Virus record (IMG/VR): IMGVR_UViG_3300044842_000203
Location: 1-64,000 of that record
Reading direction: 5' to 3' (one strand)
Source of the DNA: a virus
Lineage: Duplodnaviria; Caudoviricetes
Length of the DNA stretch: 64,000 nucleotides
Both the position numbers and the translations under genes were made by a program. This document shows, in pieces, positions 1 to 64,000 of the stretch (position 1 is its first letter; the number at the start of each line of letters is the position of its first letter). The notes below the pieces were generated by a model. That model was not told where the DNA came from, made no database searches, and saw only the letters and a list, made by a program, of their open reading frames with translations.

Positions 1-731
1 TGCCCGTAGCCCAACAGTCCGGTGTTGATCGCCCCCGACGATTGCGGGCCCACCGTAAGGCTCGCCGAGCTGCTGGGCGTGGTACCGCCGAATGCGGCGC
101 CCTGCGTGCTCGTCAGCTGCCCCGTGCCCGAGACAGTGAGTACCTGATTACCCGACGAGTCGATGCCGCGTAGCAGCGCCGTCACGTTCGCATCCCCGGC
201 GCGAATCTCGAGGCCCGCTTCCGCGCCCAGTGGGGTGATCCGGGCGCGCACACCAGCCGGTACCGCGTCCAGGCCACCGACCGAAAGTCGGCCAATAGTC
301 CCGTCTGCGGTGCCGCCGAGGATGAGTTGCTTGCGCAGCGTCATCCCGCCATCCCAGGAGGTCGAGACGCTCGGCCCGTTAGCCACGCTCGTGTGCTCCA
401 CCCGGAACGCCTCAGCGGTTACCGAGGGGGATGTGTCCGGCGGCCGGACGATTAGTCGTTCCGGAACCCAGTTCTGCGCCCGCCACGTCGCGCCAGGGTC
501 CGTGCGGTACAGGTGATAGCCGGTCGCGCCCCCGCCCAGATCGAGGGTGCGCTCAAAGTATTCCGCCGTGACCAGCCCGGATGCTGGCAGCGCCGCCCCC
601 GGTGTGCGCTGATCCAGCGCAACCCTGGATTCCAGATTCGCGAAGTCGGTGTTGAACCCGATGCGGCTCGGCGAGTCCTGCCCGCTGGACCACTGCTCCA
701 AGCCAACGCGAGTCGTGCGAGTAATGGCCAC
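1..731 (-). CDS. Tail fibre / minor tail protein, N-terminal part (runs off window)
   Basis: Not in ORF track. Read manually from GTG at 731: MAITRTTRVGLEQWSSGQDSPSRIGFNTDFANLESR..., open to base 1, G/S/T-rich, follows baseplate genes, preceded by late promoter motif. Confidence 0.7.
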   Translation of the reverse strand, partial: MAITRTTRVGLEQWSSGQDSPSRIGFNTDFANLESRVALDQRTPGAALPASGLVTAEYFERTLDLGGGATGYHLYRTDPGATWRAQNWVPERLIVRPPDTSPSVTAEAFRVEHTSVANGPSVSTSWDGGMTLRKQLILGGTADGTIGRLSVGGLDAVPAGVRARITPLGAEAGLEIRAGDANVTALLRGIDSSGNQVLTVSGTGQLTSTQGAAFGGTTPSSSASLTVGPQSSGAINTGLLGYG

Positions 732-961
732 GGGCGTGATCGTGACAGTGTGTGGAGATCAGGCAGTGCGCGACACGCGCGAGCGGGCCGCAGCCTCGGC
801 GCATGAGCGCCACACCGAGGTGTGCGGAGCAGGGGTGTTCGTGGCAGCCGGCAGGAAGCCCCCCGGCGTTACTCCGGCCGAACACAAGCCCTTAACCACT
901 GGTGGTGTCGGTGTCGGGGGGATGGCCTTGACTCCGGCGGCCCGCTCGCCGGAGCAGGCTA

Positions 962-2164
962 CTAGCCGTGGTATTCGCGAGCGTCGAACGCATCCACGAT
1001 GTACGTCTCGCCCACACCCAACCCATCGACCTGAATAGCCACCTTCAGCGTCGTCGCACCCGTCGGCGCAGTGAACTTCGCCATCGGCACCCGAGTCCAC
1101 ACACCCGCCGTCGCGGTGAAATCCGGTGCAGTGTTCGTCGCACCCGTCGACCAGGTGTAGATCAGGCGGCCTGTGCGCGTGCCCGTCGACGGCTTCACCG
1201 AACACGCCGCCCGGTAGTCGTGCGCCGCGGTGACCGCGAACGTCGAAGAGGTGAGATTGACCTGCCCCGCCGCGGTGGCCGTGAGCACACACTGCCCGAG
1301 CCCATCCACCCCGCCAGCCAGCCACGACTTCGTTGTGTTCGCGCCGGCTGTCCAGCTGGACGTATCGGCCTCGAATGAGGCATTCGGCACCAGATTGCCC
1401 GGCACCGAGGCGTACGACAACCCGGTTTCGGCGAACCGATCCCACGACACGGCGCCCTGCGAATCGGACTCCCACAGATCCCAGATGGGGCGCTGCGCCT
1501 CGATGACATCCCAGGGGGCCTCGACGAAACCCTGATGCAGCACCACGCCCGCCGGCTTGACCCGCTTACGCAGCACCGCAGCGATCACCGCTGACGGGTC
1601 CGGGGTTTCCGATGTGCGGGTGAAGATCGTGACATCCCACGGGGTGCCCACCGTGCCATCCGGCAGCACGTGGGGCAGCACCAGCGCGTACTGCGAGCCG
1701 GTCAACGCCGTGCGGGCCGCGTACTCGATGGACTGCACCGACCCGGCCTCCCACCCGGAGGTGGCGTAGCGGATTGTGTCGCGCTGCTCTTGCACGCTCG
1801 CGGTGGGATCGAGCACGCCGCCCACCATCTGCACTAGCCACGGCAGCCACGCCGGGTCCGCTGTGGTCGGATCCCCCAACGTGGACAGAACGTTTTGCCG
1901 GTTATCCCGGTAGGCGTCCACCTCCGAGGGGTGCAGTGACCACGGCTCCGGATCAGACGGGCCGATAGGCCGCTTGCCTCGGATGCCGGCAACGGTGTCT
2001 TGGATCTGCCCCAACTGGTAGGTGACGGCATCTATGTAGAGCAGGAACGGGTAACCAAGATTGGCATCAGCAACCCGGTAAGCCTCCGGCAGGCGGGCGA
2101 AGATGCGCGCCGCGAAAGAGTTAACGGCCGGCGCCGTTGGCAGGGTGGGGATCGTGGTGGCCAT
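962..2164 (-). CDS. Baseplate wedge / tail protein I-like with C-terminal carbohydrate-binding-like domain
   Basis: 'LDPTTADPAWLPWLVQMVG'-type tail_P2_I segment; C-terminal NLVPNASFEAD..W (CBM4/9-like); follows baseplate J. Confidence 0.75.
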   Translation of the reverse strand: MATTIPTLPTAPAVNSFAARIFARLPEAYRVADANLGYPFLLYIDAVTYQLGQIQDTVAGIRGKRPIGPSDPEPWSLHPSEVDAYRDNRQNVLSTLGDPTTADPAWLPWLVQMVGGVLDPTASVQEQRDTIRYATSGWEAGSVQSIEYAARTALTGSQYALVLPHVLPDGTVGTPWDVTIFTRTSETPDPSAVIAAVLRKRVKPAGVVLHQGFVEAPWDVIEAQRPIWDLWESDSQGAVSWDRFAETGLSYASVPGNLVPNASFEADTSSWTAGANTTKSWLAGGVDGLGQCVLTATAAGQVNLTSSTFAVTAAHDYRAACSVKPSTGTRTGRLIYTWSTGATNTAPDFTATAGVWTRVPMAKFTAPTGATTLKVAIQVDGLGVGETYIVDAFDAREYHG

Positions 2165-3879
2165 CAGATCAAGGTGAAGTCATCGAACTCGACGATCTGG
2201 TCATCGGTGCTGCCCGCGGAGGTGTGCCCCGCGATGAGCACCATGTTGGTGCTCGTGTAGGCCGGCAGGCCTGCGCTGGCGGTGCGCCGCACCGTCCATG
2301 AGGCGCCATCGGCGCTGGTTTCCCACACGACGGTGCCTGGTGCAGATTCGCGGATCCGCAGCCACACGTGGTTGGTGGCGTCGTAGGCGAGGGTCGTGTC
2401 GTTGTTGACCCCGGCCAGGCGGATCCGCATCAGCAGGTTGGCGCCGGACTTGCCGATGGAAAGCCAGTTGTTGGCATCGGTGTAGACCCGCACCAGCATT
2501 TCTCCGGCCGTGGCGGTGGGCACAGTGGGTGTCTTTACCTGCACCCGGCGGCCAGTGAAGTTGTACTTCGCCACCGAGGTCACCGAGTCGGCGTAGGTGG
2601 AGTGCGCGGTCATGCGCAGCCGGTTGGACACGATCGCCGCGGTGCCCGCAGCGGTCCACAACGTGGTCGACAAGGTGGAGGTGTCGGAGTTGAAGTGGTC
2701 CTCGAAGCCGCCCCCGGCGACCGGATCAGCGGAGTCTACGACGTTGGCTTGCGGCAGCGCGCGGGGCGAGCTGGCCACAATGTCGAGAGTTGAGCCGTTG
2801 AGCAGCAGGTGGTTCACGTAGTCGACACCGGGCACCTGGTCGACCAGGGACACAAACTCGTTGTGCCGCGCTGGAGCGCCCGCAGTCCAGGTGAGTGGGT
2901 TGACGTAGTTACGAATGGCGGCGGTAACGCTGGCGGCCACGGCGGAGGCGGTGTAGCCCGCGGCGGTGGTGAATGTGACGAACACATTCAGGTTGTCGAG
3001 GGTGGCGTTGACGACGTGCACGGCGAGCATCGCCGCGGCTTTGGCCTGCGCCTGATTCTGAAGGTCGGTGAGGTCGGACGTGCCTAGCGGTAGCCCGGTG
3101 GGGTCGAGCACAGCGGAGGTGATGTGACCGGGGTTGGTGCCGGGCAGGGTGGGGGATCCCACGGACCCGTCCCACAGGTCGATGGTCATCACGCGGCCGA
3201 TGCGCACGTCCTCGTCGATGAAGGCGTTGAATTGCTGCGGTACGACCAGCGCATCGGATAGGCGTTGCAGTCGGGCGACGCCGCGATCACGCCAGGCGAC
3301 GTCGGTCTCGGGGTCGCGCCCGCCAGCTACGGTGCTGGACAGCGTGATGGATTGGATCATGTTGAGCTGGTCGGCGAGCACCAGTCGCGCTCCGGCGGCG
3401 ACCCCGTTGGCCGCCGCGGTGTTGATTTGGCTGATCAGGTTCACGGTCGCGGAGGTTTGGCCGGAGGCGATCTGCGTGTCCGGGGATTGCGCCAGGAACA
3501 CCACCACCTGCCCGGTGGCCAGCGTGAGGTAGAACCTCGTGCCCGTCGGGATGGTGTAGCCCAGATTGTCGGCAACGTTGATCGTGGCGGTGCAGGTGGC
3601 CGGCGCCCCGAAGTCGCGCAGCACTCCGGCGAGCCCGAGCACGGCTTCGACGACGGCGCCGGGCAGTCGGTTGATAGCGACCACGTTCTCGGCGACAGCG
3701 AGCGCAATGGCTTCCATGAGCAGGACTTCGGTGTTGCCCTCGCGCGCCACCCAGCCGGGATTCGAGATCCCATACATGGCGATCATGGCGTTAATCAGGT
3801 CTTGCGACGGCACATCGAAGATGCGCAGGTCAACGTAGGCGCCGAGGTCCGCTGGGGGCCGGGATAGGGGTTGGCTCAT
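2164..3879 (-). CDS. Baseplate J/gp47-family protein with C-terminal lectin-like extension
   Basis: Start MSQPLSR overlaps the previous stop; GGRDPETDVAWRDR motif typical of baseplate J. Confidence 0.85.
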   Translation of the reverse strand: MSQPLSRPPADLGAYVDLRIFDVPSQDLINAMIAMYGISNPGWVAREGNTEVLLMEAIALAVAENVVAINRLPGAVVEAVLGLAGVLRDFGAPATCTATINVADNLGYTIPTGTRFYLTLATGQVVVFLAQSPDTQIASGQTSATVNLISQINTAAANGVAAGARLVLADQLNMIQSITLSSTVAGGRDPETDVAWRDRGVARLQRLSDALVVPQQFNAFIDEDVRIGRVMTIDLWDGSVGSPTLPGTNPGHITSAVLDPTGLPLGTSDLTDLQNQAQAKAAAMLAVHVVNATLDNLNVFVTFTTAAGYTASAVAASVTAAIRNYVNPLTWTAGAPARHNEFVSLVDQVPGVDYVNHLLLNGSTLDIVASSPRALPQANVVDSADPVAGGGFEDHFNSDTSTLSTTLWTAAGTAAIVSNRLRMTAHSTYADSVTSVAKYNFTGRRVQVKTPTVPTATAGEMLVRVYTDANNWLSIGKSGANLLMRIRLAGVNNDTTLAYDATNHVWLRIRESAPGTVVWETSADGASWTVRRTASAGLPAYTSTNMVLIAGHTSAGSTDDQIVEFDDFTLI

Positions 3880-4196
3880 CGGCCCGCCGGCTTCCGCGCC
3901 CAGGTGACGGTGACGACTTCGCGGTCCCCGTTGACGTCGCTGGTACGCGAGATCACCACATCGGAGAGGTCCACGCGGGGACCGAAGTCGAGGCAGTGCC
4001 GTTCCAGGGCTTGCAATTCCCACCCGACGAAGACGGGATCGGCGATCCCAAACGAGAGGGCCTGCTGGCGCTCACCGGGCCGGGTGAGGCACGCGACAGC
4101 GATCAGGTTCTCGACATCGCGGTCGGAGTCCTGTTCGACGGTGGCCACACTGCCGCCGGGGCCGAGTGCGAACGGCCAATCCCATACCTGCGCCAC
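3876..4196 (-). CDS. Baseplate wedge gp25/GPW-like protein
   Basis: WPF...TRPGER...FGI motif; GTG 4196 lies 7 nt after the -10 of the late motif. Confidence 0.75.
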   Translation of the reverse strand: MAQVWDWPFALGPGGSVATVEQDSDRDVENLIAVACLTRPGERQQALSFGIADPVFVGWELQALERHCLDFGPRVDLSDVVISRTSDVNGDREVVTVTWARKPAGR

Positions 4197-4242
4197 GCGC
4201 CGCATCCTGGCATGTCGGGGGGTGATCGCTGGTGGTGGCGCG

Positions 4243-5403
4243 CTAGTCGACGGTGACCACTTCCATGACGAAGCCGTTCACCAGGTCCAGCACCGAGCCG
4301 AGCACCGTTTGCAGCTGCCCCCAAATCTGGATCTGGAAGCCGCTGCCGGCCGTCCAGAGGTAGGTGTCGGCGTGCGTGATGATGGTGCGTGGCTGTTCGC
4401 GCTGATTGCTGTATTGGTAGTACTCGGCACCCATAGCGCGGAAAATCTGACCCGAGTCGAATCGGACGGTGCCGCCTGGATTGTCGGCAACTCTCAGGCG
4501 CAGATAGGCGTCCGAGGGCTCAACGTTGGTTCCCGCTCCGGCGTTGACGAATGTGCCGATCGCGAAATTATAGAGGTGATTGCAGTCCTCTTTGTTGACG
4601 AAATTGGCGGTGAGGAGTTGCGTCTCGGTTCCGGTGATGGCCAGGGACAGACCCGATTGGCGCACCCCGTGCACGACGGGTTGACGATTGGAGCGGGTTT
4701 GTACCGCCGCAGCCGCGCCGATGATTTTGGAGACGTACTGGGTGTGCTGTCCGGCGATCAGGGATGCCGTGGTGCAGTTACCTCCGTGCGCGGTGGCTGC
4801 GTTGGTGGCTGCCACTGAGGCGCCCGCAACGGCCCCCGTGGCGGTCAGGGTGCCCGTGTTGACCGCGCCCGTGGTGGTGATGTTGCCGCTGCCGGCGTTG
4901 AGGCTGCCAACGGTGGCCGCGCCGGTCACCCCCAGCGTGCCCCCCACGGTTTCGTTACCGCCGACCGCGTAGGCGCCCGGCGTGGATGTGTGCACGTGGC
5001 TGGCGATGTTGCTGGTGTTGGTGGCGATGTTCGCCTCGTCGGTGGTGAGCCGACCCTCCGCCGACGTTAATCGCCCTTCCGCGCTGGTTAGTCGGCTTGC
5101 GGCGGAGGAGTCCGCGGTTTGCAGCGCGGTGATGGTGGCCATCAAGTTGGGGATCTCGGCCATGGTGTCGGCGCGGCCGGGCACACGGCCGATGACGACG
5201 AGGGTGTCCCGTGAGGTGGAGATGTTGGCGACGAGCACGGCTTCGCCGATGGCGAGGTTGGGCACGCAGGTGGGGATGGGGCCCATGGTGCCGCCGGGGG
5301 CGAACGCTGGCACCTCGACGAGTACGCCGCCTTGCGGGCCGATGCCTTTGACGGTGGCCCGGTTGATGGTGCCCCAGTTGCCGCCCGAGCGTGGTGAGGT
5401 CAC
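4243..5403 (-). CDS. Baseplate spike/puncturing-like protein with coiled coil
   Basis: N-terminal OB-fold-like gpV segment, heptad repeats (RLTSAEG x2), HxH motif, position between hub and gp25. Confidence 0.6.
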   Translation of the reverse strand: MTSPRSGGNWGTINRATVKGIGPQGGVLVEVPAFAPGGTMGPIPTCVPNLAIGEAVLVANISTSRDTLVVIGRVPGRADTMAEIPNLMATITALQTADSSAASRLTSAEGRLTSAEGRLTTDEANIATNTSNIASHVHTSTPGAYAVGGNETVGGTLGVTGAATVGSLNAGSGNITTTGAVNTGTLTATGAVAGASVAATNAATAHGGNCTTASLIAGQHTQYVSKIIGAAAAVQTRSNRQPVVHGVRQSGLSLAITGTETQLLTANFVNKEDCNHLYNFAIGTFVNAGAGTNVEPSDAYLRLRVADNPGGTVRFDSGQIFRAMGAEYYQYSNQREQPRTIITHADTYLWTAGSGFQIQIWGQLQTVLGSVLDLVNGFVMEVVTVD

Positions 5404-5615
5404 GCGCCAGCCGCCTTTTCGCGCCGTTCGATCTCGCGGTTGACGTACCAGGCGGCCTTGCGCAGGTCTTCGATCGCGTTGCCCTTGCTATCGGCGCGCC
5501 AGATGTACTTCACGGCGTTGCCGAGGCAAAAGCCCATGTGCTCGGTGATGGCGATGCACTCCACGCCGCTGGGGTGAGCGTTGTAGTGGTCAGGATGGTT
5601 AACCGGGTCGCTCAT
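5400..5615 (-). CDS. DUF3310 protein
   Basis: DPVNHPDHY...GNAVKYIWRA...EDLRKAAWY signature. Confidence 0.9.
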   Translation of the reverse strand: MSDPVNHPDHYNAHPSGVECIAITEHMGFCLGNAVKYIWRADSKGNAIEDLRKAAWYVNREIERREKAAGA

Positions 5616-7459
5616 GCGTAGCCCTTCGCACCGCGCAGCTTGCCGCCTTTCGTGAAGCCCCGACCGAGGGCGTTGAGCTGGCCGACGGGGCGTGTTTCGT
5701 TGGACGCCTCGATGGTGAAGTTGTTGCCCAGGGAGATGGCGACGTGCGAGAGGTCGTCGACGAACAACAGCGCGCCGCGGGTGGCGATGGCAGTCTGGGC
5801 GGAGATCAAATCACAGTCCCCGTATTGCGCCTGCGAAGTGCGGGGGACTCCGGCGATACCCGCCCGAGTCGCCGCCCACTGCACCAGCGCCGAACAGTCG
5901 AACGCCCGCGGGTTCGGGTCCGTCGCCGAGGGCTGCGCCCCGTACACGTACGCCTTGCCAGTCTGTGACAACGCGTTGCGCACGAACGTCTCCACCTGAC
6001 CGTCCGCGCCCCCACCGGAGATGCCGGCCGCGCCCGCCGTGGTCGGCACCTTGTTCGGATCGAGCGTCGAGCCGGGGGGATGCGGTGGGGGGTCCACCGG
6101 CTCGATCAGCGTGACGTCGGCGCCGTCGGTGTCGGTGGCCAGCACGTGCTGAATGTCGGACACCATCATGCGGTGCGGGTTGGCTCGCGTGGCGTCGGTG
6201 CCCATTACCCCGTAGACGTTCACCGGTACGCCGGGGCGGAAATCGGCGGCGCGGGCGTGCGGCACCCGGCATGAGACCTGCAACGTCATCACGCGCTCGG
6301 CGATGGTGGTGCGCGTGCTGGTGGGCATGTCCATCATGCGCTCGGCATCCGGGGCACCATCCCAGCCGAGCAGGATCGGGCTCGGTGCGCTCCAGGTCAT
6401 GGAGAATGCGGCCGAACCGAAGATGATCCGGCGCCCGGAGATGAAGCACCACTTGCCCAGCTCTTTCGCCAGGCGCAGGATCGTCGTCCAGGCTGAGGGG
6501 AACTCGGCCTCGTCGACCACCCCCATGGAGGGGTCGTAGACGTCGCGGCTGATAGTGGACTGGGTGGCCACGCTTTCCCCGAGCAGGAACTTGGTGGGGT
6601 CGTAGCCCACCGTGCTCAGCTCTTGGAACAGCCACGTAACCGCGTCGATGTTGGACTCGGTTTTCGGCCCGCGCAGCTGCCGTAGCGCGTGCACGATGTC
6701 GTCTTCGGCGACCACATCGGCCTGCCCCTGCCCGTGGTCGCCGGGCACGTAGGACACGGTGTCGATGCGCAGGAACGCATCGCGCCAGGTAACAGTGTTG
6801 CCTTTGTCGAACAGCTTCTTAATCGAGAGGCCGAAGTTGGGGTCGAGCACGGAGAACGACACGTGCGGGATGGTGGAGGTGCCGGCGGTGAAGGTCGGTT
6901 CGTTGATGACCTGAAGGCCGACGTCCTCACCGGCTTGCTGGCCGAGCACCTGCAACGGGCCGAGCGCCCCGGAGGCGGTGGGTGTGTTGAATTGCAGCGC
7001 GATGCCGGTGCCGGCGCGGGTCTCTTCCCCGCCGGGTGGGCCGTAGACGACGGTTTGGCTGGCCGGGTCGGAGCCGGCGACCGGCGGGGCACCGGTGAGT
7101 CCGCCAGCGTTGGCCACAGCTTGCCCTGATTCGGCCATGAAGGGCACGTAGGCGTTGTTGTTGTAGGTCGACCAGGCGCGCAGGCCCTGTGAGTCGTAGA
7201 TGGCTTTGGCGGCGGCGGTGTTGTAGCGGGGGTCGGTGAGCAGCTGCTGGGCGTTGTACTGACTGTGCACGGAGTTGATCTGGAATAGCCCGCGGTCGAT
7301 GCTGCCGTTGGAGTTGGCGGTGTTGATGGCGTCGACGGTCCAGCCGGATTCCGCTTTGGCGATGGCCACCATGGTTACGCGGTCTTGCTCGGGGAAGCCG
7401 GCTTCCACGACGAGCTGGGCGACTTGAGGCCCGGTGAGTTTGATTTGCCCAGCTGCCAC
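5612..7459 (-). CDS. Baseplate hub / tail lysin: SLT transglycosylase + hub + NlpC/P60
   Basis: AIAKAESG..DRGLFQIN (SLT); YVYGA..FDCSALVQWA..HVAI (NlpC/P60). Confidence 0.85.
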   Translation of the reverse strand: MAAGQIKLTGPQVAQLVVEAGFPEQDRVTMVAIAKAESGWTVDAINTANSNGSIDRGLFQINSVHSQYNAQQLLTDPRYNTAAAKAIYDSQGLRAWSTYNNNAYVPFMAESGQAVANAGGLTGAPPVAGSDPASQTVVYGPPGGEETRAGTGIALQFNTPTASGALGPLQVLGQQAGEDVGLQVINEPTFTAGTSTIPHVSFSVLDPNFGLSIKKLFDKGNTVTWRDAFLRIDTVSYVPGDHGQGQADVVAEDDIVHALRQLRGPKTESNIDAVTWLFQELSTVGYDPTKFLLGESVATQSTISRDVYDPSMGVVDEAEFPSAWTTILRLAKELGKWCFISGRRIIFGSAAFSMTWSAPSPILLGWDGAPDAERMMDMPTSTRTTIAERVMTLQVSCRVPHARAADFRPGVPVNVYGVMGTDATRANPHRMMVSDIQHVLATDTDGADVTLIEPVDPPPHPPGSTLDPNKVPTTAGAAGISGGGADGQVETFVRNALSQTGKAYVYGAQPSATDPNPRAFDCSALVQWAATRAGIAGVPRTSQAQYGDCDLISAQTAIATRGALLFVDDLSHVAISLGNNFTIEASNETRPVGQLNALGRGFTKGGKLRGAKGYA

Positions 7460-7626
7460 GGGCGCACCCTATGTGGCGGGCCGGTTGCGCTGCGTTGGAC
7501 ACGCAGGTTACGCACTGTAGCGCGGGGCTGCTACCGAAGAGTGATTGACCAGTTACGGTCTGCGCTCACACCATTTTGCATGTGCATCTGTGAGGACCGT
7601 ATGTCCATCAGCGGAAAGCTCGGCGC

Positions 7627-8154
7627 GTGCACCGCCGCACGGGCTTAGCCCCCCGGCGCCTATCTCGAACAACTCGAATCGTGCTGATCGCCGCCCACTC
7701 CGTCGGCGCATCTCTTTGGCTCGGCGTTCTGCTCGTGCTCGGCCTCGCCGATCTCGCGGAGCTACGTAGCCACACGGGCCCCGGTGTGCTCGATGGGCTT
7801 GCCGGGGTCTACATCGCGTGGCTACTCATCCCCACCGTGGCGCTCGTGCTGTGCACCGGGTTGATCCTCGCCGCGTGTAGCGCATGGGGGTTGGTGCGCC
7901 ATTGGTGGTTGCTTGGAAAGATCACGCTGGCCGGTGTGCTGTCCTGTTACGGGCTGGCCGCGATGCTCGTAGCCGTGCACACCCGCTATGACCGGCTCGC
8001 CGCAGCCATCGCCCTCACCTCGGCAGTAGCTGTGTCAGTGCTCAAGCCATGGGGGCGTACCCCGTTTGCTACGCGACCGGGGCGCCGCGAATCAGATCCA
8101 CGACCAGCAGGATTACGCCGATCACCACCAGCAGGATCCCCACCACGTACATGA
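7627..8154 (+). CDS. Membrane protein (DUF2269-like), antisense moron
   Basis: 4-5 TM segments; TGL..WGLVRHWW..K and SVLKPWGRT motifs. Confidence 0.65.
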   Translation: MHRRTGLAPRRLSRTTRIVLIAAHSVGASLWLGVLLVLGLADLAELRSHTGPGVLDGLAGVYIAWLLIPTVALVLCTGLILAACSAWGLVRHWWLLGKITLAGVLSCYGLAAMLVAVHTRYDRLAAAIALTSAVAVSVLKPWGRTPFATRPGRRESDPRPAGLRRSPPAGSPPRT

Positions 8155-8242
8155 CAGTGCTCAGCGGATATGGCACCAGACCGTTAAGAACGATGAGCAC
8201 AATGCCGATCGCCAGCATGATCAAATCGCGTACCCAGCCCAT
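8069..8242 (-). CDS. Small 2-TM membrane protein (57 aa), possible holin
   Basis: Read manually: MGWVRDLIMLAIGIVLIVLNGLVPYPLSTVMYVVGILLVVIGVILLVVDLIRGAPVA; RBS GAGGGG. Confidence 0.6.
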   Translation of the reverse strand: MGWVRDLIMLAIGIVLIVLNGLVPYPLSTVMYVVGILLVVIGVILLVVDLIRGAPVA

Positions 8243-8251
8243 GGTTTCCCC

Positions 8252-8950
8252 TCAGCCCGGCGGGATGGTCAGCACCAGCCCTGCATGGATGTTGCCCGGA
8301 TCTTGGATCTTGTCACGATTCGCGTCATAGATCAGAGGCCATTTATCCCCCGACCCGTAGGTCTTCGCGCTGATTCCCCACAGCGTGTCACCCTGCGCCA
8401 CGGTGTAGGTGGTTGCCGGGGCCGTCGCTGCGGCCTTCGCTGGCGCTGGCTGCGGCGCGGCCGGCACCGAGGTGGGACCTACCCCCAACGCAGGATCGCT
8501 GGCTCGGGTCAGCGTGATGTCTGCGCTGCCCTGGATGATCCGGTTGCTGGTGGGATGGCGAATCGCGGAGTGCACAATCAGCGCGGTGATGCGCCACAGT
8601 CCGGCCTCGTGATCGCTGTAGCGGAACATGATGCGCTCATTGGACTTCGCGATGTTGCGCAGCGTGTCGATGTAGCCGTTCTGCTCCTCGAACACATCAG
8701 TTTTTGAGGCGATCTGAATGCTGAATTTGAGTGTGTCCAGTTTGTCGGCCTTGCGCACCAGCAGCGGCACCAGGCCAACCCGGTCAACCTCCACCCAGTC
8801 CTGCTCCAGCGTGCCGTACTCGATGACCGGCGGCGCGAACTGGAAAGTGAAACTCAGTGAGCCGGTCTCGGTGAGGAAGTAGGCGCGAGCACCGGGCACG
8901 GCGGTGAAGTTGACTCCGGTGACTGGATCGCGGATAACAGCAAGCGCCAC
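8252..8950 (-). CDS. Tube initiator / LysM protein
   Basis: C-terminal LysM YTVAQGDTLWGIS..IYDANRDKI; follows tape measure. Confidence 0.85.
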   Translation of the reverse strand: MALAVIRDPVTGVNFTAVPGARAYFLTETGSLSFTFQFAPPVIEYGTLEQDWVEVDRVGLVPLLVRKADKLDTLKFSIQIASKTDVFEEQNGYIDTLRNIAKSNERIMFRYSDHEAGLWRITALIVHSAIRHPTSNRIIQGSADITLTRASDPALGVGPTSVPAAPQPAPAKAAATAPATTYTVAQGDTLWGISAKTYGSGDKWPLIYDANRDKIQDPGNIHAGLVLTIPPG

Positions 8951-8959
8951 GTGCCCCCC

Positions 8960-11422
8960 TTAGTAGCTGTACCGGCGGGCCAGGGCGCGGCGGTTGTCAT
9001 CGCGAGAGCGCCGGTCCATCGCAGCGATCAGTTTGTCGATCTTGCCGTCGTCTGCGTCGCGCCGGAGCAAGGTGTCGGTTAGCTCGTGCACAGCCTCGAC
9101 GATGCGCTCACCTTTGGTGTCGATATTCACCACTGGCGGTAGGGCTGTGTCGAACGCTGAGGGCCTATCGAGCAGTTCGGAGTATCCAGGCACCGAAGCG
9201 GCCACCGCGGCGGCTACCGGCTGAGGCAGCGTCTTCGCCAGCTGCGGAGTGCGCAGCATGGAGGCCAGGGAGGGCACTACGTAGCCGCCGCGTGGCAGGT
9301 CGTTGCGCAGTTCGGGGCCGCCCATACCGACCATGCCCCACAGTTTGCCGCCGGAGATGACGGCCTCGGGTCCGCGCTCGCCCACGATGGCGGTCTCGTA
9401 CTCGATGACGCCGCCGCGCTCCATCAGCGGTAGCTTCGGCAGAGTGAAGCCCTTGCCGCCGATCACCGGCACCCAGTCGGGCACCTTGATCTCGGGGATG
9501 GAGTTCCACAGGTTTGCTAGGCCGTTGTAGACCCATTTGACGAAATTGAAGATGTCGATGAAGGGTTGCGCGATGGCTTTAGCTAGCCACACGGCTCCGT
9601 CGGCGAGGCCTTTGAAGACCCAGTTCACGAAGTCGTGGAACCACTGGAATTTGAAGTAAGCCCAGATCAGGATGCCGACGAGCAGCAAGAGTCCCACGAT
9701 GATGGCGCCGACGGGGTTGGCAGCGATGGCGATGCCAATGGCGCGCAGGGACCAGGCCACGGCTTCGGCGACGCCTTTGATGGCGCCAGAGACTCCCTCG
9801 AAGACCAGCTTGAGTGACTTTTGGGCGATGGTGAGATCTTTTGTCGGCCCGGTGAGCTTAGTGATCCATTCGAAGGCCTTCAGCCCCTTGCTGGCGATCT
9901 TGAGCGCGGCGCCGGTCACGGTCCAGAGGGTGAGGAACAGGCCGATCGCCGGTCCGAGGCCGGGCACGTGCGCCACTAGCCACGCCACAGTGGCGGCCAG
10001 CCCGGCGAGGATTCTCAGCATGTCGGTCAGCCCGCCGAGTGGAATGTTGGACAGAATGCTTGCGATTGCGGACAAGAAATCAATTAACGCGGGACCGAAG
10101 CCGGTCTGCCCACCAATGCTATGAAATAAGTTGCTCAGCATAGGCAAAAACTCGGTGCGCAATTGGTGAATGAGATTGGCCATACCGGGGCTTGCGCCAA
10201 GATGGCCGATGCCCTTGAGAATGTCGCCGAATAGACCCAGCGTTTCTTTCAAGACGGGCACGGCGTCTTCGAAGTATTTGGTGATCCGGGCAACCCCGGC
10301 AGCCGAGGTCGTCCAGTCGCGGAATCGCTGACTCGCCGAGGCCAGCCCACCGCCAAAGTTATCTTTAGCGACCTTCCCGGCAATGGTGAAAATGTTATAA
10401 ATACCGACTAGGAAGTTTATGAAGGTATGGGCGGATCTGGTGGCCTGATCCCACGCCTTCATCATCCAGGAAGTGGCCTTGCCTGAGTCAGTGACCCGCT
10501 GCGTCCAGGCTTCGAAGCGGGCCGAGAGCCGATCCGCGCTACCGATCATGGCTTGGAGCAGCGGCAATGCGGCGTAGGCGAGGTTCAGGAAGGCGCCGAA
10601 CCCGCGCCCAGCGATCGTGCCGAACGTGGCGACCTGCGGATTCAGGCCAGCGAAAATGCGGCTAATCATTTCCACATTGCGTCCGGACGAGGCTGCTTGT
10701 GCGAAATTAACTGCTGCCTTGCCCATGCCGGATGCCATGCCGACTAACCCAGATTTCAGCGTGGGGATTAGTCGATCATGCACAATATCGGTGAATTGGC
10801 GAATGCCGGGCACTAACGCTTGAGTGATTTCATAGCGCATCGCCATGAAATCATTAGTCAGTGGACGTAGTAGCGCACCAATATCTTTGCCGCTGATTTT
10901 GAGGATCGCCATAGCGCCGCCGAAAGCGAACAGCAGCGGTATGATTGCGCCCAGCACGCCGACCATTGGCGAGAGTCGACCAATGGCCATCACAGCACCA
11001 GCGCCCAACGAATTGAGCATGCTGATGGCCATCTGACCGCCCGTGATCAGCGTCCCCCACTTAACCAGCTTAATGAGACCGTTAAAGCCGCCGACTTTCT
11101 TAGACGCTTTATCGAGCGACTTCGCCCACTTCTCGAAACCCTCCGAGCCAACACCGGCCTTCGCCCCGGCGCCCAGCGCCGCATCGCCCGCAGCCTTCGC
11201 CACCGGAATGAACCGGCCCGCCGCATCCCGAGCCCGATTCGTTGCCCGTTCACTGCGGGACATGCCCGACTGGACCTCAGTGCCCGCCTTCTGTGCAGCC
11301 CGGCCCAGCTTCGCGAACGATTCATCGGTCTTCGCAAGGTGCTCATCGGAGCGGGTCAGCGCCGCCGACAGAGACTCCTCATCCGCTGTTACCCGTAGAT
11401 GCGCTTCATCCTCAGCGGCCAT
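8960..11422 (-). CDS. Tape measure protein
   Basis: 820 aa Ala/Gly-rich helical protein, ANPVG motif, C-terminal IVGERGPE; position after chaperones. Confidence 0.85.
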   Translation of the reverse strand: MAAEDEAHLRVTADEESLSAALTRSDEHLAKTDESFAKLGRAAQKAGTEVQSGMSRSERATNRARDAAGRFIPVAKAAGDAALGAGAKAGVGSEGFEKWAKSLDKASKKVGGFNGLIKLVKWGTLITGGQMAISMLNSLGAGAVMAIGRLSPMVGVLGAIIPLLFAFGGAMAILKISGKDIGALLRPLTNDFMAMRYEITQALVPGIRQFTDIVHDRLIPTLKSGLVGMASGMGKAAVNFAQAASSGRNVEMISRIFAGLNPQVATFGTIAGRGFGAFLNLAYAALPLLQAMIGSADRLSARFEAWTQRVTDSGKATSWMMKAWDQATRSAHTFINFLVGIYNIFTIAGKVAKDNFGGGLASASQRFRDWTTSAAGVARITKYFEDAVPVLKETLGLFGDILKGIGHLGASPGMANLIHQLRTEFLPMLSNLFHSIGGQTGFGPALIDFLSAIASILSNIPLGGLTDMLRILAGLAATVAWLVAHVPGLGPAIGLFLTLWTVTGAALKIASKGLKAFEWITKLTGPTKDLTIAQKSLKLVFEGVSGAIKGVAEAVAWSLRAIGIAIAANPVGAIIVGLLLLVGILIWAYFKFQWFHDFVNWVFKGLADGAVWLAKAIAQPFIDIFNFVKWVYNGLANLWNSIPEIKVPDWVPVIGGKGFTLPKLPLMERGGVIEYETAIVGERGPEAVISGGKLWGMVGMGGPELRNDLPRGGYVVPSLASMLRTPQLAKTLPQPVAAAVAASVPGYSELLDRPSAFDTALPPVVNIDTKGERIVEAVHELTDTLLRRDADDGKIDKLIAAMDRRSRDDNRRALARRYSY

Positions 11423-11585
11423 CCCACCTCCCCGCGCATCTCCAGGTCACGCGGTGATGGTGTCAGCGCCCACAGCCCGTGCACGCGCCGACACGCACAA
11501 CCCAGATAGCGGCTGCGCATAGCCGCCGCAAAGAGGACTCTGAGGCACCTTCCGGCGCAACGCGCCCCCGGTAAGGAATCCACCC

Positions 11586-11996
11586 ATGAGCCACCCTCTT
11601 CGCAAACCGGCCGCCGACAGTACGCCCAATAACCTGCTGTTAAGCACCACAGTCAGCCGCCACCTCGACTACGACACCATCGCCGTCTTCGGCGAACTCG
11701 ACGAAAACACAGCGGCTCTCGTGCGCCAGGCCATCGACACCGCGCTAGCCCGCAAACCCCGCCGGCTCGTCATCGACCTCACCCAGACGCGCTTCATGGG
11801 CTCCTGCGGGCTGTCCCTGCTCATCGACACCCGAGTCCGAGCACACGCCACCGGCAGCGCGTTCTACCTGCGCTACGCCAACCGCGGCATCGTCGCCACC
11901 GTGCTACGCCTCAGTGGACTCAGCGAGGTCTTCGAACAGTTCAGCCCCCCGGTGACGCTGCCCGCTTCGCTGCGGCCTCCTCCTGACGGGCAATAA
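11586..11996 (+). CDS. STAS anti-sigma-factor antagonist
   Basis: VFGELD...LVIDLTQTRFMGSCGLSLL; RBS AAGGA. Confidence 0.85.
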   Translation: MSHPLRKPAADSTPNNLLLSTTVSRHLDYDTIAVFGELDENTAALVRQAIDTALARKPRRLVIDLTQTRFMGSCGLSLLIDTRVRAHATGSAFYLRYANRGIVATVLRLSGLSEVFEQFSPPVTLPASLRPPPDGQ

Positions 11997-12180
11997 AGCG
12001 GGCGCACGCCACCCGCACCAGCATCGGCCACTCGTCGGCGTCATCGTTGAGCAGCATCACCGGATCCAGGCGAAACAGCCGGGCCACCATGGCGGCTTCC
12101 CGCACCACGCCCAACCCAGCAAGGTATTCGATGACCGCTTCGCGACGAGCCAGTAGCGGATGCTGGCTTACGTAGGGTCC
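11941..12180 (-). CDS. Tail assembly chaperone C-terminal (-1 frameshift) segment
   Basis: Open -1 frame overlapping the chaperone end (GCG GAC CCT ACG TAA) with no clear own RBS. Confidence 0.55.
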   Translation of the reverse strand, partial: GPYVSQHPLLARREAVIEYLAGLGVVREAAMVARLFRLDPVMLLNDDADEWPMLVRVACARFIARQEEAAAKRAASPGG

Positions 12181-12737
12181 GCGCCCGGCGCGTCCTCGCC
12201 ATAGCCGCACGCCTCTTGCAGCTCTATACCGGCGCGCATCACCAGCGCATCCCGGTTACCGAAGACCCGCTTAACGCCCATCACCGGATCCATCACGCCC
12301 AGTTGCGCCAGCAGTGTCGGATCCTCCAGCGGGCGCTCCTGCGCACTGTCCACCGCCCGATAGGACCCGTCTCCGTTGAGCAGCTCCACCCGCACACACT
12401 GCGCTACGATCAACCGCGCGTACACCGCCACTTCATCCATCTGTTTGATGTCCGGCATGCGCTTGCGTCGCTGCTCGCGCGGCAGCCCGGCCAGCTGGAT
12501 GCGCTTGAAATCCTGCTGAGACAGTTGCGTCGAGCACACCAAGCGGATGTAGCCACCGGGCCCAGACAGGTTGCAGTCGGGGAACTCCACCTCGGCGACC
12601 TGCTCGGACTGCTCCACCGCGGCCCGAAGATCGTCCAGAGTGGACGGCAGCTCCGGAGAGACATAGGTGGTAATCCCCGAGCCGGCGGCATGCGCGCCAC
12701 CGCCCAGCGGGTCATACACAGTCGGTTGTTCGCTCAC
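12168..12737 (-). CDS. Tail assembly chaperone
   Basis: Between tube and tape measure, ends ..DPT*; RBS GAGGAG. Confidence 0.7.
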   Translation of the reverse strand: MSEQPTVYDPLGGGAHAAGSGITTYVSPELPSTLDDLRAAVEQSEQVAEVEFPDCNLSGPGGYIRLVCSTQLSQQDFKRIQLAGLPREQRRKRMPDIKQMDEVAVYARLIVAQCVRVELLNGDGSYRAVDSAQERPLEDPTLLAQLGVMDPVMGVKRVFGNRDALVMRAGIELQEACGYGEDAPGADPT

Positions 12738-12824
12738 ACTTGCTCCTCACAGTAGATGGGCAACCCGAGCCGACCCCGGACGCTGTGAGGACACCGCCCA
12801 GGGTCAGCTCGCGCTGCCCATCGA

Positions 12825-13238
12825 CTACGTGACGTCCGCGACAGCGAACGTCAGCTCCCACTGCGCCGGGTCCGATGCGTTGGCATCCACCTCGACCAGC
12901 TTGACGGCCTTAAGTAGGGCGTTGGTGTAGGTGTCGGGGATACCGCCCGGAACGCGTGTCATATCACCCTGCAACGGCACGACGCTCAACGTGGTCCGCA
13001 GAATGCCCACCTGCGCCTTAGCGATCTTCAGCAGGGGGCCGTCCACGGCCGGGTCAAAAGCATTGGTGAGCACCACGTCGGTGGTCTTCGGAGACGCGGC
13101 GAGCACATCAGGTGTAGTGGAGCCACCGTCATACCAGGTGGCCGTTTCCGCCTGCTTCTCGCCGCCCGTCTTCTTGGTGAACGTGCGCGAACCGAACGCG
13201 GGACAGGTCACCAGGAATTGGTTGGCAGCCGCCTTCAT
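12825..13238 (-). CDS. Tail tube protein
   Basis: 137 aa directly after sheath; F.KKTGGE and EVDANASD...ELTF motifs. Confidence 0.8.
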   Translation of the reverse strand: MKAAANQFLVTCPAFGSRTFTKKTGGEKQAETATWYDGGSTTPDVLAASPKTTDVVLTNAFDPAVDGPLLKIAKAQVGILRTTLSVVPLQGDMTRVPGGIPDTYTNALLKAVKLVEVDANASDPAQWELTFAVADVT

Positions 13239-13250
13239 GGTGTGCTCCTC

Positions 13251-14714
13251 CTAGAACCGGCGGGTCACGCCGACCTTGGTGACAGTCAATTCGATCAACA
13301 CTGCGGTGGGTGACACCCGCACCGCCACCGTGGCCCGCACCGTGTTACCGCTGGCCACATCCCGCGACGGATCCGTGGTGATCAGATAGCCGGGATCTAG
13401 TTCCGTCGGCTGCCCCGTGGCGTCGAAATCAATCCAGGGGAACAATCCCCCACTGTCGGCCATTGGCTTGACGATGCCGGTCAGCGCCGACTCGATACGC
13501 GCCAGCAGATGCCCGCGGGCGTCGATCGCGTCGAACAGCATCGGATCCAGGGCCTGCTGGCCGGCGACCACGATGCGGTTGATGACGTCGATACCGGTGA
13601 GCAGTCGCCAGTTCGCCAGATCCGAAGACAACGAACGCCACCCATACAGCCGGACACCCCCAGCGACCGGCATGATCGGATTGACTTTCGCGTCCTCCAG
13701 TGCGCCCGCGGTGACCGCATCGAAAATCTGGTCCGGCTGCGTAATCGTGATCGAGCGGGCCCGGTCCCCAGCTGGCGCCTGCCACGGGCCCTCCGTGCGA
13801 TGCGCCCGGCTGCGCACCGCGGCCACATACCCGTCCGGGGGGATCGCCAGCGTGCCCCCGTACTGGTCCTTGGTGAGCAGCCACGGGGCGAACAGGCCCG
13901 CGTACTCACTGTCGTAGGAGGCCGCCAGAGTGGCCAGCTGTGTCGCCCCAGCGCCGCGAGACGACACCAGAATCGCCAACCGCGAGTTCGCCTGCGCGTG
14001 CGCAATCAATCCCGCATGCGTGGCATCCCCGCCACCGGGAATCGCCACACACCCATCACCCAACTGCGACCCGAACCGAGCCAGCGCGGCCACCAGCGTC
14101 GCCGCATTCACCGACCCCCGGTCATCCGAGCCTGCCGACAACGAAACCGGGTTAGTGGTCACCGCCGGATTGTTGTTCGGGGCGGTGGTCGCCGACGCCA
14201 AATCGCTGGCCACCACCCACTTCGAGCCGGCCATCTTCGTGACCGCATCCTGCGGGGAAGCCAGGTTCGCGTAACGCTCCTGCTCAACGCCCTTGTACAT
14301 CACCGACACGGTGAACGTGTTGGGCACAGTGCCGTTCAAAATGGAGATCGACACATCGGAAGACCAGGCACCGGGACCCGATGCGGCGAAAGACATCGTG
14401 TTCACTGGGGTGCTCGCCCGGTCCTGCAACGGGCTGGCCAGCGCGCCCGCAGTAGCCGCTGGCCCCACCACGCGGGCGATGTACGCCTCTCCGCCACCTT
14501 CGGCGAAGAACGTGGTCACGTCGTCATACAGGTTGCCGTAGGAGGGCCGATTGCCGTAGATGGCTTGGAATTGGGCCAGGCTCGTCACCCGCGCCACATC
14601 CGTGGCGGGGCCGCGTTCCGCCAAACCAACCACAAAATAGGTCGCAGACGGGACCGGGGCGGGATAGATCTGACCCGCGGTCGCGGTGCGGGTAACGGTC
14701 ACGCCTACAGCCAT
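13251..14714 (-). CDS. Contractile tail sheath protein
   Basis: FFAEGG..AYIARV, PPDGYVAA, APAG, VNPI..G.RLYGWRSL. Confidence 0.92.
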   Translation of the reverse strand: MAVGVTVTRTATAGQIYPAPVPSATYFVVGLAERGPATDVARVTSLAQFQAIYGNRPSYGNLYDDVTTFFAEGGGEAYIARVVGPAATAGALASPLQDRASTPVNTMSFAASGPGAWSSDVSISILNGTVPNTFTVSVMYKGVEQERYANLASPQDAVTKMAGSKWVVASDLASATTAPNNNPAVTTNPVSLSAGSDDRGSVNAATLVAALARFGSQLGDGCVAIPGGGDATHAGLIAHAQANSRLAILVSSRGAGATQLATLAASYDSEYAGLFAPWLLTKDQYGGTLAIPPDGYVAAVRSRAHRTEGPWQAPAGDRARSITITQPDQIFDAVTAGALEDAKVNPIMPVAGGVRLYGWRSLSSDLANWRLLTGIDVINRIVVAGQQALDPMLFDAIDARGHLLARIESALTGIVKPMADSGGLFPWIDFDATGQPTELDPGYLITTDPSRDVASGNTVRATVAVRVSPTAVLIELTVTKVGVTRRF

Positions 14715-14786
14715 GATGGCCTCCGCAGCATCGGCACGGGCCGGATCATCGCAGAGCTACGGATACTCACTCGCCGCGACGCGCCG

Positions 14787-15068
14787 TCAGGTTTGCGCAG
14801 GCTCAGTGTCCATGCGCAACCACGATGCGCCCTTCATAACCCAACGCCCATCAGCAAGGGACTCATCGTGCACTGGGCAGCCCGGCGCGGTCGGCTGCCC
14901 CACCATCAAAGGCTGCGGGCACGAGCAGCGCGGCCGATAACCGAGATACGACTCGGCGATCCGACGCCCGACGCCTTCCCAGTCCATGGAACCGCCCGGC
15001 TCGCGCGGTACCGCGTTATCGAGCAGCACCTTCAAATGCGCGGCCTCGTCTGCGCTAAGAGCAATCAC
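14787..15068 (-). CDS. Hypothetical protein
   Basis: ORF filling the operon, CSC..CPVH motif. Confidence 0.45.
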   Translation of the reverse strand: MIALSADEAAHLKVLLDNAVPREPGGSMDWEGVGRRIAESYLGYRPRCSCPQPLMVGQPTAPGCPVHDESLADGRWVMKGASWLRMDTEPAQT

Positions 15069-15077
15069 CGCGGCAGG

Positions 15078-15269
15078 CTAGTCCGTGTCGGCGGCCGGGG
15101 ACTCGACCACCATCAGATAGCCGTGATCCACCGCGGCCTGCCCCACCTTGTCAAGAGCGGTGAACTCGACCCGTTCGCCACCGCCCAGCTGCAACCCCGA
15201 CTCGGTGTAAACCACTCCAGCGCGGCCCGAGTTCAGCAGCAGCTTGCGCATCTTCGCTTTAGTTGTCAC
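15078..15269 (-). CDS. Small virion-operon protein
   Basis: GTG with RBS GGAGG overlapping the upstream gene end. Confidence 0.5.
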   Translation of the reverse strand: MTTKAKMRKLLLNSGRAGVVYTESGLQLGGGERVEFTALDKVGQAAVDHGYLMVVESPAADTD

Positions 15270-15945
15270 CGGGATCCTCCGCAGGGCCAGTCCAGGGCAG
15301 CAGCGTGACCTGCAAATCAATGTGCTGGAAACTGCCCCAGTCGTCGATGGTGGTCACCGCGTCAGTGTCGTACTCGTGGGCGATCTCGTAGGTGAGCAGC
15401 GCCGGGGCCCACACGCGCGTGTTGCCCTTCCCCATGCGCACCGGCTCGCCGTACTCCTCGGAGATCGACGACGAATTAACCAGGAAACCGGTGTCGCCCA
15501 CCGCCGGGGGGATCGCCAGCGTCGGGTACGAAAACAAGGTGTCGCGCACCGCCGTGGCCAGCCGGTCGCGCCGATCCATCGCCTCGGCCCACCGGCCCGC
15601 CAGGCACCACACGTAGATGCGGGCGGAGTAGTAGTAGCGATTGACGGTGCCGCCCCTCGCCGTCACCTCCACCGTGCGCGTGCGCGGCAACAGCCGGGGA
15701 GTGATGACCTCCACCCAGGCGCCGGACTTCTGGTTGCCGTCGTTGGTGATGCCCCGATCCGTCAGCGCATTGTCCGGAGCCTCCCCGCTGGTGATCGCAT
15801 CCTCGTCGGGCACCGGGATCGCCTCGCGGTCTAGTTGCCACAGGTAGGTCATGCGGTCGATGCGTAGCGGCAAATCGAAAGCCAGCATCGCGGCCACCGC
15901 ATCCCGTACCGCCTTGACCCCGTGCTCGGGCTGCGTCTGGGTCAT
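15259..15945 (-). CDS. Tail completion/terminator protein (putative)
   Basis: Synteny before sheath; coupled start/stop. Confidence 0.55.
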   Translation of the reverse strand: MTQTQPEHGVKAVRDAVAAMLAFDLPLRIDRMTYLWQLDREAIPVPDEDAITSGEAPDNALTDRGITNDGNQKSGAWVEVITPRLLPRTRTVEVTARGGTVNRYYYSARIYVWCLAGRWAEAMDRRDRLATAVRDTLFSYPTLAIPPAVGDTGFLVNSSSISEEYGEPVRMGKGNTRVWAPALLTYEIAHEYDTDAVTTIDDWGSFQHIDLQVTLLPWTGPAEDPGDN

Positions 15946-16295
15946 GGGGGCGGTTCCGAAACCTTGGCGGTGGCAACGCGATGAGCAACCCAGCGGGCAA
16001 TCGCCGGGGTTGCCATGACCCCGATGAAGTCGTCAATGCTGTTCATCCCTGGCATTGGATAGATCAGCCGGCCGATCGCCAACCACGGCATCGGCGACGG
16101 AAGCTGGCCACCGTTGATCGCGGTGACCGCGTACTGCGCGAGGATCGGATTGTTCAACACACCCAGGTACGGATCATCCTTTGCGGGGTCATCGCCGAAC
16201 TGCGCATAGAGGGTGAACCCGAGAGAGCTGCCGGCGCGGACTCGCCTCATGTCGTGCACGGCGAGGGTGTGCTGCGCGGTGTCCGGGGCCCCCAT
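15942..16295 (-). CDS. Hypothetical neck-region protein
   Basis: Translationally coupled within the operon. Confidence 0.5.
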   Translation of the reverse strand: MGAPDTAQHTLAVHDMRRVRAGSSLGFTLYAQFGDDPAKDDPYLGVLNNPILAQYAVTAINGGQLPSPMPWLAIGRLIYPMPGMNSIDDFIGVMATPAIARWVAHRVATAKVSEPPP

Positions 16296-16793
16296 CTACC
16301 GCTCCAGTCGGGTGTTATGCCCGCCAATGTTCGGCCGACCATCGACGATCCACGTCAGCACACACGAGCCCACAACCCCCTCCGCGGCGACCGCCCGCAG
16401 GTTTACCAGCGGCCGGGCGGGGATGTGCGCGCGGGGGGCGCCGGTCTGGTGGTAGATCGCGTACTTCGCCCCGGTGCCCGCATTGAGGCTGTTGTGCGTC
16501 ATGTGTTCGTGCTCCATGGGCCGCCCGGTCATGCCGGTGCGCAGTCGGGTGGTGCGCACCAGCGGCGCGGAGTCGAATCCGGCGGTGAGCTTCTGGCGGA
16601 TCGTGGTGGGGCGCAGCGCCGGCCACGGGGTGCGCCAGCGTCGACCACGAGAGGCGAAGTGTTCTACGTTGGTGACCGCCCACCAGGTGAGCACTTCTTC
16701 CCAGGCGGGGGTGAGGTCGTGGGCGCGTTCGCGCATGGCGTGCAGATTGTTGCGCGCTTCCCGCAGCCCGCCTACGCGCACGTTGATTCTCAC
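16296..16793 (-). CDS. Phage virion morphogenesis (neck, Mu gpG-like) protein
   Basis: W.ALRPTT..K...LVRTTRLR...YAIYHQTG...IPARP signature. Confidence 0.8.
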   Translation of the reverse strand: MRINVRVGGLREARNNLHAMRERAHDLTPAWEEVLTWWAVTNVEHFASRGRRWRTPWPALRPTTIRQKLTAGFDSAPLVRTTRLRTGMTGRPMEHEHMTHNSLNAGTGAKYAIYHQTGAPRAHIPARPLVNLRAVAAEGVVGSCVLTWIVDGRPNIGGHNTRLER

Positions 16794-17380
16794 CGGGACC
16801 TCGCCCCCACTGGCCGGCGCCGGGCGCGCAGCATCAACAGTTCTTGATCCGTCCAGTCCTCATTGAGGTTGACGGGTTTTTCCGCGTCGAGATTGCGGGC
16901 GATCACCGTGTCGTCGTGGCGGTTGAGCATGCAGTTGCCCACCTTGTCGAGCAGGGTGGCCACCAGGTCGGGCTGATCACCCCAACCGCCCATGTAGTGC
17001 ACCTTCACCGGGGGCGCGTACACCGTGCCGTCGGTGAGGGTGAAGGGGCGCACGATGTAGGCCGGCTGGCTCGGGTAGCTGGTGTCATACAGCCACGTTT
17101 CGCCTTGGATCTCGTATGGGTCCGGCGGCACTCCGTTGACGACGAGCACATCGTTGATGGCGATCAGGGTGTGGATCGGGTAGGTGGTCATCACCAGCCC
17201 GGTGGTGGGGCTGACGCGGACCCGTTCGGTGACCTCGATCGGGTCGATCGGTATCCGCAGCCAGCTTTGCAGCCGCGCCTGCCGGCCGTCGATGAAGCGT
17301 TGGCAGTCGGCGCGCTGCTGGTCATTCCACGCCGGGCCGGACAGGTGGTTGCGCACCTGCTCCACGGTGATGATCGCCAT
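16790..17380 (-). CDS. Head-tail connector/adaptor
   Basis: ITVEQVRNHL N-terminus, V.Y.GGW motif; synteny. Confidence 0.65.
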   Translation of the reverse strand: MAIITVEQVRNHLSGPAWNDQQRADCQRFIDGRQARLQSWLRIPIDPIEVTERVRVSPTTGLVMTTYPIHTLIAINDVLVVNGVPPDPYEIQGETWLYDTSYPSQPAYIVRPFTLTDGTVYAPPVKVHYMGGWGDQPDLVATLLDKVGNCMLNRHDDTVIARNLDAEKPVNLNEDWTDQELLMLRARRRPVGARSR

Positions 17381-17382
17381 GA

Positions 17383-17841
17383 CTATTTGATGGCGGTGGA
17401 CAACCCGGCCGCGTCGTGAATGCCGCCACCGGGGGCGTTAACCGGCTTCGCCTCGGTGGGGCTGCTGGCCGCTGAGGTGCCACCGTGCTCAACGAAATAC
17501 GCCTTGTGCACCTGCTGGCCGCGGGACCACAGTTTGATGCAGGTGGGTTGGGCGGCGCCGCGCGGGTAGAACGACTCGTAGCCGTCGTCCGGGGCGATGA
17601 TGTAGTCAGCGGAGGCCGTCATGCCGGCCACGAACGAGCCGGTCAAGGTGGGCGCGCCGACGGAGGTGCTGACGACGCCCAGGTCCGCGGTGGACAGGGC
17701 GGGTTCGGGAGCTTGTTCCACCTCGTGTGAGGTGCGGGCGCGGGGTTTGGTTTGGACCCGCCGCGCTTTGACTGCGCTGGCGACGTCTCGGGGCGCGGTG
17801 TCGCCCATGCGGATTTCGTTGTCCTTGTCCTGGTCGGCCAT
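17383..17841 (-). CDS. Hypothetical head-associated protein (leaderless start MADQDKDN)
   Basis: ATG 6 nt after TACCGT of the late motif. Confidence 0.6.
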   Translation of the reverse strand: MADQDKDNEIRMGDTAPRDVASAVKARRVQTKPRARTSHEVEQAPEPALSTADLGVVSTSVGAPTLTGSFVAGMTASADYIIAPDDGYESFYPRGAAQPTCIKLWSRGQQVHKAYFVEHGGTSAASSPTEAKPVNAPGGGIHDAAGLSTAIK

Positions 17842-18847
17842 GGGCGAACGGTAACGCCGCGCCGAGGTAGGCACTCTGCCGCCACGCGGGACCGTGCTGG
17901 CTCAGCTCGACCAGCAGGGCCCAGCCACCGGGGGCGCACGCAACGCAGGTCAGGATCATCACTGGGTAGACGACGCCGATCTCGAAGGCGCGGCCGGTTT
18001 TGAAGGCTGGCTTGAAGACTTTGCCGCGGATGGTGATGGTGGGGATCTTGGTTTCTTGCCAGCGTTTGCCGGTCTTAGGGTTGACGAACGGGAAGCGCCA
18101 GCAGATGCCGGATTCGGTGAGGGAGTCGCCGAGCATGTGCACGAGGCAGCCTTGGGTGACGAGCCAGGCGAGCAGCACGATGTAGCCCCTGTGCCCGAGT
18201 TCGGGTAGGTCGTGGCACATGGCGAATGCGGCCAGCAGGCAGATGCCTAGTGAGCAGGTGCGCATCCACGGTTTGGAGAACCCGAGTAGCTTCGCACCGC
18301 GCTTGATCAACCAGCGGAAGATGCGGCCGGGCATGGGCACCATGCGCAGGAACGTGTAGGCGCGTTTGGTGAGGAACCGCCCGGCGGCGTTGCCGCGCGG
18401 CGTGCCGTGTGCGTCTTTGGGGATGGCCAGCCCGCGCAGTCCCCAGTGCAGGGAGATGCTGAGCAGGATGGGCACGGCGATCGTGGGGTAGATCAGGCAG
18501 AGGGTGAGCATGAGCACGCCCATGAACAGCGCGCCGGGCCAGGTGTGGGTGATGCCCCGGTGGATTTTGGGTTGGGGGGCGTCTTTGTCGGTGCGGGTGG
18601 CGTAGTAGATGCCGGCGGCGATCCAGCAGATCAGCTCGTGCAGTCCGCGGGTGATAAATCCCAGGGAAGTGGAGACTGCGGCTTTTTGTGAGTCGATGTC
18701 GCACCACATGGCCCAGCCGGCGGTTATGCCGGCGGCGATGTGCGGAAACCACCAAGAGAACTCGAAATTACCAGCGATTTCGATAGCGGCGCAGGTGAAA
18801 TAACCGGATGCGGCGCCCATGAGCGCATGGCCGGGGGTCATACACAT
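17606..18847 (-). CDS. Membrane metal-dependent hydrolase (YdjM/DUF457-like)
   Basis: GHALMG, DID, HRGITH, HMLGDSLT motifs; 3' tail overlaps the next gene. Confidence 0.8.
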   Translation of the reverse strand: MCMTPGHALMGAASGYFTCAAIEIAGNFEFSWWFPHIAAGITAGWAMWCDIDSQKAAVSTSLGFITRGLHELICWIAAGIYYATRTDKDAPQPKIHRGITHTWPGALFMGVLMLTLCLIYPTIAVPILLSISLHWGLRGLAIPKDAHGTPRGNAAGRFLTKRAYTFLRMVPMPGRIFRWLIKRGAKLLGFSKPWMRTCSLGICLLAAFAMCHDLPELGHRGYIVLLAWLVTQGCLVHMLGDSLTESGICWRFPFVNPKTGKRWQETKIPTITIRGKVFKPAFKTGRAFEIGVVYPVMILTCVACAPGGWALLVELSQHGPAWRQSAYLGAALPFAHGRPGQGQRNPHGRHRAPRRRQRSQSAAGPNQTPRPHLTRGGTSSRTRPVHRGPGRRQHLRRRAHLDRLVRGRHDGLR

Positions 18848-18882
18848 GGGGCCTCCTCACAGCCGGAACAGCTGTGAGCATA

Positions 18883-18930
18883 CCACGGGCGGGCCGGGAG
18901 GCTTCCCCTCCATCACCGGCCCGCCCGTGG
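18883..18930 (-). terminator. Stem-loop after sortase gene
   Basis: ccacgggcgggccgg...ccggcccgcccgtgg 15-bp inverted repeat. Confidence 0.6.
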
Positions 18931-18936
18931 CCCCCT

Positions 18937-19593
18937 CTATTCGTGATGCGACTCGGTCAACACCGCTGAGACGAGGATGTTGTTCGCATACCCCGTGTCC
19001 GAGTCCTTCCACGGACCGCCACACGTGATGACCCGCAACTCCGGGCTAGCCGTGTTGCCGTACGCCGACGGCACCGGGAACTGGTCTTTCGGCACGCTCG
19101 CCGTCTTATAGACCACGAACGTCAACACTGTGCCATCCACCAGCGTGACCTTGATGATGTCGCCCTTATCCAGCTCGTGTAGCCGGAAAAACACCCCCTC
19201 CTGGTGCGGGCCGTTCGCGGTGGCCGGCGAACCATCCACATGCCCTACCACCACGGCCGGACCCACCTGACCAGGCACGACCCCGCCATCACAGCTGATC
19301 AATTGCCCTGCGGGGTGCGGGTGGTCGCAGAACCACGCGGCCTGGCCCGGATGCTCCACATCGGGCACCTGCATCTCGTGTTTCGGGGTGTTTTCCAGCC
19401 CCACCGTGATCAGGCTGGAGTGCACCTGGATGGCGGGGATGTCGATGAACGTGGGCGCGGCGCGGGGCACCGGGGACAACTGTGGCGCCCGCGCCGCAGA
19501 ACTGGGGGTCGGAGCCGGCGTAGAAGGGCCCTGACCAGCTGAGCAGCCGGTCAGGGCCAGTATCGCCAGCGCAATTGCGGCGGTAATTCTCAT
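18937..19593 (-). CDS. Class F sortase (lipoprotein)
   Basis: LTGC lipobox; PGQVGPAVVVGHVD; LRVITCGG; Y.NNILV. Confidence 0.92.
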   Translation of the reverse strand: MRITAAIALAILALTGCSAGQGPSTPAPTPSSAARAPQLSPVPRAAPTFIDIPAIQVHSSLITVGLENTPKHEMQVPDVEHPGQAAWFCDHPHPAGQLISCDGGVVPGQVGPAVVVGHVDGSPATANGPHQEGVFFRLHELDKGDIIKVTLVDGTVLTFVVYKTASVPKDQFPVPSAYGNTASPELRVITCGGPWKDSDTGYANNILVSAVLTESHHE

Positions 19594-20210
19594 GCGACGA
19601 AGGGTGCCAGTGCCCCTCCGCCTGTGCGCACGCCCTCGCCACCAGGCACTTCACCGATCTGCGAGGTGGATGCGCCCGGACTGGTGTCCGAGGCTGAGCC
19701 GGTGCCGCTTGATGGCGGGTTGGTGTCGGTGGGCGGGGTGACTGGCACGACGGGAACCACGGGCACGACAGGTACGACGGTGGCCGGGGGCTCGTCGCTG
19801 CTGCCGCCACCGTTGCCGTAGACGTCGCAGATGTGGTCGGTGAGCACGGAGATGCGCACCAGTTCACCGTGACTTTGATTCAGGTCGGCGTTGACCTCGG
19901 CCAGGTAGGCGCGGCGATGGTCGGCCTCGGCGCGGGCTTCGCGCAGTGCGCGGGCGTTCTCGGCGCTCGGGTCACGCTTGTAGTCGGCCTCGGCGGCGTG
20001 CAGCTTGTCGTTGGCTTCCTTGGACTGCCGCTCGGCAACGGTCACCCGGTCACGGTTGCCGCTGTCGTGGGTGCGGACCTTGAGCAGTTCGGTGGCGGTG
20101 GATGCGCAGCTCGCGGGGTCGATCTGGGCGCTTGCCGGGGCGGCCAGGGCCAGGGGTGCGAGGGCGATCGCGGCGGCCACGGTGGCCGCTGCGGTGTGTC
20201 GCAGGTTCAC
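19590..20210 (-). CDS. Secreted sortase-substrate-like protein
   Basis: Signal peptide APASA, coiled coil, Pro/Val linker, C-terminal QIGEVPGGEGVRTGGG. Confidence 0.7.
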   Translation of the reverse strand: MNLRHTAAATVAAAIALAPLALAAPASAQIDPASCASTATELLKVRTHDSGNRDRVTVAERQSKEANDKLHAAEADYKRDPSAENARALREARAEADHRRAYLAEVNADLNQSHGELVRISVLTDHICDVYGNGGGSSDEPPATVVPVVPVVPVVPVTPPTDTNPPSSGTGSASDTSPGASTSQIGEVPGGEGVRTGGGALAPFVA

Positions 20211-20338
20211 GCTCTGTACTCCTCGGGTCGTGGTTCGGCACCTTGGCGGCCGGAACGCACAGCAACTCCTCAGACGGGCGGACCTTACTGCGTGTCAGCG
20301 GGCGGGTACGTAGCGCCACGACGGTTAGGGTGCCGACC

Positions 20339-20740
20339 GTGCCCAACGCTCAGTTGCCTACCGACGTCGACGGGGATCCGTCCCTGTTCGATCAACTGGC
20401 CACCGCGGTAGCCGGGTACGTCTCGCGAGCATGGTTTTTCGCGCTGTGCGTTTTGATGGTGGCCATCTGGGCGCCTTCATATTGGCTGTTCCGCAGCGCC
20501 GACACGTGGCAGCTCATCATCAACACCGCGACCACGATCGTCACATTCTTGCTGGTCGCGTTGCTGCAAAACACTCAGCGCCGCTCGGATGCGGCGTTGC
20601 AGCGTAAGCTCAATGCGATCGCTATGGGTGTGTGCGCTCTACTAGGTCAGTGCGACGATCCAAAGATAGGGATCCCCGATCAGGTGCGCGCCGAGCTGGA
20701 CGCGGCGATCGGCCTGGAGGTGCGGGAATCCAGCGCGTGA
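20339..20740 (+). CDS. Low-affinity iron permease (Fet4-like) family protein
   Basis: DTWQLIINTATTIVTFLLVALLQNTQRRSD.ALQRKL; leaderless GTG after TAGGGT. Confidence 0.85.
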   Translation: MPNAQLPTDVDGDPSLFDQLATAVAGYVSRAWFFALCVLMVAIWAPSYWLFRSADTWQLIINTATTIVTFLLVALLQNTQRRSDAALQRKLNAIAMGVCALLGQCDDPKIGIPDQVRAELDAAIGLEVRESSA

Positions 20741-20883
20741 ACTATTGCGATCAGCACTGCCAGCTGGAACGCATTATTCGCCGTTTGATGTGGGCAGTCG
20801 CGGTGGTGGCCGCGTGGCGTGTGGCCCGACAGCTGTATCAGCTGCGCGACGAATGGCCCGCTAGCTACCGCCCCCCTAGGTGA
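20737..20883 (+). CDS. Small membrane protein
   Basis: GTGA coupling; MNYCDQHC.. with one TM segment. Confidence 0.4.
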   Translation: MNYCDQHCQLERIIRRLMWAVAVVAAWRVARQLYQLRDEWPASYRPPR

Positions 20884-20925
20884 TATGCTGGCGACTGTTC
20901 CGGTTGCCCATCGAAAGGTCCACCC

Positions 20926-21678
20926 ATGGACATCAAGATCCTCACCCGCGTACGCGCGCTGCTCGCCAAAGCCGAATCCACCACCTTCCCCGAAGAAGCC
21001 GAAGCTCTCACCGCCAAGGCCATGGAACTCATGGCCTCCCACGGCATCACCGACGCGATGCTCGTCGCAGCTGGGCAGCGCGATGACCCCATCGGCGAGG
21101 GCAAGATCGAGCTAACCGACCCCTACAGCTTCGAGAAATCCCAACTGCTCGCCTCCGTCTGCGAGGCGCTGCGCTGCCGGGTGGTGTTCTGGTCACTCGG
21201 CCGGCGGGTGCTGTGGTGCGACGTCACCGGCCACGCCTCCGACCGCGAGCGCGTCGAGCTACTGTTCACCTCCCTGCTGTTGCAGGCCACCAGTCAGGTC
21301 TACAAGGTGCGGCCCCGACACGACCCGGCGCTGTGGTGGATCGACCCCGCCGCGCCCGCTACCGTCGCCAACTTCCGCCGCTCCTGGTGGGCCGGGTTCT
21401 CCTACCAGGTGCAGGTGCGACTCACCCAAACCGAGCGCAAGGCCGCCGCCGACTACGACGCCGCGCACCAATCCAACGGCGCCGAACTCGTGCTCGTCGA
21501 CCGGCGCACCCAGGTGGACCGCTACTTCGAAGACCGCAACCCGCAACTCAAGGTGAGCAAAAACAAGACCACCATCGACCCCGCGGCCTTCATGAAAGGC
21601 ATGCAGGCCGGCAACGCCGCCGATCTCGGCGACGGTGGCCTCGGCGCCCCCACACCCACCAGCGCGTTAGGGTCATGA
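20926..21678 (+). CDS. DUF2786 domain protein
   Basis: KILTRVRALLAKAESTTFPEEAEALTAKAMELM. Confidence 0.9.
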   Translation: MDIKILTRVRALLAKAESTTFPEEAEALTAKAMELMASHGITDAMLVAAGQRDDPIGEGKIELTDPYSFEKSQLLASVCEALRCRVVFWSLGRRVLWCDVTGHASDRERVELLFTSLLLQATSQVYKVRPRHDPALWWIDPAAPATVANFRRSWWAGFSYQVQVRLTQTERKAAADYDAAHQSNGAELVLVDRRTQVDRYFEDRNPQLKVSKNKTTIDPAAFMKGMQAGNAADLGDGGLGAPTPTSALGS

Positions 21679-21768
21679 ACGGCGCCGTCCACGTACCCCC
21701 GATGCGCTCTGGACGGCGCCCCCGGTCGGCGCGCTAAGCTCGAAAGTGAGAGATCTCCTCTCTTCCCG

Positions 21769-21812
21769 CAAGAAACAGCCCCCCGCTGTGCAGGGCGGGG
21801 GGCTGTTTCTTG
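21769..21812. terminator. Bidirectional intrinsic terminator
   Basis: caagaaacagccccccgc...gcggggggctgtttcttg between convergent genes. Confidence 0.8.
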
Positions 21813-21818
21813 TCTCGA

Positions 21819-22292
21819 TCAGACGAACGTGTAGGCGTTGTTCGCCGTCACGTTGCCGGCATCATCCTGAATGACCACGTTGGTTGCGCCCGCGCTGTGC
21901 GCAGCCGTCGTGCCCGTGATCGTGGTGTCGTTGACCACCCTGAAATTGGTGATCGCGTTACCACCGATAGTCACACCCGAGGCACCATCAAGGTGCGTGC
22001 CCTTGATGGTGACCGGAGTGCCACCCGAGGCGCTGCCACTAGCCGGCGAGATGCTGGCGAACGTGGCAGTCGGGTAGGCGTCGTCAATCTCCGACTTGTT
22101 GATGGTCTGCCCGGCCTTCCACTTGAGCCGGCGCTCCCCGTCGAAGGTCTTGAAATTCGAGCGGAACGGGTCGTAGTTAAACGACTCATACACATCGGTG
22201 TTGATCACCGTCTGGGTGGCGGGCACATCGGTGCAGTAGCCCTGAACGGTGCTCTTGGTCAGCGGATTGCCGTTGGCGTCAACAATGGCCAT
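21819..22292 (-). CDS. IPT/TIG (Ig-like) domain protein, probable capsid decoration
   Basis: SISPASGSASGGTPVTIKG...TTITGTT; directly after capsid gene. Confidence 0.8.
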   Translation of the reverse strand: MAIVDANGNPLTKSTVQGYCTDVPATQTVINTDVYESFNYDPFRSNFKTFDGERRLKWKAGQTINKSEIDDAYPTATFASISPASGSASGGTPVTIKGTHLDGASGVTIGGNAITNFRVVNDTTITGTTAAHSAGATNVVIQDDAGNVTANNAYTFV

Positions 22293-22307
22293 AACTGATC
22301 AGTCCTC

Positions 22308-23657
22308 TCAGGCGCTCGCGGCGGCCAGGTCGACCTTGACCATCGCGGCCGGGCGGTAAACCGCCAAACCGAGCCGCTCTTCCGCCAGCACCACGATCGC
22401 GTTGCGGATGAAGAAGTCGGCGTGCTGGTCGCTGGTCCTGATGTTCGACTGCATGCGGTCAAACACCTGCGCGCCCAAACCGAACGCACCCACCAGTGCA
22501 GTGCCCTCCGGAATAGCCGGGGTGGCGACAACCGGCATCTGCCATAGCCGCTTCTCCGCACCGGAAACCACAGACCCGGCCACCAGGTAGCGGCCTTGGG
22601 TGTCCTTGGTCAACTCCATGCGCTCCCAGTCATACGGGTGCACAACAATGCCCGTGGGGTCGTACTGGGCGAGCATGACGCGAGTCGCGGCACGCCGAAT
22701 GGCGTCAACGTAAGACTCGTTGGTGGGCGGGGTGTAGCTGCCACTGGGGAACAGCTGAATACCGGGGGTGTTGAAGATGCCCAGCAGGTTCTGGCCCGTG
22801 CCGTCACCCAGCAGGATCTGCTCGTCTTCGACGAGCTTGAGGCCGTACATCAGGCGGGTGTCGATGATGCCGCGCAGCTGCGGTTCGTCATCGAGCACGT
22901 TGCGCGATGCCGGCACCCAGTGGGCCAGGGTGCGGATCGGCGTGGTCTTGATGTTGAAGCGAATGTTCGACTTCGGCTTGAGACCGAAGTTGTCATTCGG
23001 TGCAACGCCTTCGCGCTCGGGAACCATCGCGGCGGCGTTGTCGGCGGGGTCGACGAACCCAAGCTCCTCGATGAACTCGATCATCACGGAGCTGGTGTTC
23101 ATCTGCGGGAACAGATCACGCACCCGGTAGTTGATCATCGGGGCGGAAACCATCGGCGCCCGCTGTACAGTGCCGAACCCAGGATGCGTAACGACGCCAA
23201 TGCTGCCGGAATGCACATCCTTGAACTGCACCTGCGACGTCAGCTCCACATCGCTGACCTCAAACGCCTCATCCATGAAACCCGAGGAGCGGTGATTCTT
23301 AAACGCCTCAGACTCCACAAACCGCTGACCCAGCGACTTGTACTCGGCCACCGCAGACGGAACCATCGACTGTCCCGGCGCCAACGCGGCCGGCGTGCCC
23401 GCGGGGGCATCCAGCCACGCATCCAGCTCACTCTTGCGCTCCAGCGCACGAATAACGCCGTAGGTTTCCTCAGCCTTGTCCAGCAGGCCCTTGTACTCGG
23501 TGAAAGCCTCCGGCTTGACGTGCATGTTGCCCTGCTCGTCCAGCCAGCCGGATGCGGCGATCTCATCCAGCTTCGCGTTGATCGACTTGATTTCTGCCCG
23601 GCCGCGCTTAATCAGATCCTTGTCGTCGCGGTCGAGCACGGGGGCGTCAGTTGGCAC
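22308..23657 (-). CDS. Major capsid protein, HK97 fold
   Basis: EDEQILLGDGTGQNLLGI, FIRNAIVVLAEERLGLAVYRPAA; coiled-coil delta domain ending EYKSLG. Confidence 0.95.
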   Translation of the reverse strand: MPTDAPVLDRDDKDLIKRGRAEIKSINAKLDEIAASGWLDEQGNMHVKPEAFTEYKGLLDKAEETYGVIRALERKSELDAWLDAPAGTPAALAPGQSMVPSAVAEYKSLGQRFVESEAFKNHRSSGFMDEAFEVSDVELTSQVQFKDVHSGSIGVVTHPGFGTVQRAPMVSAPMINYRVRDLFPQMNTSSVMIEFIEELGFVDPADNAAAMVPEREGVAPNDNFGLKPKSNIRFNIKTTPIRTLAHWVPASRNVLDDEPQLRGIIDTRLMYGLKLVEDEQILLGDGTGQNLLGIFNTPGIQLFPSGSYTPPTNESYVDAIRRAATRVMLAQYDPTGIVVHPYDWERMELTKDTQGRYLVAGSVVSGAEKRLWQMPVVATPAIPEGTALVGAFGLGAQVFDRMQSNIRTSDQHADFFIRNAIVVLAEERLGLAVYRPAAMVKVDLAAASA

Positions 23658-23799
23658 GCGCCTACTCCCTTGTGCTCAGGTGGGGGAGTGCGGGCAGCTG
23701 ACAGCGAGCCTCACGCACTCCGAGGTCTCGCACCGGTCAGCACCAGGCGCGTGCGCGGAGGCAATCAGATAAACAACCGACCAGGCCAGCGACACGCCG

Positions 23800-24120
23800 C
23801 TACAAAGGCAAACCCTGTATGTGGGGGATTTCGCCCAGCGGCACCGTCAACAGCGGGGCGCGCACCGCGGAACTGCGCCGCACCGGAATACCGCTCACCG
23901 TGGTCTGCGGTATGTACCCCGCACCATCGGGGCCCACCCTCGCCGGAGGCCACTCATCCGGCACCAGCAGTTCGAACAAATGGCCCACGTCCACGATCGG
24001 GATACCAGCGGCGGCCAGCCGCCCGACCGTGCGGTGCACCGCGGGACCCAGCGCATCCCACAACGGATGATTCGGGTGAATCAGCGGCGGAGGCTCATCG
24101 GGCACGTAGTTGACTGCCAT
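23800..24120 (-). CDS. Hypothetical protein
   Basis: ORF in head operon (MAVNYVP...). Confidence 0.5.
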   Translation of the reverse strand: MAVNYVPDEPPPLIHPNHPLWDALGPAVHRTVGRLAAAGIPIVDVGHLFELLVPDEWPPARVGPDGAGYIPQTTVSGIPVRRSSAVRAPLLTVPLGEIPHIQGLPL

Positions 24121-24131
24121 GACCCGGCAAC

Positions 24132-24509
24132 CTACACATCCTCCCCAGCCCACCAACGGCGCCGCAGCTCCGGATCATTCGAAGCCAGCACCCGCCGGGC
24201 CCGCGCCAGCCGACGGGCCTGCTCCTCCGCCGGAATGTCCGGGCGGTGCGGATCACCCAGCATCCAACGGTCCATGTCCGACAGCGTGCCCGCGTGCAGC
24301 GCCATCGCCGCCTCATGCTCACCCTGCTCCTGCTCGCGCGGAGTGCGCCGCCGCAGACCGGCCGCAATGCGGGTGCCGACCGGCTGGCCCCAAAACTCGG
24401 CATTACGCACCACCCGGAACGGGTGAAACGACCACACGGATTTGCCCTCGGCGGCTTGGGCCACCAGCGCCGCGCGCAGCTGGTCGTGCACACCGATCAC
24501 GTCATCCAC
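24132..24509 (-). CDS. Small head-region protein sharing the RVVR..FWG.P.GT.I motif with the giant protein
   Basis: EGKSVWSFHPFRVVRNAEFWGQPVGTRI. Confidence 0.65.
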   Translation of the reverse strand: MDDVIGVHDQLRAALVAQAAEGKSVWSFHPFRVVRNAEFWGQPVGTRIAAGLRRRTPREQEQGEHEAAMALHAGTLSDMDRWMLGDPHRPDIPAEEQARRLARARRVLASNDPELRRRWWAGEDV

Positions 24510-24518
24510 CGCTGCCCC

Positions 24519-27500
24519 CTAGCCCACCGTCGCCGGAACCGGCTGCATCTGCAACGCGGCACCACAGGAGATGCACGCGCGCTGCCCGTTCATTCCATCC
24601 GCCGGGTAGTACATGGTGTTACCGCACGACGGGCACGTGACCGCCTTGAGCAGCTGACCATCGGCGGCCATCACATAGGGCACATCGGCGGCCACCACAT
24701 CCTCGAACGACTCCTCGTCCGCGTCCGGGGCCCCAGACACGGCGGTGTCGGCTTTCAGCTCAGCCTTGAGTTGCGCCGCGCGAGCCAGCAACTCCGCGTC
24801 GAGCAGGGACTTGCCCTCCGATTGTGGCTGCACGAGGTGTCGCTTCCACACGTCCACCACCTGCTGCTTGTCCGCCTTCACCCGCGCCTCGCGTTCCTCC
24901 TGCTGCGCCTTGCGCCGTTTCGAGTTCTCCTCGTACGACAGCGCGTAGTCGTGCTCGTAGGGCACGTACGTTGACCAGCGGCGTTGCAGCGCGGACGCGC
25001 CCTCATCCCAGGGGATGTCCAGGGCCTCCAGGTCGTTGAGCAGGGCTTGCGGGTCATCCACCTGCCCCGCCAGGCCACCGACACGGATGCTGTTGCCGTC
25101 CGCGGTGGTGATGAACTGCGTGCCGTCCGGAGTGGGCACCGCGGCGAGTGTGCCCTTCGGGGACACCACGGCGCCCGGTGATGCGGCCGGGTTGGCGAGC
25201 CGGCGCAGAATATTCCGCTCATCCTTCTGCCAGTTACCCATGCTCGCGGCTGCGCGGCCGGCGGCGGCGCGGGCGTTGGCCAGGGCGGTGGCAGCAGTGT
25301 TCTCCTGCCCATCCTCCCCGGTGGCCACGCCCACTTTCGCCATCTCCTCGGCAACGTGCGCCTGCTCGGTGCGGGCGGCGGCCAGCTCGTCAGCTTTCGC
25401 GAACGGCAGCCCGATGCGGGAGCGCATCTGCTCAGCCTCGGATTCGAGGAAATCGGCGCGGTCCCGCAGCCTCGCTTGGCGGGCCTCGAAACCGTTGAGA
25501 TTGTTGGCCAGGGTGGTGAAGATGCCCGGCCCGAGAGTGGCGATCTGGGTGTCGTTAAGCCGCACCACGGGCCCCAGTTCGTTATCCACACCATCCCAGG
25601 ACAGGTCGATGCCGAACTTCCGGGCACCGGTCTTGTCGTAGTAGGACTGCACCTTGCCCATGAGGTCGTGCCCGCCGAAGGTACCCAGGTAGGTGGGTTC
25701 GGCGCGCCGCCATGAGGGCTGGTTGTAGATGGCGTCACGGATGGCGCCTTTGAGCCCGTCAGCGGCATCGGCGCGGGAAGTGAACTTGTGCCCTCCGGCG
25801 GTGAATGCGAAGTCCTCGCCGGAGGTGGTGTCGGTGCGTTTCGCGATGGCCGCATCGAGGGCGTCGGCGCGGGCCCGGTTGCGCTGCGCGGTTTGGGTGT
25901 AGGTGAGCACGTCGTTGCGCAGGTTGGTTTGCGTGCGGTTGTGCTGGCGCTCCATCCGGGCGAGCTTGGACACCGCGGCGTCGACTTTCGCCTTCTGCAT
26001 GAGCAGCGGGTTGCCGGTGGCCAGGGCTTTCACCTCGGCGTAGGACAGGGCGGTGTCGCCAACGTCTTCCAGTTCGCGCACGTCACCGAGTTTGTTGCGC
26101 ATGATCTGGTCGATGAACTTCTTTTTGCGCTCCAGGGTTTGCCACATGTAGGCGTCGAAGGAGCCTTCGGTGACGTAGCGGTAGATCGCCACGGTGGCGT
26201 TGGTGTTGCCTTGGCGCATGATGCGCCCGTCGCGTTGTTCCACATCGGCGGGCCGCCACGGGGCATCGAGGTGGTGCAGGGCCACGGCGCGGCGCTGCAC
26301 GTTGGTGCCGACACCCATCTTCTCGGTGGACCCGATGAGCACGGCCACTTGACCGTTGCGGGCGGCGGCGAACAACTCCGCCTTTTCGCGGTCGTTTTTC
26401 GCCTCGTGCATGAACCGGATCGACTCACGTTTCATGCCTTTAGCGACCAGGGCGTCGCGCAGCGCGTCGTAGGCGTTCCACCCGTCGGAGGTGGGGGTGC
26501 CCATGTCGGCGAACACGATTTGCATCGAACCGGGCGGTGGGCAGTCGCCCCCGGCGGGGTCGTTGATGTCACAGGGAACGGGACGGTCTTTTGTCTTATC
26601 CCAAATGTCGTAAATCTTGTCAGCGGCGGCCTCAACCTTGCCCGGCTTGTGCTCTTGGCCGACCAGAGCCATGGACAGTGCGGCTTTACGCCCATCGGTG
26701 GAGATTTTCAGCATATTGTCGACTTCGGGTTCCACCGCGCCCGAGCGCACGTCCTCGGCCCGCTCACCCAGCTCGGCAATGTAGGCCGTTAGCTCCGGAG
26801 AGGGGGGCACGATCACGTTTTGCACTGCCCCGGTCTCCAGATTCGGGGTGGGCAGTTTCAGATCATCGGCCATCTTCACATCGGCGAAGATTTGGAACAG
26901 CCGGAGCAGTTCGGGCACGTTGCGGAACTTCGCGAACCGGGTGGTTTGCCGGAACCCGGCACCCTCTGGCTTCAACTCCATTTCATCGACGGTCTGCCCG
27001 AAGGTGGCCGCCCACTGGTCGAACGAGTGGATACCGGCTTCCTCCAGCAGGTCAGGCCGCAGGAAGCGTTGCATGATGTAGGCCTGCGTGACCGTGTTGC
27101 GAATGGGGGTGCCGCTGGCGAAGGTGACCACCCGGCCGCTGGGGTTGTTGGCCCGCAGGTGTTCGATCTTCATGTGCAGGTCTGAGGCCATGTCCGAACC
27201 GGTGGCGCCCGCGCCCTGAATGTTGGATAGGGTGCGCAGGTTCGAATACATGTGCGCCTCGTCCACAAACAGGTAGTCGATACCCGTCTGTTCGAAGGTG
27301 ACACCAGCGTCTTTTTGCTTATCGAGTTTTGCCTTGAGGGCTTCCTCCGCTTTGAGGACGGCCTTCTCCATCTTTTTGATGGTTTTCTGCTGCGCCTGGT
27401 CGCCGAATTGGCCGCCCTCAGCTTTCGCGGCTTCCAGTTGGGCGCGCATCGTGGCGAGTTCCCGATCAATGTAGGACTGCATCGCCTCTTTCGACATGGG

Positions 27501-30500
27501 CACCATGCCCATGGCGTTCTGGGTGAGGATCACGCAATCCCAGTCCCCGGTGGCGGCGCGGGCCACGAACTCCCGGCGCCGATCACCCTTCAAATCGTCC
27601 GTGCCCGCGGCGAGGATCTTCGCATTCGGGTAGATCTGTAAATACTCGCGCTCAAACTGCTCTTTCATGTGGTTGGGAACCACAATGGCGGGCTTCTTAG
27701 CCATGCCGAGGCGCTTGAGTTCGTGCGCGCCCATGGCCATCTCGCCGGTCTTGCCCGCGCCCACCACGTGCGCGAGCAGCGCCGCCGGCTCGGACACGAT
27801 GCGGTTGACCGCGGCGACCTGGTGCGGGCGAGGGGTGAAACCCTCCGCCATGTCGGGGAACACCCGGTCCATGTCGTCGTAGTTGCGCAGCCGCACCGCG
27901 TTGAACTGGTTGTTGTAGTTGCGCAGCAACCGCTGGGCGCGGGTCGAGTCTTCCCACAGCCACTCGGAGAACCGCTCCTGTAGCTCCTCCGCTTTGGCCT
28001 GCGCGGCGGCGGTGGCCTCCAGGTTCGGGTACTGCTTGCCGTCGATCGTGTCGGAAATCTTGATGGAACGCTGCTCCAGCAGGGCCTGCACGATCTCTCC
28101 GGCGGAGATCCGGTCGGTGCCCCACTGCTCGGTGGCTTTGTTGCCCCAGTCGGCGCCGGTCACCGTCCAGATGCCGCCACCGGAGGTGGCGACCTTCACC
28201 GGGTCAGTGTTGCCGTCGTAGATCAGGTCGGCGAGGAATTGGCGCACATCATCGGCGGGGATCCACGCCGCGCCCAGGCGCCCATCCACCTCGTCGACAC
28301 CCAGGTCGGTAGGGATGACGGCCTTGAGCGCATCAACGTTGGCCTGGAAACGCTGGTCGTGTTCGGCGGCGGCCTGTGCGGCGGCGAGTTTGCGGCGCAC
28401 ATTCCCGGACAGGTAGGCGGCGGCGGGTTCGAGTTTGCCGGCGGCCCGCACCGACTCGCCCACCGATTCGAGCGCGGGCGGTTGGCCGTCAAGCCCACCG
28501 AGCGGATCAACATCGGCGGTGTAGTTGCTCCACGCCTGATTCTGCTCAGCCTCCGTCAACGGGGGCTGCTCGAACACCAGCGTGCCCAGCCGTTCGCGGG
28601 CGGTGGACTCATCAGTGCCGAGCATGTCGGCGATGGCCTTGAGATTCACCTCGCCGTAGGTGTCCAGGGACAGGGCGAGCGCATCCTCGGGGGTGTCGGC
28701 TTTGGTGGGGATCTCGCGTGGGGCCACGGCGCGCTTGGTGAAGATGGCGGTCTTCGACCCGGTGCCGGCCTCGGGGTCGTACACCTCCAGGGCGCGCACG
28801 ATCGCTGACATGGGGTCGCGCCTAAAGCCACCCTGACCGGGGGTGACCCGCGAGCCGGTCTTGGACAGGCTGTAGCGGTTGATCGGCCCGTAGCGGGCGA
28901 CGTAGGCGTCGTACTGGTCATTGAGGTCGCGGCGCAGCTGCCGGATCTGCGTCGTGTCGGCGGCGGTGGTGGATTCGGCCTGCAACAGCTCACGCAGGGT
29001 GTCGCGTAGCCCGATCAGGGCGCGCAGCTCCTCGGCCTGTTTGGCGGGCACATCCAGCGGCACCGCGGCACCGCCCACAATCTGGGTGAACCCGCCGTCG
29101 GGGCCGGTGGCGATGTAGCCGTCGTGCGCGTCGGCGGCTTCGGTGATCTGCGCGGTGCCTTCCAGCCGGGGACTGGCGGTGACCCCGCCTGTCTGCGCGG
29201 CGCTAGTGATGCCTTCCAGGGCGTGGTTCAGGTCATCGGGCAGGGTGTCCTGGTCACCCCGCACGATCATGTCGCCGGTGCCGTAGCGGCCCTTTTCGGC
29301 GGTCATTTCGCCGAGCACGTGGTCGGGGTGGTCCAGGAAGTATTGGTTGACGGGAATGTCTTGCCCGCCCAGGTGGGTGACGGGGGCGTTGATCCAGTCT
29401 TGGCTGGTGAGTGGTTCAGCGCCGGGTTCACGGCGCCGGAAAATGAGGATGTCTTCGATGACGCTGGTACCGGCGGTTTTCGAGTGTGAGCCGGTGGGCA
29501 GCCGGACGGCGCCGATCAGGTCACCCATCTCGGCCATGCGCCGCCGGGCGTCGGTGCTCTTGGAGTCCATCGTGTAGCGGGAGGTGAGCAGCGCGCAGAT
29601 ACCGCCCGGTTTGGTGGCCGCCAGGCTCTTGATGATGAAGTGGTTATGGATCGAGAGTTTCCGGCCGGGGTTGTGTACCCGGTCGGTGAGGGCGAAGTCC
29701 CCGAAGGGCACGTTGCCCACCACGGCATCCATCGACCCGGCTGGTAGGCGGGTGTCCGCAAAGGACTCATTGCGGATCGTGGCGCTCGGGTAGAGGGCCT
29801 TGGAGATCGCCGCGGTGGTGGAGTCCAGCTCCACACCCACCATGTCGACGTCGAGGTGGTGCGGCTTGAAACCAATGAACGTGCCCGAGCCGGAGCCTGG
29901 CTCCAAGACCTGCCCACCGTCGAAGCCGAGGTCTTGCACGGCCTTCCAGATGGCGGCTACTGCGTTGGCGTCGGTGTAGTGGGCGTTGAGAGTGTTGCGG
30001 CGGGCCTCCGCCCACTCTTTATCCGAGAGCAGCCCGCGTAGGCGCTCCCGATCGGCGGCGTACTCCGGTTTGGTGTCGTCGAACACCTCCGGCAAACCAC
30101 CCCAGCCGGCCCAGCGGGCCAGTACCCGCTGCTCATCGGGGGTCGCCGGGCGGTGCTCGTTTTGCAGCTGCCGCAAAACTTCGAGGGCGGCGATGTTCGC
30201 GTTGAGTTTCGCCCGCTTCCCGGCGGGGGCGAGGTCATCGGCGTTGACCGGGCGGAAGTCCTCACCCTCCGACGGGATCGCATCAACCTGCCCCCGGTCC
30301 ACGCCGGGCTGCTCGTCGGGCAGATCCGTGGACACCGATGCAGGGGCCTCACCCCCGGCGGCGTCGAGCTGCCCCCGGTCTTCCCGCTCGCCTTCGGTGA
30401 CCGGGTGGTCTACTCCGCCGTCGCGCTGCTCAGGTACTCCGGTTTCGCCGGCAGTGTCGGCTGGCTCGCCCTCGCCGCGTCCCGCTTCTGCTGCGCCAGC

Positions 30501-33500
30501 TCGCTCGCCGCGTCGCTGAACTCGGCCATCGCCTCCGCCAGGTTCACGTCGGTCGCGTCCGGTGTCGGCGGCATCTGCGGATCCGGTGTCGCCTGGTCCG
30601 GGTACCCGTTCGTCTCGGGCCAGTCCGGGGGCAGCAGCGCCAGCAGTGTCTGCCGCATCACCAGTTCCGTCGCCTGCGCCCTCGCCGCGTTCAGCCGCCC
30701 CGCCTTCTCCTCGAACGTCTCGTTCGGCGGGTCGTCCCCCGCCAGGGCTTCGCTCACCTGCTCGATCTCCTGCGCCGCCTGCTCCCCCAGCGTCCCGAAG
30801 AACGTCGCCCTCTCCGTGGGGCTCATCCCGTCGTACGCCTGCGGGAGGTACTGCTGGTACCACTGCTCCGCCAGCGCGGCTAGCGGACTCGTCTGCGCCA
30901 TGGGCATCAGTTTCCCCCTCGTGACGGCGCTGCTGCTCATTGATGATGCCGCGGGCCTTGTTCCACAGTCGCGCCCGCTCGGGGTTGAGTTTCTGCGCCT
31001 GGTCGAGGTGCCCGTGGGCGGTGTCGAACTCGCCGTTGTCGGCGGCGGCGCGGGCGGCGCGCATGTGGTTTTGCGCCTTCGCGGCGGGGGTGTCGCCTTC
31101 GACATCGGGCACGTGGGCGCGGGCGCGCTGCCGGGCGGCCAACTCGTCGGCGATGGCGCCGTTCTTTTCGTCCTCGGTCTTGGGTAGTGGAACCCGCACT
31201 TCGATCTCGTGGTTGTCGCCCCACGAGGTTTTAGTTACGCCCAGGTCTTGCACGGTCATACCGGGCCAGCCCAGCTCGCGAACCGCACCCATGACCTTCT
31301 GTGCGGATTCGTCGCTGTCGGCCCACACTCGGTGAACAGCTACCCCGTCAACAACGCGGGAACCTGCGCCTCCGCCACCACCGGGGATCTTTTGGGCCAC
31401 GCCGTTAAGGGCGTAAGTGCGAGCGCGCGCCGTGCCGGGCAGCTCGGTCTCCGCGCGGGTCTTAGACGGCGCGGGGGTTGAAGCCGAAGACCCAGGAGGT
31501 GAAGGTGTCTCCGCAAGAGATGACCCGGCCTCTGGAGTTTTCGCCACCCGCGCCGCGGGCACCGTAACACCCTCCACGTGCCCGCCGTAGGTCTCGGGGT
31601 CTTCACCCCGGCCGCGCAGCTCCCCATCAATCGCGCCGATCTTGGAGCGGATGCGGTCCCGTTCGATGCGCTTCGCGGCGCGCCGGGCGCGGGCCTGCTC
31701 ATTACGCTTGACCCGCCGACCTTCCCGCAGGTTCCCCGCGGCGGTGAACAGCATGCCCGGTGTGAGCGCCCCGGAGGCGATGGCGGCGTGCACATCACCG
31801 TCACCGAGGGCGCGGCGCACCTGCGTGAACGCCGGGGAATCAGCCGGATGCTTGGCCAGCAGTTTCCCGAACCGATCCGCGGCGGTTTTGATGGCCGCCT
31901 CGTCCCGCTCGGGGGCGTTCAGTAAATCGCCCAGATCTTCCGCGGCGCCGGCTAACCCTGGTCGGGTCGTGGGCGTCTTAGGCTCGGCGGGCGTCCCGGT
32001 GTCCGAGGTGCCCCCCACGCTCGGCTCCGGGGCGCCCGACTTGCTCACCGCGTTCTTAGCGGCTTTATCGCGGCGATCCAGTTCGGTTTGCAACGCCAGT
32101 TCGGCGACCAGATCTTTACGGGCGTCACCGAGCTGCGCGGTCGTTTTGTTGGCGAGCGCGGCGTCGTCCTCGGCGAGCAGGGCCTCCACCCGATCCTGCC
32201 GGTCGGCGACTTCGGGGGTGACGTCTAGTTCCCCGTCGGGGCCTTCGATGAGTCCGTGCTCATCGGGAGTGGCTTCGGGTTCGGGGCCGGGCGCGGGCGC
32301 GGCATGATCGTCGAGAGCCCCGGTGGCGGCGCGCTGGGCGGCCTCGTGCGCGGCGCGCTGCCGCTCGTCGGTGGGTAGACCGGCGGAGGCGTCCATGCTG
32401 CGCTGGGTGGTGGATTGCGCCTGGATGGCGTCGAGACGTTTCTCCACCACATCCGAGGGCAGCACGAGCAGGGTTTGCGCGACGTCGTGCGGGTCCTGAT
32501 CGTCGGGCAGGCCCATGCGGGTGAGGGCGTCGGCGAGGTCATCAACGTTGCCGTCGGCGATGGCGCCTTCGGCGTCGTACCGGGCCTGTGAGGTGTCGAC
32601 GTTGGTGGTGTCGAACGGGGTGAGTGAGGCGAGGATGTCCCGAACGGCCTGCTGGTCTTTGGTTTTGACCGAGGCTTTCGTCCACCGCTTACGTCGAGCG
32701 TTGATGTCACCCCAGGGGATGGGTAGGGCGGCGAGTTTCGCCAGCGCGTCGTCGATCTGCGCGGGGGGGAAGTTGCCGGGGGCGACGGGCATGAGCCCGG
32801 CGTTGGCGGTGTCGACGATCAACCAGTTGCCGTCGGCGCCTTTCACCGCGGCGAACTGCCCATCGGGGGAGGCGTGCACGTCGGCGCCGGGGGTGGCGAA
32901 TTGAGTGAGCATGTTCATGCTCGCGATGGCCGCGTTGCCGACGCCGACCTGTCCGGGGTCGCGGTCTTGTGAGGCGAAGTCCTGGTAGCGCTTGTGCAGC
33001 GCGGCGAGCGCGGCGGCAACCCCTGGTCGCACCGCGGCGGGGGTGGGCGTATGGTCGCCGACCGCGGCAGCCCCGGTAGCCATCGCCTGCTGGCCAGACT
33101 CGGCCGGGGCTGCCGCCACGGCGTGGGCGGCATGACCGATCGCAGGGCCGGTGTCGAGGGTTTCCGCGGCCTCGGCGGGCGCGGTGGTGCGTTCAATGTC
33201 GGCGGCGGTGGCGTGGGATTTGCCGCGGGGGCGCATGCCGGGGCGGATGGGGGTGCCGATGGGCAGACCCCAGAACGTGGAGTCACGGACAACGCGGCGG
33301 CCGAGGCCGTGGAGTGCCTTCACGTCGATGGTCCCCTCGACGGGTGAACTGCCGGAACACCCATCAGGATACCAGTCGTCGGTGTCGTCTTGCTGCGGCC
33401 GAACGTGTTCAGCGAGGGATTTCACCCCCGTTAACGTGGCCAGTGGGTGCGCTCCGTGCAAAACTTGCGACCACTCATAAATGTCGTAATCGTGTAAGTA

Positions 33501-34025
33501 GCGCAGACCGCGGCGTATTTTCGCCCCACCGGGGCGCACCTTGTAACCGATCGAAAAACATTCCTCGGGGCCGTAGAATTTCGCGTCTGAATAAGCATCC
33601 CGGCCGGCTTGCTTATCCATGTTGTACTGGGCTTTGATCAGCAAGCCGCCCGCGGCAGCTGGCCACGGCTTACCATCCGGGGTTTGCTTCGGCAGGCGCG
33701 GGTCGCCGGGCATCAGCTCCTCGGAGTAGACCAGCTTGGAGACCTTCTGCCCCCAGTTGTGATCCGTCACACCCTTGGGCTTCAAGCGTTTCACCGCGGT
33801 ACCCAGGCTGCCGGGCACGATGACGTCGCCCACCTTGTCGGGCACGCCGGAGACAGCGACGATCGCGGTGATCGTGCCTCTGGAGTCGTCGTGACCGATC
33901 ACCCCCGTCAGGGGTGATGACGTCTCCTCGTTCGGCAGCGCCTTCCATTCCAGGCGCCCCGACTCCCCCAAATCGGCCGGAAATTCAATCTCGTCAAGCT
34001 CCAGCCGGGTTTCGGTTGTGGTCAT
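24519..34025 (-). CDS. Giant polyvalent protein: HK97-type prohead protease + DarB-like N6-adenine methylase + SNF2 helicase + Zn ribbon
   Basis: Protease D.VGDVIVPG, DHNW, FSIGY, EWSQV..GA; MTase VLEPGSGSG, GNVPFG; helicase HVVGAGKT, DEAH, SGTP, QRDGRIMRQGN; C-terminal CPSC..CISC. Confidence 0.92.
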   Translation of the reverse strand: MTTTETRLELDEIEFPADLGESGRLEWKALPNEETSSPLTGVIGHDDSRGTITAIVAVSGVPDKVGDVIVPGSLGTAVKRLKPKGVTDHNWGQKVSKLVYSEELMPGDPRLPKQTPDGKPWPAAAGGLLIKAQYNMDKQAGRDAYSDAKFYGPEECFSIGYKVRPGGAKIRRGLRYLHDYDIYEWSQVLHGAHPLATLTGVKSLAEHVRPQQDDTDDWYPDGCSGSSPVEGTIDVKALHGLGRRVVRDSTFWGLPIGTPIRPGMRPRGKSHATAADIERTTAPAEAAETLDTGPAIGHAAHAVAAAPAESGQQAMATGAAAVGDHTPTPAAVRPGVAAALAALHKRYQDFASQDRDPGQVGVGNAAIASMNMLTQFATPGADVHASPDGQFAAVKGADGNWLIVDTANAGLMPVAPGNFPPAQIDDALAKLAALPIPWGDINARRKRWTKASVKTKDQQAVRDILASLTPFDTTNVDTSQARYDAEGAIADGNVDDLADALTRMGLPDDQDPHDVAQTLLVLPSDVVEKRLDAIQAQSTTQRSMDASAGLPTDERQRAAHEAAQRAATGALDDHAAPAPGPEPEATPDEHGLIEGPDGELDVTPEVADRQDRVEALLAEDDAALANKTTAQLGDARKDLVAELALQTELDRRDKAAKNAVSKSGAPEPSVGGTSDTGTPAEPKTPTTRPGLAGAAEDLGDLLNAPERDEAAIKTAADRFGKLLAKHPADSPAFTQVRRALGDGDVHAAIASGALTPGMLFTAAGNLREGRRVKRNEQARARRAAKRIERDRIRSKIGAIDGELRGRGEDPETYGGHVEGVTVPAARVAKTPEAGSSLAETPSPPGSSASTPAPSKTRAETELPGTARARTYALNGVAQKIPGGGGGAGSRVVDGVAVHRVWADSDESAQKVMGAVRELGWPGMTVQDLGVTKTSWGDNHEIEVRVPLPKTEDEKNGAIADELAARQRARAHVPDVEGDTPAAKAQNHMRAARAAADNGEFDTAHGHLDQAQKLNPERARLWNKARGIINEQQRRHEGETDAHGADESASRAGGAVVPAVPPAGVRRDEPHGEGDVLRDAGGAGGAGDRAGERSPGGGRPAERDVRGEGGAAERGEGAGDGTGDAADTAGAAAPGLARDERVPGPGDTGSADAADTGRDRREPGGGDGRVQRRGERAGAAEAGRGEGEPADTAGETGVPEQRDGGVDHPVTEGEREDRGQLDAAGGEAPASVSTDLPDEQPGVDRGQVDAIPSEGEDFRPVNADDLAPAGKRAKLNANIAALEVLRQLQNEHRPATPDEQRVLARWAGWGGLPEVFDDTKPEYAADRERLRGLLSDKEWAEARRNTLNAHYTDANAVAAIWKAVQDLGFDGGQVLEPGSGSGTFIGFKPHHLDVDMVGVELDSTTAAISKALYPSATIRNESFADTRLPAGSMDAVVGNVPFGDFALTDRVHNPGRKLSIHNHFIIKSLAATKPGGICALLTSRYTMDSKSTDARRRMAEMGDLIGAVRLPTGSHSKTAGTSVIEDILIFRRREPGAEPLTSQDWINAPVTHLGGQDIPVNQYFLDHPDHVLGEMTAEKGRYGTGDMIVRGDQDTLPDDLNHALEGITSAAQTGGVTASPRLEGTAQITEAADAHDGYIATGPDGGFTQIVGGAAVPLDVPAKQAEELRALIGLRDTLRELLQAESTTAADTTQIRQLRRDLNDQYDAYVARYGPINRYSLSKTGSRVTPGQGGFRRDPMSAIVRALEVYDPEAGTGSKTAIFTKRAVAPREIPTKADTPEDALALSLDTYGEVNLKAIADMLGTDESTARERLGTLVFEQPPLTEAEQNQAWSNYTADVDPLGGLDGQPPALESVGESVRAAGKLEPAAAYLSGNVRRKLAAAQAAAEHDQRFQANVDALKAVIPTDLGVDEVDGRLGAAWIPADDVRQFLADLIYDGNTDPVKVATSGGGIWTVTGADWGNKATEQWGTDRISAGEIVQALLEQRSIKISDTIDGKQYPNLEATAAAQAKAEELQERFSEWLWEDSTRAQRLLRNYNNQFNAVRLRNYDDMDRVFPDMAEGFTPRPHQVAAVNRIVSEPAALLAHVVGAGKTGEMAMGAHELKRLGMAKKPAIVVPNHMKEQFEREYLQIYPNAKILAAGTDDLKGDRRREFVARAATGDWDCVILTQNAMGMVPMSKEAMQSYIDRELATMRAQLEAAKAEGGQFGDQAQQKTIKKMEKAVLKAEEALKAKLDKQKDAGVTFEQTGIDYLFVDEAHMYSNLRTLSNIQGAGATGSDMASDLHMKIEHLRANNPSGRVVTFASGTPIRNTVTQAYIMQRFLRPDLLEEAGIHSFDQWAATFGQTVDEMELKPEGAGFRQTTRFAKFRNVPELLRLFQIFADVKMADDLKLPTPNLETGAVQNVIVPPSPELTAYIAELGERAEDVRSGAVEPEVDNMLKISTDGRKAALSMALVGQEHKPGKVEAAADKIYDIWDKTKDRPVPCDINDPAGGDCPPPGSMQIVFADMGTPTSDGWNAYDALRDALVAKGMKRESIRFMHEAKNDREKAELFAAARNGQVAVLIGSTEKMGVGTNVQRRAVALHHLDAPWRPADVEQRDGRIMRQGNTNATVAIYRYVTEGSFDAYMWQTLERKKKFIDQIMRNKLGDVRELEDVGDTALSYAEVKALATGNPLLMQKAKVDAAVSKLARMERQHNRTQTNLRNDVLTYTQTAQRNRARADALDAAIAKRTDTTSGEDFAFTAGGHKFTSRADAADGLKGAIRDAIYNQPSWRRAEPTYLGTFGGHDLMGKVQSYYDKTGARKFGIDLSWDGVDNELGPVVRLNDTQIATLGPGIFTTLANNLNGFEARQARLRDRADFLESEAEQMRSRIGLPFAKADELAAARTEQAHVAEEMAKVGVATGEDGQENTAATALANARAAAGRAAASMGNWQKDERNILRRLANPAASPGAVVSPKGTLAAVPTPDGTQFITTADGNSIRVGGLAGQVDDPQALLNDLEALDIPWDEGASALQRRWSTYVPYEHDYALSYEENSKRRKAQQEEREARVKADKQQVVDVWKRHLVQPQSEGKSLLDAELLARAAQLKAELKADTAVSGAPDADEESFEDVVAADVPYVMAADGQLLKAVTCPSCGNTMYYPADGMNGQRACISCGAALQMQPVPATVG
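30410..30907 (-). CDS. TnpV-like protein nested out of frame within the giant gene
   Basis: RBS GAGGGGG before ATG; protein W.QYLP.AY..TFF.TLGEQAAQEIE..LAGDDPP.E.F.EK.GRLN.AR.QA.ELV resembles actinobacterial TnpV-like proteins; host frame here is low-complexity G/R/A. Confidence 0.7.
   Translation of the reverse strand: MPMAQTSPLAALAEQWYQQYLPQAYDGMSPTERATFFGTLGEQAAQEIEQVSEALAGDDPPNETFEEKAGRLNAARAQATELVMRQTLLALLPPDWPETNGYPDQATPDPQMPPTPDATDVNLAEAMAEFSDAASELAQQKRDAARASQPTLPAKPEYLSSATAE
33323..33374 (-). promoter_or_regulatory. Internal early-type promoter + RBS + in-frame GTG inside giant gene
   Basis: TGG-TATCCT-N6-TGTTCCGGC, then GAGGGG 9 nt before GTG (residue 235). Confidence 0.65.
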
Positions 34026-35902
34026 GCACTCACCGACCCCACATCGAAGAGATCAGGCAGCCCACTGCCGCTGTCCTCGCCCGCATCGCCGCCATCTGCA
34101 CTGGCGTCCGGGACGTCGCCACCGGGGCCGGAGTCGGGGATCATGCGCGCGGCCAGCTGGGCGTGGCGGGCGGTGTCGAGCAGCACCCCCGTGCCGTCGT
34201 CGACGTCACCATCTGGCTCGCCGTCGGGCCCGTCGGCCTCGTCACCGAGGTCGGCGATGTAGCCCGCGGTCCACGGCTCATCGAACTGCTGACCCCAGTC
34301 GTCGATACCGTCGAACAGGGCGGCGATCTCTGGGTCGGTGTCGACGGCCATCGCGGCGGCCTTGGTTTCGATGTCTTCGGACCAGTCGAACTTCACGCCG
34401 ATGGTCAGTGGCTTGCCCACGTTGCCCTTGAGGGTGTGCGCGTTTTTGCCGGGCCACTGGCCGGTGGCCATCTTGTGGATGTTCGCGGTGAGGCCGTTGA
34501 GCACCTTCGGGTTGTGCACGAACTTCGCGAGGTGCCGGCGTAGGCGCTTGAAATCGCCCTTGGAGCCGGGGCGCCACTTCTTGCGGCCCTTCGGGTTGAA
34601 GGCCCAGAAGTTGCGCAGTTTCGCAGCTCGCGGATCAGGGGAAGCGACCTTCACCTCAATGCCGTCTTCGAGGGACTTGCCTTCGGTGGTGGCCTGCTCC
34701 AGGGAGCCGATGCGCTGGGTGATGTGGTGGTCGGCGCCGAGCCGCTTCGCGGCGCCTTTGAGCCGGCGCGCGTTGGCTTTGCGCTTCTCCGGGGGCAGCT
34801 TGTGGTGCGCGCCGATCGCGTTGTGCAGGTCTTGGATGGATTGCAGCGCGGGGTCGTCGTCCGGGTCACCGTCGGCACCAACCCGGCGGCCCATGTTGAG
34901 CCCCTTGTGCTCGGACTTGTCGTCGGCGTCCCCATCGTCCTCGCCGCTGCCCAAATCCTGAATCTTGTCGATCATCTCTTGCCCGGCATTGAGCCGGCGG
35001 GCCTCTTTCAACAGCAGGCGCTTGAGCGCATCCCGGTCGCCGGGCTTGGCCCGCCCCCACGACTGGTAGGCGTTGTCGAGGTCACCGAGTGTCTTGATTG
35101 GGTAGGACTTGGTGCCTTTGAGGGTGTGCCCCTGTTTTGCGAGCTTTTCGCGCTCATCGGTGGAGATGTCGCGTTTCACTTCGAGGGCGCGTTCGCGCAT
35201 CGACGCCGCCCACATCAGGCCGATCTCACCGCAGTTGGCGCCCACCCAGTCGACGCCGCGCGTGTTAAGGGCTTTGCCTTCAGCGACGATCCGGGCGACG
35301 GGGCCGGGCAGGATCGCGGCCACCTCGATGATCTCGGCCGGCGGGGTGAAGGTGATCTCGCCGGATTTCGTTTCAGTGATCACGGGTGCCTCCGCATCGC
35401 CGAGGGGAACGTCGAGCACGTCGCCGGCCAGGGCGAGGCGCAGTGTGGAGAACCGCACCGGGCCGGTGAAGGTGAGCTGATCAGGGTTCAGGCCATAGCC
35501 CGCAGTCACGTGAAAGATCACGGGATCATGCTGCGCGGGCGGGGTCGGGTAGTCGTCGTGCGTAGTGGTCACCCACTGTGCCCACTTGCGTAGCGGGTTG
35601 AGCGCGGGGGAGTCACCCACCAGGTAGACGGCGCAGGGCTGCGGCCCGTCGTCGCTATCGCCCCCGTCGGGGTTGAAGATGGCGTGGCCCATGATGCGGG
35701 CATCCACCGGGTCGAACGCGGGCGCCGATGCGGTGACCAGTTCGCGCAGCCGGGCGGACTGCTCGGGCGCCCAGTCGGCCACGTTGTCGCCGAGGTAGAG
35801 CAGGGTGAGGTGCATCTGCTCCGGCGGGTCGCCCCCATCGACGGCCAGCTGGCCGGCGTTGTCGGGGACCAGGCCGAGGAATCCGCCCGTGTATTCAGTC
35901 AC
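34022..35902 (-). CDS. Multidomain head protein: 2H phosphoesterase (Acb1/LigT-like) + small helical domains
   Basis: Two HxT motifs (MHLTL, FHVTA); YPIKTLGDLDNA..GRA domain plus a degenerate copy; KLRNFW..GDF.R..H...TGQWPG domain. Confidence 0.8.
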   Translation of the reverse strand: MTEYTGGFLGLVPDNAGQLAVDGGDPPEQMHLTLLYLGDNVADWAPEQSARLRELVTASAPAFDPVDARIMGHAIFNPDGGDSDDGPQPCAVYLVGDSPALNPLRKWAQWVTTTHDDYPTPPAQHDPVIFHVTAGYGLNPDQLTFTGPVRFSTLRLALAGDVLDVPLGDAEAPVITETKSGEITFTPPAEIIEVAAILPGPVARIVAEGKALNTRGVDWVGANCGEIGLMWAASMRERALEVKRDISTDEREKLAKQGHTLKGTKSYPIKTLGDLDNAYQSWGRAKPGDRDALKRLLLKEARRLNAGQEMIDKIQDLGSGEDDGDADDKSEHKGLNMGRRVGADGDPDDDPALQSIQDLHNAIGAHHKLPPEKRKANARRLKGAAKRLGADHHITQRIGSLEQATTEGKSLEDGIEVKVASPDPRAAKLRNFWAFNPKGRKKWRPGSKGDFKRLRRHLAKFVHNPKVLNGLTANIHKMATGQWPGKNAHTLKGNVGKPLTIGVKFDWSEDIETKAAAMAVDTDPEIAALFDGIDDWGQQFDEPWTAGYIADLGDEADGPDGEPDGDVDDGTGVLLDTARHAQLAARMIPDSGPGGDVPDASADGGDAGEDSGSGLPDLFDVGSVSA

Positions 35903-36164
35903 AGGGCTTCGCCCCAGCGTGCGGGAGGTGCCAGGTGCCGCCGGTCATCTGCTGGTCGTAGGCGCAGTCGTCGAAGAACACCCCGGATGGGTTGATGACG
36001 AACAGGGACAGCAGGTTATTGCTGAGCACGCCAGAGACCAGCGCGGCGCGGCAGCGCGGCTGGTATATCTGTGTGCCGTCGATGCCTACCGGGCTGCCGT
36101 GAGAGCGGTAGTGCACCCGGTCCCCGAGATCAACGGCAGGACCATCACCGGACGTGATGAGCAT
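35895..36164 (-). CDS. Conserved small phage protein (leaderless)
   Basis: GDRVHY..G....CRAALV...L.VINPSG.FF...GGTWH.P; ATG 7 nt after late -10. Confidence 0.7.
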   Translation of the reverse strand: MLITSGDGPAVDLGDRVHYRSHGSPVGIDGTQIYQPRCRAALVSGVLSNNLLSLFVINPSGVFFDDCAYDQQMTGGTWHLPHAGAKPCD

Positions 36165-36385
36165 GTCGCGCATGGTGTCAGGCGAGCAGGTTGAGCCGCT
36201 GGTGGGCGCGCCGCGAGCGATAGAAACCGCGGGAGCTGCCTGCTACACTCGACAGCGTTGGTCCATGGGTATCGACTGCGCGGGGTTTGAGGCTTGCCTC
36301 CCCCGGTAGCCACTCCTCGGACTGGCCGGAACCGGAGCAGCCCTCCCAGCAATGGGGGGGCTGTTCGCGTTATCCGGTTAATTAC

Positions 36386-36781
36386 TCAGCGCATCGCGGC
36401 GCGGCAATGTGAGCACACGCCGTAGGCGATGGTGACCCGATCCAAGGTGATTTCTCCCATGTGCAGCTCATCATCGGTGCGCTTGCAAGCGTCGCAGCGA
36501 AAATTCTCGGGATCCGACGCGGGCAGCATGCCCAGGTGCGCACAGCCGGGGCAGGTGACCAGGCGCGGATTCCAGGCCACCATGCGCACCGGGATGTTGC
36601 TGCGGAAAGTGGGGTTGTGGGGGCAGGAGTCGAACTGACCGGACTGCCACATCGTCATGCGGTTGGTGAACAGGGCAGTCAGCCACTCGGGCACGTCTGC
36701 CCACCGGATGGGCTGCCCCTGAATGCGGGGGCCTTCGAGTTGGCGATTGCGGTGATGTTTGTTGCCGCGAGTGCGGGTCAT
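36386..36781 (-). CDS. Cys-rich (Zn-binding) hypothetical protein
   Basis: CPH, CxxC, CDAC, CxxC. Confidence 0.6.
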   Translation of the reverse strand: MTRTRGNKHHRNRQLEGPRIQGQPIRWADVPEWLTALFTNRMTMWQSGQFDSCPHNPTFRSNIPVRMVAWNPRLVTCPGCAHLGMLPASDPENFRCDACKRTDDELHMGEITLDRVTIAYGVCSHCRAAMR

Positions 36782-37389
36782 GCGGTCACCTGCGTCGGGC
36801 TCGGGCTGGGCGCGTTCGACGGGGGTGTGGGCTCGGGCACGTCCTCGTGCTCCCCACCTTCGTCCCAGTCACACCACGGGCAGCACGGCTGGAGTAGGCG
36901 ATGCTGCTGCATCGCGTAGGCCTCGATCGCCAGCAGCAGATAGAAAACGGCATGCCCGGTGTAGGACAACCAGTCATCAGGGCGGGTGTCTAGCCAGAAC
37001 AGGAAACCGAGCGCGGTGAACGAGGCGAGGGAAAACAGCGCTGAGTGCGCTATCCACAGCCAGGGCCGTCGGCGCCGCGCCACCTCCGCGATATCGAGGG
37101 GGACCTGCTCGGGGCAGATGGTGCACAGCGCCTGGTGGTGGTACCCGTTGGCCAGCCATGTGACGGTGAGCCAGGCCAGCGCAAAAAGGAATAACAGTTC
37201 GGCCGGAAGATGCCATGCCGGGCTCGCGTGATGGGTGAGCATCACGGGGATTTGAGCGATGGCGCTGGCGATAGCTGCGGCGGTCAGTTGGTGGGCTAGG
37301 CGGTTGGCGATTCGGTTGAGCCAGGGGAAGCGTTCATCGAGGCTGGCGACGATCGGCATGAGAGTCCTCACAGGTGGGGGAGCGGCCAC
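36778..37389 (-). CDS. Membrane protein with H/C motifs
   Basis: 4 TM segments, HHQALCTIC, HRLLQPCCPWC. Confidence 0.6.
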   Translation of the reverse strand: MAAPPPVRTLMPIVASLDERFPWLNRIANRLAHQLTAAAIASAIAQIPVMLTHHASPAWHLPAELLFLFALAWLTVTWLANGYHHQALCTICPEQVPLDIAEVARRRRPWLWIAHSALFSLASFTALGFLFWLDTRPDDWLSYTGHAVFYLLLAIEAYAMQQHRLLQPCCPWCDWDEGGEHEDVPEPTPPSNAPSPSPTQVTA

Positions 37390-37431
37390 CCTGCCCGCCG
37401 ATAACAGGCAGGGTGCCGCTCCGGTCGGGGG

Positions 37432-38421
37432 TCAGTTCAGGGGCAGCTGAATGTCGGCGACGTCGAGGACTGCATTCAGCGCCGCGATCTGGCTGTTAAC
37501 CACCGGGGCCGTTGGAACGAGCACGCGACGGGCGCGTAGTCGGGCCGGACTCTGAGCCTCGGTCTCGCCCTGAATCTTCTGGTGCCACTGAATCCACTCC
37601 AGCATGGCCTGGTAGTCGCCCCACGCGGTGCCCACGATGCCCCGGTTGGTGTCGCCGTGGCGGATCACCATCATCTGCTCGACCTTGGTTTCGAAGCGGG
37701 TGAGGGTGGCGGGGGCGTCCCCGCGGCGGGGGAACGCGCGCTCGATCATGGCGCGGAACTGCTCGTCGGTGGTGCGCTGGGCGAGCATGATCTCAGCGTC
37801 GCGTTTCGCGGTGGTGAGTGCTTTAGCGGAGTTGGTGAGGATTTCGGCGGCCATCTTGTGCCGCATGTCGATGCGCTTGGTGTGCCGGATGATGACGCGG
37901 CTGGTCTCTTGTGAGATTTGCGGCTGCTGATTGGCGCAGAAGATGCGGGTACCGGTGGGGGCCATGACGTTCGAGCCGGCGCCGTGGGACATGAATGCAG
38001 CGATATAGGCCTCGATGGGGTCTCCGCCGGGGGAGATGGTGTCGGGCAGTTTGAGGGAGATGAAGGCGCGGGCCCCGAGGAGTCGGTAGTGCTCGACGTC
38101 GAGGTCTCCGGCGCGGTCGAAAGTGGCGCCGGTAGCGGCGGCCACGGTGTCGAGGACGGCGGCGACTTCCTCGTATTGGTAGACGGTGAAGTCTTCACCG
38201 ACGGTGATGTTGGGGAAGGGGATGTCGGTGCCGTCGGGTCCGTCGTGGACGAGGAGGTATTTGCCGTCGACCTGGTAGCCGTTGTGGGTGATGGGAGCCT
38301 TGCGGACGTTCAGGTTGGCGAGTCCGGCGGCGGCGAGTGCATCGGAGGCTTCGCGGGCGTGGGTGACGGCGGTGCCGAGGGCGGTGAATGGGTTGGGCGG
38401 GGGGGCGATGGCGACGGTCAT
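37432..38421 (-). CDS. DUF932 (phage/plasmid TIGR03299-like) protein
   Basis: SHGAGS..TRIFCANQ..IRHT..GTAWG.YQA. Confidence 0.8.
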   Translation of the reverse strand: MTVAIAPPPNPFTALGTAVTHAREASDALAAAGLANLNVRKAPITHNGYQVDGKYLLVHDGPDGTDIPFPNITVGEDFTVYQYEEVAAVLDTVAAATGATFDRAGDLDVEHYRLLGARAFISLKLPDTISPGGDPIEAYIAAFMSHGAGSNVMAPTGTRIFCANQQPQISQETSRVIIRHTKRIDMRHKMAAEILTNSAKALTTAKRDAEIMLAQRTTDEQFRAMIERAFPRRGDAPATLTRFETKVEQMMVIRHGDTNRGIVGTAWGDYQAMLEWIQWHQKIQGETEAQSPARLRARRVLVPTAPVVNSQIAALNAVLDVADIQLPLN

Positions 38422-38440
38422 GTCTTCTCCTCAGTGGTTG

Positions 38441-38533
38441 GCCAGAACACCCTTGATAGTAGTGCAGCCACGAACTTAGCACAATCGTGTAGCTGCAAAC
38501 TTAAGGGGGTGGTACGCTGAGCAGCGTTCCGGC
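38441..38533. promoter_or_regulatory. Divergent early promoters with inverted GTRGCTGCA boxes
   Basis: Minus: TACTAT-N6-TGTTCTGGC; plus: TGG-TACGCT-N6-CGTTCCGGC; TGCAGCCAC...GTAGCTGCA. Confidence 0.7.
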
Positions 38534-38550
38534 AACACCAGGAGACCCCC

Positions 38551-39057
38551 ATGCCTCAGCCCTACGATGCACGCGAAGACTGGCTCGTATCCGTCCATGA
38601 AGCCGGGCACACCGTCATCGGTGCAGAACTCGGCTTCGAGCCCGTGTTCGTCGAAATCCACCTCGGCAAGCTCGGATGGTTCGGCCCCGTCATCGGATGC
38701 GGCGCCACCTACTTCAGCGACAAAAACATGAACATGACCATGCGATACGAGATCGCCGTGCTCTGCTACTCCGGCTGCGCCGCGGGCGCCATGGTCGACC
38801 ACAAAATCAAGGGCCGCTCCTACCGCTCCTGCCACCGGGAAGAAATCATCGCCGGAGGCGGGGGCGACTACCCGGCCGCCGAGTCCCTCTACATCGACTC
38901 AAATCCGATCTGGGCACGGATGCAGCTGCGCGCCGCGGAGCGTCAGGCGATCCAAATGGTGGAGGAGAACTGGCCCGAGATTGAGTTCGTGGGCCGCGCC
39001 ATCCGCACCGTGCGCGAGACACCAGTCGATATGAGCAAACACTGGACGCGGCAATGA
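38551..39057 (+). CDS. Stand-alone zincin (peptidase M41-like) HExxH protein
   Basis: SVHEAGHTV...SGCAAG...GGGGD. Confidence 0.7.
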   Translation: MPQPYDAREDWLVSVHEAGHTVIGAELGFEPVFVEIHLGKLGWFGPVIGCGATYFSDKNMNMTMRYEIAVLCYSGCAAGAMVDHKIKGRSYRSCHREEIIAGGGGDYPAAESLYIDSNPIWARMQLRAAERQAIQMVEENWPEIEFVGRAIRTVRETPVDMSKHWTRQ

Positions 39058-39194
39058 GCGGCAAAGTGGCGGCGGCCGTGATCGCGCTCATCCTCGTCCT
39101 TTTCGGGATCATCGTATGGCGATTGATCGTCGACCCGCACGCTCATTGCGTCGTCGCAGGCAAGGTGCCCATCTGCTGGCGTGATCACCAATGA
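39054..39194 (+). CDS. Small membrane protein
   Basis: ATGA coupling; MSGKVAAAVIALILVLFGIIVWRLIV. Confidence 0.45.
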   Translation: MSGKVAAAVIALILVLFGIIVWRLIVDPHAHCVVAGKVPICWRDHQ

Positions 39195-39468
39195 AGCGCA
39201 TCGGAGCGTGGATCCTCGTGCTGGCACTGGCGGTCAGCTCGTTCGCCTCGTGCGCGGGAGAGTATTACTGCTATAAGGATCACCCGGTTGTGGCGGTACT
39301 TGGTGGCTGCACTTCTACGATAAGTAGGTATGACACTACGCGCAGCAATCACCCTGTTCGCAGCAACCGGCGCTCTGTGCCTCATCGCAGCCGCCGCTAG
39401 CCTGGCAGTGGTACTCTGAACACAAGGGCCGAAACCCACGGAAGGAACGCCGTGCACTCGGCCCTTCT

Positions 39469-40833
39469 CTATGCCCCCACCAGCGCGGGCGCCGGAACCT
39501 CCGCCGGCATCACCGGCATCGCCACAATCAACCCCTCCGTCACTGACGCCACCGCCAGCGACGCGCCAGCCGGCAACACCACCGCACCCCCGGCCAAACC
39601 CACCACCGTGCCCGCCGGGATCGACACCGCCAACACCGCCGTCGACACCGCCGCAGACGATGCCAACGCCAGAGTGAGGGTGCGCGGCCACGAGATCCGC
39701 TGCCCCGGCGTCACCGGGGGCATCTCATCCAACGTGCGGTAAGCCACCACATCAGCGGGCACACGCACCGCCGGAACCGACGGGCCACCAATCACCGGGT
39801 CATCATTCGACGTCTCACCCACCGCCGGGGCCGCCAGCAGGGCTCGTGCCGCATCCGGTGTGCCCGAGTCCGCCAGCGTCGTCGCATGCTCGATACCGGC
39901 CAGCGGTTTCGCGAACAACAGCCCGCAGCGGCACCCGGCCACCTCGCCGATGCCCTCGGGGAGCACGGACGGATCACCGGGGAACCGCAGCCGGAACGCA
40001 CCCACTTGATACGGCTGGCCTATTGGCCGCTCCTGCCCGTCGGCGATGCGATGCGTCGGCCGCACCCGGTCATCCCGGCGGGAAATCCACTGCATGTGCG
40101 TCACACCCATGGCCTTCGCTGCCGCGAGCGCCGCATCCCCCGCCAGCGCGGTCGCCAGCGTCCGCCCGTACATCAGATTCCAGTTACCACCACGCCGCAC
40201 CGCCGCCAACACCTGGTCAATCACGTGGTCGAGGTCTTCGGCGGTGGAGTTGGCTTCCATGATGACGGCGCGCACCATCTGCGCCTGCCGGCGTGAGCAC
40301 GCGAGCATCTGCTGGACCGCGGAATCTACTGCCTGCTCGACAGTCGCCCAGTCGAACGCAGCCAGGCCCACATTGGGTCGCCCGAGGGACTGGGCGACAT
40401 GGGAAGCGGCGTCGGCGACGATGCGCAGTCCCACCGGCCGCACCGCGTCAGCGATCTCATCGACCGTCCTATCGGGGAGGATGTAGTCGCCGTCGAGGGC
40501 CTTGGTTTCAGTCCGGTTGTATGTCCTAACAGAGTCATCCACCCTCACCCCAGATACAGACTTCACCTGTTCGGACCAAAAGCGGGTGCCTTTGCGAGCC
40601 CGCGGGCCCCGCAACCGGGCCTCAACCACCCCGGCGAGGCGATCGTTATACGCCGACACCGCCGCATCCATCGCGGCCACCGCCCGGTCCACCCGCGCCG
40701 CCGCATCATCGGCCAGCGCATCCCGGATCGGTCCCTGCGGCGGATCGGGGGGCGCCTCGTGCACCATGACCTGCGTCAGCGGCAAATCCGCCAGGTCATC
40801 GGCGGTAAGCAAATCGCGCGCCGCGCTGCTCAC
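39469..40833 (-). CDS. MuF/SPP1 gp7-like minor head protein with C-terminal extension
   Basis: WISRRDDRVRPTH..ADGQ..FPGDP..GCRC. Confidence 0.9.
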   Translation of the reverse strand: MSSAARDLLTADDLADLPLTQVMVHEAPPDPPQGPIRDALADDAAARVDRAVAAMDAAVSAYNDRLAGVVEARLRGPRARKGTRFWSEQVKSVSGVRVDDSVRTYNRTETKALDGDYILPDRTVDEIADAVRPVGLRIVADAASHVAQSLGRPNVGLAAFDWATVEQAVDSAVQQMLACSRRQAQMVRAVIMEANSTAEDLDHVIDQVLAAVRRGGNWNLMYGRTLATALAGDAALAAAKAMGVTHMQWISRRDDRVRPTHRIADGQERPIGQPYQVGAFRLRFPGDPSVLPEGIGEVAGCRCGLLFAKPLAGIEHATTLADSGTPDAARALLAAPAVGETSNDDPVIGGPSVPAVRVPADVVAYRTLDEMPPVTPGQRISWPRTLTLALASSAAVSTAVLAVSIPAGTVVGLAGGAVVLPAGASLAVASVTEGLIVAMPVMPAEVPAPALVGA

Positions 40834-42532
40834 CCTCCAATGCCTTCATCTGCGGGGCGGCGGTCAACGTCGCGCCTCCGGTGCGGTCGGCCTGCGCGAG
40901 CGCCCGCTGATTCGGTGGCCCCGCGCCCTCGTCACCCGCGTCGGCGCTACCCATCTGGTCGCCACCAGTGCCCCCGCCACCGTCCATCGCCGATGAGGGA
41001 TCGACCGGGCCGCCCATGAGATCCGCGGTCGGGTCGAATCCGGTGCCGAACCCTGGCGGCAGCTCCCCGCCACCGCCCGCCGATAGGGTCGCTGGCTGGC
41101 CACCCAGGGGGGCGCGGCCGGCGGCCTCAGCGTCACCGTCGTGCGCGGGCTTGTCATCACCCACCGCGAGCCGGCCGGCGGGGATCCACAGCACACGCGA
41201 GGCCGGTACATCCCAGGGGTCGAGGTCTTTGACCTCGCGTACCTCGTCGATGGTGATGATGCCGTTGTTGAAATCAGCAACCGCCCGGTCCTCGCGGGCC
41301 CGCTGGTAGCGGCCGAGCACCCACACGTCAGACACATCATGGGAGAGGTAGGTGTCGTCGTCGTAGCCGCCGGGAGTGAGCACATCGAGCTGCGCGTCGA
41401 GCATGTCGAACAGGGGCAGCAGGCCGTGTTCCCACGCTTTGGCGTAGTCGGCGTCGGCGTTGTCGAAAGTCTCCCCCGACGAGTCGGAGATCACCGACTC
41501 GGGTAGGCCGAAGGCGACGCAGATTTCCCGCTTGGTGCGGTCCATCGTGTCGCCCCACATCATGTCCCGCGGAGTGCCCGAGGTGTCGGTCCATGTCATG
41601 TCGTCGGCTTCGATGGCCAGTGTTTGGGCCGTGTTCTCCGGCGAGTTGAAGCGGCGCTCCAGTTGGTCGATGAACTGGTCCTCGATGGGGCCTTTGACGG
41701 CGAGCACGCCGCCGGGGCGGCCATCTTGCTGCATGAACCGCCGGTTGTAGAGGCGGGCGTAGCGGTCCAGGTCAGTGGACAGGCCGGCGGCCTCCATGGG
41801 GCTCATGCCGCGCTCGAACATGGTGGGGTGCGGTGAGCGGATCCACACGATGCCCGAGGGCTGATCATCGGGAGAGGCTTGCGGGTCGAAGGGGGGCCGG
41901 AAGTCGAAGAAGGGAGCGCCGTTGGCGGCTGCGGTGGTGACCCGGAATGACTCGATGGGGGTAATGACGCCCACCTCGGTGGGGTCGTCGGGGTTGCGCT
42001 TGCGCCGGCCGGGTACGGGGAGCACCCGGTCGGGGTCGAGTAGGTAGATGGAGTGGATGGAGCCGCGCCGGGAGCGCACAGCTTCGATGAATACTCCGCG
42101 GGAGGACAGTAGGTACTGGGCGATCAGGCGGTGGCGGAAGATTTTCGCGACTTCCCAGGCGTTGGCGCGCCGGTTGAGTCGGCGCAGTAGCACCTGTTGG
42201 TCTTTGTCGAGTTCGCCGGGTTTGAGGATGGGGCCTTCGCGGGAGTCCTCTTTGCGGAGCACGATGCGCCGGGCGCGCTCATTGCTCGCGATGAACTCCA
42301 CGCAGCGGAACACGTAGGGGTTGTAGGCGTAGCCCTCACGGACGGCGCGGTCGGTGTCCCAGTCGACGGTGTAGGGCTGGCCGGGCACGACGTAAGCGCG
42401 GGGGCCGGACACGATGCGGGAGTCCAGCGAGCCGCCTCCGGTGGTGTATCCGGAGAACATGCCGCGCAGCGCCGGGAACCAGGTTTTGCTGGTGGCGGCT
42501 GGGGTTGCAGTGGGGCCGCGTCTGCGGGCCAA
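40796..42532 (-). CDS. Portal protein (HK97 family)
   Basis: NPYVFRCV..IA, LNRRAN, GMSPMEAA, GRPGGVL, ICVAFGLP, ITIDEVR. Confidence 0.93.
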   Translation of the reverse strand: MARRRGPTATPAATSKTWFPALRGMFSGYTTGGGSLDSRIVSGPRAYVVPGQPYTVDWDTDRAVREGYAYNPYVFRCVEFIASNERARRIVLRKEDSREGPILKPGELDKDQQVLLRRLNRRANAWEVAKIFRHRLIAQYLLSSRGVFIEAVRSRRGSIHSIYLLDPDRVLPVPGRRKRNPDDPTEVGVITPIESFRVTTAAANGAPFFDFRPPFDPQASPDDQPSGIVWIRSPHPTMFERGMSPMEAAGLSTDLDRYARLYNRRFMQQDGRPGGVLAVKGPIEDQFIDQLERRFNSPENTAQTLAIEADDMTWTDTSGTPRDMMWGDTMDRTKREICVAFGLPESVISDSSGETFDNADADYAKAWEHGLLPLFDMLDAQLDVLTPGGYDDDTYLSHDVSDVWVLGRYQRAREDRAVADFNNGIITIDEVREVKDLDPWDVPASRVLWIPAGRLAVGDDKPAHDGDAEAAGRAPLGGQPATLSAGGGGELPPGFGTGFDPTADLMGGPVDPSSAMDGGGGTGGDQMGSADAGDEGAGPPNQRALAQADRTGGATLTAAPQMKALEGEQRGARFAYRR

Positions 42533-42675
42533 TGCTCACCTCCCGTGATCGGCGGCGAGTCAATGTAGCCACGCGGTGGGGCGGTAAATAAACCGACGCG
42601 CCGGGCGGGGGCGCGGCGCGTCGGTTGGGGGGAGTGCATCAAGCACCGCTGTGGTGTGGCGGTACTGGAGGGATC

Positions 42676-43083
42676 TTAGCCGGGCTTGTGGTAGGCCAAA
42701 CCCCTAGATATTGCGGCGAGCGTCACGGCGGCGCCTAAACCTAGTGCGGGGGTGCCGATGAGGGCGTAAAGCGACCACACGGCGATGGCTAGGGCCGCAG
42801 CGGCGCAGACAATCGCCCCAATTTCGCGGGCGAGCGCCGTTCGATGCGCATCCCAGCGGGCAGCGGCGCCGGCTTTCGGTGCTGCTCGGTCAGGAGGTGG
42901 GCCACCATGGTCACCAGCTCCGGCCGCAGTGGTAAGCGGACCCGGCCGAAGGTTGTCGTCAGTTGGAGCAACCCGCATTTCGGTCCCCAGAGGTTGAATC
43001 GGTGCGCTCGATGGCGTGGCATAGCTAACTCGCAACCTTCCTGATCGTGTCCCCTCGATTGGAATGGCGCTGCCCCCAGACAC
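42676..43083 (-). CDS. Small membrane protein upstream of portal (start uncertain)
   Basis: Two C-terminal TM segments. Confidence 0.45.
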   Translation of the reverse strand: MSGGSAIPIEGTRSGRLRVSYATPSSAPIQPLGTEMRVAPTDDNLRPGPLTTAAGAGDHGGPPPDRAAPKAGAAARWDAHRTALAREIGAIVCAAAALAIAVWSLYALIGTPALGLGAAVTLAAISRGLAYHKPG

Positions 43084-43084
43084 A

Positions 43085-43118
43085 CCTCACGCCCAACCGG
43101 GGTGGGTTGGGCGTGAGG
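43085..43118. terminator. Stem-loop
   Basis: cctcacgcccaacc..ggttgggcgtgagg. Confidence 0.6.
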
Positions 43119-43211
43119 TCAGTGTGAGCGCATCGGGTTAGCTAAGCACGGTTACACACGGCATGCTGCATGTGCACTCGCACTGTACTTGCGTTTCATC
43201 CAGTTGGCTTA

Positions 43212-43957
43212 CTAACTTTCACAGGCCGCAGCGGCCCGTTCACGGGCTGTTGCGCGCTGTTGGCGGCGAGCTGTAGTGATGCCCCCGAGGTACTTCTCGG
43301 CAGCGCGCAGATCTTCGAGGGCGTAGCTGATGCGCTCCACGGCGCGCCGGGAACTGTCCGCCAGGACCGCAGGCAGGTGGTCGGTGGCGCCGTCCATCTG
43401 AGCCGCCATCTCCTCCAGCTGGGCGAGGATGCGCAACAGAGCGGTCTGCTGAGTCTCGGCGCGATTGTGGGCGTGCTGTTCGTCGATGCAGTCAACGGCC
43501 ATCGCTGATCACACTCTCTGCGATTAGTGACATATAAGTCCCTCCTGATCTTCGAGGATGGCCGCGCGCCGGGCCTGAAGTTCGCGACGGGCGGCGTCGA
43601 TTTGGGCTTCGAGACGTTCGAGGTGCAGCAGTTGAGCCCGGATGGAGGCCAGCTCCGGGGACTCAACTGCTGCGGGTCGTGCCCGTGTCATCGGGAGACC
43701 ACGACCAGTGCGGGATTGCACGGGGTGAGGTTGACCTTCGGGCGGCCGTAGAACTCGCACAGCTCGAACGCCTCAGCGTCGGAGTGGGCGTTGCCGCAGG
43801 TGGGGCAGAAGTGGTCGCGGCATACGGGGTCGCCGTCGTCGGTGAGTCCGCTGTAGCCATCAGCGGCGATCTTCGGTAGGCCGCCGTTGCGGCTGATGAC
43901 GACGGGCACGACGGCGCTACAGGGGCGGATGCAGCACTGCTCAAGGGTGAAAGCCAT
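43212..43957 (-). other. Operon of three small hypothetical genes (43688-43957, 43524-43691, 43212-43502)
   Basis: RBS GAGGAG, coupled ORFs, early promoter at 43979-44002. Confidence 0.55.
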
Positions 43958-44024
43958 GATGACTCCTCAAGAGAACTTGCCGGAACATGTGCAAGCATAC
44001 CACGGACCCCGTTGGGGGCAAGGG

Positions 44025-44438
44025 TCAGCGGCCACCCCCGATCGCGCGCCGTGCCGGCGTGGGCGCGGAGACACTACGCCGGGCCGGGATCTCGACGTCC
44101 AGGCCCGCTGTGCGCAGCACGCGGCGCGGGCCGATCTGCTCGTACACCTCGTCTGGCAGCGCGTCGAGGATGCGTTGCGTGGTGTGCTCGGCGTCGCGGC
44201 GCCGACCATCGGCACGCAGGTAGGCGACCAGCGCCACCACGAGACCAACCACGAGACCAACAATGATCACTGCGATCAGCACCATCATGCCGCTGTTATC
44301 CGACTGGTTATTGATCACAGGTACTACGACGGGCGCTTGTGAAGCGGGTGCCTGCCCACCGTCGAACAGGCACCCGGCCACCAGCAACCCTAAGCTCCCC
44401 AAACCGCAGAGCATTAAGAGTCGCTGAAACATCACCAT
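44025..44438 (-). CDS. Membrane protein/lipoprotein
   Basis: VAGC lipobox-like segment plus TM segment. Confidence 0.5.
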   Translation of the reverse strand: MVMFQRLLMLCGLGSLGLLVAGCLFDGGQAPASQAPVVVPVINNQSDNSGMMVLIAVIIVGLVVGLVVALVAYLRADGRRRDAEHTTQRILDALPDEVYEQIGPRRVLRTAGLDVEIPARRSVSAPTPARRAIGGGR

Positions 44439-44450
44439 CTCCCTCCCGAT

Positions 44451-44645
44451 TTAGCCGAAGGCGCCCGATCGCGCCCCGGTCGTGAACGCTGCCCACTGCG
44501 CCGAGCTGATCATCAGCATCGGGCCGTGTGGGTCTTTGCTGTCACGCACTGCCCGACCGTTGGACAGTGCTGCGACCTCGACACAATCCGGCGAGTCTCC
44601 GCCGCTGTAGGACGACTTGATCCACACCGGCCTTGAACCGTTCAC
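44451..44645 (-). CDS. DUF397 protein (BldB/Scr2-like)
   Basis: WIKSSYSG...CVEVA...VRDSKDP.GP.L...W.AF. Confidence 0.95.
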   Translation of the reverse strand: MNGSRPVWIKSSYSGGDSPDCVEVAALSNGRAVRDSKDPHGPMLMISSAQWAAFTTGARSGAFG

Positions 44646-45487
44646 AGTGTTCTCCTCTGAATAAATTCCTCAATGAATGCGGAAGTGGCCGCAGGATCAA
44701 GAGACTGGGCCGCAAGGTATTCGTACTTCTTGCACAAATCGTTCACGGCAGGCTCATCCTCGACAAAAGTGCCACCCCCGGCATGATCGTAATAACCGAC
44801 GGGGCCCATCATCACCGCCGAGAAGGCCATCACGGTGAACGAGGCATCCATGCTGCGATGCGCACCCGCAGCGAACGGCAGTACCCGCAACTCCACACTC
44901 GGCAGCTGCGATGCCTTGAGCAGCGCCCACAGTTGCTCCGTGCCGGCCAGCCCCATGTGCCCGGTGATATGCAGCACGGCTTCGGACATGACCGCGGACA
45001 AGCGCAGGTCGCCGGACTCCAGACGCTGTTTGCGCTCCATGCGGGCGACGATGTGCCGGTCAGCCTCGCGTGAGCCGAGCCCGTGAACACGGGTCAGTTC
45101 ACGGGCATAGTTCTCGCTCTGGAGCAAGCCAGGCACCAGCTCCAGGGAGAATCGGTACAGGTCAGTGGCCTCGTTTTCGAGGTTGAGGTAGAGCTTGAGC
45201 CAGCTGGGCAGTCGCCGGTAGGCGAGCGGGCTGCGCTCGTGTGCCTGTTGGCAGAGTTCCCACAATTCATCGAACCGATCAGGGCAGCCGTAGAGGTCGA
45301 GTAGGGCGCGCAGATCGTGCTCGGAGGGCACGTTGCGGCGCCGTTCGAAGTGCCCGATTTTCTCGATGGAGCAGCGAAGGTGCTCGGCAGCCCGGCGTCG
45401 GGTGATACCAGCGGATTCGCGAGCGTCTTTTAGCTCCTCCGCGAGCTGATATTGCCGCAAGGTTGGTCCTGTTCTCGTCACGGCCAT
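44642..45487 (-). CDS. XRE HTH + DUF5753 regulator (WhiJ/Scr1-like)
   Basis: HTH, then YLNLE..A..VPGLLQSENYAR..RMERKQRL..SEAVL; coupled to DUF397. Confidence 0.9.
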   Translation of the reverse strand: MAVTRTGPTLRQYQLAEELKDARESAGITRRRAAEHLRCSIEKIGHFERRRNVPSEHDLRALLDLYGCPDRFDELWELCQQAHERSPLAYRRLPSWLKLYLNLENEATDLYRFSLELVPGLLQSENYARELTRVHGLGSREADRHIVARMERKQRLESGDLRLSAVMSEAVLHITGHMGLAGTEQLWALLKASQLPSVELRVLPFAAGAHRSMDASFTVMAFSAVMMGPVGYYDHAGGGTFVEDEPAVNDLCKKYEYLAAQSLDPAATSAFIEEFIQRRTL

Positions 45488-45612
45488 CACCTCTTGATCA
45501 TTCTGCTGGGCTGTAGTAGGGCCTACTGTAAAGTTGTGAAGTTCAGTAAGCTTACTAGGATGCGTCGCCGATCGGGGCTGTCGACGCTGACCCCCGGTCG
45601 GTGGCGCCTCCA

Positions 45613-46365
45613 TCACCCCCCCAGGGCCTCCAGGTCTTGGACGTAGGTGAGGCACACGTGGTCAGCGGCAACAACGAGATGAGTCATCACCACAACCCGA
45701 CCCTGCGCATCACGCGCAGTGCGTTGGGTATCGAGCACCGGAGATCCCAGCGGCAGCCCCAGATCCTTGCGCTCGGCCTCAGTGGGCATCCGAGCGGAAA
45801 CCACCTCGGTGACTTTGGACGGGCGATGCCCAGCGGCGATCAAGCCACCGTAGATGCCGCTGACCACCTTCGCGGGCGCGGCCAACGGCGTGCCCTCCGC
45901 GACCCACATGGGCAGCCACGTGTCCTGCACCTGGCGGGTCTGACCTTCGATTTGCATCTGGTTGGCGCGACGCACCACCGGATCCCCCACGCTGATCTCC
46001 AGGGCGTTCGCTATCCGCGGGTTCGCTTCGAGGTAGCTGACGCCAGTGACGACGGTGTTGCCTTCCAATCCCTGCTCAGCGCAGGCCGTCTCCCAGGGGC
46101 CCGCCTTCGCAGTGGAGTTGATGAAGCGGTGCGCCGGCAGTTGGATCATGTGCCGTTGACGCACCCTCGTGCCGTGCCCCGAGATGGGGTCGACCAGCCC
46201 CTCCGCTTGGAGGTGGCGGATGGCCTTGCGGACAGTGCCGATGTTGACGCCGAAACGGTCCGCAAGTTCTTTTTGCCAGGGCAGGTAAGTACCTGGCGGG
46301 TAGTCACCGCGGGCGATCTCCGACCGAAGTTGCCCCGCGATGCCCAGATATCCGAGCTGAGTCAT
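45613..46365 (-). CDS. GntR/HutC (UTRA) repressor, KorSA/TraR-like
   Basis: YL.IA..LR.EI..G.YPPG..LP...ELA..FGV...TVRKAI..L..EGLV; UTRA C-terminus; divergent from tra genes. Confidence 0.9.
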   Translation of the reverse strand: MTQLGYLGIAGQLRSEIARGDYPPGTYLPWQKELADRFGVNIGTVRKAIRHLQAEGLVDPISGHGTRVRQRHMIQLPAHRFINSTAKAGPWETACAEQGLEGNTVVTGVSYLEANPRIANALEISVGDPVVRRANQMQIEGQTRQVQDTWLPMWVAEGTPLAAPAKVVSGIYGGLIAAGHRPSKVTEVVSARMPTEAERKDLGLPLGSPVLDTQRTARDAQGRVVVMTHLVVAADHVCLTYVQDLEALGG

Positions 46366-46391
46366 CGCATCCCCGATTCCATGATTTTCCT

Positions 46392-46465
46392 CCGTAGGTG
46401 TACGCCTACGGCTGAGACTTTAGCAGTATGCTGCTACGATCCCAGCCGTAGATGTACACCTACGG
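46392..46465. promoter_or_regulatory. Twin palindromic GntR operators
   Basis: CCGTAGGTGTACGCCTACGG (46392-411) and CCGTAGATGTACACCTACGG (46446-465) flank TAGCAGTATGCTGCTA and -10 TACGAT. Confidence 0.8.
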
Positions 46466-46484
46466 CATGCGGGGGGGAGGTTGC

Positions 46485-47501
46485 GTGACAACCACCACTG
46501 ATCACAGCGGCAGAGCAGTACCACTACTAACCGTCAGCGAGCACGTGCACACTGGCACTACCGCCACGACTGGCGCAGTCCGCTACCTCGACGGCTGGAC
46601 CAACGGCTTCATGGCCATCGTGGCCGCACCACTTCTGCTCTGGGGCGCAGCGAGCACCTTCCAGCTCACCAACGCGTGCTTCCACAACCCGTGGATCTCC
46701 TGGATCCCCGCCGCATCCACCTCCGGCGTGATCCTCGTGACCAGCCGCCTCCGCGAACGCACCGGACTCGACGCGCACATCAAGCGCCTCGCCAGCTACC
46801 TCATCGCCGTCGCGATGACCATCGAAATCTCCGTGTCCGGCATCCAGCACGTGCTCCCCAGCACGCTTAACCCCCCAGCGTTGGTGCTGTTCTTCATGGG
46901 CTGCGTGCCCACCGGCATGGGCGGCTTCACCTACAAGTTGTGGCGCATGGCCGCCGCCGCCGAGCGGGAAGCCAGCGCAGCCGCCGAACAAGCTCGCATC
47001 GAAGCCAGCGAACAGGCGCAAGCCGCCATCGTGGCCGCACAAGCCCAGGCCCAGGCCGAACAGGCGCGTCTCGCAGCGGAGCGGGAAAAAGTCGCCCTCT
47101 GGGAAGACGCCCAGGCCCGCCAGCGCAGCGCCAACCTCGACGCAGAACGCCAACGCGCGCAGCTCGCGCAGCAGATCGCCGAAGCTGAGCAGGTCGCCGC
47201 TGAGGCGCGCGCGCGGGTGAGCGCAGCACTGGATAGCGCCCCGGAAGCCCCGAAAACGACTAAGGCCAACCCGAAGAAACCTCTGCGCGCCGTCGCCACT
47301 GACGCGCTCGGTCGGGTTGCCAAACCATCCCCGAAGCGCGACGCCGCGCTGCGCTACCTGATCGAGCAGGCCAAAGCGGGCCGGCTCGACGAGGTGACCG
47401 CGGCCGAGGTTGACAAGCACATCGAGGCGAACTCCTACGCCCGCCGGTACCTGGCGGAGTGGAAACGAGACGTACTGGCACACCTGCGGGAGGTGGCCTG
47501 A
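46485..47501 (+). CDS. Spread protein SpdB2/DUF2637-like (4 TM + coiled coil)
   Basis: RBS GGAGG-GTG; 4 TM, long A/E/Q coiled coil, C-terminal helical domain; first gene after the GntR operators. Confidence 0.6.
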   Translation: MTTTTDHSGRAVPLLTVSEHVHTGTTATTGAVRYLDGWTNGFMAIVAAPLLLWGAASTFQLTNACFHNPWISWIPAASTSGVILVTSRLRERTGLDAHIKRLASYLIAVAMTIEISVSGIQHVLPSTLNPPALVLFFMGCVPTGMGGFTYKLWRMAAAAEREASAAAEQARIEASEQAQAAIVAAQAQAQAEQARLAAEREKVALWEDAQARQRSANLDAERQRAQLAQQIAEAEQVAAEARARVSAALDSAPEAPKTTKANPKKPLRAVATDALGRVAKPSPKRDAALRYLIEQAKAGRLDEVTAAEVDKHIEANSYARRYLAEWKRDVLAHLREVA

Positions 47502-48965
47502 TTGGCAACCCAGACTCAAGTTCGTAAGACGAAACCGCGCAACCGCAGCCAGCGGGTCGGCAAGACGGCCACCATCCGCCACACCACCACACCAAAGAAG
47601 CCCAAGACATTCAAACAGTGGGCGGGGCAGCGCGGATCGAAGTGGATGGGCCGGCATTGGTCGACTCGCGCGGTGCGCGGCCTGTACCGCTTTGGTCGGC
47701 GCGAAGCTGACGGTATCCGGCGTCGCCGCGCGGACACTAAAGCGAACCGGCCGCACAGCATGCCGTCGCGGCGAGCGATGCTCGCGCGGAAGATGGCCCG
47801 CGCTCGGGCGAAGGCGCGCACCGGGTTCCGCAAGATCGCGCTAGCTGATCAGCACACTCATTGCCTCGGATGCGGGCAGAACTTCCGCAACATTCGCGGC
47901 TACAACGAGCACGCGTGCGCGCAGAACCACGGGACCAAAGCGAAGGCACCGGTGCCGAAGGTGCAGTCACCGACCGCGCCAGCTGCCCCCAAACCGGCAG
48001 CGAAACCCAAGGTGAAGGCGTCTAAACCGGCGTCGAACGGGGGCACAGCTGCCGCTGCTGCGGGTGGTGCTGCGCTCGGGGCAGCCATGGCGGCCGCCGC
48101 GAAAGGGAAGATCGACCACTCGAATCATCCTGCACAGCCAGCCGCGCCGGCCGCTGAGGAGAAGCCCCCCATGGGGCCGATGGCCGCGAAGGCACACGCG
48201 CGGGCTCGCGGGCGCCAGTGGCGGCAAGAGAACAAGGCGCGGCGCAAGCAGGACATGAAGTGGCACGAGCGGGCGCGGGACCGCGCTGGGCGGGAGGCCG
48301 GCGCCGCGGTTGGCCGCAACGCCAAGTGCGTGCAGTGCGGTTGGAAGATCCGCCCAGGTGAGCAGCACGACTGCCAGGGCCGCCGATCCAACGCCAAGAC
48401 GGGCCCCGATCCGGCCGCCGGGGCGCAGTCACCGCCGGCCGCGCCCGCCAAAGCACCAGCACCAGCCAAGACGCCGGCACCAGCACCCAGCAAACCAGTA
48501 GCAGTACCCAAACCCGCCAACGGTGGCGGAGCGACAGGAAAGGGGGCGGCGATGACCGCACCGGCAACAACCAATGGCAGTGCCCCAACCCCATCAGGCA
48601 ACAGCAGTGGCGGCCCGGGGCCGGGCCTCGCGGCGGCGCTCGTGCAGGCGTGGGGCGCGTGGTGTCAGGACATTCCCGAGTTCCACGACGACATGATCGT
48701 GAAAATGAATGCGACTCGGGAAGCCATGGGGCAAATCGCCACCATGCTCCAGGACCACGCCGCGCAGTTGGTGGCCGCGGAGTTCCATCCCGAGTGCGTC
48801 ACTCCACTGCTGTCCGCATCCGCCCAAACGTTGGAAACCGCGAACCATTTCACCAACGTGCTCATGGCCATCGAGCGGGTTTACGGACCACTGCTAAACC
48901 ACTACCGCTCCGGCATTCCTGACCCTGGTGAGAAGTACCTGTCCAGCGGTCGCAAAGGAAGTTGA
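47502..48965 (+). CDS. Transfer accessory protein (TraA-like C-terminal domain)
   Basis: Basic N-terminus, Zn-finger-like motifs, PA-rich linker, helical C-terminal domain; immediately before traB. Confidence 0.45.
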   Translation: MATQTQVRKTKPRNRSQRVGKTATIRHTTTPKKPKTFKQWAGQRGSKWMGRHWSTRAVRGLYRFGRREADGIRRRRADTKANRPHSMPSRRAMLARKMARARAKARTGFRKIALADQHTHCLGCGQNFRNIRGYNEHACAQNHGTKAKAPVPKVQSPTAPAAPKPAAKPKVKASKPASNGGTAAAAAGGAALGAAMAAAAKGKIDHSNHPAQPAAPAAEEKPPMGPMAAKAHARARGRQWRQENKARRKQDMKWHERARDRAGREAGAAVGRNAKCVQCGWKIRPGEQHDCQGRRSNAKTGPDPAAGAQSPPAAPAKAPAPAKTPAPAPSKPVAVPKPANGGGATGKGAAMTAPATTNGSAPTPSGNSSGGPGPGLAAALVQAWGAWCQDIPEFHDDMIVKMNATREAMGQIATMLQDHAAQLVAAEFHPECVTPLLSASAQTLETANHFTNVLMAIERVYGPLLNHYRSGIPDPGEKYLSSGRKGS

Positions 48966-49001
48966 CGATAAACAGAGTCGGGGGAGAAGGGACTCATCAA
49001 T

Positions 49002-51167
49002 ATGTCTAGGCGCGTCGGCTACAGCCCGGCGATCACATCCGAGCAGACTTTCGGCGACTGGTACAACGAGCGTCGTTTGTTGCTGAACCCTTGGGTTGCG
49101 GGTGCGGTCGTCGGGGCGGTCGGCGTGGGCAACTCGCTCATGTTCCCCTTGTGGCCGCACACCATTCTGTGGGTAGCAGTCGCTTCCCTACTGCTGCTCA
49201 TTTGGACAGTGACGCTTACCCACGCACCGCAGCGTTTGTTCTACCGGATATTCATCGCCGTGGGGGCGGCGTGGATGTTCCTTCTGCAAACGCACTGGGC
49301 GGCCGAGCATTGGCGGGCCTTCGTCGTCGGATGGTTCATCGCCACCTCATTGGGATGGATCGGCTATTGGACTGATCAACGGGAGCGGTACAAGGTACGG
49401 GTCCAGGCCGAGCACGACAGTTGGCCTGGTTTGGCGTCCATGCTGGGCATCCCGAAAGCGTGGATGTCACAAAAGGTGACCACGGCCACCGGATGGACCC
49501 AACGCCTGTCGTGGCCACAAGGCACCTACACCCTCTCCCAGATCAAAGGCATGCAGGAACGCCTAGAGGGCGCGCTGAATGTGCCCGCGGGGCAGCTACG
49601 ACTCAAGCCCGTGCGCGACGACGACGACAACATCAACCCCAACGCCATCGAATTGGAGGCCAACACGAACTCCCCCCTGCGCAAACAGCCACTGCGATTC
49701 GACGCACCCACCATGCGCTCGATCTGCGACCAGATGTACGTGGGTAACTACGAGAACCACGAACTGCTGAACGTTCACTGGTGGCACCCCGAGTACGGCG
49801 GTATCCACACGCTGGCCGCGGGCGCCACCCGTTCCGGCAAGAGTGGTTTGTACCGGCTGATGCTGGGCGAGACCGCACCGTGCGACGACGTGGTGCGCCT
49901 CGGCATCGACGCTAAGGGTGGCATGGCACTGCGGCCGTGGGCGCCGCTGTTCGAGTGGCTGGTGTGTGGCCGCTCGGGCCCGGCAGTCGCGGAAACGATC
50001 GCGATGCTGGAGTGGCTAGACGGGGTTATCGACTACCGCTCCACGTACGCGGCGGAGCGCGGCTGGGATGTGTGGAAGGTCAGCCGCCGCCACCCACTGA
50101 TCATCCTTTACATCGACGAGGCCAAAGAGGTGCTGGGCCTCAAGGTCGACAAGTTCCACGCGCTGAGCCTGGTGGAAAAGATCGGCACCATGGGCGCGGG
50201 GGTCGGCGTGCTGCTGTGCGCCGCCACCCAGTATCCGACGATTGAGGCCATCGGATCCAGCCAGATCCAGGCGAACATTTTGCGCCGGTTCTGTTTCCGC
50301 GTGGAGCGCACCAACCACCAGCACGTGATCCTGCCCGACGCCACGGGTATCGACGCGACGTTCCCGGACAAGCCGATCGGGCCGGCGGGGGCGGGCTGGT
50401 GCTTCTTCTCGGACATGGGTTCGATGAAGCCGATTCCGTTGCGGGTGCGGGATCTCAAGCCGGAGCAGGTGTACGAGATTGTCGATTCGTACTACCACGT
50501 GCGCTGCCCGGTGGATGTGGGCACGGCGACACAGCCGGTGCGTCGAGAGGCCTTCGAGGCGCGTAGGCGGTGGACGATGCGTGATCTTCACCGGCCGGAG
50601 TCCTACGGCGATTTGGACGCTGGCGAGTGGTCGGACGAGGCCGACGAGATGGGCGCACGGGACGACGACACCGTGCCTGTGCCCACCCAGCAGAACGTGA
50701 CTGAAAACGTGACTCAGGGCGTGACTGAGACCGTGACTAACAGCGTGACTGAAAGCGTGACTAACGGAAAGGAGCAGGTCGTGACTAGTACAGGAGATCC
50801 GACCACGGTCATCATCGACGGGCAGGAAATCACCGGCGTGCGGGTTCCACTGCGGGACCTCGTGCATCCGCGCAACGCAGCGGATGCGGCGGCATTGCGT
50901 CAGGCCCAGGAGGCGTTCGCGGCGCAGCAGGCCGAGTGGCCGACGGAGATGGCCGACAAGGCGTTCTGGTTGACGTTGCAGACGGCAGGCGACGCCGGGG
51001 TAACCGCGGCGACGTTGATGGCCGCGTGCCACCGCAAGGCGTCGTGGGTGCACGAGCGGATGCACTCAGCCCGGATGTCCAAGCGGGTGGTCGAGGTGGA
51101 AGGTAAGAAGTCTTACTACAAGTTGGCTCCGGGTATGCCAATCCCCGAGCTTGCTAACGCTGTGTAG
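49002..51167 (+). CDS. traB: TraB-type FtsK/SpoIIIE conjugative DNA translocase
   Basis: N-terminal TMs; Walker A GATRSGKS; IDAKGG; Walker B YIDEA; ATQYP; C-terminal wHTH-like domain. Confidence 0.85.
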   Translation: MSRRVGYSPAITSEQTFGDWYNERRLLLNPWVAGAVVGAVGVGNSLMFPLWPHTILWVAVASLLLLIWTVTLTHAPQRLFYRIFIAVGAAWMFLLQTHWAAEHWRAFVVGWFIATSLGWIGYWTDQRERYKVRVQAEHDSWPGLASMLGIPKAWMSQKVTTATGWTQRLSWPQGTYTLSQIKGMQERLEGALNVPAGQLRLKPVRDDDDNINPNAIELEANTNSPLRKQPLRFDAPTMRSICDQMYVGNYENHELLNVHWWHPEYGGIHTLAAGATRSGKSGLYRLMLGETAPCDDVVRLGIDAKGGMALRPWAPLFEWLVCGRSGPAVAETIAMLEWLDGVIDYRSTYAAERGWDVWKVSRRHPLIILYIDEAKEVLGLKVDKFHALSLVEKIGTMGAGVGVLLCAATQYPTIEAIGSSQIQANILRRFCFRVERTNHQHVILPDATGIDATFPDKPIGPAGAGWCFFSDMGSMKPIPLRVRDLKPEQVYEIVDSYYHVRCPVDVGTATQPVRREAFEARRRWTMRDLHRPESYGDLDAGEWSDEADEMGARDDDTVPVPTQQNVTENVTQGVTETVTNSVTESVTNGKEQVVTSTGDPTTVIIDGQEITGVRVPLRDLVHPRNAADAAALRQAQEAFAAQQAEWPTEMADKAFWLTLQTAGDAGVTAATLMAACHRKASWVHERMHSARMSKRVVEVEGKKSYYKLAPGMPIPELANAV
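50696..50786 (+). repeat. GTGACT array, 12-bp period
   Basis: Copies at 50697, 50709, 50721, 50733, 50745, 50757, 50781. Confidence 0.85.
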
Positions 51168-51175
51168 CGGAGGGT

Positions 51176-51287
51176 TCTGGAGTCCAGAGGTCTCCGGAAG
51201 CCTCCGGAGAGTCGGAAAACGCGAGGCCACTCTAGGAAATCTGGAAAATCAGTCCGGAACCCTCCGGAGGTCTCCGGAAACCTCCGG
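51176..51287. repeat. TCCGGA-core repeat cluster downstream of traB (clt-like)
   Basis: About 10 imperfect copies, e.g. tctccggaag cctccggaga ... cctccggagg tctccggaaa cctccggg. Confidence 0.65.
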
Positions 51288-51317
51288 GCCGTCACGAACA
51301 GGAAGTGGTGACTACAG

Positions 51318-51638
51318 ATGGTGACGATGTGGCTCTTACAGCAGCCACCTCCCGAGCACACACACAGCAGCACTGCCGGGTGGGCGTTCCTGATCCTCAC
51401 CGGGGTGCTGTGGGTGGCCTACAAGTGCATCAAGGCCCAAATCAAGCCGATCAACCGCTGCGGCGACTGCCCCAAACCTGACGCCGAGGGCAACCGCAAA
51501 CGCTGCCGCACATGCGGCGACAAACCCGAGATCCTCAACCGCTGGGCGTACTGGCAGATGCGGGCCGGCATTCGCGTGCCCCGCGCCGAACGCCTGCCGC
51601 ACATCACACATCCACGGGCGGTGCCCAAGGATTGGTAG
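51318..51638 (+). CDS. Small TM + CxxC..CxxC protein typical after traB
   Basis: TM then CGDC...CRTC. Confidence 0.6.
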   Translation: MVTMWLLQQPPPEHTHSSTAGWAFLILTGVLWVAYKCIKAQIKPINRCGDCPKPDAEGNRKRCRTCGDKPEILNRWAYWQMRAGIRVPRAERLPHITHPRAVPKDW

Positions 51639-51664
51639 ACGCGAGATTCCGGTTCCCGCAACAC

Positions 51665-51703
51665 GACTGAGCCCCCGGCAAGGACGACGCCGGGGGCTCA
51701 GTC
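51665..51703. terminator. Bidirectional terminator
   Basis: gactgagcccccggc..gccgggggctcagtc between convergent units. Confidence 0.8.
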
Positions 51704-51812
51704 ACATTCTCAGTCACGCTCGCGGGGGCGGCTCAGTCACGGGCAGAGTCACGTCGTCAGTCACGCTCCCCAGCTCAATCCAAGTCACAGCCGGCGGCTC
51801 GATCACAGTCGC
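51700..51812 (-). repeat. Second GTGACT array, inverted
   Basis: AGTCAC at 51700, 51712, 51735, 51747, 51759, 51783; variant at 51807. Confidence 0.8.
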
Positions 51813-52926
51813 GACGGGACGCACGTAAGCAAGTTGCAGCGGCGTGTGGCCGGGCAGCGTGACCCACTTGCGGAGGGCTTGTACGCCGGCCACGGTCTCG
51901 TTCTCAACGTCGGATACGAGGACCGCATCGAGCACGTCGGGGTCTAAGCCCACGGACCTCGCGGCCTCGTCATTGCGGGGTTCGATGATCACCCAGTAGT
52001 CAGCCATCGGGGGCCTCTCAGTGGTGCCAGTAGTAGACGGTGCCGGGCGGCGGGGTGTGCCCCCCGTAGCAGTGGTCCATCACGTAGTCGCGGGCCGCCT
52101 GGAGCTGCGCATCGGTCAGAGCGAAGGTGTCTTCGTAGTGGATGCCGATACCGCAGCCGTGGTCGTCGGACGCGGGTGGCCAGCCGGTGGTGACACCGGC
52201 CGGGAGTGGTTCGGGCAGTGGGTTGTGGTGGCCGGCGAGCCCGAAGCCGAGTAGGAGGGCGAGCACAGCACCCACCACGGCGAGGATGCGCATGGGTCAG
52301 CTCTCCGCAGTGCGGGCGGCGTTGTCGAGCACGTCACCCAGGAAAGCGGCCAGGGCAGGGCGGATGTCGCCAGAGTCGACGTCGATGCCGCGGTGCGCCC
52401 AGTGGGAGAGGATGCCGGAGATGTCCATGGCGATGGTATCGAGGTCGCTGTCACTGATGCCACTAGGCAGTGCTGCGGGACGGTCTGCGGGGAAGACGTC
52501 GACCACCTCGAAATAGCGGCGAACAGCAGCATCGCCGTGATCTTCATCCATCCAGTTGAGCGCTTCTACTCCTGCGTTAGGACCATCGAGCACTGCAACG
52601 ATGCTGGTGTCTTCGCCGGGCCGTTCACAGAGCAAGACGTGCACTCTGCGTCGTCCCAGGGCGCGGCTGATGCAGGTGTCGAGGTCGTCGTCGGAGTTTT
52701 GGACGAGGTCGAGTAGGTCGCGGGCTTTGGCCTCGCCGAATAGGCGGGTGGCTTCGGTTTGGAAGGCGGCAGCCACGCCGTCGATAGCTTGCCCGACATT
52801 GCTGTTGCGGGGGATGTCGAAGGGGTTGGGTACTGCGTCGCCGAAGGCGCGCATGGCGGAGTCGAGGGCGCGCAGGGGGATGAGTTCGGCGGGGTGGACG
52901 GGCTGATTGCGGGGGTCGAGTGCCAC
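51714..52926 (-). other. Early operon: hypotheticals 52297-52926, 52018-52293 (secreted), 51714-52007
   Basis: Promoter 52947-52970, RBS GAGGAG-GTG. Confidence 0.6.
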
Positions 52927-52993
52927 GGGATTCTCCTCACAGGCTTGCCGGAACAACCCCCACCATACCATCACTGTGTGGCTGCGCAACTCG

Positions 52994-53542
52994 TTAACCC
53001 AGTTGGACGCGTCGCAGATCCTCGAACCCCGAGCGGTACAGCTTGTGCGCCTGATTCATCACCCATTCCCACCGATTGAGCAACAGGCGCCGCGCGTTGG
53101 TTTGCGCGTCCTCCCAGGTGATGCGTTCACCGAAGCGGCGCACCACGCGAGCGAACATTTCCCGATCTGAACACGCGCCGTCGTAGGAATACTCCAGCGA
53201 CCGGGCGCGGTCGTAGCCGGGTTTGGTTTTCTCCACCCATAATGCTTCGCCGGTTTGTCCCGCGGCGCATGCCAGTAGCCAGTGCACGACCTTTTCGTCT
53301 TTCACGTCAATCATCTTGACGAAAAGATCTTCCTCAATGTCGATGCTAGTAACCCCCGACACTGACATGTCCTGTTTGCCGCCCACATGCAGCATCACCG
53401 ACATATCCGTCATCGGCAAACCGCCCAGGGCGGCCACCGTCATGTGGGATGCCTCGTGAACAGATGCGGCGGTCACCAGGTGGCGGGCCACCTCGTCACC
53501 GAAGTAGGAATGGCTCGGCAAATCAGCGTGGTAGCGGCTCAT
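52994..53542 (-). CDS. Second zincin (M41-like) HExxH protein
   Basis: SVHEASHMTV...AAGQTGE...D. Confidence 0.7.
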   Translation of the reverse strand: MSRYHADLPSHSYFGDEVARHLVTAASVHEASHMTVAALGGLPMTDMSVMLHVGGKQDMSVSGVTSIDIEEDLFVKMIDVKDEKVVHWLLACAAGQTGEALWVEKTKPGYDRARSLEYSYDGACSDREMFARVVRRFGERITWEDAQTNARRLLLNRWEWVMNQAHKLYRSGFEDLRRVQLG

Positions 53543-53690
53543 GATGAATCACTGTTCCTGTCCATTACTGCCAGATTCGGTGGTGGACCGATCATCGGCG
53601 CCAGGGTCGTCGACGGGTGCCCTTACATCGCCATTAAGTGAAGGCTCGGGGAGGCGTTCAAGGTCATCGTCAGGGCTGCTCACAGTGCTC

Positions 53691-54068
53691 CTAGGTGAGG
53701 GTTTTGCGGTGCCATGTCATGCCGTGCGCGTCCAGCCACTCGCCGAGTTCGGCGGTGAGCTGATCGTGCAGCTCAACAGCGGTCTCCCCGTTGGGGCCGC
53801 GGTAGAACGAACCCGTGTCCCAGCACACCTCAGCTCGGCGAGCGCGGTTTTGCGAATCGACCAGGTACAGCAGAATCGCCAAATGCCCCTTGCCGCTAGT
53901 GGAGGCTTCCCGATTCTGCGGGGTGAGCAGGGTGACTTCCGGGGCGATGTCGCTGGGCGCCTCGTACCACTCGATGTTCTCGGGAATGTCGAGCTGGCGA
54001 GCACAGAACTCGCGCAGCTCGCGGAGGTGGGTGGGGTTGGCGATGTAGATGGTGGTGTCGAGGGTCAT
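53691..54068 (-). CDS. Hypothetical protein
   Basis: Coupled ORF MTLDTTIYI..WDT. Confidence 0.55.
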   Translation of the reverse strand: MTLDTTIYIANPTHLRELREFCARQLDIPENIEWYEAPSDIAPEVTLLTPQNREASTSGKGHLAILLYLVDSQNRARRAEVCWDTGSFYRGPNGETAVELHDQLTAELGEWLDAHGMTWHRKTLT

Positions 54069-54499
54069 CCGGCGTCTCCGGGCATGAGGGTGAGCAGGTC
54101 GCAGTCAATGTCGAGATCAGATCCGAGGGCGCGGCATTCCTTGCAGCGCAGGTCGTAGCAGGCGCGGGGGTCGCGGCAGGGGGGTACGAGACTGTAGGTC
54201 CACTGGAGGTAGTCGTAGACCTGCTCGTTATCCAGCAGTAGTCGCATAGATCGCTGGCCAGGTGGATGGAGGTCGAGCACGAACGTGGCGCCCATACGCT
54301 GCGCGGACAGGTCGAGGTTGTTGACGTAGCGCAGTTGGGCGTCGGCGAAGGTGGCGCGATCAATGATCCAGCGCACCCAGCGGTCGTGCTGGTAGATGGC
54401 CAGGTGGATGGCCATGGGGAACAGCTCGGCGTTGTAGCAGAGTTTGATGGGCCGCTCGCAGCATGCGGTGGTGTCGAGGGCGAGTAGTGGTTTGCACAT
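54065..54499 (-). CDS. SsgA-family sporulation/cell-division protein
   Basis: L.Y....P.AIHL..VRW..DR....DL.....L.L..P......V.DYL.WTY.LVPP matches the SALP pattern. Confidence 0.65.
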   Translation of the reverse strand: MCKPLLALDTTACCERPIKLCYNAELFPMAIHLAIYQHDRWVRWIIDRATFADAQLRYVNNLDLSAQRMGATFVLDLHPPGQRSMRLLLDNEQVYDYLQWTYSLVPPCRDPRACYDLRCKECRALGSDLDIDCDLLTLMPGDAG

Positions 54500-54562
54500 G
54501 GGAGTCTCCTCAAGGCCGGAACATGGCTAAGGGTATCACCACACGGGGCGGTGTTGGTGCGG

Positions 54563-55246
54563 CTAGCGGGTGGTCTTGCGCTGCGGGATGGGCAGGCCGA
54601 GGGTCGCCATGGCGGTGTGCCAGTTGATGGCTATTGCCCACTGCGCGGCGGCGAGGGTGACCTTGCGTTGGCACACGCCGTCGTGCAGCCAGCCCTCGAT
54701 GTCGTCTTTGGTGTTGCGGTACGGGGGGTTGGCGTTGGGGATGTCGGAGACCTGCGGCCAGAAGTTGGTGACGTCATCGGAGCCGCCGAGCCATAGGGGC
54801 ACGTCGTGGTCGAGTTCGGTCTTGGCGCGCTGGCTGGGGGGCACGCCGTAGGCGTGCATCGCCGCGGTTTTGAGCGCGTCGGTTTCGTCTTTGGGTGGGC
54901 GGATCGTTTGGGTCGACCAGGCGGGGTTGCAGATGGTTTGGTCGATGTTGTCTTGGGTGATGTCGGAGCGCACGGAGCCGGGGGTGCAGGCGCGCACCGG
55001 GAGACTGGGGTCGGCGCCGGTGGGTCGGACGCACAGGCTTGGGTAGGGCAGTCCGGTGACGTGGTTGCCGTTGGGGGTGATGGTGAGTACGCCGGGGTGG
55101 TCGTCGCGGTGTGCGGCGAGTTGGGCGTCGGTGGGTGGTGTGTTGATGCCGGCGTCGGGTGGTGTGGTGACGCGGAATGCGGGCGCCTGATTGGTACAGC
55201 CGGCGAGTAGAAGTGTGCAGCAGATGGTTAGTAGTGCGCGGCGCAT
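54563..55246 (-). CDS. Lipoprotein with HNH-like domain
   Basis: LAGC lipobox; TPG..TIC; ELDHDVPLWLGGSDDVTNFWPQ..KD..E..LH..VC. Confidence 0.7.
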   Translation of the reverse strand: MRRALLTICCTLLLAGCTNQAPAFRVTTPPDAGINTPPTDAQLAAHRDDHPGVLTITPNGNHVTGLPYPSLCVRPTGADPSLPVRACTPGSVRSDITQDNIDQTICNPAWSTQTIRPPKDETDALKTAAMHAYGVPPSQRAKTELDHDVPLWLGGSDDVTNFWPQVSDIPNANPPYRNTKDDIEGWLHDGVCQRKVTLAAAQWAIAINWHTAMATLGLPIPQRKTTR

Positions 55247-57894
55247 GGTTGTCCCCCAGTTTGTTCGGCTCGCCAGGCGGCGAGCATGCGGATCCACAGT
55301 GGCGCATCATCGGCGGGGCGGTGGTTGCCCGCGCCGATGATGTCTAGCTCGAAATCGTCGATGGTGATGGCGAGGTCATCGGCTGCGGTCGCGGTGTTCA
55401 CAGTGCCTCCGGTAGAGGTGACCGAGGGCGGCGATGACGAGCAGGCCGAGCAGGAAGTAGCCGCCGATGCAGACGAGTGCGATGGCGAGCACGGTGAGGC
55501 TGAGTGTTGCGACGCCATCGGCGGTTTTGCTGGCGGCCTTGCTGGTGAAGTAGATCATCGTTGGTGGTCCCTCGGTTGCGGGTTGGTTACACCCGGTGTA
55601 TCGCGGCCGGAACAGGGCGCATTACTTTGCAGCTACACAACTAGTCGGTGAGTGCTCCCTCGGCAATCAACGCCCGGATCAGTTCGGCCATCGCGTCGGC
55701 GGCCACCTCAGCCTTGAGCCCGTAATCCCAGTGCCGCGTATCCAGCTCGTCGGCAACCCGCTCCCACGTCTTGCCGAAAGTGCCGTCCAGGGAACGCACC
55801 ACCTCAAGAGCAGCAGCGACGCTAATCATGGTGCTGCCTCCGCTTCTGGGCGTACCGCTCGTCGGCGCAGATCACCGCGTAGTCCTCCGAGCCGATCAGC
55901 TCAGCCAGTACCGACGTTTTCGCCCGCTCGTGCCCCTCGTCGGTGATACCGCCCGACTCGGTGATCGCCTCGTCGTCCTCGACGATGGTCTCGCGGTAGG
56001 CGTCGAGCACGTGCCCGACGTCGGTGAAGCAATACAACGCTTCGCTGCCCTCCGGCAGCGCGTCGACCGGCTTCAAGCCGAGCGGCTCGCCCGCGCCGTT
56101 CAGGCCGAACCGGCGCCACTTGCCCCAGCAGGGCACATAAACGTAGAAGCCCACGTGCTCGCCCTCTGGTATCCAACGAATCGCGGGCGGGTCGACGTAG
56201 CTCACAGCTTCACCTCCGCGGGCGGGTCGAGCACAGTGAACCCGTTCTCCTCAGCAGCCGGGCGGTGCTGGGCGCAGATGCCGTGAAAAGCGTCGAAGTG
56301 AGGATTGCTGCTGACGGAACGACCATGCCGATATCCAGAGTCGTAGTAGCCGGCCGCGCAGCCAGTGCAGCGGCGAGACCAACGGCACCCCTCGGCGAGG
56401 GCGTCCCGGATGCGCTGCGGCCGACGACACAGATGCGCCAACCAATCGGCGTGCTTTGCGAGAGCGGCCTGTTCGCCGGGCAGCATCTCGGTGAGGATCC
56501 GTCGCTGTGCCTCGTCATCATTGCCTTCAATGATCAAGTTGAGCAGTTTGCCCTCGAATGAGATCGGCTCCTGCATGGCGTTACCTCCATATTCGGTAGA
56601 TGGCCCGCGCGGTGAACACCCCCACCAGTGAGCAGAGGCACAGGGCGTTGGCGAAGGCCAGGAGCAGGGCAAAGGGGTAGCCAAGATCGGCGGGGGTGAG
56701 CATCAGTACAGCTTGCGGCGTCGACCCCCGGCATGCCCGATGGCGCGCACGGAGCGCCACTCCAGATACGCCCAGCCGAGGCAGATCAGGGTCGCCCAGC
56801 CGGTCACCGGGGAGTGCGAGCCGAAGATGAACCACACGATGAACAGCGCCAGGCCGGGCAGGAACAGGATGCGCAGGGCGAGGCCGAGCAGCGCGAACGG
56901 AAGTGTGATCAGGGCGCGGATGGTGTTCATGCCTCCCGCCTTCCGGTCAGGGGCTCGCCCCACACGTAGTCGATGCCGGCGTGGATGGCGTAGGTGATCC
57001 AGCGGATCAGGGTGGTGCACACGGTGACGAGCACTGCCCAGGCGGGGATACCGGCCAGGGACCACAGGGCCATGTCGTCGCGAGTGTGGATGCGGCCAGT
57101 GTGCTTAGCGAGCAGCGCGGCGGTGACCATGCAGCCGACGAAACCCACAGCGAGGAACACCACGAACGTGAGGTTGATGGCGATATCCAGCGGAGTGGGG
57201 GCGTCGGGCCACCGTCGGTCGGGGTACCACTCGTCGCCGCAGGTGCGGCAGTAGTAGTAGGCGATGCCGATGTTGCGGTCGTCCTCGTGCCCGGTGAATG
57301 CCTCGTAGCATTCGGGGCAGTCGCGGCTGATGTAGCCGTTGTCGCGGCACTCATCTTCGGTGAGGATCGGGTCGGGGGCGCGGTCGCGGAGTAGTCCGAG
57401 CATGGTTATCGCCGCCCGTAGATGCCGGGCCGGGCCGCGGTGTAGGCGTCCCATTCGGCGGAGGTCATGATTTCGTTGGTGATGGGGTGGTGGGCGTGAC
57501 CAAACCAGGATTGGCACTGGTAGCAGGTCATGCGCTCGTCGCCGTGCATGCCGTAGACGCATTCGAGGGTGTCGTCGATTTGCAGAGCGGTGGCGAGGTC
57601 ACCGTCGATAAATGCCTGCCCGCGGCGCTCGTACAGGTCTTCGATGTGCGCGGCGCGGCGTTCTTCGCGTAGACGCTGCTCAGTGATGTGGTAGTGGCAG
57701 CGGTCTTCGCCGGGGGCTTTGGTGTTGTAGCACTCGATGCAGATGTGGGTGAGTTTGACGGCGGGCTCGCACCACCAGCGTTGCATCGGAGGGGTGGAGC
57801 GGCGCGGGCGGTAGTCGGCGGGGTCGTAGGGGATTTGCGCGAACTCGTCGAGCGGGTTGACGGAAGGCTGAGCGGCGTGGCCGGTGGCGTACAT
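55228..57894 (-). other. Cluster of small coupled hypothetical early genes (57406-57894, 56927-57403, 56703-56930, 56581-56703, 56202-56576, 55822-56205, 55641-55829, 55376-55558)
   Basis: Tight coupling, several TM or Cys-rich; promoter 57921-57944. Confidence 0.5.
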
Positions 57895-57983
57895 GATGTA
57901 CTCGATTCACTTCGGGGCTTGCCGGAACAACCACGACCCTACCACGATGCTCGGCAGGGTCGCTACTGGGTAACACGGGTGGG

Positions 57984-60900
57984 TTAGACGCGCTTGGCTT
58001 GACCTTCGATCAGGTGCACGCCGACCGGCTCCCCGAGCGCCGCCACCTCCGACCAGGCGCCCGGATCGGACAGGATCACCTCGGGCGCCGGCCACACGTA
58101 CACCTCGGGCAGTCCCCGGCACGGCCGGTACGGCTGAGTGCGCTGGCCGATCAACTGCACCAAGTCCCACCGCATACGGCGGGACTCCGACCAGCCCACG
58201 GCGGTGCGGCACGACAGGCGCGAGCATTCCCGGCTGAGGTCGAACTCCCAGTGCGCACACCACAGCACTGCTGTGCCAGCGTCCAACTTGGCGCGGATGT
58301 CGTCGGTGATCACAGCAGCACCGTCACGATCGCGGCCACCAGAAGCCATCCGATGTGCCACCACTGCGCAGCGGGATCGAGTGGCCAGTGCATGGGGGTC
58401 TCCTCAGTGGGGCCGGAACAGGGCCTAGCTATTTACCGCGGGTAGCGTGCGTGAGGCTGAATCTCTCACCGGGTACGGCGACGGTGAGCGGGCCACCGTC
58501 AGGCACCCAGAATCGGCGCGAAACCCCGTCGACGGTGCCGGTGATGATGTGCCCACCCTCGGCGGGTGGTTCGGTGGGCAGGTGCCGGCAATGCCCGCAG
58601 TCACAACCAGGCGTGGCCAGTTCGACCAATCTGGTCACAGCATGCGTCCCTTCATGTCGGCTTTGCACAGTCGGTCGATGCGGCGCGCAGCAGCGGCGAT
58701 CTGCTGCACTTCGCTGGTGGGTAGGCGCCGCAGCAAGGCGGCGATCTCCGTGTCCTCAGTTGCCTCGGGCAGCCCGCAGAGGACGTCCTCCGCGCTGATC
58801 TCAGCCGGCCCAGCCATGTCCCCGATCACCTCGTCGAGGCGGGAGTCGGGCATGGCCGGGTCGCACACCCAGCTGAGAACAACGACCACGGGATCAACAC
58901 CGCTAGCAGTGGCGTGGTCGTTGGCCAGGGAGCGGTACAACAGAGCATCCCGCATGGCCCGGATCTCCGTCGCGGATCGAATATCACCAGGACGCACGTG
59001 CTTCCAAGGCAGGTCAGGGGCGCGCATCACCACTCGTCCATTCGGGCTAGTTCCTCAACGCACCTGGCGCAACCGTCGCCTTCGCCGGGGCCGTGACCGT
59101 GGTCGCACCAGCGGCAATATTCGAGCCGGTGACCGTTGGCCTCAATCAGTGGCACGTCGTGTTCGCAGTATTCGTCGTCACGCAATTTGCGCCACTGGTC
59201 AGGGCCAGTTTCGAAGCTGCCGAACCCGGCGCGGTCAGGGTCGGGTGGCACCCATTCCTCAAGCCCAGCTCCCCAGATGATCGGCTGATCGGGGTATTCG
59301 GGCAGATCTGACCAGCGACCGATGAGAATGCCTTCGTAGTGCGGCGCTTCGTCGATCGGTAGCCACGTGACCGGGGACTCGGCGTACGGGGTGGTCCACC
59401 GCACCAGGGCTTTGACCAAAGGCTGGTCTTCGATCCACTCAGCGGCGGGGGTGTCCCACTGGCGGACGCATTCAGCCTCGAACGCAAGTTGCGCCATGTC
59501 GCCGTTGGGGCCAGGCGTGGCCGCGAAAAACCAGTCGGCGCGGGACTTGTACTGCCCGGCGCGCTGGCGCAGCCAGTCGAGTAGGGCTAGCCGGTGGTCG
59601 TGGGTCATGTCGGCGAGCTTCACCGCCACGGTAGGCAGCTGTGCCCGGCCGATCGGACTCAGTCCCGAGCCGGGCCGGTCAGCGACGCGCATACGCCACC
59701 AGGCGCCCTGGTCGAGGAGTTGGTTAATGCTCACCCGCTCCGGCGGTGGACCCACCTCATCGGCGCCTTCCCAGTCGTCCCACTCCAGGTCGTCGGCGAG
59801 CCACGCCCAGTGGCGGGCGGCTTCCCGCGCTTGCCGGTCGGCGGTTTCGCCGGGGGTTTCGGGCTGCCAATCGGTGGCGATGCGCAGGTAATGCCCGTGA
59901 CGTACGGGGGTGAGGGGGTGCTCATCGCTGTTGGGGGTGGTAATGCGAGCGGCGTGCCATCCACTGGTGATGGCTCGCGCGGCTAGCTGGGCGCGCTCAG
60001 GGTCGATGGCCAGCACTCCGGCCAGGGTTTGGGCGATAGTGTTGTTGAGTTCGTTGCGGGCGCTCATCGGCGTGTTTCCTTCCAACGTGACCAAGCGGCG
60101 TAAATGAACATCAGCGCCCAGGCGCCGAGGAACGCGGCAATGATCGGGTGACCAGTGGTGGTTTGGCGGTAGGCGAAAAAGGCCATAGCCAGTGCGGCTA
60201 GTCCGTGCACCCACCATCGGGCAGGGCGGGTGGCGCGCTGTTCAGCGGCGGCGGCGCGAGCTTTGAGATAGGCGCGGGCCGTATCGCGGTCGGGCATGCG
60301 GGTCATGACGTGTTCCGTTGTGCTTTGAGCGCGGCGGCGAGGGCGGCGTGTAACTGGTCTTTGCCGGGGCCGTCCCATAGGCCCAGCACGTCAGCGGCGG
60401 CGTCGACCATGGCGTCGGTGACGACCGGCTCTACCGGGGTGAAGATGGGCAGGTCGGGCCGGTCGAGGTGACCGACGATGCGTAGTCGCCGTTTTTGCTC
60501 AGGCTGGTCACCGGCTTGCCGAACAACCTCGACGACGGGGCCGCGGCCGAATGAGTTGGTGGCCAGGATGGTGCCCTCGGGCCACGGGAATGCGGCGTTG
60601 AGGGTTTGAGTGTCGTAGCCCATGGCAGGACCGAGTTCGCGGGCGGAGCACACCACGTCTAGGCCGCAGTTGTTGAGATATTCGAAGGCGGCGCGGGCGG
60701 TGGTGGCCCACACGAGGATTTGGCCTTGCCGATGGCGGTTGGGTTCGCCGAGGGCGTCGAGCACGTCGCGGGGCAGCCACGCGGAGCGCGCGAAATCACG
60801 CACCGCGTAAACCTTGAGTTCGCGGGCCATGGCTAGTCCTCTCGGGCGCGCAGAGCAGCAGCCAGTGCGTCACGAATGCGCTGGTCTCGGATGGGGGCTT

Positions 60901-61357
60901 CACCTGCGGGGCGGCCTTCATAGGCAAGGGAAAAAGCGCAGACCATGGCGTCGGTGACGATGGGCTCGTCCAGGTCGCCGGGGTTGGCGTGGTTGCATCG
61001 CCAGGCGCAAGAGCCGTCGATGAGTAGCGGCCAGCCGCACACAGCACCACCGTCGGTGATGGCTTCGCATTGCTGATCAATGGTGGGCAGCTCAGTGAAG
61101 GGCACGGCTTCGCCTGCGAGGTAGCGGTTCCACATGAGGCGTTGCGTGGGTGACAGGTGGGACAGATCGGGGTTCATGGGGTATCAGTAGTCCTCGCCGC
61201 ATTCGATGAGGCTGGCCATGATGGCGGCGGAGCGGCAGGCGCCGCGCCCGCGACGAAAGCCTTTGATGCGGGGGTGCGGGCCGGCGGCGTTGGAGCGGCG
61301 ACGCTCTTGGACCTCGACAACGGGACGGGGGACGGGGCGCATGGTAGGCGCGGACAC
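57984..61357 (-). other. Early operon of hypotheticals (61184-61357, 60833-61177, 60303-60830, 60064-60306, 59027-60067, 58635-59033, 58429-58668, 57984-58364)
   Basis: Coupled ORFs downstream of promoter 61383-61406. Confidence 0.5.
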
Positions 61358-61421
61358 GATGGTCTCCTGTAGGTAGGACTTGACCGGAACATGGTCGAGC
61401 CTACCACGCACCGCCGTGGCG

Positions 61422-61820
61422 TCAACCTGTTGCTTTACCCGAGTCTGTTGGGGATGTCGCGTGCCCGTGCCGGGTACCGGTGCGCCTCTTGCGTTCCATC
61501 TGCGCCACCTCGGGTGGCTGCTCTTGCCCCACGTTGTCGCGGCGACCCAGCTCGACGCGGGCGTCCTGCTGAGTGACGAGATGCATTTCGCGGCGCATGC
61601 CGTTGGGGTCGGCGTATTCCCACTCACCGAGCGGGTCGCAGGTCTCGGGCACGAAGTAGCGCCAGCGTTTCAGCCCGCACGAAGTGCAGTGCGCGCGAGT
61701 GACCCAGACGACGGGCTTTTGAGTGTCGTCGCGTTGCATGGGGGCGGGCCCGTGGTCCCAGGTGTGCTGAAATCCGCGGCAGGTGAGGTTTTGCCGCTGT
61801 GCCTGCATGAGGTCGATCAA
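61422..61820 (-). CDS. Hypothetical Zn-binding protein
   Basis: CR...H.W...CTSCG; RBS AGGAG; promoter 61858-61878. Confidence 0.6.
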   Translation of the reverse strand: MIDLMQAQRQNLTCRGFQHTWDHGPAPMQRDDTQKPVVWVTRAHCTSCGLKRWRYFVPETCDPLGEWEYADPNGMRREMHLVTQQDARVELGRRDNVGQEQPPEVAQMERKRRTGTRHGHATSPTDSGKATG

Positions 61821-62065
61821 AGGTTGCTCCTACGGTCCAATTGTCCGGCCGGGTGTGGCCGGAACGGTTTTCACCGTAGCGCGGGTTTCCGGGGGAGGGG
61901 ACGGGCCTCGTGTCTGGGGGAGGTCGAGGCCCGTCACTGGGGGCGATCATCATGGAACCGGGTGCCCGTTTGCGGTGGGTGGGCCAGAAACCCGGCGTGT
62001 TCCAGTGTGCACAGATGAAACCGCCCAGCGCGGTGTTGGTGCGCTGGGCGGTCGGTTTGGGGCGG

Positions 62066-62542
62066 TTAGCGGGCGATCTGGACGTAGTTGGTGAGTTTGG
62101 TGATGCCCGTGACGGTTCCCTCAGTAACGAGGTAGGGAGCGGCGGGGCGCAGCTTGCGGCGCACGGCCTCCAGGGAGCGATAGGTGCCATTGCGCTGGCC
62201 TTGCGCGGCCATGGTGCGTTCGACGGCGGCAAGAGCCTCGCGGGGAGTGCCTTCGAAGATGACGTAGGTCTTGCCCTCGGTGATGTAGATGCCTTCGACG
62301 CGGCGCAGAGCACTGATGTTGTGACCGGTGAGCTGACGAACCTTAGTGGTGATCATTGTTGCCTCTCTCGGATTGTGTGGCCGGAACGGTGGCGGTTAGC
62401 GGGTAGGTGGCTGGTCGCAGTGACACAGCATGAGTTCGCGGAAGTGCAAGTGACCGCTGCCGTAGCGAGGCCGTGAATCGCAGATGATGCAGGCTTCGTT
62501 GAGGGCTACGCCGTGCTCGCACTGAGCTTCGATGTGTTCCAT
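62066..62542 (-). other. Two small early genes (62396-62542, 62066-62356)
   Basis: Promoter 62560-62583, RBSs AGGAG and GAGAGG. Confidence 0.55.
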
Positions 62543-62659
62543 GGTGATGTCTCCTGGTGGCCGGAACAGGTCATACACTACCAGTATCGCGCAGCCACAA
62601 AGTAGCGTTACGCGGCGCGCCACCCGAACAGAGCAGTCACCGCGGGCTACCGTGCGCGC

Positions 62660-62821
62660 ATGATCGCCCTACTTGGCCTCCTGTTCATCCTCTGGATCGT
62701 GTGCATCCTGGTCGGCATCTTCGTCAAAGCCGTCGGATGGCTCCTGATCATCGGCCTCATCGGCCTGGTCATCACCGCACTCGGCGCCGTCGCCCGAGCC
62801 ATCTTCGGATCATCGCGCTAG
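62660..62821 (+). CDS. 53-aa 2-TM membrane protein, leaderless under late-type promoter
   Basis: Not in ORF track; MIALLGLLFILWIVCILVGIFVKAVGWLLIIGLIGLVITALGAVARAIFGSSR. Confidence 0.65.
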   Translation: MIALLGLLFILWIVCILVGIFVKAVGWLLIIGLIGLVITALGAVARAIFGSSR

Positions 62822-63763
62822 CCGATTCACCTTCGGCTTAATCCGAATCGGCAAGCTCGGGTCCTTCGGCCACCAATGCGCCGCGATGATGCGCCGCTCC
62901 CTGCGCCGATCCGCACCTGAACCCACCCACACCCACTTCGGGTAATCCTCCACCCACGTGCGGTGCCCTGGCGACGTACCCGTGCCCGGATTGACCACCG
63001 GGGGCGACTTCCGGCGCAGTGTGATCACCGTGACCTCACCGGGTAGCTCTGCGCGAGCCATCCGCCGGGCCTGCGCTCGCGGTGCCCGTTCAATGCTGTG
63101 ATCCGAGAGGGTTTCACCGAGCATCTGCCACAGTGCCAGGATCACCCGGCCGGTGTTGCGGGTAATGAACGCGACATCCCCCTCGGCCTCTACTCGCTGC
63201 CGGTCCAGCTTCGTGGGTTCGAGAACGTTGGGGCCGATGCGCAGCCCCATGGGCATCCAGTAAGAGGAGATACCGTGCCAGCGGCCGACAAAATTGCGGG
63301 TCACCGGATTCATCATGGCGGCGATCTCGTCCGGCTCCCGGTACAGGTCGTTGAACGTTTGCACCAGATAGCCGGGGTGGTTGTCCTGATCGGCGGAAGG
63401 TCCCCACGCCACGACGTGCATGATGATCTGCCGGCCGCGTAGCTCGGTGAACCTGATCGGCTCCTCGAACACGGCGAAACCCCACTTGCGGGGTGGGGCG
63501 GTTTCCTCGTCGAGGCGGGTGGTGTCGCGCATGTCGACAGCGCGCAGGTCGATGGGTGCGGTCATGTTCGCGGTGACCCAGTAGGGGCGGGCGTCGCGCA
63601 GGTTGCGGGCGATCACGTGGGCGATGTGGCCGCCGGGCCGGACCACGCTGTCTAGCTCGGCAACCTTGTCGAGGTATTCGGCGAGGCGAGTGGAACGCCC
63701 GTCGCCCAGCGTCTCAACGAGGTCGAGGTGCTGGGCGAGGACGTCGAGGGCGGTGAGCTTCAC
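62810..63763 (-). CDS. Conserved actinophage-type hypothetical protein
   Basis: GTGA-coupled start MKLTALDV; VITLRR..HRTWV...W C-terminal motif. Confidence 0.65.
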   Translation of the reverse strand: MKLTALDVLAQHLDLVETLGDGRSTRLAEYLDKVAELDSVVRPGGHIAHVIARNLRDARPYWVTANMTAPIDLRAVDMRDTTRLDEETAPPRKWGFAVFEEPIRFTELRGRQIIMHVVAWGPSADQDNHPGYLVQTFNDLYREPDEIAAMMNPVTRNFVGRWHGISSYWMPMGLRIGPNVLEPTKLDRQRVEAEGDVAFITRNTGRVILALWQMLGETLSDHSIERAPRAQARRMARAELPGEVTVITLRRKSPPVVNPGTGTSPGHRTWVEDYPKWVWVGSGADRRRERRIIAAHWWPKDPSLPIRIKPKVNRLAR

Positions 63764-63963
63764 TTCTCGTCTTTGCCGGGCACGTACACGATGCCGTCGC
63801 GCAGGTGCTCGGGAATGAGGCGTTCCAGCTTGAATGCCTCGTAATCGCGAGCATCGTAGGCGACCATTCGCGGGTCCTGGTCGAGACCGTACTCGCGGGC
63901 CCATCCGGCGACGCTGACCTCGACGGTGCCGCCGACGCGGATGCGCACCACCTGGTCGCGCAC
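63760..63963 (-). CDS. Hypothetical protein (may start beyond the window)
   Basis: ORF coupled to downstream gene. Confidence 0.45.
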   Translation of the reverse strand: MRDQVVRIRVGGTVEVSVAGWAREYGLDQDPRMVAYDARDYEAFKLERLIPEHLRDGIVYVPGKDEK

Positions 63964-64000
63964 GACGCAGGGCTGCTCACCGGATTCGACGGAGATGCGG

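Follow-up and report, generated by a model that had tools for sequence, protein, structure and literature searches.

In an uncultured high-GC phage known from a 111.6-kb genome record, a prohead protease is fused to a DarB-like methylase-helicase in one real and conserved gene, which encodes a phage polyvalent protein and occupies the canonical slot of the head protease. The gene lies in the first 64,000 nucleotides of the record, the stretch that was analysed here (the window). From the sequence we consider it reasonably likely that the fusion serves to bring the DarB-like anti-restriction enzyme into the head, where it travels with the protease, is cut free, and is injected together with the DNA. 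The features of the locus are collected in Table 1.

Table 1. Features of the giant gene and its neighbours in the window (giants, the giant homologues of the fusion protein)
Feature	Position	Strand	Remarks
2H-phosphoesterase protein, 626 aa, five E-x-K-[S/A/G] sites	34022..35902	(-)	upstream, translationally coupled
Whole giant gene	24519..34025	(-)	3168 aa, 338.6 kDa (rounded 339 kDa); one open frame
N-terminal propeptide, aa 1-28, ends LEWK28/A	33942..34025	(-)	E-x-K in 16/16 DarB-type giants
Prohead protease domain, aa 29-202 (His89, Ser158), ends GVK202/S	33420..33941	(-)	PHROG 80, fold, homology
Acidic linker, aa 203-238, ends IDVK238/A	33312..33419	(-)	E-x-K in most homologues (alignment of 53 giants)
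FWG tag (RVVRDxxFWGxPxGTPIxPGM), aa 239-270	33216..33311	(-)	in ~50/52 giant homologues, any cargo
Repeat module A, aa 362-449	32679..32942	(-)	35% identity with module B (aa 2929-3018), E 4e-5
Helical domain, aa 584-820	31566..32276	(-)	in 51/52 giants; AF2 pLDDT 89
G/R/A/D/E-rich low-complexity linker, aa 1040-1237	30315..30908	(-)	in all DarB-type giants
Nested +1-frame ORF, 165 aa	30410..30907	(-)	within low-complexity linker
LPD36-like region, aa 1238-1340, GWGG motif at aa 1308	30006..30314	(-)	PHROG 37568
N6-adenine methyltransferase, aa 1341-1580	29286..30005	(-)	motif I LEPGSGSGTF, motif IV NVPF; PHROGs 11801 and 3820
SNF2/SF2 helicase, aa 2021-2720	25866..27965	(-)	Pfam ResIII, SNF2-rel, Helicase_C; GAGKT, DEAH, SGTP, QRDGRIMRQG
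Repeat module B, aa 2929-3018	24972..25241	(-)	repeat of module A
C-terminal tail, aa 3019-3168: SEGK3072/S, ELK3091/A, zinc ribbon aa 3137-3160	24519..24971	(-)	
Small ORF, 125 aa: propeptide, AEGK/S, FWG tag	24132..24509	(-)	
Major capsid protein, four E-x-K-[S/G] sites within its first 107 aa	22308..23657	(-)	Pfam Phage_capsid

The Fusion Is a Single Gene

A first-pass annotation, made from the sequence alone, had placed the gene between the portal/MuF and capsid genes and had described the protease as continuing without a stop into the methylase-helicase. Both points are correct: the frame starts with ATG and runs through 3168 codons with zero internal stops, and it lies between the portal/MuF gene (39469-42532) and the gene for the capsid. 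The start codon overlaps, at 34022-34025, with the stop codon of the 626-aa gene that precedes it, and two small ORFs (about 860 nt) separate the giant gene from the capsid gene in this phage. Four related viral contigs (L010, L012, L013, and L015) carry orthologous single frames of 3291-3689 aa, with the same gene order of 2H protein, giant gene, and capsid, and the DarB-type fusion is kept in about 25 independent metagenomic clusters at 46-87% identity. Among the cultured phages of the INPHARED set, none has the fusion. As is typical of polyvalent proteins, a single polypeptide from a late-gene context combines unrelated effector and structural parts, here the protease, the tag, the helical domain, the LPD36-like/methylase/SNF2 module, and the zinc ribbon.

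The Protease Domain

The same annotation had assigned an HK97-type maturation protease to aa ~45-203. This assignment agrees with PHROG 80 ("head maturation protease"), which matches aa 43-213 with an E-value of 7.6e-14 (3.5e-15 in the whole-genome search), and the N-terminal domain is 46% identical to gp34 of Gordonia phage Hanem, a standalone capsid maturation protease. The AF2 model of the domain has a pLDDT above 90. In VIA-align the fold matches T4 gp21 with Z 11.7 (rmsd 2.4 Å over 124 aa), the VZV protease with Z 8.8, and the HCMV protease with Z 6.8, the best unrelated match having a Z of at most 4.8, and the top 16 Foldseek rows are all capsid proteases. His89 and Ser158, which we infer from position and analogy to be the catalytic residues, are invariant in 53 giants, in three annotated proteases, and in a 67-sequence alignment (A1). 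One correction concerns the Peptidase_S78 profile (PF04586), which has no match in the genome search; on aa 1-300 neither this nor any other Pfam profile matches, even at E ≤ 10. A PF04586 match is precomputed for some homologues. PDB chains searched by sequence with aa 1-300 and with profile A1 gave nothing meaningful. We nevertheless call the domain a protease on four grounds: the PHROG match, its homology with proteases that are annotated as such, the prohead-protease/assemblin fold, and the invariant His/Ser pair. The gene also has the position of a head protease, as it belongs to the head module and the capsid protein encoded just downstream has a delta domain at its N-terminus. Searches for S78, ClpP, S49, and S77 gave no match elsewhere in the record, which is 92% complete, and the fused domain appears to be its only recognizable head protease.

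The DarB-like Cargo and Other Regions

The N6-adenine methylase and SNF2 helicase motifs reported in the first pass are confirmed: aa ~1238-2928 form an apparently complete DarB-type LPD36-like/N6A-methylase/SNF2 module in which the catalytic motifs all appear intact. PHROG 10089 ("DarB-like antirestriction") matches the part of the giant protein after the protease with E=0; the Pfam profiles that match there are ResIII, Helicase_C, and SNF2-rel. Together with PHROG 11801 and the motifs, including Walker A, DEAH, and motifs III and VI of the helicase, these matches reveal the DarB-like arrangement, an EcoKI/TaqI-type N6A methylase with a SWI2/SNF2-type helicase fused at its C-terminus. In the methylase, the NPP(Y/F) motif reads NVPF (aa 1438), Val replacing the first Pro. 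LPD36 has been described as lying N-terminal to the methylase and carrying a GxGU motif (PMC5512222); the GWGG, which precedes motif I by some 70 aa, fits this description and marks a putative LPD36.

Repeat module A has no family match. The helical domain has no fold match in PDB or BFVD, no Atlas match, and no Pfam, PHROG, or NCBIfam match; the idea that these 240 aa are a scaffold remnant common to the standalone proteases was rejected, as the domain is absent from the short proteases. In the C-terminal tail, the K3072 and K3091 sites are both conserved in 14 of 16 DarB-type giants, and the zinc ribbon is present in 17 of 20.

About 28 relatives have the same N-terminal frame with other cargo, for example a zeta-toxin-like kinase or unknown domains, and the relative P0059, which has the frame without DarB, retains the C-terminal tail. 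These comparisons suggest that the frame and the tail are reused with other cargo cassettes. Fourteen more distant DarB-bearing viral loci, and the fragment L014, have neither the protease family nor the FWG tag. The 4624-aa gp48 of Streptomyces phage Gilgamesh was considered as an unfused DarB counterpart and rejected, since it has no detectable similarity to the giant protein.

A Candidate Cleavage Rule and a Shared Tag

In HK97, cleavage occurs after lysine. By analogy, and from enrichment and conservation, we propose E-x-K followed by S, A, or G as a candidate cleavage rule of the prohead protease. The motif occurs 14 times per 6030 aa in head proteins versus five times per 26197 aa elsewhere, which corresponds to an approximately 12-fold enrichment; the capsid protein has four sites against 0.29 expected, and the 2H protein five against 0.47. 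The last capsid site, EYK107/SLGQRF, a predicted cleavage position, is invariant in the orthologues. Over its full length the giant protein shows no enrichment (four sites versus 2.5 expected), and its cargo region of 2834 aa contains a single site, within the folded helicase. E-x-K-type sites flank the protease domain and precede the FWG tag, and conserved lysine sites are also found at the C-terminal tail. Of 67 family members, at least 90% have K28, and at the acidic-linker site E and K are nearly invariant in alignment A2; K202 and K238 are without the P3 glutamate in this phage.

The FWG tag (pLDDT 83-93 in the AF2 model) is also present in the small ORF listed in Table 1, in gp26 and gp27 of Hanem, in Argie gp8, and in Stormageddon gp19, and it is common to ADP-ribosyltransferases encoded in head modules. 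In Hanem gp26 and gp27 the layout is a 12-17-aa propeptide, E-x-K/A, the FWG tag, and the cargo. By its own layout, the small ORF is a candidate for a small packaged protein.

How the Enzyme May Reach the Host

In the mechanism that we propose, the prohead protease would co-assemble inside the procapsid, and the fused polypeptide would enter the head along with it. The protease would then cut after the lysine of E-x-K/S/A/G sites, the predicted cuts being those in the capsid delta domain (the last at EYK107/S), at K28, at K202 and/or K238, and at K3072 and K3091. Cleavage would free a cargo of about 303 kDa that starts with the FWG tag and is retained in the head, and this cargo would leave with the DNA and shield it from restriction in the manner of P1 DarB. 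The suggestion of the first-pass annotation that the protease acts as a packaging vehicle fits this layout, in which protease and linker sit where free cargo proteins carry their 12-17-aa propeptide. The size of the cargo would be no obstacle, because P1 packages about 40 copies of the 250-kDa DarB, which protects incoming DNA, into its head through an N-terminal signal (PMC9024508; PMC5512222).

Alternatively, the methylase-helicase may not be virion cargo at all. It may be co-translated with the protease only for the timing of its expression, be released in the cytoplasm or at the surface of the procapsid, and methylate progeny DNA before packaging. Restriction would likewise be defeated if replicating DNA were methylated, and the candidate cleavage sites flanking the protease would serve such a release equally. 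We consider this unlikely, since the head module in which the gene is located encodes other proteins that are probably packaged, a toxin-like kinase is the cargo of the same frame in relatives, the FWG tag is shared with the head-module ADP-ribosyltransferases, and P1 DarB, the characterized relative, is a head protein. It is also conceivable, though quite unlikely, that the long extension is mainly an internal scaffold or core, degraded and expelled at maturation like the delta domain, with nothing functional being ejected. The C-terminal extensions of the standalone relatives are indeed rich in E-x-K-[S/A/G], and some 1000 aa between the tag and the methylase are linker-like. Against this, the cargo region has only its one helicase site, the enzyme motifs all appear intact and conserved, and a scaffold would have no use for swappable enzymatic cassettes.

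The Nested Reading Frame and the Proposed Internal Start

Over the low-complexity linker, the frame of the giant gene has GC1 values of 0.87-0.93 and GC3 values of 0.51-0.62, without the coding GC3 signature; the region at aa 1000-1230 has no coding signature, and the chance of the giant frame staying open over it is about 0.03. The nested +1-frame ORF, which the first pass had called a gene, shows a GC3 of 0.80-0.90 and protein-level conservation in L010, L012, L013, and L015. On this evidence it is probably a real gene, although its codon-position substitution signal is weak and it has no Pfam or PHROG match at E ≤ 1 and no NCBIfam match at E ≤ 0.1, so that the earlier TnpV label was not reproduced. 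A compensated double frameshift was considered for the off-frame segment and rejected; the alternative-frame product matches no homologue's giant protein.

The first-pass annotation had further proposed that the locus yields two products, the fusion and a protease-less cargo made from an internal promoter and a GTG at the junction. A GAGGGG does lie 9 nt upstream of this in-frame GTG, but the model is very unlikely: the 17-mer at the site occurs only once in the window, the coding strand has no sigma-70-like promoter site, and the GTG-encoded Val of IDVKAL (residue 237, numbered 235 in the first pass) is replaced by Y, T, F, S, N, A, or L in homologues. It is extremely unlikely that an assembly or frameshift error produced the fusion or that the gene is a pseudogene in decay, for although the sequence is a metagenomic assembly with an odd codon signature at aa 1000-1230, the independent clusters share the architecture, the four other contigs have single frames, the low-complexity linker is found in every DarB-type giant, and the catalytic residues are conserved throughout.

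Comparison with Known Systems

In T4, a short, removable N-terminal capsid-targeting peptide is cut after L/I-x-E in gp21 processing. Encapsidation of the HK97 gp4 protease was reportedly described by Duda, Oh and Hendrix in 2013. As in T4 and HK97, the cargo proposed here would be led into the prohead by a peptide or a protease and then trimmed by the prohead protease; unlike in T4, the predicted cut is after E-x-K, and the carrier would be the covalently fused protease itself.

Like P1 DarB, the giant protein is very large, contains an N6A-methylase/SNF2 helicase module with a putative LPD36, and is encoded among virion genes. P1 DarB, however, is a separate protein, whose loading involves Hdf, DarA, DdrA, DdrB, and Ulx and a 30-aa N-terminal signal, whereas the N-terminus of the giant is a head protease and the Dar loading proteins were not seen. 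With the DarB-like proteins annotated in phages it shares only 32-38% identity.

Among the closest known counterparts of the protease domain are standalone proteases (43-48% identity over the domain): Hanem gp34, gp13 of Brevibacterium phage Cantare, and gp52 of Gilgamesh. They share its His/Ser pair, its K28- and K202-type flanks, and its position upstream of the capsid gene. Unlike the giant, they lack enzymatic cargo, are 417-641 aa long, and end in acidic tails rich in E-x-K, and in Hanem the tagged cargo proteins gp26 and gp27 are separate genes.

Polyvalent proteins with assemblin-like peptidase domains and the "capsid maturation protease and MuF-like fusion proteins" of SEA-PHAGES are likewise multidomain proteins of the virion module in which a prohead-type peptidase is joined to a head protein and to effector domains; Mycobacterium phage Argie gp8, of the latter type, has the same FWG tag, internally. 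In polyvalent proteins, assemblin-like peptidases have been reported only at the C-terminus (Iyer et al. 2017, PMC5512222). In the giant, by contrast, the peptidase is the first domain (aa 29-202 of 3168), occupies the canonical slot, and is the only head protease found; across the giants it leads a cargo of 2-4.6 thousand aa. The MuF-led polymorphic toxins of temperate phages (PMC5576092) also combine a conserved head-associated N-terminal domain with swappable C-terminal effectors, but their carrier is MuF, not a protease, and they are much shorter than the giants.

Taking these observations jointly, we tentatively suggest that a clade of actinobacterial phages has a transferable head-loading pattern, a reading that is possible but on which we would not count. 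It would consist of a carrier (a 12-17-aa propeptide or a whole prohead protease), an E-x-K site, and the RVVRDxxFWGxPxGTPIxPGM tag, which would be kept on the mature cargo and dock on the protease or the capsid interior. Any cassette between the frame and the zinc-ribbon tail, whether DarB, a zeta-toxin-like kinase, or an ADP-ribosyltransferase, would then be delivered into the host, and the linker in the DarB cassette would in addition hold a conserved, overprinted gene.

Perspectives

The N-terminal peptidase corrects a published generalization, which places the assemblin-like peptidases of polyvalent proteins always at the C-terminus. If the proposed mechanism is true, these phages would have solved cargo loading by joining the cargo to an enzyme that every prohead incorporates, and would differ in this from P1, in which DarB loading needs five helper proteins; the copy number of the protease would set that of the cargo. 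It would also account for the arrival of very large anti-defence enzymes in the host together with the DNA. The predicted cleavage rule and the short conserved tag would be testable in Hanem and other Gordonia phages that can be cultivated; they may perhaps be usable to package chosen proteins into the heads of actinophages.

A protease and its cargo in one gene

The window (~66% G+C) covers positions 1 to 64,000 of a 111,566-bp IMG/VR virus record whose completeness is estimated at 92%. It carries a giant gene of 3168 codons with zero stops; the start codon (ATG) of this gene shares nucleotides with the stop of the gene before it, which encodes a 626-aa 2H-phosphoesterase protein. The gene order is conserved in four related viral contigs (62-69% identity), in each of which the giant is again a single frame (3291-3689 aa), with no stop or frameshift parting protease from cargo. 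The claim of the first-pass annotation that a prohead protease and a DarB-like methylase-helicase are fused in one gene is borne out.

Features of the head-gene region, listed along the minus strand from the portal onward
Feature	Position	Strand	Remark
Portal	40796-42532	-	First in order
MuF-like head morphogenesis protein	39469-40833	-	After portal
PHROG 1221 protein, then two small ORFs		-	Between MuF-like and 2H-phosphoesterase genes
2H-phosphoesterase (2H) protein	34022-35902	-	Directly before giant gene
Giant gene	24519..34025	-	Followed by two small ORFs, then capsid gene
~90-aa repeat copies	32679-32942 and 24972-25241	-	aa 362-449 and 2929-3018; pattern …SPxG…AAV…DG…ALxIPW…RRW
~240-aa helical domain	31566-32276	-	aa 584-820
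Nested ORF, ~165 aa	30410-30907	-	+1 frame, in giant gene's low-complexity linker
Small ORF, 125 aa	24132-24509	-	Between giant and capsid genes
Major capsid protein	22308-23657	-	After two small ORFs 3' of giant gene
Tail sheath		-	Further along than capsid gene

The protease domain

Pfam gave zero matches to aa 1-300 of the giant protein, and models of S78, ClpP, S49 and S77 had none across the genome (record ~92% complete), so that the Peptidase_S78 match that the first-pass annotation proposed to look for did not appear. PHROG 80 ("head maturation protease") has its sole match genome-wide at aa 43-213 of the giant (7.6e-14). This domain is 43-48% identical to the capsid maturation proteases Hanem gp34 (Gordonia), Cantare gp13 (Brevibacterium) and Gilgamesh gp52 (Streptomyces), which, unlike the fusion, are encoded by separate genes (417-641 aa) immediately upstream of the capsid gene. 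Two residues, His89 and Ser158, do not vary across 53 giant homologues, the three annotated proteases and a 67-sequence alignment. The AlphaFold2 model, with pLDDT >90 over aa 50-200, resembles T4 gp21 (Z 11.7; rmsd 2.4 A over 124 residues) and herpesvirus proteases (Z 8.8 and 6.8), far above unrelated rows, and the Foldseek result is concordant. Each of the three standalone proteases has 4-6 E-x-K-[S/A/G] sites in its C-terminal extension, a pattern compatible with a scaffold-like tail that digests itself.

Candidate cleavage sites and the FWG tag

E-x-K followed by S, A or G occurs 14 times per 6030 aa in head-module proteins versus 5 times per 26,197 aa in the genome's other proteins. Against expectations from within-protein shuffles, the capsid protein has 4 sites (0.29 expected), all within aa 1-107 and the last of them (EYK107|SLGQRF; the bar marks a predicted cut point) invariant across orthologues, and the 2H protein, where 0.47 would be expected, has 5; neither of the two contains the motif in reverse. 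The 2H protein, which also has a diverged tag-like stretch (…LRNFWAFNPKG…) after IEVK, resembles a polyprotein that the giant's protease would process. The giant protein overall shows no enrichment (4 sites versus 2.5 expected). Its K28 site is conserved in 16/16 DarB-type giants, K3072 and K3091 in 14/16 each, and K202, which closes the protease domain, in at least 90% of family members. Cuts at these predicted sites and at K238 (below) would release a protease of ~19-23 kDa, a cargo of ~303 kDa that spans aa 239-3072, and short pieces of the tail; we infer this E-x-K pattern from sequence comparison.

A conserved D/E-x-K238 site stands directly ahead of a motif that we call the FWG tag, RVVRDxxFWGxPxGTPIxPGM, which follows the predicted cleavage site in nearly all giants and is modeled alongside the protease with pLDDT 83-93. 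The tag is N-terminal in Hanem gp26 (annotated as an ADP-ribosyltransferase) and gp27, behind propeptides of 17 and 12 aa, respectively, that end in E-x-K|A; it is also N-terminal in the ADP-ribosyltransferase Stormageddon gp19, and internal in the MuF-protease fusion Argie gp8. Because the tag follows a propeptide in the separate Hanem proteins, the protease and linker of the giants stand where a short propeptide would.

The 125-aa small ORF likewise has a propeptide, AEGK|S and then the tag, which marks its product as a candidate for a small protein that is packaged; the related contigs (L010-L015) lack this ORF at the equivalent position. Gilgamesh gp48 (L033:5979-19853), a 4624-aa virion-module protein of a Streptomyces phage that is unrelated to the giant, has a different short motif after its N-terminal E-x-K site (…LEVK|AARRKWNPALHPRDSKGRF…), and the protein P0055 has a similar one, LHPRGPGGKF.

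The DarB-type cargo and its exchange

PHROG 10089 ("DarB-like antirestriction") matches the giant protein with E=0, and the cargo is also matched, as the first-pass annotation had anticipated, by methyltransferase and helicase PHROGs and by Pfam SNF2-rel and Helicase_C, besides ResIII. Its motifs are intact: an LPD36-like GWGG, MTase I and IV (the variant NVPF), Walker A, DEAH, III and VI. The closest annotated phage relatives of this core (32-38% identity) are labeled "DarB-like antirestriction" and come from phages that infect Gram-negative hosts, Bcep22-like ones among them. The DarB dyad was described by Iyer et al. 2017 (PMC5512222), and ~40 copies of the 250-kDa DarB are packaged into the P1 head via a 30-aa N-terminal signal (PMC9024508). 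Among the papers searched, none unites a DarB-like protein, a maturation protease and their fusion.

A search limited to long proteins found ~25 clusters (3000-4600 aa) that share the giant's N-terminus (46-87% identity) and contain DarB-type Pfam families, and whose JGI, Logan and NCBI source contigs are independent; ~28 more giants (2000-2950 aa) keep the protease and carry other cargo. Among the best 150 clusters of an exhaustive representative search, 27 are proteins of >1500 aa with the protease N-terminal. In P0037, P0045, P0057 and P0058, a C-terminal zeta-toxin/AAA_33 kinase-like domain replaces DarB behind the same lead, and in another contig (L030) a non-DarB giant occupies the equivalent genomic slot. 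P0059 (1634 aa) lacks the DarB core but aligns with aa 1-534 and 591-809 and with the tail that holds the zinc ribbon (aa 3069-3168). The helical domain is present, at variable positions, in 51/52 giants and in none of the short proteases; it is confidently modeled (pLDDT 89) with a predicted arginine-rich C-terminal helix, and fold and family searches with it gave no match. The ~90-aa module is duplicated, flanking the cargo. Fourteen more distant DarB-bearing viral loci, and one fragment (L014), have neither the giant-type protease nor the tag.

A probable nested gene

Between aa ~1000 and ~1230 the coding signature is lost from the giant frame (GC1 0.87-0.93, GC3 0.51-0.62). The nested +1 product has a normal composition, with GC3 of 0.80-0.90 over five loci (0.90 in the window), and its protein sequence is conserved in 4/4 related contigs, in all of which the giant frame is open; the probability of its staying open by chance is 0.16-0.77 per locus. 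Substitutions are only mildly concentrated at the alternative frame's third position. The product has zero matches in Pfam, PHROG and NCBIfam, which gives no backing to a TnpV label for it, and none in the homologues' giant proteins. The likeliest reading, which we favor with some reserve, is a conserved overprinted gene, as first proposed; the internal restart suggested for the same gene was not borne out.

Implications

On these comparisons, the family appears to be built on an N-terminal protease frame with interchangeable cargo cassettes, and it is plausible, with support from the comparisons, that the protease serves as a packaging vehicle that would free its cargo by self-cleavage.

What the first reader, a model, noticed from the sequence alone, without database searches (positions are those of the whole stretch)
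30410..30907. TnpV-like gene overprinted in a different frame inside the giant ORF
Seen: a 165-aa same-strand, out-of-frame ORF with its own RBS (GAGGGGGAAACTG-ATG) lies just upstream of the MTase domain. Its product looks like a normal helical protein, while the giant frame over the same bases is G/R/A/D-rich low-complexity sequence typical of off-frame reading. Known from recollection: TnpV-like genes sit next to methylase-helicase genes in conjugative elements. Inference: the fusion arose by read-through across an ancestral tnpV-helicase cassette and both frames are retained, a natural dual-coding region that annotation pipelines would miss.
Basis: partly seen in the sequence, partly recalled or inferred. 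Interest (0 to 1): 0.82.

Follow-up and report, generated by a model that had tools for sequence, protein, structure and literature searches.

The report
TnpV-like gene nested inside giant gene
A small, conserved TnpV-like gene is written one base out of step inside the flexible-linker part of a giant phage head-protease/methylase/helicase gene, and actinobacterial plasmids show the same layout, so one stretch of DNA almost certainly encodes two proteins and annotation mishandles it.

Summary
A 165-codon ORF (30410-30907, minus strand) with its own Shine-Dalgarno site lies in the +1 frame of a 3168-codon ORF. Over these bases the codon-position GC signature switches to the nested frame.

The nested product belongs to a large family of small helical proteins (1106 cluster representatives). 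Many plasmid members are annotated "TnpV protein", but Pfam TnpV is matched only below its cut-off.

Two other phage contigs share the layout. So do 13 actinobacterial plasmid loci, so it is not a phage accident:
- The helicase frame is always tnpV frame +2.
- That frame has no stop across tnpV in 16 of 16 loci (joint chance about 1e-9).
- In plasmids it starts upstream of tnpV, with its own SD and a conserved N-terminal peptide whose differences are all synonymous.

Selection acts on the tnpV frame (dN/dS 0.20-0.26 in plasmids, 0.43-0.64 in the phage N-domain). The outer frame is only kept open, as a Gly/Arg/Ala/Asp-rich linker.

The phage replaced the short N-terminal peptide with a head-maturation protease plus about 830 residues. 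TnpV function remains unknown.

This scan had already noted the same nesting on other DNA (Firmicute elements). I found no publication describing it.

The parts
24519..34025 (-). Giant outer ORF, 3168 codons, a polyvalent virion protein gene. Order: head-maturation protease, about 830 aa unknown, linker, N6-MTase-like region, SNF2 helicase (DarB-like), C-terminal region.
   Evidence: The ORF is continuous. PHROG 10089 'DarB-like antirestriction' matches at E = 0, and Pfam ResIII and Helicase_C also match. It lies between the portal gene (40796-42532) and the major capsid gene (22308-23675).
33390..33899 (-). Head-maturation protease domain (giant aa 43-212).
   Evidence: PHROG 80 'head maturation protease' matches at E = 4.1e-14. 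Pfam and PDB sequence searches found nothing. The AF2 model from 3 sequences was poor (pLDDT 39.9).
30909..33389 (-). Giant aa 213-1039. Function unknown, with modular indels between relatives and a weak TPR-like end.
   Evidence: No PHROG match. TPR hits fall below cut-off. dN/dS is 0.24-0.76 in the giant frame. A three-phage alignment shows the indels.
30914..30920 (-). Shine-Dalgarno sequence GAGGGGG of the nested gene, 6 nt before its ATG.
   Evidence: Read directly from the sequence. L004 has GGGAGAA at a similar spacing. All plasmid tnpV genes have strong SD sites. L006 has only a weak, distant one.
30410..30907 (-). Nested TnpV-like gene, 165 codons plus TAG, in the +1 frame of the giant ORF.
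   Evidence: Translation. GC3 is 0.94-0.98. AF2 gives pLDDT 87.3 and five helices. Family-conserved residues are kept. dN/dS of the N-domain is 0.43-0.64.
30411..30908 (-). Giant aa 1040-1205, a Gly/Arg/Ala/Asp/Glu/Pro-rich linker encoded by the alternative frame of tnpV.
   Evidence: 84% G/R/A/D/E/P and 7% hydrophobic. No stop in the 3 phages or in 13 plasmid loci. dN/dS is 0.93-1.4, so the sequence is not conserved and only the frame is kept open.
30234..30410 (-). Variable spacer after the tnpV stop, up to the conserved helicase-family N-terminal motif (F-R-P...D-D-L-A-P-A-G). It holds in-frame GTG codons at 30335 and 30302 that could give an extra, shorter product.
   Evidence: Alignment with plasmid helicase N-termini. 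Motif and start-codon positions.
29226..30245 (-). Conserved N-terminal helical region plus methyltransferase-like region (giant aa 1261-1600).
   Evidence: PHROG 37568, 9133 and 3820 (DNA methyltransferase) match. 84% aa identity to L004 with dN/dS 0.16.
25290..28439 (-). DarB-like SNF2 helicase region (giant aa 1863-2912).
   Evidence: PHROG 10089 best stretch covers aa 1863-2912. Pfam ResIII covers 2063-2262 and Helicase_C covers 2533-2606.

Best explanation
The 498-base ORF is a functional TnpV-like gene embedded in the +1 frame of a giant polyvalent gene. It sits exactly where the outer gene encodes a disordered linker.

**Two proteins from the same DNA**
- Ribosomes that start at the giant gene's ATG (34025) read frame X through the overlap, because X has no stop. 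They make head-maturation protease, about 830 aa, a G/R/A/D-rich spacer, methylase and SNF2 helicase (DarB-like). This is presumably a capsid-packaged, injected anti-restriction protein.
- Ribosomes that start independently at the internal SD-ATG (30920/30907) make a 165-aa helical protein.

**Origin**
- The nesting is inherited from an actinobacterial conjugative-plasmid module. There the methylase-helicase ORF starts with its own SD and a short conserved basic peptide just upstream of tnpV, then traverses all of tnpV.
- The phage lineage swapped that peptide for a virion-targeting module. A Micromonospora plasmid swapped it for a DnaG-type primase module.

**Selection**
- Selection keeps the amino-acid sequence of TnpV. 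For the outer frame it keeps only openness and length modulo 3.

**Shown versus inferred**
- Shown: the two frames, homology, conservation, the selection signatures, the upstream helicase start in plasmids and the phase conservation.
- Inferred: that both are translated in this phage, virion packaging, and that TnpV acts together with the methylase-helicase, perhaps by binding its N-terminal/methylase part. The biochemical role of TnpV is unknown.
For: **1. Nested frame is coding**
- GC3 is 0.94-0.98 in the nested frame over the overlap in the window. The same frame switch is seen in L004, L006 and plasmid L002.
- Homologues: plasmid tblastn to E = 1e-10 with 'TnpV protein' annotations; 13 database proteins, ten of them 51-78% identical and roughly full length; 1106 cluster representatives at E <= 1e-3 and 641 at <= 1e-10, mostly 90-200 aa stand-alone proteins.
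- AF2 gives pLDDT 87.3 with five helices.

**2. Still under selection in the phage clade**
- The top family-conserved residues are all invariant or nearly so (A13, P22, F37, L40, G41, G57, E63, R71, A75, A79).
- Columns conserved in the free-standing family vary less within the phage clade (Spearman -0.30, p = 0.0016).
- dN/dS over the first 94 codons is 0.43-0.64 in the nested frame and 1.25-1.38 in the giant frame.

**3. Same layout elsewhere**
- Two further phage contigs share it: L004 (63% aa identity) and L006 (50%). Each has a continuous giant ORF and the nested ORF at +1.

**4. The outer frame is truly read across tnpV, family-wide**
- The helicase frame equals tnpV +2 in all loci with a helicase. 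Annotated start distances are 386 to 539 nt, all 2 mod 3. Distances from the tnpV stop to the DLAPxG motif are 27-174 nt, all multiples of 3.
- There are no stops in that frame across tnpV in 16 of 16 loci. Per-locus synonymous-shuffle P(open) is 0.004-0.78. The product over about 11 lineages below 60% identity is about 1e-9.
- The null is calibrated: 100 ordinary 140-codon segments were open 0.16 of the time against 0.185 expected.
- In several plasmids no ATG, GTG or TTG lies between the tnpV stop and the conserved helicase motif.
- An SD plus ATG or GTG and a conserved peptide (M-A-R/G-R-K..G-Q-L-S-F..L-W) lie upstream of tnpV in the helicase frame.
- Between L003 and L009, all 7 nucleotide differences in those 75 nt are synonymous in that frame.

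**5. Close plasmid pairs**
- dN/dS is 0.20-0.26 in the tnpV frame, 2.6-4.0 in the outer frame over tnpV, and 0.06-0.08 in the helicase proper.

**6. Giant gene identity and place**
- PHROG 10089 DarB-like (E = 0) and PHROG 80 head-maturation protease (4.1e-14) match. The gene lies between portal and capsid.

**7. Possible partnership (weak)**
- A complex prediction of TnpV-like protein with giant residues about 1245-1965 scored 0.56; the best of 3 controls scored 0.00.
- The mark was reached by 58 of 80 solved complexes and 2 of 110 mismatched pairs. At 0.60 or under it was reached by only 7 of those 80 and by both mismatches that passed.
- Runs agree in at least 29% of contacts, and partner pLDDT is at least 53.
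Against: - There is no direct expression evidence (RNA, Ribo-seq or peptides) for either product.
- In the phage clade, selection on the nested frame is weaker than in plasmids. Overall dN/dS is 0.71-0.86, and the C-terminal 70 codons are about 1.0-1.4 in both frames.
- Restricted to the three phage sequences whose DNA I could read, the conserved-column test is not significant (Fisher p = 0.12).
- L006 has only a weak, distant SD.
- Openness of the outer frame in the three phages alone is unremarkable (P(open) 0.45, 0.09, 0.61).
- The nested state of nine of the twelve phage-clade proteins could not be checked, because their contigs could not be fetched.
- The nested protein does not match Pfam TnpV itself, and its fold has no informative match. 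Its function is therefore unknown.
- The binding prediction is only a weak pass.
Confidence: 0.8

Rival explanations
1. Relic: the giant fusion protein is the only functional product in this phage. The TnpV frame would be a decaying remnant of the captured plasmid module and no longer expressed.
For: - Phage-clade dN/dS in the nested frame is only 0.71-0.86 overall and about 1 or above in the C-terminal part.
- L006 lacks a good SD.
- The nested frame could stay open partly through composition.
Against: - The ORF is intact and the start codon is kept in all three phages despite flank dS of 0.7-1.6.
- Ten database proteins 51-78% identical are intact and roughly full length, though this set is biased towards intact ORFs.
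- The ten most family-conserved residues are invariant or nearly so, and variability tracks family conservation (p = 0.0016).
- N-domain dN/dS is 0.43-0.64, against above 1 in the other frame.
- The AF2 model is confident.
Confidence: 0.1
2. Separate cistrons: the giant ORF is an annotation artefact of a stop-poor frame in GC-rich DNA. The real genes would be an upstream head gene, tnpV, and a methylase-helicase gene starting after tnpV.
For: - In GC-rich genes the frame whose first position is the host gene's third position is often open. About 16% of ordinary 140-codon segments are open, and more at high GC3.
- PGAP annotates tnpV and the helicase separately in several plasmids.
- In-frame GTG codons exist after the tnpV stop in the window.
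Against: - The upstream coding frame has no stop anywhere, so ribosomes must run on. This holds in three divergent phages.
- In plasmids, the phase conservation, the 16 of 16 open frames (about 1e-9) and the missing start codons before the conserved motif all argue against it.
- So does the upstream N-terminal peptide under purifying selection. All four show the helicase frame is read across tnpV.
Confidence: 0.05
3. Programmed -1 frameshift: TnpV is the N-terminal domain of the helicase, joined by ribosomal slippage near the tnpV stop. The outer frame across tnpV would not itself be translated.
For: The helicase frame is always -1 (+2) relative to tnpV, and the two overlap. This geometry also occurs in IS3-type orfA/orfB and phage G/GT frameshift pairs (established knowledge).
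Against: - No conserved X_XXY_YYZ heptamer lies near the tnpV 3' ends in 16 loci.
- The outer frame is open over the whole of tnpV, not only its end.
- It has its own SD, start codon and selected N-terminal peptide upstream of tnpV.
Confidence: 0.03
4. Chance ORF or assembly error (two compensating indels) in a GC-rich window.
For: GC-rich DNA has many long spurious ORFs (92 ORFs of 80 aa or more in 18 kb).
Against: - The nested frame has strong homology.
- The same layout occurs in independent contigs and in finished plasmid sequences.
- The GC3 switch is clean.
Confidence: 0.01

Closest known systems
comS inside srfAB of Bacillus subtilis (from my own knowledge, not tested here)
   Same: A small gene with its own start is embedded out of frame, on the same strand, inside a very large multidomain gene. 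Both products are made.
   Different: comS is 46 codons and confined to close relatives. Here the nested gene has 114-185 codons and belongs to a family of over 1000 clusters. The pair is kept across actinobacterial genera and in phages. The outer frame over the overlap is only a spacer.
Rz/Rz1 spanin genes of phage lambda (established knowledge, from memory)
   Same: A complete gene sits in the +1 frame wholly inside another phage gene, and the two products work together.
   Different: Rz and Rz1 are both small, and their partnership is proven. Here the outer gene has 3168 codons, and a partnership has only conserved linkage and a weak complex prediction behind it.
TnpV of Tn4451/Tn4453-type elements (Pfam PF14198)
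   Same: A small helical protein of mobile elements. Actinobacterial relatives of the nested protein match PF14198 at E of 2e-5 to 1e-2, and PGAP names them 'TnpV protein'.
   Different: The window's protein does not match the Pfam model. All matches by relatives that I scored are below the 27-bit gathering score. The phage clade has an extra C-terminal half of about 70 aa.
Polyvalent proteins of phages and conjugative elements, and P1 DarB (Iyer et al. 2017, PMC5512222)
   Same: A giant multidomain protein with methylase and SNF2 helicase modules, delivered with the DNA. Toprim primase modules occur in conjugative-element versions, as in L002 (Pfam DNAG_N 33 bits).
   Different: That paper mentions neither TnpV nor overlapping genes. 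Here the cargo is fused to a head-maturation protease, and the inter-module linker doubles as the coding sequence of another gene.
Earlier notes of this scan on Firmicute ICEs, plasmids and phages (e1-3857211, e1-5236983, e1-1951285 and others)
   Same: They describe the same arrangement: tnpV in the +1 frame of the linker of a giant methylase/helicase gene.
   Different: Those are AI notes on other DNA that I did not re-test. The present case adds high-GC Actinobacteria, a head-protease fusion, and the selected helicase N-terminal peptide upstream of tnpV.

Membership tests
TnpV (Pfam PF14198) | Match to the PF14198 model at or above its gathering score (27 bits). | tested here: not met
   P0001 has no hit at E <= 0.01. 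A six-frame search of the whole virus record found none at E <= 1. Among relatives, the L003 TnpV scores 24.7 bits, P0015 scores 21.6 bits, and 13 of 63 family members reach E <= 0.01 (best 5e-5).
TnpV (Pfam PF14198) | Significant sequence similarity to proteins that curated pipelines name TnpV. | tested here: met
   tblastn against plasmids matched 33 records, many with 'TnpV protein' under the match. E-values to named TnpV genes are 2e-7 to 2e-4; the best hits overall (1e-10) are annotated hypothetical.
TnpV (Pfam PF14198) | Small, mostly helical protein encoded on mobile elements next to or within a methylase/helicase gene. | tested here: met
   The AF2 model has five helices at pLDDT 87.3. 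The gene lies at or inside helicase-related genes in 10 plasmid loci and 3 phage contigs.
Same-strand nested (embedded) overlapping gene pair | Both reading frames are intact over the whole overlap, beyond chance, across divergent relatives. | tested here: met
   16 of 16 loci have no stop in the outer frame across tnpV. Joint shuffle probability is about 1e-9, with a calibrated null. The nested frame is intact in all loci.
Same-strand nested (embedded) overlapping gene pair | Purifying selection on the nested frame. | tested here: met
   dN/dS is 0.20-0.26 in close plasmid pairs and 0.43-0.64 in the phage N-domain. Family residues are retained. The phage C-terminal part shows no such signal.
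Same-strand nested (embedded) overlapping gene pair | The outer frame is really translated through the overlap. | tested here: met
   This evidence is indirect. The conserved, SD-preceded N-terminal peptide upstream of tnpV shows only synonymous differences (7 of 7). Several plasmids have no alternative start before the conserved helicase motif. Phase and multiple-of-3 spacing are conserved. The phage's upstream coding frame has no stop.
Same-strand nested (embedded) overlapping gene pair | Both products detected experimentally. | not testable with these tools
   This needs Ribo-seq, mass spectrometry or tagged reporters.
Polyvalent / DarB-like virion anti-restriction protein | Methyltransferase plus SNF2-type helicase modules homologous to DarB-like proteins. 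| tested here: met
   PHROG 10089 matches at E = 0 (aa 1863-2912). PHROG 11801 and 3820 (DNA methyltransferase) and Pfam ResIII and Helicase_C also match.
Polyvalent / DarB-like virion anti-restriction protein | Packaged in the virion and injected; protects DNA from restriction. | not testable with these tools
   Only context supports this: an N-terminal head-maturation protease domain (PHROG 80, 4.1e-14) and a position between the portal and capsid genes.

The most novel reading that the evidence does not exclude
TnpV is an obligate partner of the polyvalent methylase-helicase, for example a chaperone, an inhibitor in the donor or producer cell, or a delivery adaptor. Writing it inside the partner's linker would then be a cis-coupling device: translation of the giant frame through the tnpV ribosome-binding site would set the ratio of the two proteins and make them inseparable by recombination. 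On this reading the pair is an ancient two-in-one module shared by conjugative elements and phages of Actinobacteria. If the scan's earlier notes hold, Firmicutes share it too.
Probability: 0.3. Interest if true: 0.8.

Novelty: new variant of a known kind. Interest (0 to 1): 0.62.

Why it matters
- **Rare class.** Long same-strand overlapping genes kept over large evolutionary distances are rare in bacteria and their mobile elements. Most claimed cases lack comparative support. Here a gene of 114-185 codons lies wholly inside another gene in plasmids of at least eight actinobacterial genera and in phages, with selection signatures that separate the two frames cleanly.
- **Origin of linkers.** A protein linker can be 'free' sequence whose only constraint is to stay open, so it can host a second gene.
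- **Systematic annotation error.** Helicase starts are placed on a TTG inside a conserved motif, conserved N-termini are cut off, or tnpV is swallowed whole.
- **A lead on TnpV.** It ties TnpV, a widespread protein of unknown function, to the anti-restriction methylase-helicase cargo of mobile elements.
- **The phage case.** It also shows a head-maturation protease used as the N-terminal module of such cargo.

Tried and rejected

The DNA of the nine closest metagenomic relatives (P0006-P0013 and the like) could not be fetched, so their outer frames are unchecked.
- Phage GenBank records gave no tblastn or blastn match.
- Metagenome scans gave nothing with the profile and one chance hit with a DNA pattern (L007, an unrelated ThiS/MoaD-like ORF). 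The genome contigs pattern scan found nothing.

**Family and fold searches on the nested protein**
- NCBIfam, Pfam and PHROGs gave no family.
- Foldseek against the PDB had no match at E <= 0.001.
- VIA-align wide gave a best Z of 5.8, which is within noise for helical models. No function can be read from the fold.

**Ideas considered and dropped**
- A -1 slip on the GGGGG run into the TGA at 30910: the motif is absent in L004.
- Classical -1 frameshift heptamers: none conserved.
- G-rich third positions as a sign of selection on the outer frame: free-standing relatives show the same bias, so it reflects TnpV amino-acid composition.
- Promoter scan of 29800-31800: none on either strand. The only terminator-like hits lie on the opposite strand.

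**Head-protease domain**
- Pfam and PDB sequence searches were negative, and the AF2 model was poor (pLDDT 39.9). Only the PHROG match supports the assignment.

**Low-GC phage giants L012, L013 and L015**
- tblastn with actinobacterial TnpV-like queries found nothing.
- L012 has a 96-codon +1 ORF at the equivalent place. It is not demonstrably TnpV-like (Pfam none, hhalign probability 0.5%).

Full report
**Observation**

The window is part of a 111.6-kb virus record with about 66% GC. On the minus strand a 3168-codon ORF runs from 34025 to 24519. Inside it, offset by 3118 nt and so in the +1 frame, a 165-codon ORF runs from the ATG at 30907 to the TAG at 30410. GAGGGGG lies 6 nt upstream of that ATG.

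A codon-position GC plot shows the giant frame carrying the usual high-GC signature on both sides (GC3 about 0.8-0.9, GC2 about 0.45). Between about 30920 and 30420 the signature moves to the nested frame, with GC3 of 0.94-0.98 and GC2 of about 0.48. The giant-frame translation of these bases is 84% G/R/A/D/E/P and 7% hydrophobic. The nested frame is 52% and 22%.

**What the nested frame encodes**

Pfam, PHROGs and NCBIfam give no family for the 165-aa product. Other searches do find relatives:
- tblastn against plasmids matches 33 actinobacterial records (E to 1e-10), many annotated 'TnpV protein'.
- A word-indexed protein search finds ten roughly full-length relatives of 51-78% identity.
- A profile search of 1.84 billion cluster representatives finds 1106 at E <= 1e-3 and 641 at <= 1e-10. 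Nearly all are small proteins of 90-200 aa.

Plasmid members match Pfam TnpV (PF14198) only below its gathering score. The best scores are 24.7 bits against a 27-bit cut-off, and 13 of 63 members reach E <= 0.01. So 'TnpV-like' is fair, but strict membership is not met.

With a 63-sequence alignment AF2 gives a confident five-helix model (pLDDT 87.3). It has no informative structural neighbour.

**The outer gene**

PHROG searches give three results:
- Residues 43-212 match head-maturation protease (4.1e-14).
- Residues 1863-2912 match 'DarB-like antirestriction' (E = 0).
- DNA-methyltransferase families cover residues 1261-1576.

The gene lies between the portal gene and the major capsid gene. 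It is therefore a polyvalent protein of the kind reviewed by Iyer et al. (PMC5512222), here fused to a head protease. That paper mentions neither TnpV nor overlapping genes.

**Relatives with the same layout**

Two other IMG/VR contigs, L004 and L006, carry homologous giant ORFs with the TnpV-like ORF at +1. Nested-protein identities are 63% and 50%. All show the same frame switch in GC. This rules out an assembly error.

**The nesting is a property of the plasmid module, not a phage accident**

I opened 13 plasmid loci from Paenarthrobacter, Arthrobacter, Micromonospora, Rhodococcus, Sinomonas, Kocuria, Microbacterium, Leifsonia and Thermobifida.

1. *Phase and spacing.* Wherever a helicase gene follows, its frame is tnpV +2. 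Annotated start distances are 386, 428, 491, 512, 524, 527 and 539 nt. The distance from the tnpV stop to the conserved helicase motif (D/E)-L-A-P-x-G varies from 27 to 174 nt and is always a multiple of 3.

2. *Open frame.* That frame has no stop anywhere across tnpV in 16 of 16 loci.
   - Shuffling synonymous codons gives per-locus probabilities of 0.004-0.78. L021 has 16 T-ending codons and a probability of 0.004; L016 has 0.014.
   - The product over about 11 lineages below 60% identity is about 1e-9.
   - On 100 ordinary 140-codon segments from the same loci the null was calibrated, with 0.16 observed open against 0.185 expected.

3. *No alternative start.* In L003, L009, L017, L019, L020 and L022 no ATG, GTG or TTG lies in the helicase frame between the tnpV stop and the conserved motif. 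PGAP's start in L003 is a TTG that is the Leu of the motif itself.

4. *Upstream start and peptide.* The helicase frame opens 31-226 nt upstream of tnpV. In most plasmid loci it has an ATG, GTG or TTG there, with a readable SD in six. It encodes a conserved basic peptide, M-A-R/G-R-K..G-Q-L-S-F/L..L/F-W. Database proteins P0169 and P0171 show the same peptide.

5. *Selection on that peptide.* Between L003 and L009 all 7 nucleotide differences in those 75 nt are synonymous in the helicase frame.

6. *Close plasmid pairs.* dN/dS is 0.20-0.26 in the tnpV frame, 2.6-4.0 in the helicase frame over tnpV, and 0.06-0.08 in the helicase proper.

Together these results show that the helicase protein starts upstream of tnpV and is read through it. 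Over the overlap only its openness and length are selected, while TnpV's amino-acid sequence is selected. No conserved -1 slippery heptamer exists, which argues against a frameshift fusion.

In Micromonospora plasmid L002 the short N-terminal peptide is replaced by a DnaG-type primase module (Pfam DNAG_N, 33 bits). PGAP annotates the whole ORF as one 2502-aa 'helicase', swallowing tnpV. The older pTC2 annotation does the same.

**Selection in the phage clade**

Flanking domains of the giant gene have dN/dS of 0.04-0.43 and dS of 0.7-1.6. Over the overlap the nested frame gives:
- 0.43-0.64 for the first 94 codons;
- about 1.0-1.4 for the C-terminal part;
- 0.71-0.86 overall.

The giant frame gives 0.93-1.4.

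The residues most conserved in the free-standing family are invariant or nearly so in twelve phage-clade proteins. Variability within the clade falls with family conservation (Spearman -0.30, p = 0.0016). With only the three sequences whose DNA I could read, the trend has the same sign but is not significant (p = 0.12).

The nested gene is therefore most likely still functional in the phage, under weaker constraint than in plasmids. A relic remains possible at about 10%.

**How it most likely works**

- Ribosomes starting at 34025 must read through the overlap, because the frame has no stop. They produce protease, about 830 aa, a disordered spacer of 166 aa, and the methylase-helicase. This is presumably a capsid-internal, injected anti-restriction cargo that the protease domain may also process (inferred).
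- Independent initiation at the internal SD-ATG yields TnpV-like protein (inferred from the conserved SD/ATG and the selection signatures).
- In-frame GTGs after the tnpV stop (30335, 30302) could add a shorter helicase product (speculative).

The universal linkage suggests TnpV works with the methylase-helicase. A complex prediction of TnpV-like protein with giant residues about 1245-1965 gave only weak support:
- The score was 0.56 and the best of 3 controls was 0.00.
- The mark was reached by 58 of 80 solved complexes and 2 of 110 mismatched pairs. At 0.60 or under it was reached by only 7 of those 80 and by both mismatches that passed.
- Runs agree in at least 29% of contacts, and partner pLDDT is at least 53.

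TnpV's biochemical role stays unknown.

**Comparison, novelty and caveats**

Embedded out-of-frame genes are a known kind; comS in srfAB and Rz1 in Rz are examples from my own knowledge. This pair differs in three ways: the length of the nested gene, its breadth across genera and element types, and the outer frame's role as a mere spacer.

My literature searches found no description of it. This scan's own earlier notes report the same tnpV-in-linker nesting on other DNA, mainly Firmicute ICEs, plasmids and phages. I saw those notes after reaching my reading and did not re-test them. They are not independent evidence.

Main caveats:
- There are no expression data.
- The head-protease assignment rests on a single PHROG match.

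Noticed in passing
L003:8841-8915 (+), also L009, L017, L023, L016, L019, L020, L022, and proteins P0169 and P0171: The plasmid methylase-helicase proteins begin with a conserved basic peptide followed by G-Q-L-S-F/L..L/F-W. P0171 and L022 also carry Q-V/L-E-L/F-D-L-W-G. From my own knowledge this resembles beta-sliding-clamp binding motifs of the Q-L-S-L-F type, such as the N-terminus of Hda. It could equally be a transfer signal. Not tested.
   Followed up: partly
L003:9303; L019:3519; L020:3549; L016:3393; L021:2602: Annotated helicase starts are inconsistent. There is a TTG inside the conserved D-L-A-P motif, two starts 57-147 nt downstream of the motif, and two starts inside tnpV. This is a systematic start-site problem caused by the overlap.
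   Followed up: yes
L010:7683-9480: In M. maris pVMKU the helicase frame is open from 1306 nt upstream of tnpV. Its close relative L002 has a DnaG-primase module there. The record instead annotates two minus-strand hypothetical genes (8249-8482 and 8570-8920), which are probably spurious.
   Followed up: partly
window 30042-31187 (+): An antisense 382-codon stop-to-stop frame with GC3 of 0.86 lies opposite the overlap. This is the usual mirror effect of a high-GC3 gene and not evidence of a gene.
   Followed up: no
window 31355-31625 (-), giant aa about 800-975: A variable module in the giant gene. The window has about 90 aa (…WADSDESAQKVMGAVRELGWPG…) that L004 and L006 replace or lack. The codon-position GC signal is irregular here.
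   Followed up: no
window 34022-35902 (-) and 37432-38421 (-): Two cargo-like genes lie between the portal and the giant gene. One is a 626-aa protein with a weak 2'-5' RNA ligase/2H-type hit (E = 3e-4, below cut-off), coupled by ATGA to the giant gene. The other is a DUF932 protein (E = 1e-26).
   Followed up: no
L012:5354-5644 (+): A low-GC phage giant ORF (over 3195 codons, 41% identical in the methylase region) has a 96-codon ORF in its +1 frame just upstream of the methylase region, the equivalent place. It has no Pfam hit, and the hhalign probability against the actinobacterial profile is only 0.5%, so it is not shown to be TnpV-like.
   Followed up: partly
L001:9004-9354, L018:3001-3417, L022:2959-3480: These TnpV-like genes have no intact helicase downstream. 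L018 keeps only a short helicase N-terminal remnant, and L022 looks degenerate after the motif. Even so, the +2 frame is still open across tnpV.
   Followed up: partly

Follow-up and report, generated by a model that had tools for sequence, protein, structure and literature searches.

Organization of the locus

The window, by which the whole 64,000-nt stretch analyzed here is meant (IMG/VR record IMGVR_UViG_3300044842_000203), belongs to the 111.6-kb genome of an uncultured soil phage, which is 92% complete. Its minus strand carries a giant open reading frame of 9,507 nt (3,168 codons), in which a head maturation protease is joined to a DarB-like cargo (Table 1). The protease shares 46% identity with the capsid maturation protease of Gordonia phage Hanem; a Pfam search with residues 1-235 of the giant protein gave no match, and PF04586 is carried by some of its distant homologues. 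Residues ~1260-2900 match the DarB-like methylase/helicase families (phrog_10089, E=0; phrog_11801, 6.5e-189; ResIII; Helicase_C), an adenine methylase module and a SNF2/ResIII helicase module being united in one very large cargo protein. Fused homologues numbered 45, with lengths of 2,000-4,600 aa, and the protease/cargo junction is real. The gene lies within the head module, with portal/MuF (39469-42532) on one side and the major capsid gene (22308-23657) on the other, and forms part of a 12-kb stretch (36173 down to 24519) without intergenic space. A generic sigma-70 and terminator scan over 22000-36500 returned nothing informative.

Table 1. Features of the giant gene and its protease/cargo junction; arrows mark putative cuts.
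Feature	Coordinates	Strand	Basis or remark
Giant ORF, 3,168 aa	24519..34025	-	Head maturation protease + DarB-like methylase/helicase cargo; ORF list, translation, phrog_80, phrog_10089 (DarB-like)
Protease domain, residues 43-212	33390..33899	-	phrog_80 (head maturation protease), E=4e-14
Extended -10 element TGG-TATCCT, codons W218-Y219-P220	33366..33374	-	Fits TGn + TAnnnT
Start-site box TGTTCCGG, codons C223-S224-G225	33352..33359	-	Motif match; predicted transcription start 33359/33358
Shine-Dalgarno-like GAGGGG, codons E230-G231	33333..33338	-	13 nt past box
In-frame GTG, codon 235, candidate nested start	33321..33323	-	9 nt past GAGGGG; context T-I-D-V-K-A-L
Predicted nested ORF, protease-free cargo isoform, 2,934 aa	24519..33323	-	Inferred from promoter + SD + start
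Putative protease cleavage site I-D-V-K↓A-L	33312..33329	-	[Hydrophobic]-E/D-x-K (residues 233-236) conserved there in 45 homologues
Peptide tag R-R-V-V-R-D-x-x-F-W-G-L-P-I-G-T-P-I-x-P-G-M-x-P-R-G	33222..33299	-	Conserved in 45/45 homologues; directly past cleavage site
125-aa ORF	24132..24509	-	Same cleavage site (EGK↓SV) + tag (RVVRNAEFWGQPVGTRI)

A promoter-like element in the linker codons

Past the protease domain, the minus strand at 33352-33374 reads TGGTATCCT-GATGGG-TGTTCCGG, with a C following at 33351. The arrangement resembles an extended -10 promoter (TGnTAnnnT) in which a -35 element is missing, and the transcription start was predicted from the usual 7-nt spacing to the -10 element. 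The same architecture recurs throughout the genome: with up to two mismatches allowed, TGGTAnnnT-N6-TGTTCCGG occurs 10 times in the window vs 0.21 expected, and with Y permitted at the first box base about 20 family copies are found in the 111.6-kb genome. Besides the internal site, the window holds nine full copies, two leaders with the box and no recognizable -10 element (55607 and 58413) and two weaker variants, close to the ten copies counted by an earlier note on this DNA. The genomes of relatives share the family, which reaches as many as 20 copies in 120 kb there vs 0-1 in the control. It was absent from the distant-fusion-clade fragments L010-L012, which are 5-24% complete, so that their lack of it has no bearing on its presence in that clade.

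The internal site is a zero-mismatch member of this family (extended -10, exactly 6 nt, YGTTCCGG, then C or T), and exact copies are expected by chance about 0.001 times per whole genome, as estimated from base composition. Scored with a weight matrix built without it, the internal copy reaches 29.4 bits, the 19 other members scoring 23-37.6 and the best background match 17.8; its place near the bottom of the family ranking arises because its -10 hexamer, TATCCT, has a C where 16 of the 19 other members have G. It agrees with these members in every specified base, in spacing, in having C next to the box and in being followed by an SD and a start codon within ~35 nt, but differs in its slightly off-consensus -10 element, in its SD (GAGGGG, not GAGGAG/GGAGA) and in its position inside a long ORF. 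Lying 651 nt into the 9,507-nt frame, it is the only family copy deep inside a gene, the others all being found between genes or at gene ends. Family promoters stand upstream of both the head operon (43980) and the tail-side operon (18863), and the class is thus not demonstrably early, contrary to the "early-type" label that the element had first been given.

Translation signals and the predicted nested frame

The promoter-like element is followed by signals for translation. The distance between the box and GAGGGG, 7-13 nt in the relatives, falls inside the 4-16 nt seen in intergenic family copies, and the GTG codon stands 35 nt past the G of the box, in keeping with the family arrangement of an SD and start ~20-35 nt past the box on the same strand. 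Promoter-like architecture, GAGGGG and an in-frame GTG at the protease/cargo junction had all been described in the earlier note, and both the sequence and the frame bear the description out.

The candidate start coincides with a putative cleavage site, which had been read as DVK↓AL. This reading agrees with a pattern, E-x-K↓[A/S]-L, that recurs in other head proteins, including the capsid protein, where a delta-like N-terminal region of ~107 aa ends in EYK↓SL at ~residue 107, corresponding to the delta-domain cut of HK97. A hydrophobic residue is found at P4 or P2 of the cleavage site, a possible protein-level reason for some of the Val codons. The peptide tag past the site is also found after E-x-K in many proteins of unrelated length, in some of them 30-45 residues from the N-terminus.

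Conservation in related phages

The DNA comparison comprised seven sequences (the window, L007, L002, L013, L003, L004, and L006), and ten DarB-clade homologues (e.g., P0002, P0004, P0010, P0014-P0017) were compared as protein only. The six DNA relatives, with 64-83% protein identity, keep the motif at the identical linker position, TGG-TAy-nnT-N6-YGT-TCC-GGy being found there in 7/7 sequences. In the relatives it is encoded via rare codons (CGT, GAT, CCT/GCT), adjoining residues vary and in-frame indels occur on its flanks. All of them have CGT-TCC-GGy as box codons, with CGT constituting just 7-17% of their Arg codons; the window has Cys (TGT) in place of the relatives' Arg (CGT), a radical change in the protein that is still within the motif's Y. 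Given each lineage's own amino acids and codon usage, a single lineage would match the motif with a probability of 0.003-0.015, and four independent ones together with a probability of ~1e-8. Between lineages, codons are identical at a fraction of 0.48-0.65 vs 0.45 expected from codon bias alone, which indicates that synonymous sites are close to saturated. When 747 aligned codon columns were scanned across six lineages (L004 being omitted as too close to L003), only three had T at the third position in all six, and two of the three are the last T of the -10 element (codon 220) and that of the box YGT.

The translation signals behave similarly. GAGGGG is retained in 7/7 DNA sequences, although GGG makes up merely 15-29% of Gly codons, and an in-frame GTG or TTG is found 6-12 nt past the SD in six of the seven, in differing codons (GTG at +9, GTG at +6, TTG at +8, and GTG at +12 by lineage). 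L002 has CTG, a non-standard start, where the start is expected, and P0014, P0015, and P0017, known as proteins only, have Met at the equivalent place. The Lys codon of G-V-K-S-L, upstream of the site, is conserved as AAA; it was also considered as a DNA signal and rejected, AAA accounting for 20-46% of Lys codons.

At the protein level, W-Y-x3-[R/C]-S-G is present with fixed spacing in 17/17 DarB-cargo relatives; W-Y is invariant, the x residues vary and the flanks carry in-frame indels. All linker indels are multiples of three, from which it follows that the fusion frame is also read through. More distant protease-cargo fusions, including two with DarB-type cargo (P0018 and P0022), are without the insert, and relatives carrying other cargo of similar length are without the internal element. 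A distant blastn comparison of the junction region with the phage collection gave no match, scans of genome contigs for relatives found none, and a metagenome scan returned one weak, unrelated match (L009). The conservation at synonymous positions that had been proposed as a check is found, in the form of rare codons in every lineage. The motif is a member of the phage's own promoter family, and selection has acted at the DNA level on its -10 element, its box and the SD; that promoter, ribosome-binding site and in-frame start at the junction are together under such selection in related phages is supported by the comparison, the start probably included.

A model for expression of the cargo

Taken as a whole, the analysis favors, with somewhat more than even confidence, a model in which the linker codons double as the phage's standard transcription and translation start, such that one gene would give both the fusion and a protease-free cargo. 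Transcription from upstream would yield the full 3,168-aa protease-cargo fusion, which the protease would then cut at IDVK↓AL. Transcription from ~33358 would yield an mRNA whose first ORF is the frame of the giant gene from codon 235, and its product would be a 2,934-aa protease-free cargo that starts one residue before the cleavage site and retains the tag. With two routes, cargo and protease levels would be set independently of each other, as they are in nested herpesvirus protease/scaffold genes, and the internal transcript would also supply the 9-kb gene, and the capsid gene that follows it, with RNA polymerase and ribosomes. An internal promoter yielding the 2,934-aa isoform is well supported by comparison among relatives, while transcription from the internal site, internal initiation and the isoform itself are predicted from the DNA. 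The earlier proposal that the cargo is made by two routes thus stands in part: DNA-level selection on promoter, SD and start makes a second, protease-free route likely, whereas its assignment to early infection or to the lysogen is not supported. As the short isoform would retain the tag past the cleavage site, it could be packaged too and need not be solely cytoplasmic; on its timing, and on whether it is packaged or cytoplasmic, the possibilities are about evenly balanced.

An alternative scenario, which we consider rather unlikely, is that of a booster promoter that restarts transcription inside the 12-kb gap-free stretch for the benefit of the capsid gene and later genes, the SD and start merely keeping the RNA translated and safe from Rho-dependent termination, and the short protein being a by-product. 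Family promoters do punctuate the minus-strand head/tail region (43980, 33352, and 18863), with none between the giant gene and the capsid gene, and within coding DNA a promoter is best tolerated in a variable linker. However, 8.8 kb separate the site from the downstream capsid gene; it occupies the beginning of the giant gene, not a position close to the far end, and every lineage has it precisely where the two domains meet, immediately ahead of the cleavage site. The missing site in relatives with other cargo of similar length argues further against a booster.

A further possibility, unlikely in our view, is that in this actinobacterial-myovirus clade the dual-coded linker allows one 9.5-kb gene to run two programmes: a late, protease-tethered DarB-like enzyme would be packaged and injected, and a promoter-driven, protease-free copy would be cytoplasmic, modifying or guarding replicating phage DNA. 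If this were true, a single anti-restriction enzyme would serve the genome on entry as well as its newly made copies. It appears more doubtful still that the promoter is early or lysogenic, such that an unpackaged cytoplasmic methylase/helicase would protect replicating or conjugating DNA and the late fusion would be the packaged form. This would accord with the position of most family promoters, upstream of small unannotated genes of unknown function and of a likewise unannotated plus-strand block beyond 80 kb, and with the short form having neither the protease domain, which could carry the fusion into the prohead, nor the 30-45-residue leader that precedes the cleavage site in free-standing tag proteins. 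However, the same promoter type stands ahead of the head and tail-side operons, and the short form would retain a tag common to other head-associated proteins. The lysogen and the TraB-mediated transfer invoked in the earlier note also lose their footing, as a search of the 92%-complete genome turned up neither a tyrosine nor a serine recombinase and the 721-aa product of 49002-51167 was without a match in Pfam, leaving TraB unconfirmed.

A signal that acts at the RNA level only is very improbable. Here, the box and GAGGGG would be read in the full-length late mRNA by a phage factor, either a reader of the box or a candidate antisense RNA (36221-36372), causing, for example, a pause, cleavage or re-initiation, and no transcript would start at the site. 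Such a function is suggested by the leaders at 55607 and 58413, where the box stands without a recognizable -10 element, and by the CCGGAAC and CUCCUC of the antisense candidate. However, the extended -10 (TGG-TA...T) is kept at fixed spacing down to its silent last T, which an RNA-only signal would not need, and by duplex energies, a crude measure, the complementarity of the internal leader to the antisense candidate is no better than shuffled, unlike that of most family leaders. Finally, the idea that W-Y-x3-R-S-G and E-G are kept for the protein (e.g., for protease docking), or are a chance match or the remnant of an old fusion, finds some encouragement in the invariance of these residues in 17 proteins and in their closeness to the cleavage site, but is largely refuted by the codon analysis and extremely improbable, as selection on the protein accounts neither for the rare synonymous codons of every lineage, nor for an Arg-to-Cys change by which the DNA motif is preserved, nor for an exact match to a promoter family used ~20 times per genome; the chance expectation is negligible, and at saturated synonymous sites a fossil would have decayed.

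Known systems and implications

For a linker that encodes both a fusion and the start of its protease-free part, the closest analogue would appear to be the herpesvirus UL26/UL26.5 pair. In HSV UL26/UL26.5, HCMV UL80/UL80.5 and OsHV-1, a shorter transcript begins within the protease gene and codes, in frame, for the C-terminal part without the protease, an arrangement believed to govern the proportion in which the two products are made (PMC9732275, PMC11565193). Herpesviruses and the present phage both belong to the HK97-fold lineage, and in both a capsid maturation protease stands at the N-terminus, with a cleavage site between it and a long C-terminal part. However, the shared C-terminal part of the phage is a 2,900-aa DarB-like methylase/helicase and not a scaffold, the capsid protein having its own delta domain; the phage promoter is bacterial and written into translated linker codons, and its transcript is a prediction.

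Phages provide a second point of comparison. In lambda C/Nu3, Mu I/Z and P2 gpO, an in-frame internal start past the head protease gives a protease-free product with a shared C-terminus; both proteins are translated from one mRNA, the internal start being a translational one, and the shorter of them is the scaffold. We know of no description of a dedicated internal promoter in these genes. With regard to the cargo, P1 DarB, a 250-kDa protein of which ~40 copies are packaged via an N-terminal targeting signal, defends incoming DNA against restriction (PMC5512222, PMC9024508). P1 DarB and related polyvalent proteins resemble the phage cargo in being very large methylase and SNF2/ResIII helicase proteins encoded among head genes. 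However, P1 DarB is encoded by a separate gene, unfused to the prohead protease, a nested product or internal promoter has not been described for it, and its sequence similarity to the phage cargo is confined to the enzyme core (phrog_10089).

The dual-coding model makes a sharp prediction, testable in any cultured relative, namely that an RNA has its 5' end at ~33358 and a protein its N-terminus at codon 235. If the internal start is used, the arrangement would be wholly missed by gene callers, which report one giant ORF, and would clearly illustrate how a complete promoter, a ribosome-binding site and a start codon can be held in translated codons over long divergence. It would offer a way into the question of how the dose of a very large anti-defence cargo is set against that of the protease by which it is carried or cut. 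It would also be the first case known to us of a phage that parallels the herpesvirus protease/scaffold arrangement with a nested product under its own promoter, which would carry a common logic of expression across the lineage of HK97-fold viruses.

Results

The giant ORF sits among the head genes of a phage with a contractile tail, on a single virus record of 111,566 bp and 65% G+C whose first 64 kb are covered by the window. Its residues 43-212 match phrog_80, a head maturation protease family (E=4e-14); families of DarB-like anti-restriction proteins, methyltransferases and SNF2/ResIII helicases cover residues ~1260-2900. Among cultured phages, the protease domain is most closely related to that of Gordonia phages of the genus Bendigovirus, in which the protease gene has 454 codons and lies immediately 5' of the capsid gene. 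In the translation, unaligned look-alike segments can be seen by eye at residues ~385-455 and ~2950-3020 (…DGQ/DGT…W/F…DTAN/TADG…IPW…RRxRW), toward either end of the cargo, which gives the impression of a small domain duplicated on its N- and C-terminal sides. Two small ORFs fill the space that separates the giant gene from the capsid gene; there a crude GC3-based gene call wrongly favoured the plus-strand ORF 23821-24426.

Features of the head module and of the internal site (window positions; a slash marks a putative cleavage point)
Feature	Position	Strand	Remark
Portal	40796-42532		upstream of giant gene
MuF-like gene	39469-40833		upstream of giant gene
626-aa protein	34022-35902		upstream of giant gene; weak 2H phosphoesterase (2'-5' RNA ligase) superfamily match
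Giant ORF	24519-34025	-	3,168 residues
Internal promoter-like motif	33374-33351	-	TGG-TATCCT-GATGGG-TGTTCCGG-C
GAGGGG	33338-33333	-	
GTG, codon 235	33323-33321	-	context T-I-D-V-K-A-L
Conserved tag	33222-33299		directly behind putative cleavage site
125-aa ORF	24132-24509	-	EGK/SV then RVVRNAEFWGQPVGTRI, same module as giant protein
106-aa ORF	23800-24120	-	
Major capsid protein	22308-23657	-	downstream of giant gene
Adaptor, sheath, tape measure			downstream of giant gene

The motif, the GAGGGG and the in-frame GTG at the protease/cargo junction can all be read in the sequence, as the earlier note had accurately described. With up to two mismatches, the pattern TGGTAnnnT-N6-TGTTCCGG has 10 occurrences in the window where 0.21 would be expected, and with Y at the first box base the family grows to ~20 copies in the genome, whereas exact copies are expected by chance ~0.001 times in the whole genome, as estimated from base composition. 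The remaining copies are intergenic or at gene ends, oriented toward the next gene, and nearly all are followed within ~10-30 nt by GAGGAG or GGAGA and a start codon. The TGn-TAnnnT portion is a textbook example of an extended -10 element; the family has no visible -35 element, and the box begins 7 nt past the -10, at the predicted transcription start. Scored with a weight matrix built without it, the internal copy reaches 29.4 bits, compared with 23-37.6 for the other members and at most 17.8 for the rest of the genome. A minus-strand leader copy comprising the box only (…GGTTCCGG, 15.4 bits) is present at 36326-36348, upstream of gene 35895-36173. The CCGGAAC stretch in the candidate small RNA at 36221-36372 (+) is exactly the reverse complement of this leader, so that this "mirror" stretch may in part be due to its overlapping a genuine minus-strand leader.

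A protein database search with residues 1-420 of the giant protein returned 45 giant proteins starting with the same protease domain. The 17 closest all carry DarB-type cargo and, despite a variable linker with indels between protease and cleavage site, all (17/17) retain W-Y-x-x-x-[R/C]-S-G at fixed spacing, the translation of TGG-TAy-nnn-nnn-nnn-YGT-TCC-GGn. At the DNA level, six IMG/VR relatives (L001/L007, L002, L013, L003, L004 and L006; L005 equals L004 at the site), with 64-83% protein identity to the window, were compared, and each has a zero-mismatch copy at the homologous place; the conservation at synonymous positions for which the earlier note had called is borne out by codon usage in these relatives. 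The third motif codon ends in T in every lineage (CCT, GCT, or GAT five times), Ser is always TCC, and Arg is always CGT, which makes up 7-17% of Arg codons in these genes. The Cys TGT of the window against Arg CGT in the relatives is a radical residue change, yet one within the promoter consensus Y. Given each lineage's own amino acids and codon usage, the probability of a match is 0.003-0.015 per lineage and jointly ~1e-8 for four clearly independent lineages; common descent explains little of this, because codon identity between lineages at conserved residues (0.48-0.65) is near the 0.45 that codon bias alone would give. An unbiased scan across six lineages, with L004 excluded as too close to L003, showed only 3 of 747 aligned codon columns to be T-final throughout, two of them being codons 220 and 223. 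The third is codon 682 (31980-31982, CCT/GAT), in a variable Pro/Gly-rich linker 5' of a conserved R-P-G-x-A-G-A-A-E-D-L-G-D, where no promoter-like motif is recognisable. This promoter family is also found in the relatives' genomes, where it numbers up to 20 copies per 120 kb, compared with 0-1 for the reversed pattern used as a control. Because of these motif, codon and column data, selection at the internal site is taken to target the DNA or RNA sequence and not the peptide. Two protease fusions with DarB-type cargo, P0018 and P0022, are without W-Y…R-S-G and have I-E-G-A-E-V-K at the junction, which could encode a Shine-Dalgarno sequence (SD; GAGGG) and GTG; their phages may use a different promoter consensus.

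GAGGGG is present in 7/7 DNA sequences, though GGG is a minor Gly codon (15-29%), and lies 7-13 nt past the box, as in the intergenic leaders. An in-frame start codon follows 6-12 nt later, at a codon position that differs among lineages: GTG at +9 after the SD in the window and L007, at +6 in L003 and L004 and at +12 in L006, TTG at +8 in L013, and CTG, not a standard start, at +8 in L002, while three homologues available as protein only (P0014, P0015 and P0017) have Met two codons past E-G. A start that shifts while an SD-start pair is kept is what one would expect of an initiation site in use. Every linker indel is a multiple of three and none of the lineages shows a stop; the fusion frame is therefore read through as well, and both fusion and short isoform are expected.

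Initiation at codon 235 would yield 2,934 residues, the first lying one before IDVK/AL. The putative cleavage site, a hydrophobic residue followed by (E or D)-x-K, is present at the junction in 45/45 homologues, and E-x-K/(A or S)-L recurs in the 2H protein, the MuF protein and the capsid protein (EYK/SL, ~residue 107), the last at the place of the HK97 delta-domain cut. The ~107-residue N-terminal region of the capsid protein, with many charged residues and ending AEYK/SL, is reminiscent of the HK97 delta domain with its cleavage point, and a separate scaffolding gene may therefore not be needed. The tag behind the junction, R-x-V-R-D-x-x-[F/Y]-W-G-x-P-x-[G/N]-T-x-I-x-P-G-M-K-P, recurs together with the cleavage site in many other proteins of 375-1,800 aa (profile-free search; P0047-P0063 among them), in some of them 30-45 residues from the N-terminus and in others deep in the interior, and the module resembles a portable tag carried by head-associated polyproteins. 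The predicted short isoform would be essentially the mature cargo with its tag. In P1, DarB uses a 30-residue signal at its N-terminus, and each virion contains ~40 copies (PMC9024508).

Discussion

Taken together, these comparisons favour an internal promoter and start that would produce a protease-free cargo, and other readings account for them less well. A booster promoter for a long operon lacking intergenic space would likewise need an SD and in-frame start, shielding the RNA from polarity, but the location of the site, 8.8 kb ahead of the capsid gene and right at the junction of the domains, fits this reading poorly. A signal acting in the RNA only leaves the conserved -10, with its silent T, unexplained. 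A protein motif, a fossil or chance is excluded by the codon data.

The timing proposed in the earlier note fared less well than its description of the site. Small genes of unknown function and a plus-strand gene block beyond 80 kb have family promoters in front of them, as do the head operon (43980) and tail-side operon (18863); no feature identifies the class as early, and no further class of promoter was identified. Searches of the 92%-complete genome for a recombinase of the tyrosine or serine type found none, and the putative TraB (49002-51167) is without a Pfam match at E<0.01, although the adjoining GntR regulator is a clear match. Early expression, expression in the lysogen and TraB-mediated transfer are therefore unsupported. 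The 3' end of this 721-aa ORF contains 7-9 tandem 12-nt units of CGTGACTnnnnn (50672-50787, +).

In phages lambda (C/Nu3) and Mu (I/Z) the genes are likewise nested, but, as far as is known, by translation only. The herpesvirus protease/scaffold gene pair comes closest: there a shorter transcript from within the protease gene gives the in-frame C-terminal part and probably sets how much of each product is made relative to the other (PMC9732275, PMC11565193). Polyvalent DarB-like proteins are known in head modules from a study in which "internal promoter" is not mentioned and "prohead" occurs once (PMC5512222). The putative promoter-driven isoform nested in the giant gene is strongly supported by sequence comparison among relatives; nested protease genes are an arrangement already known, and this form of it is new.
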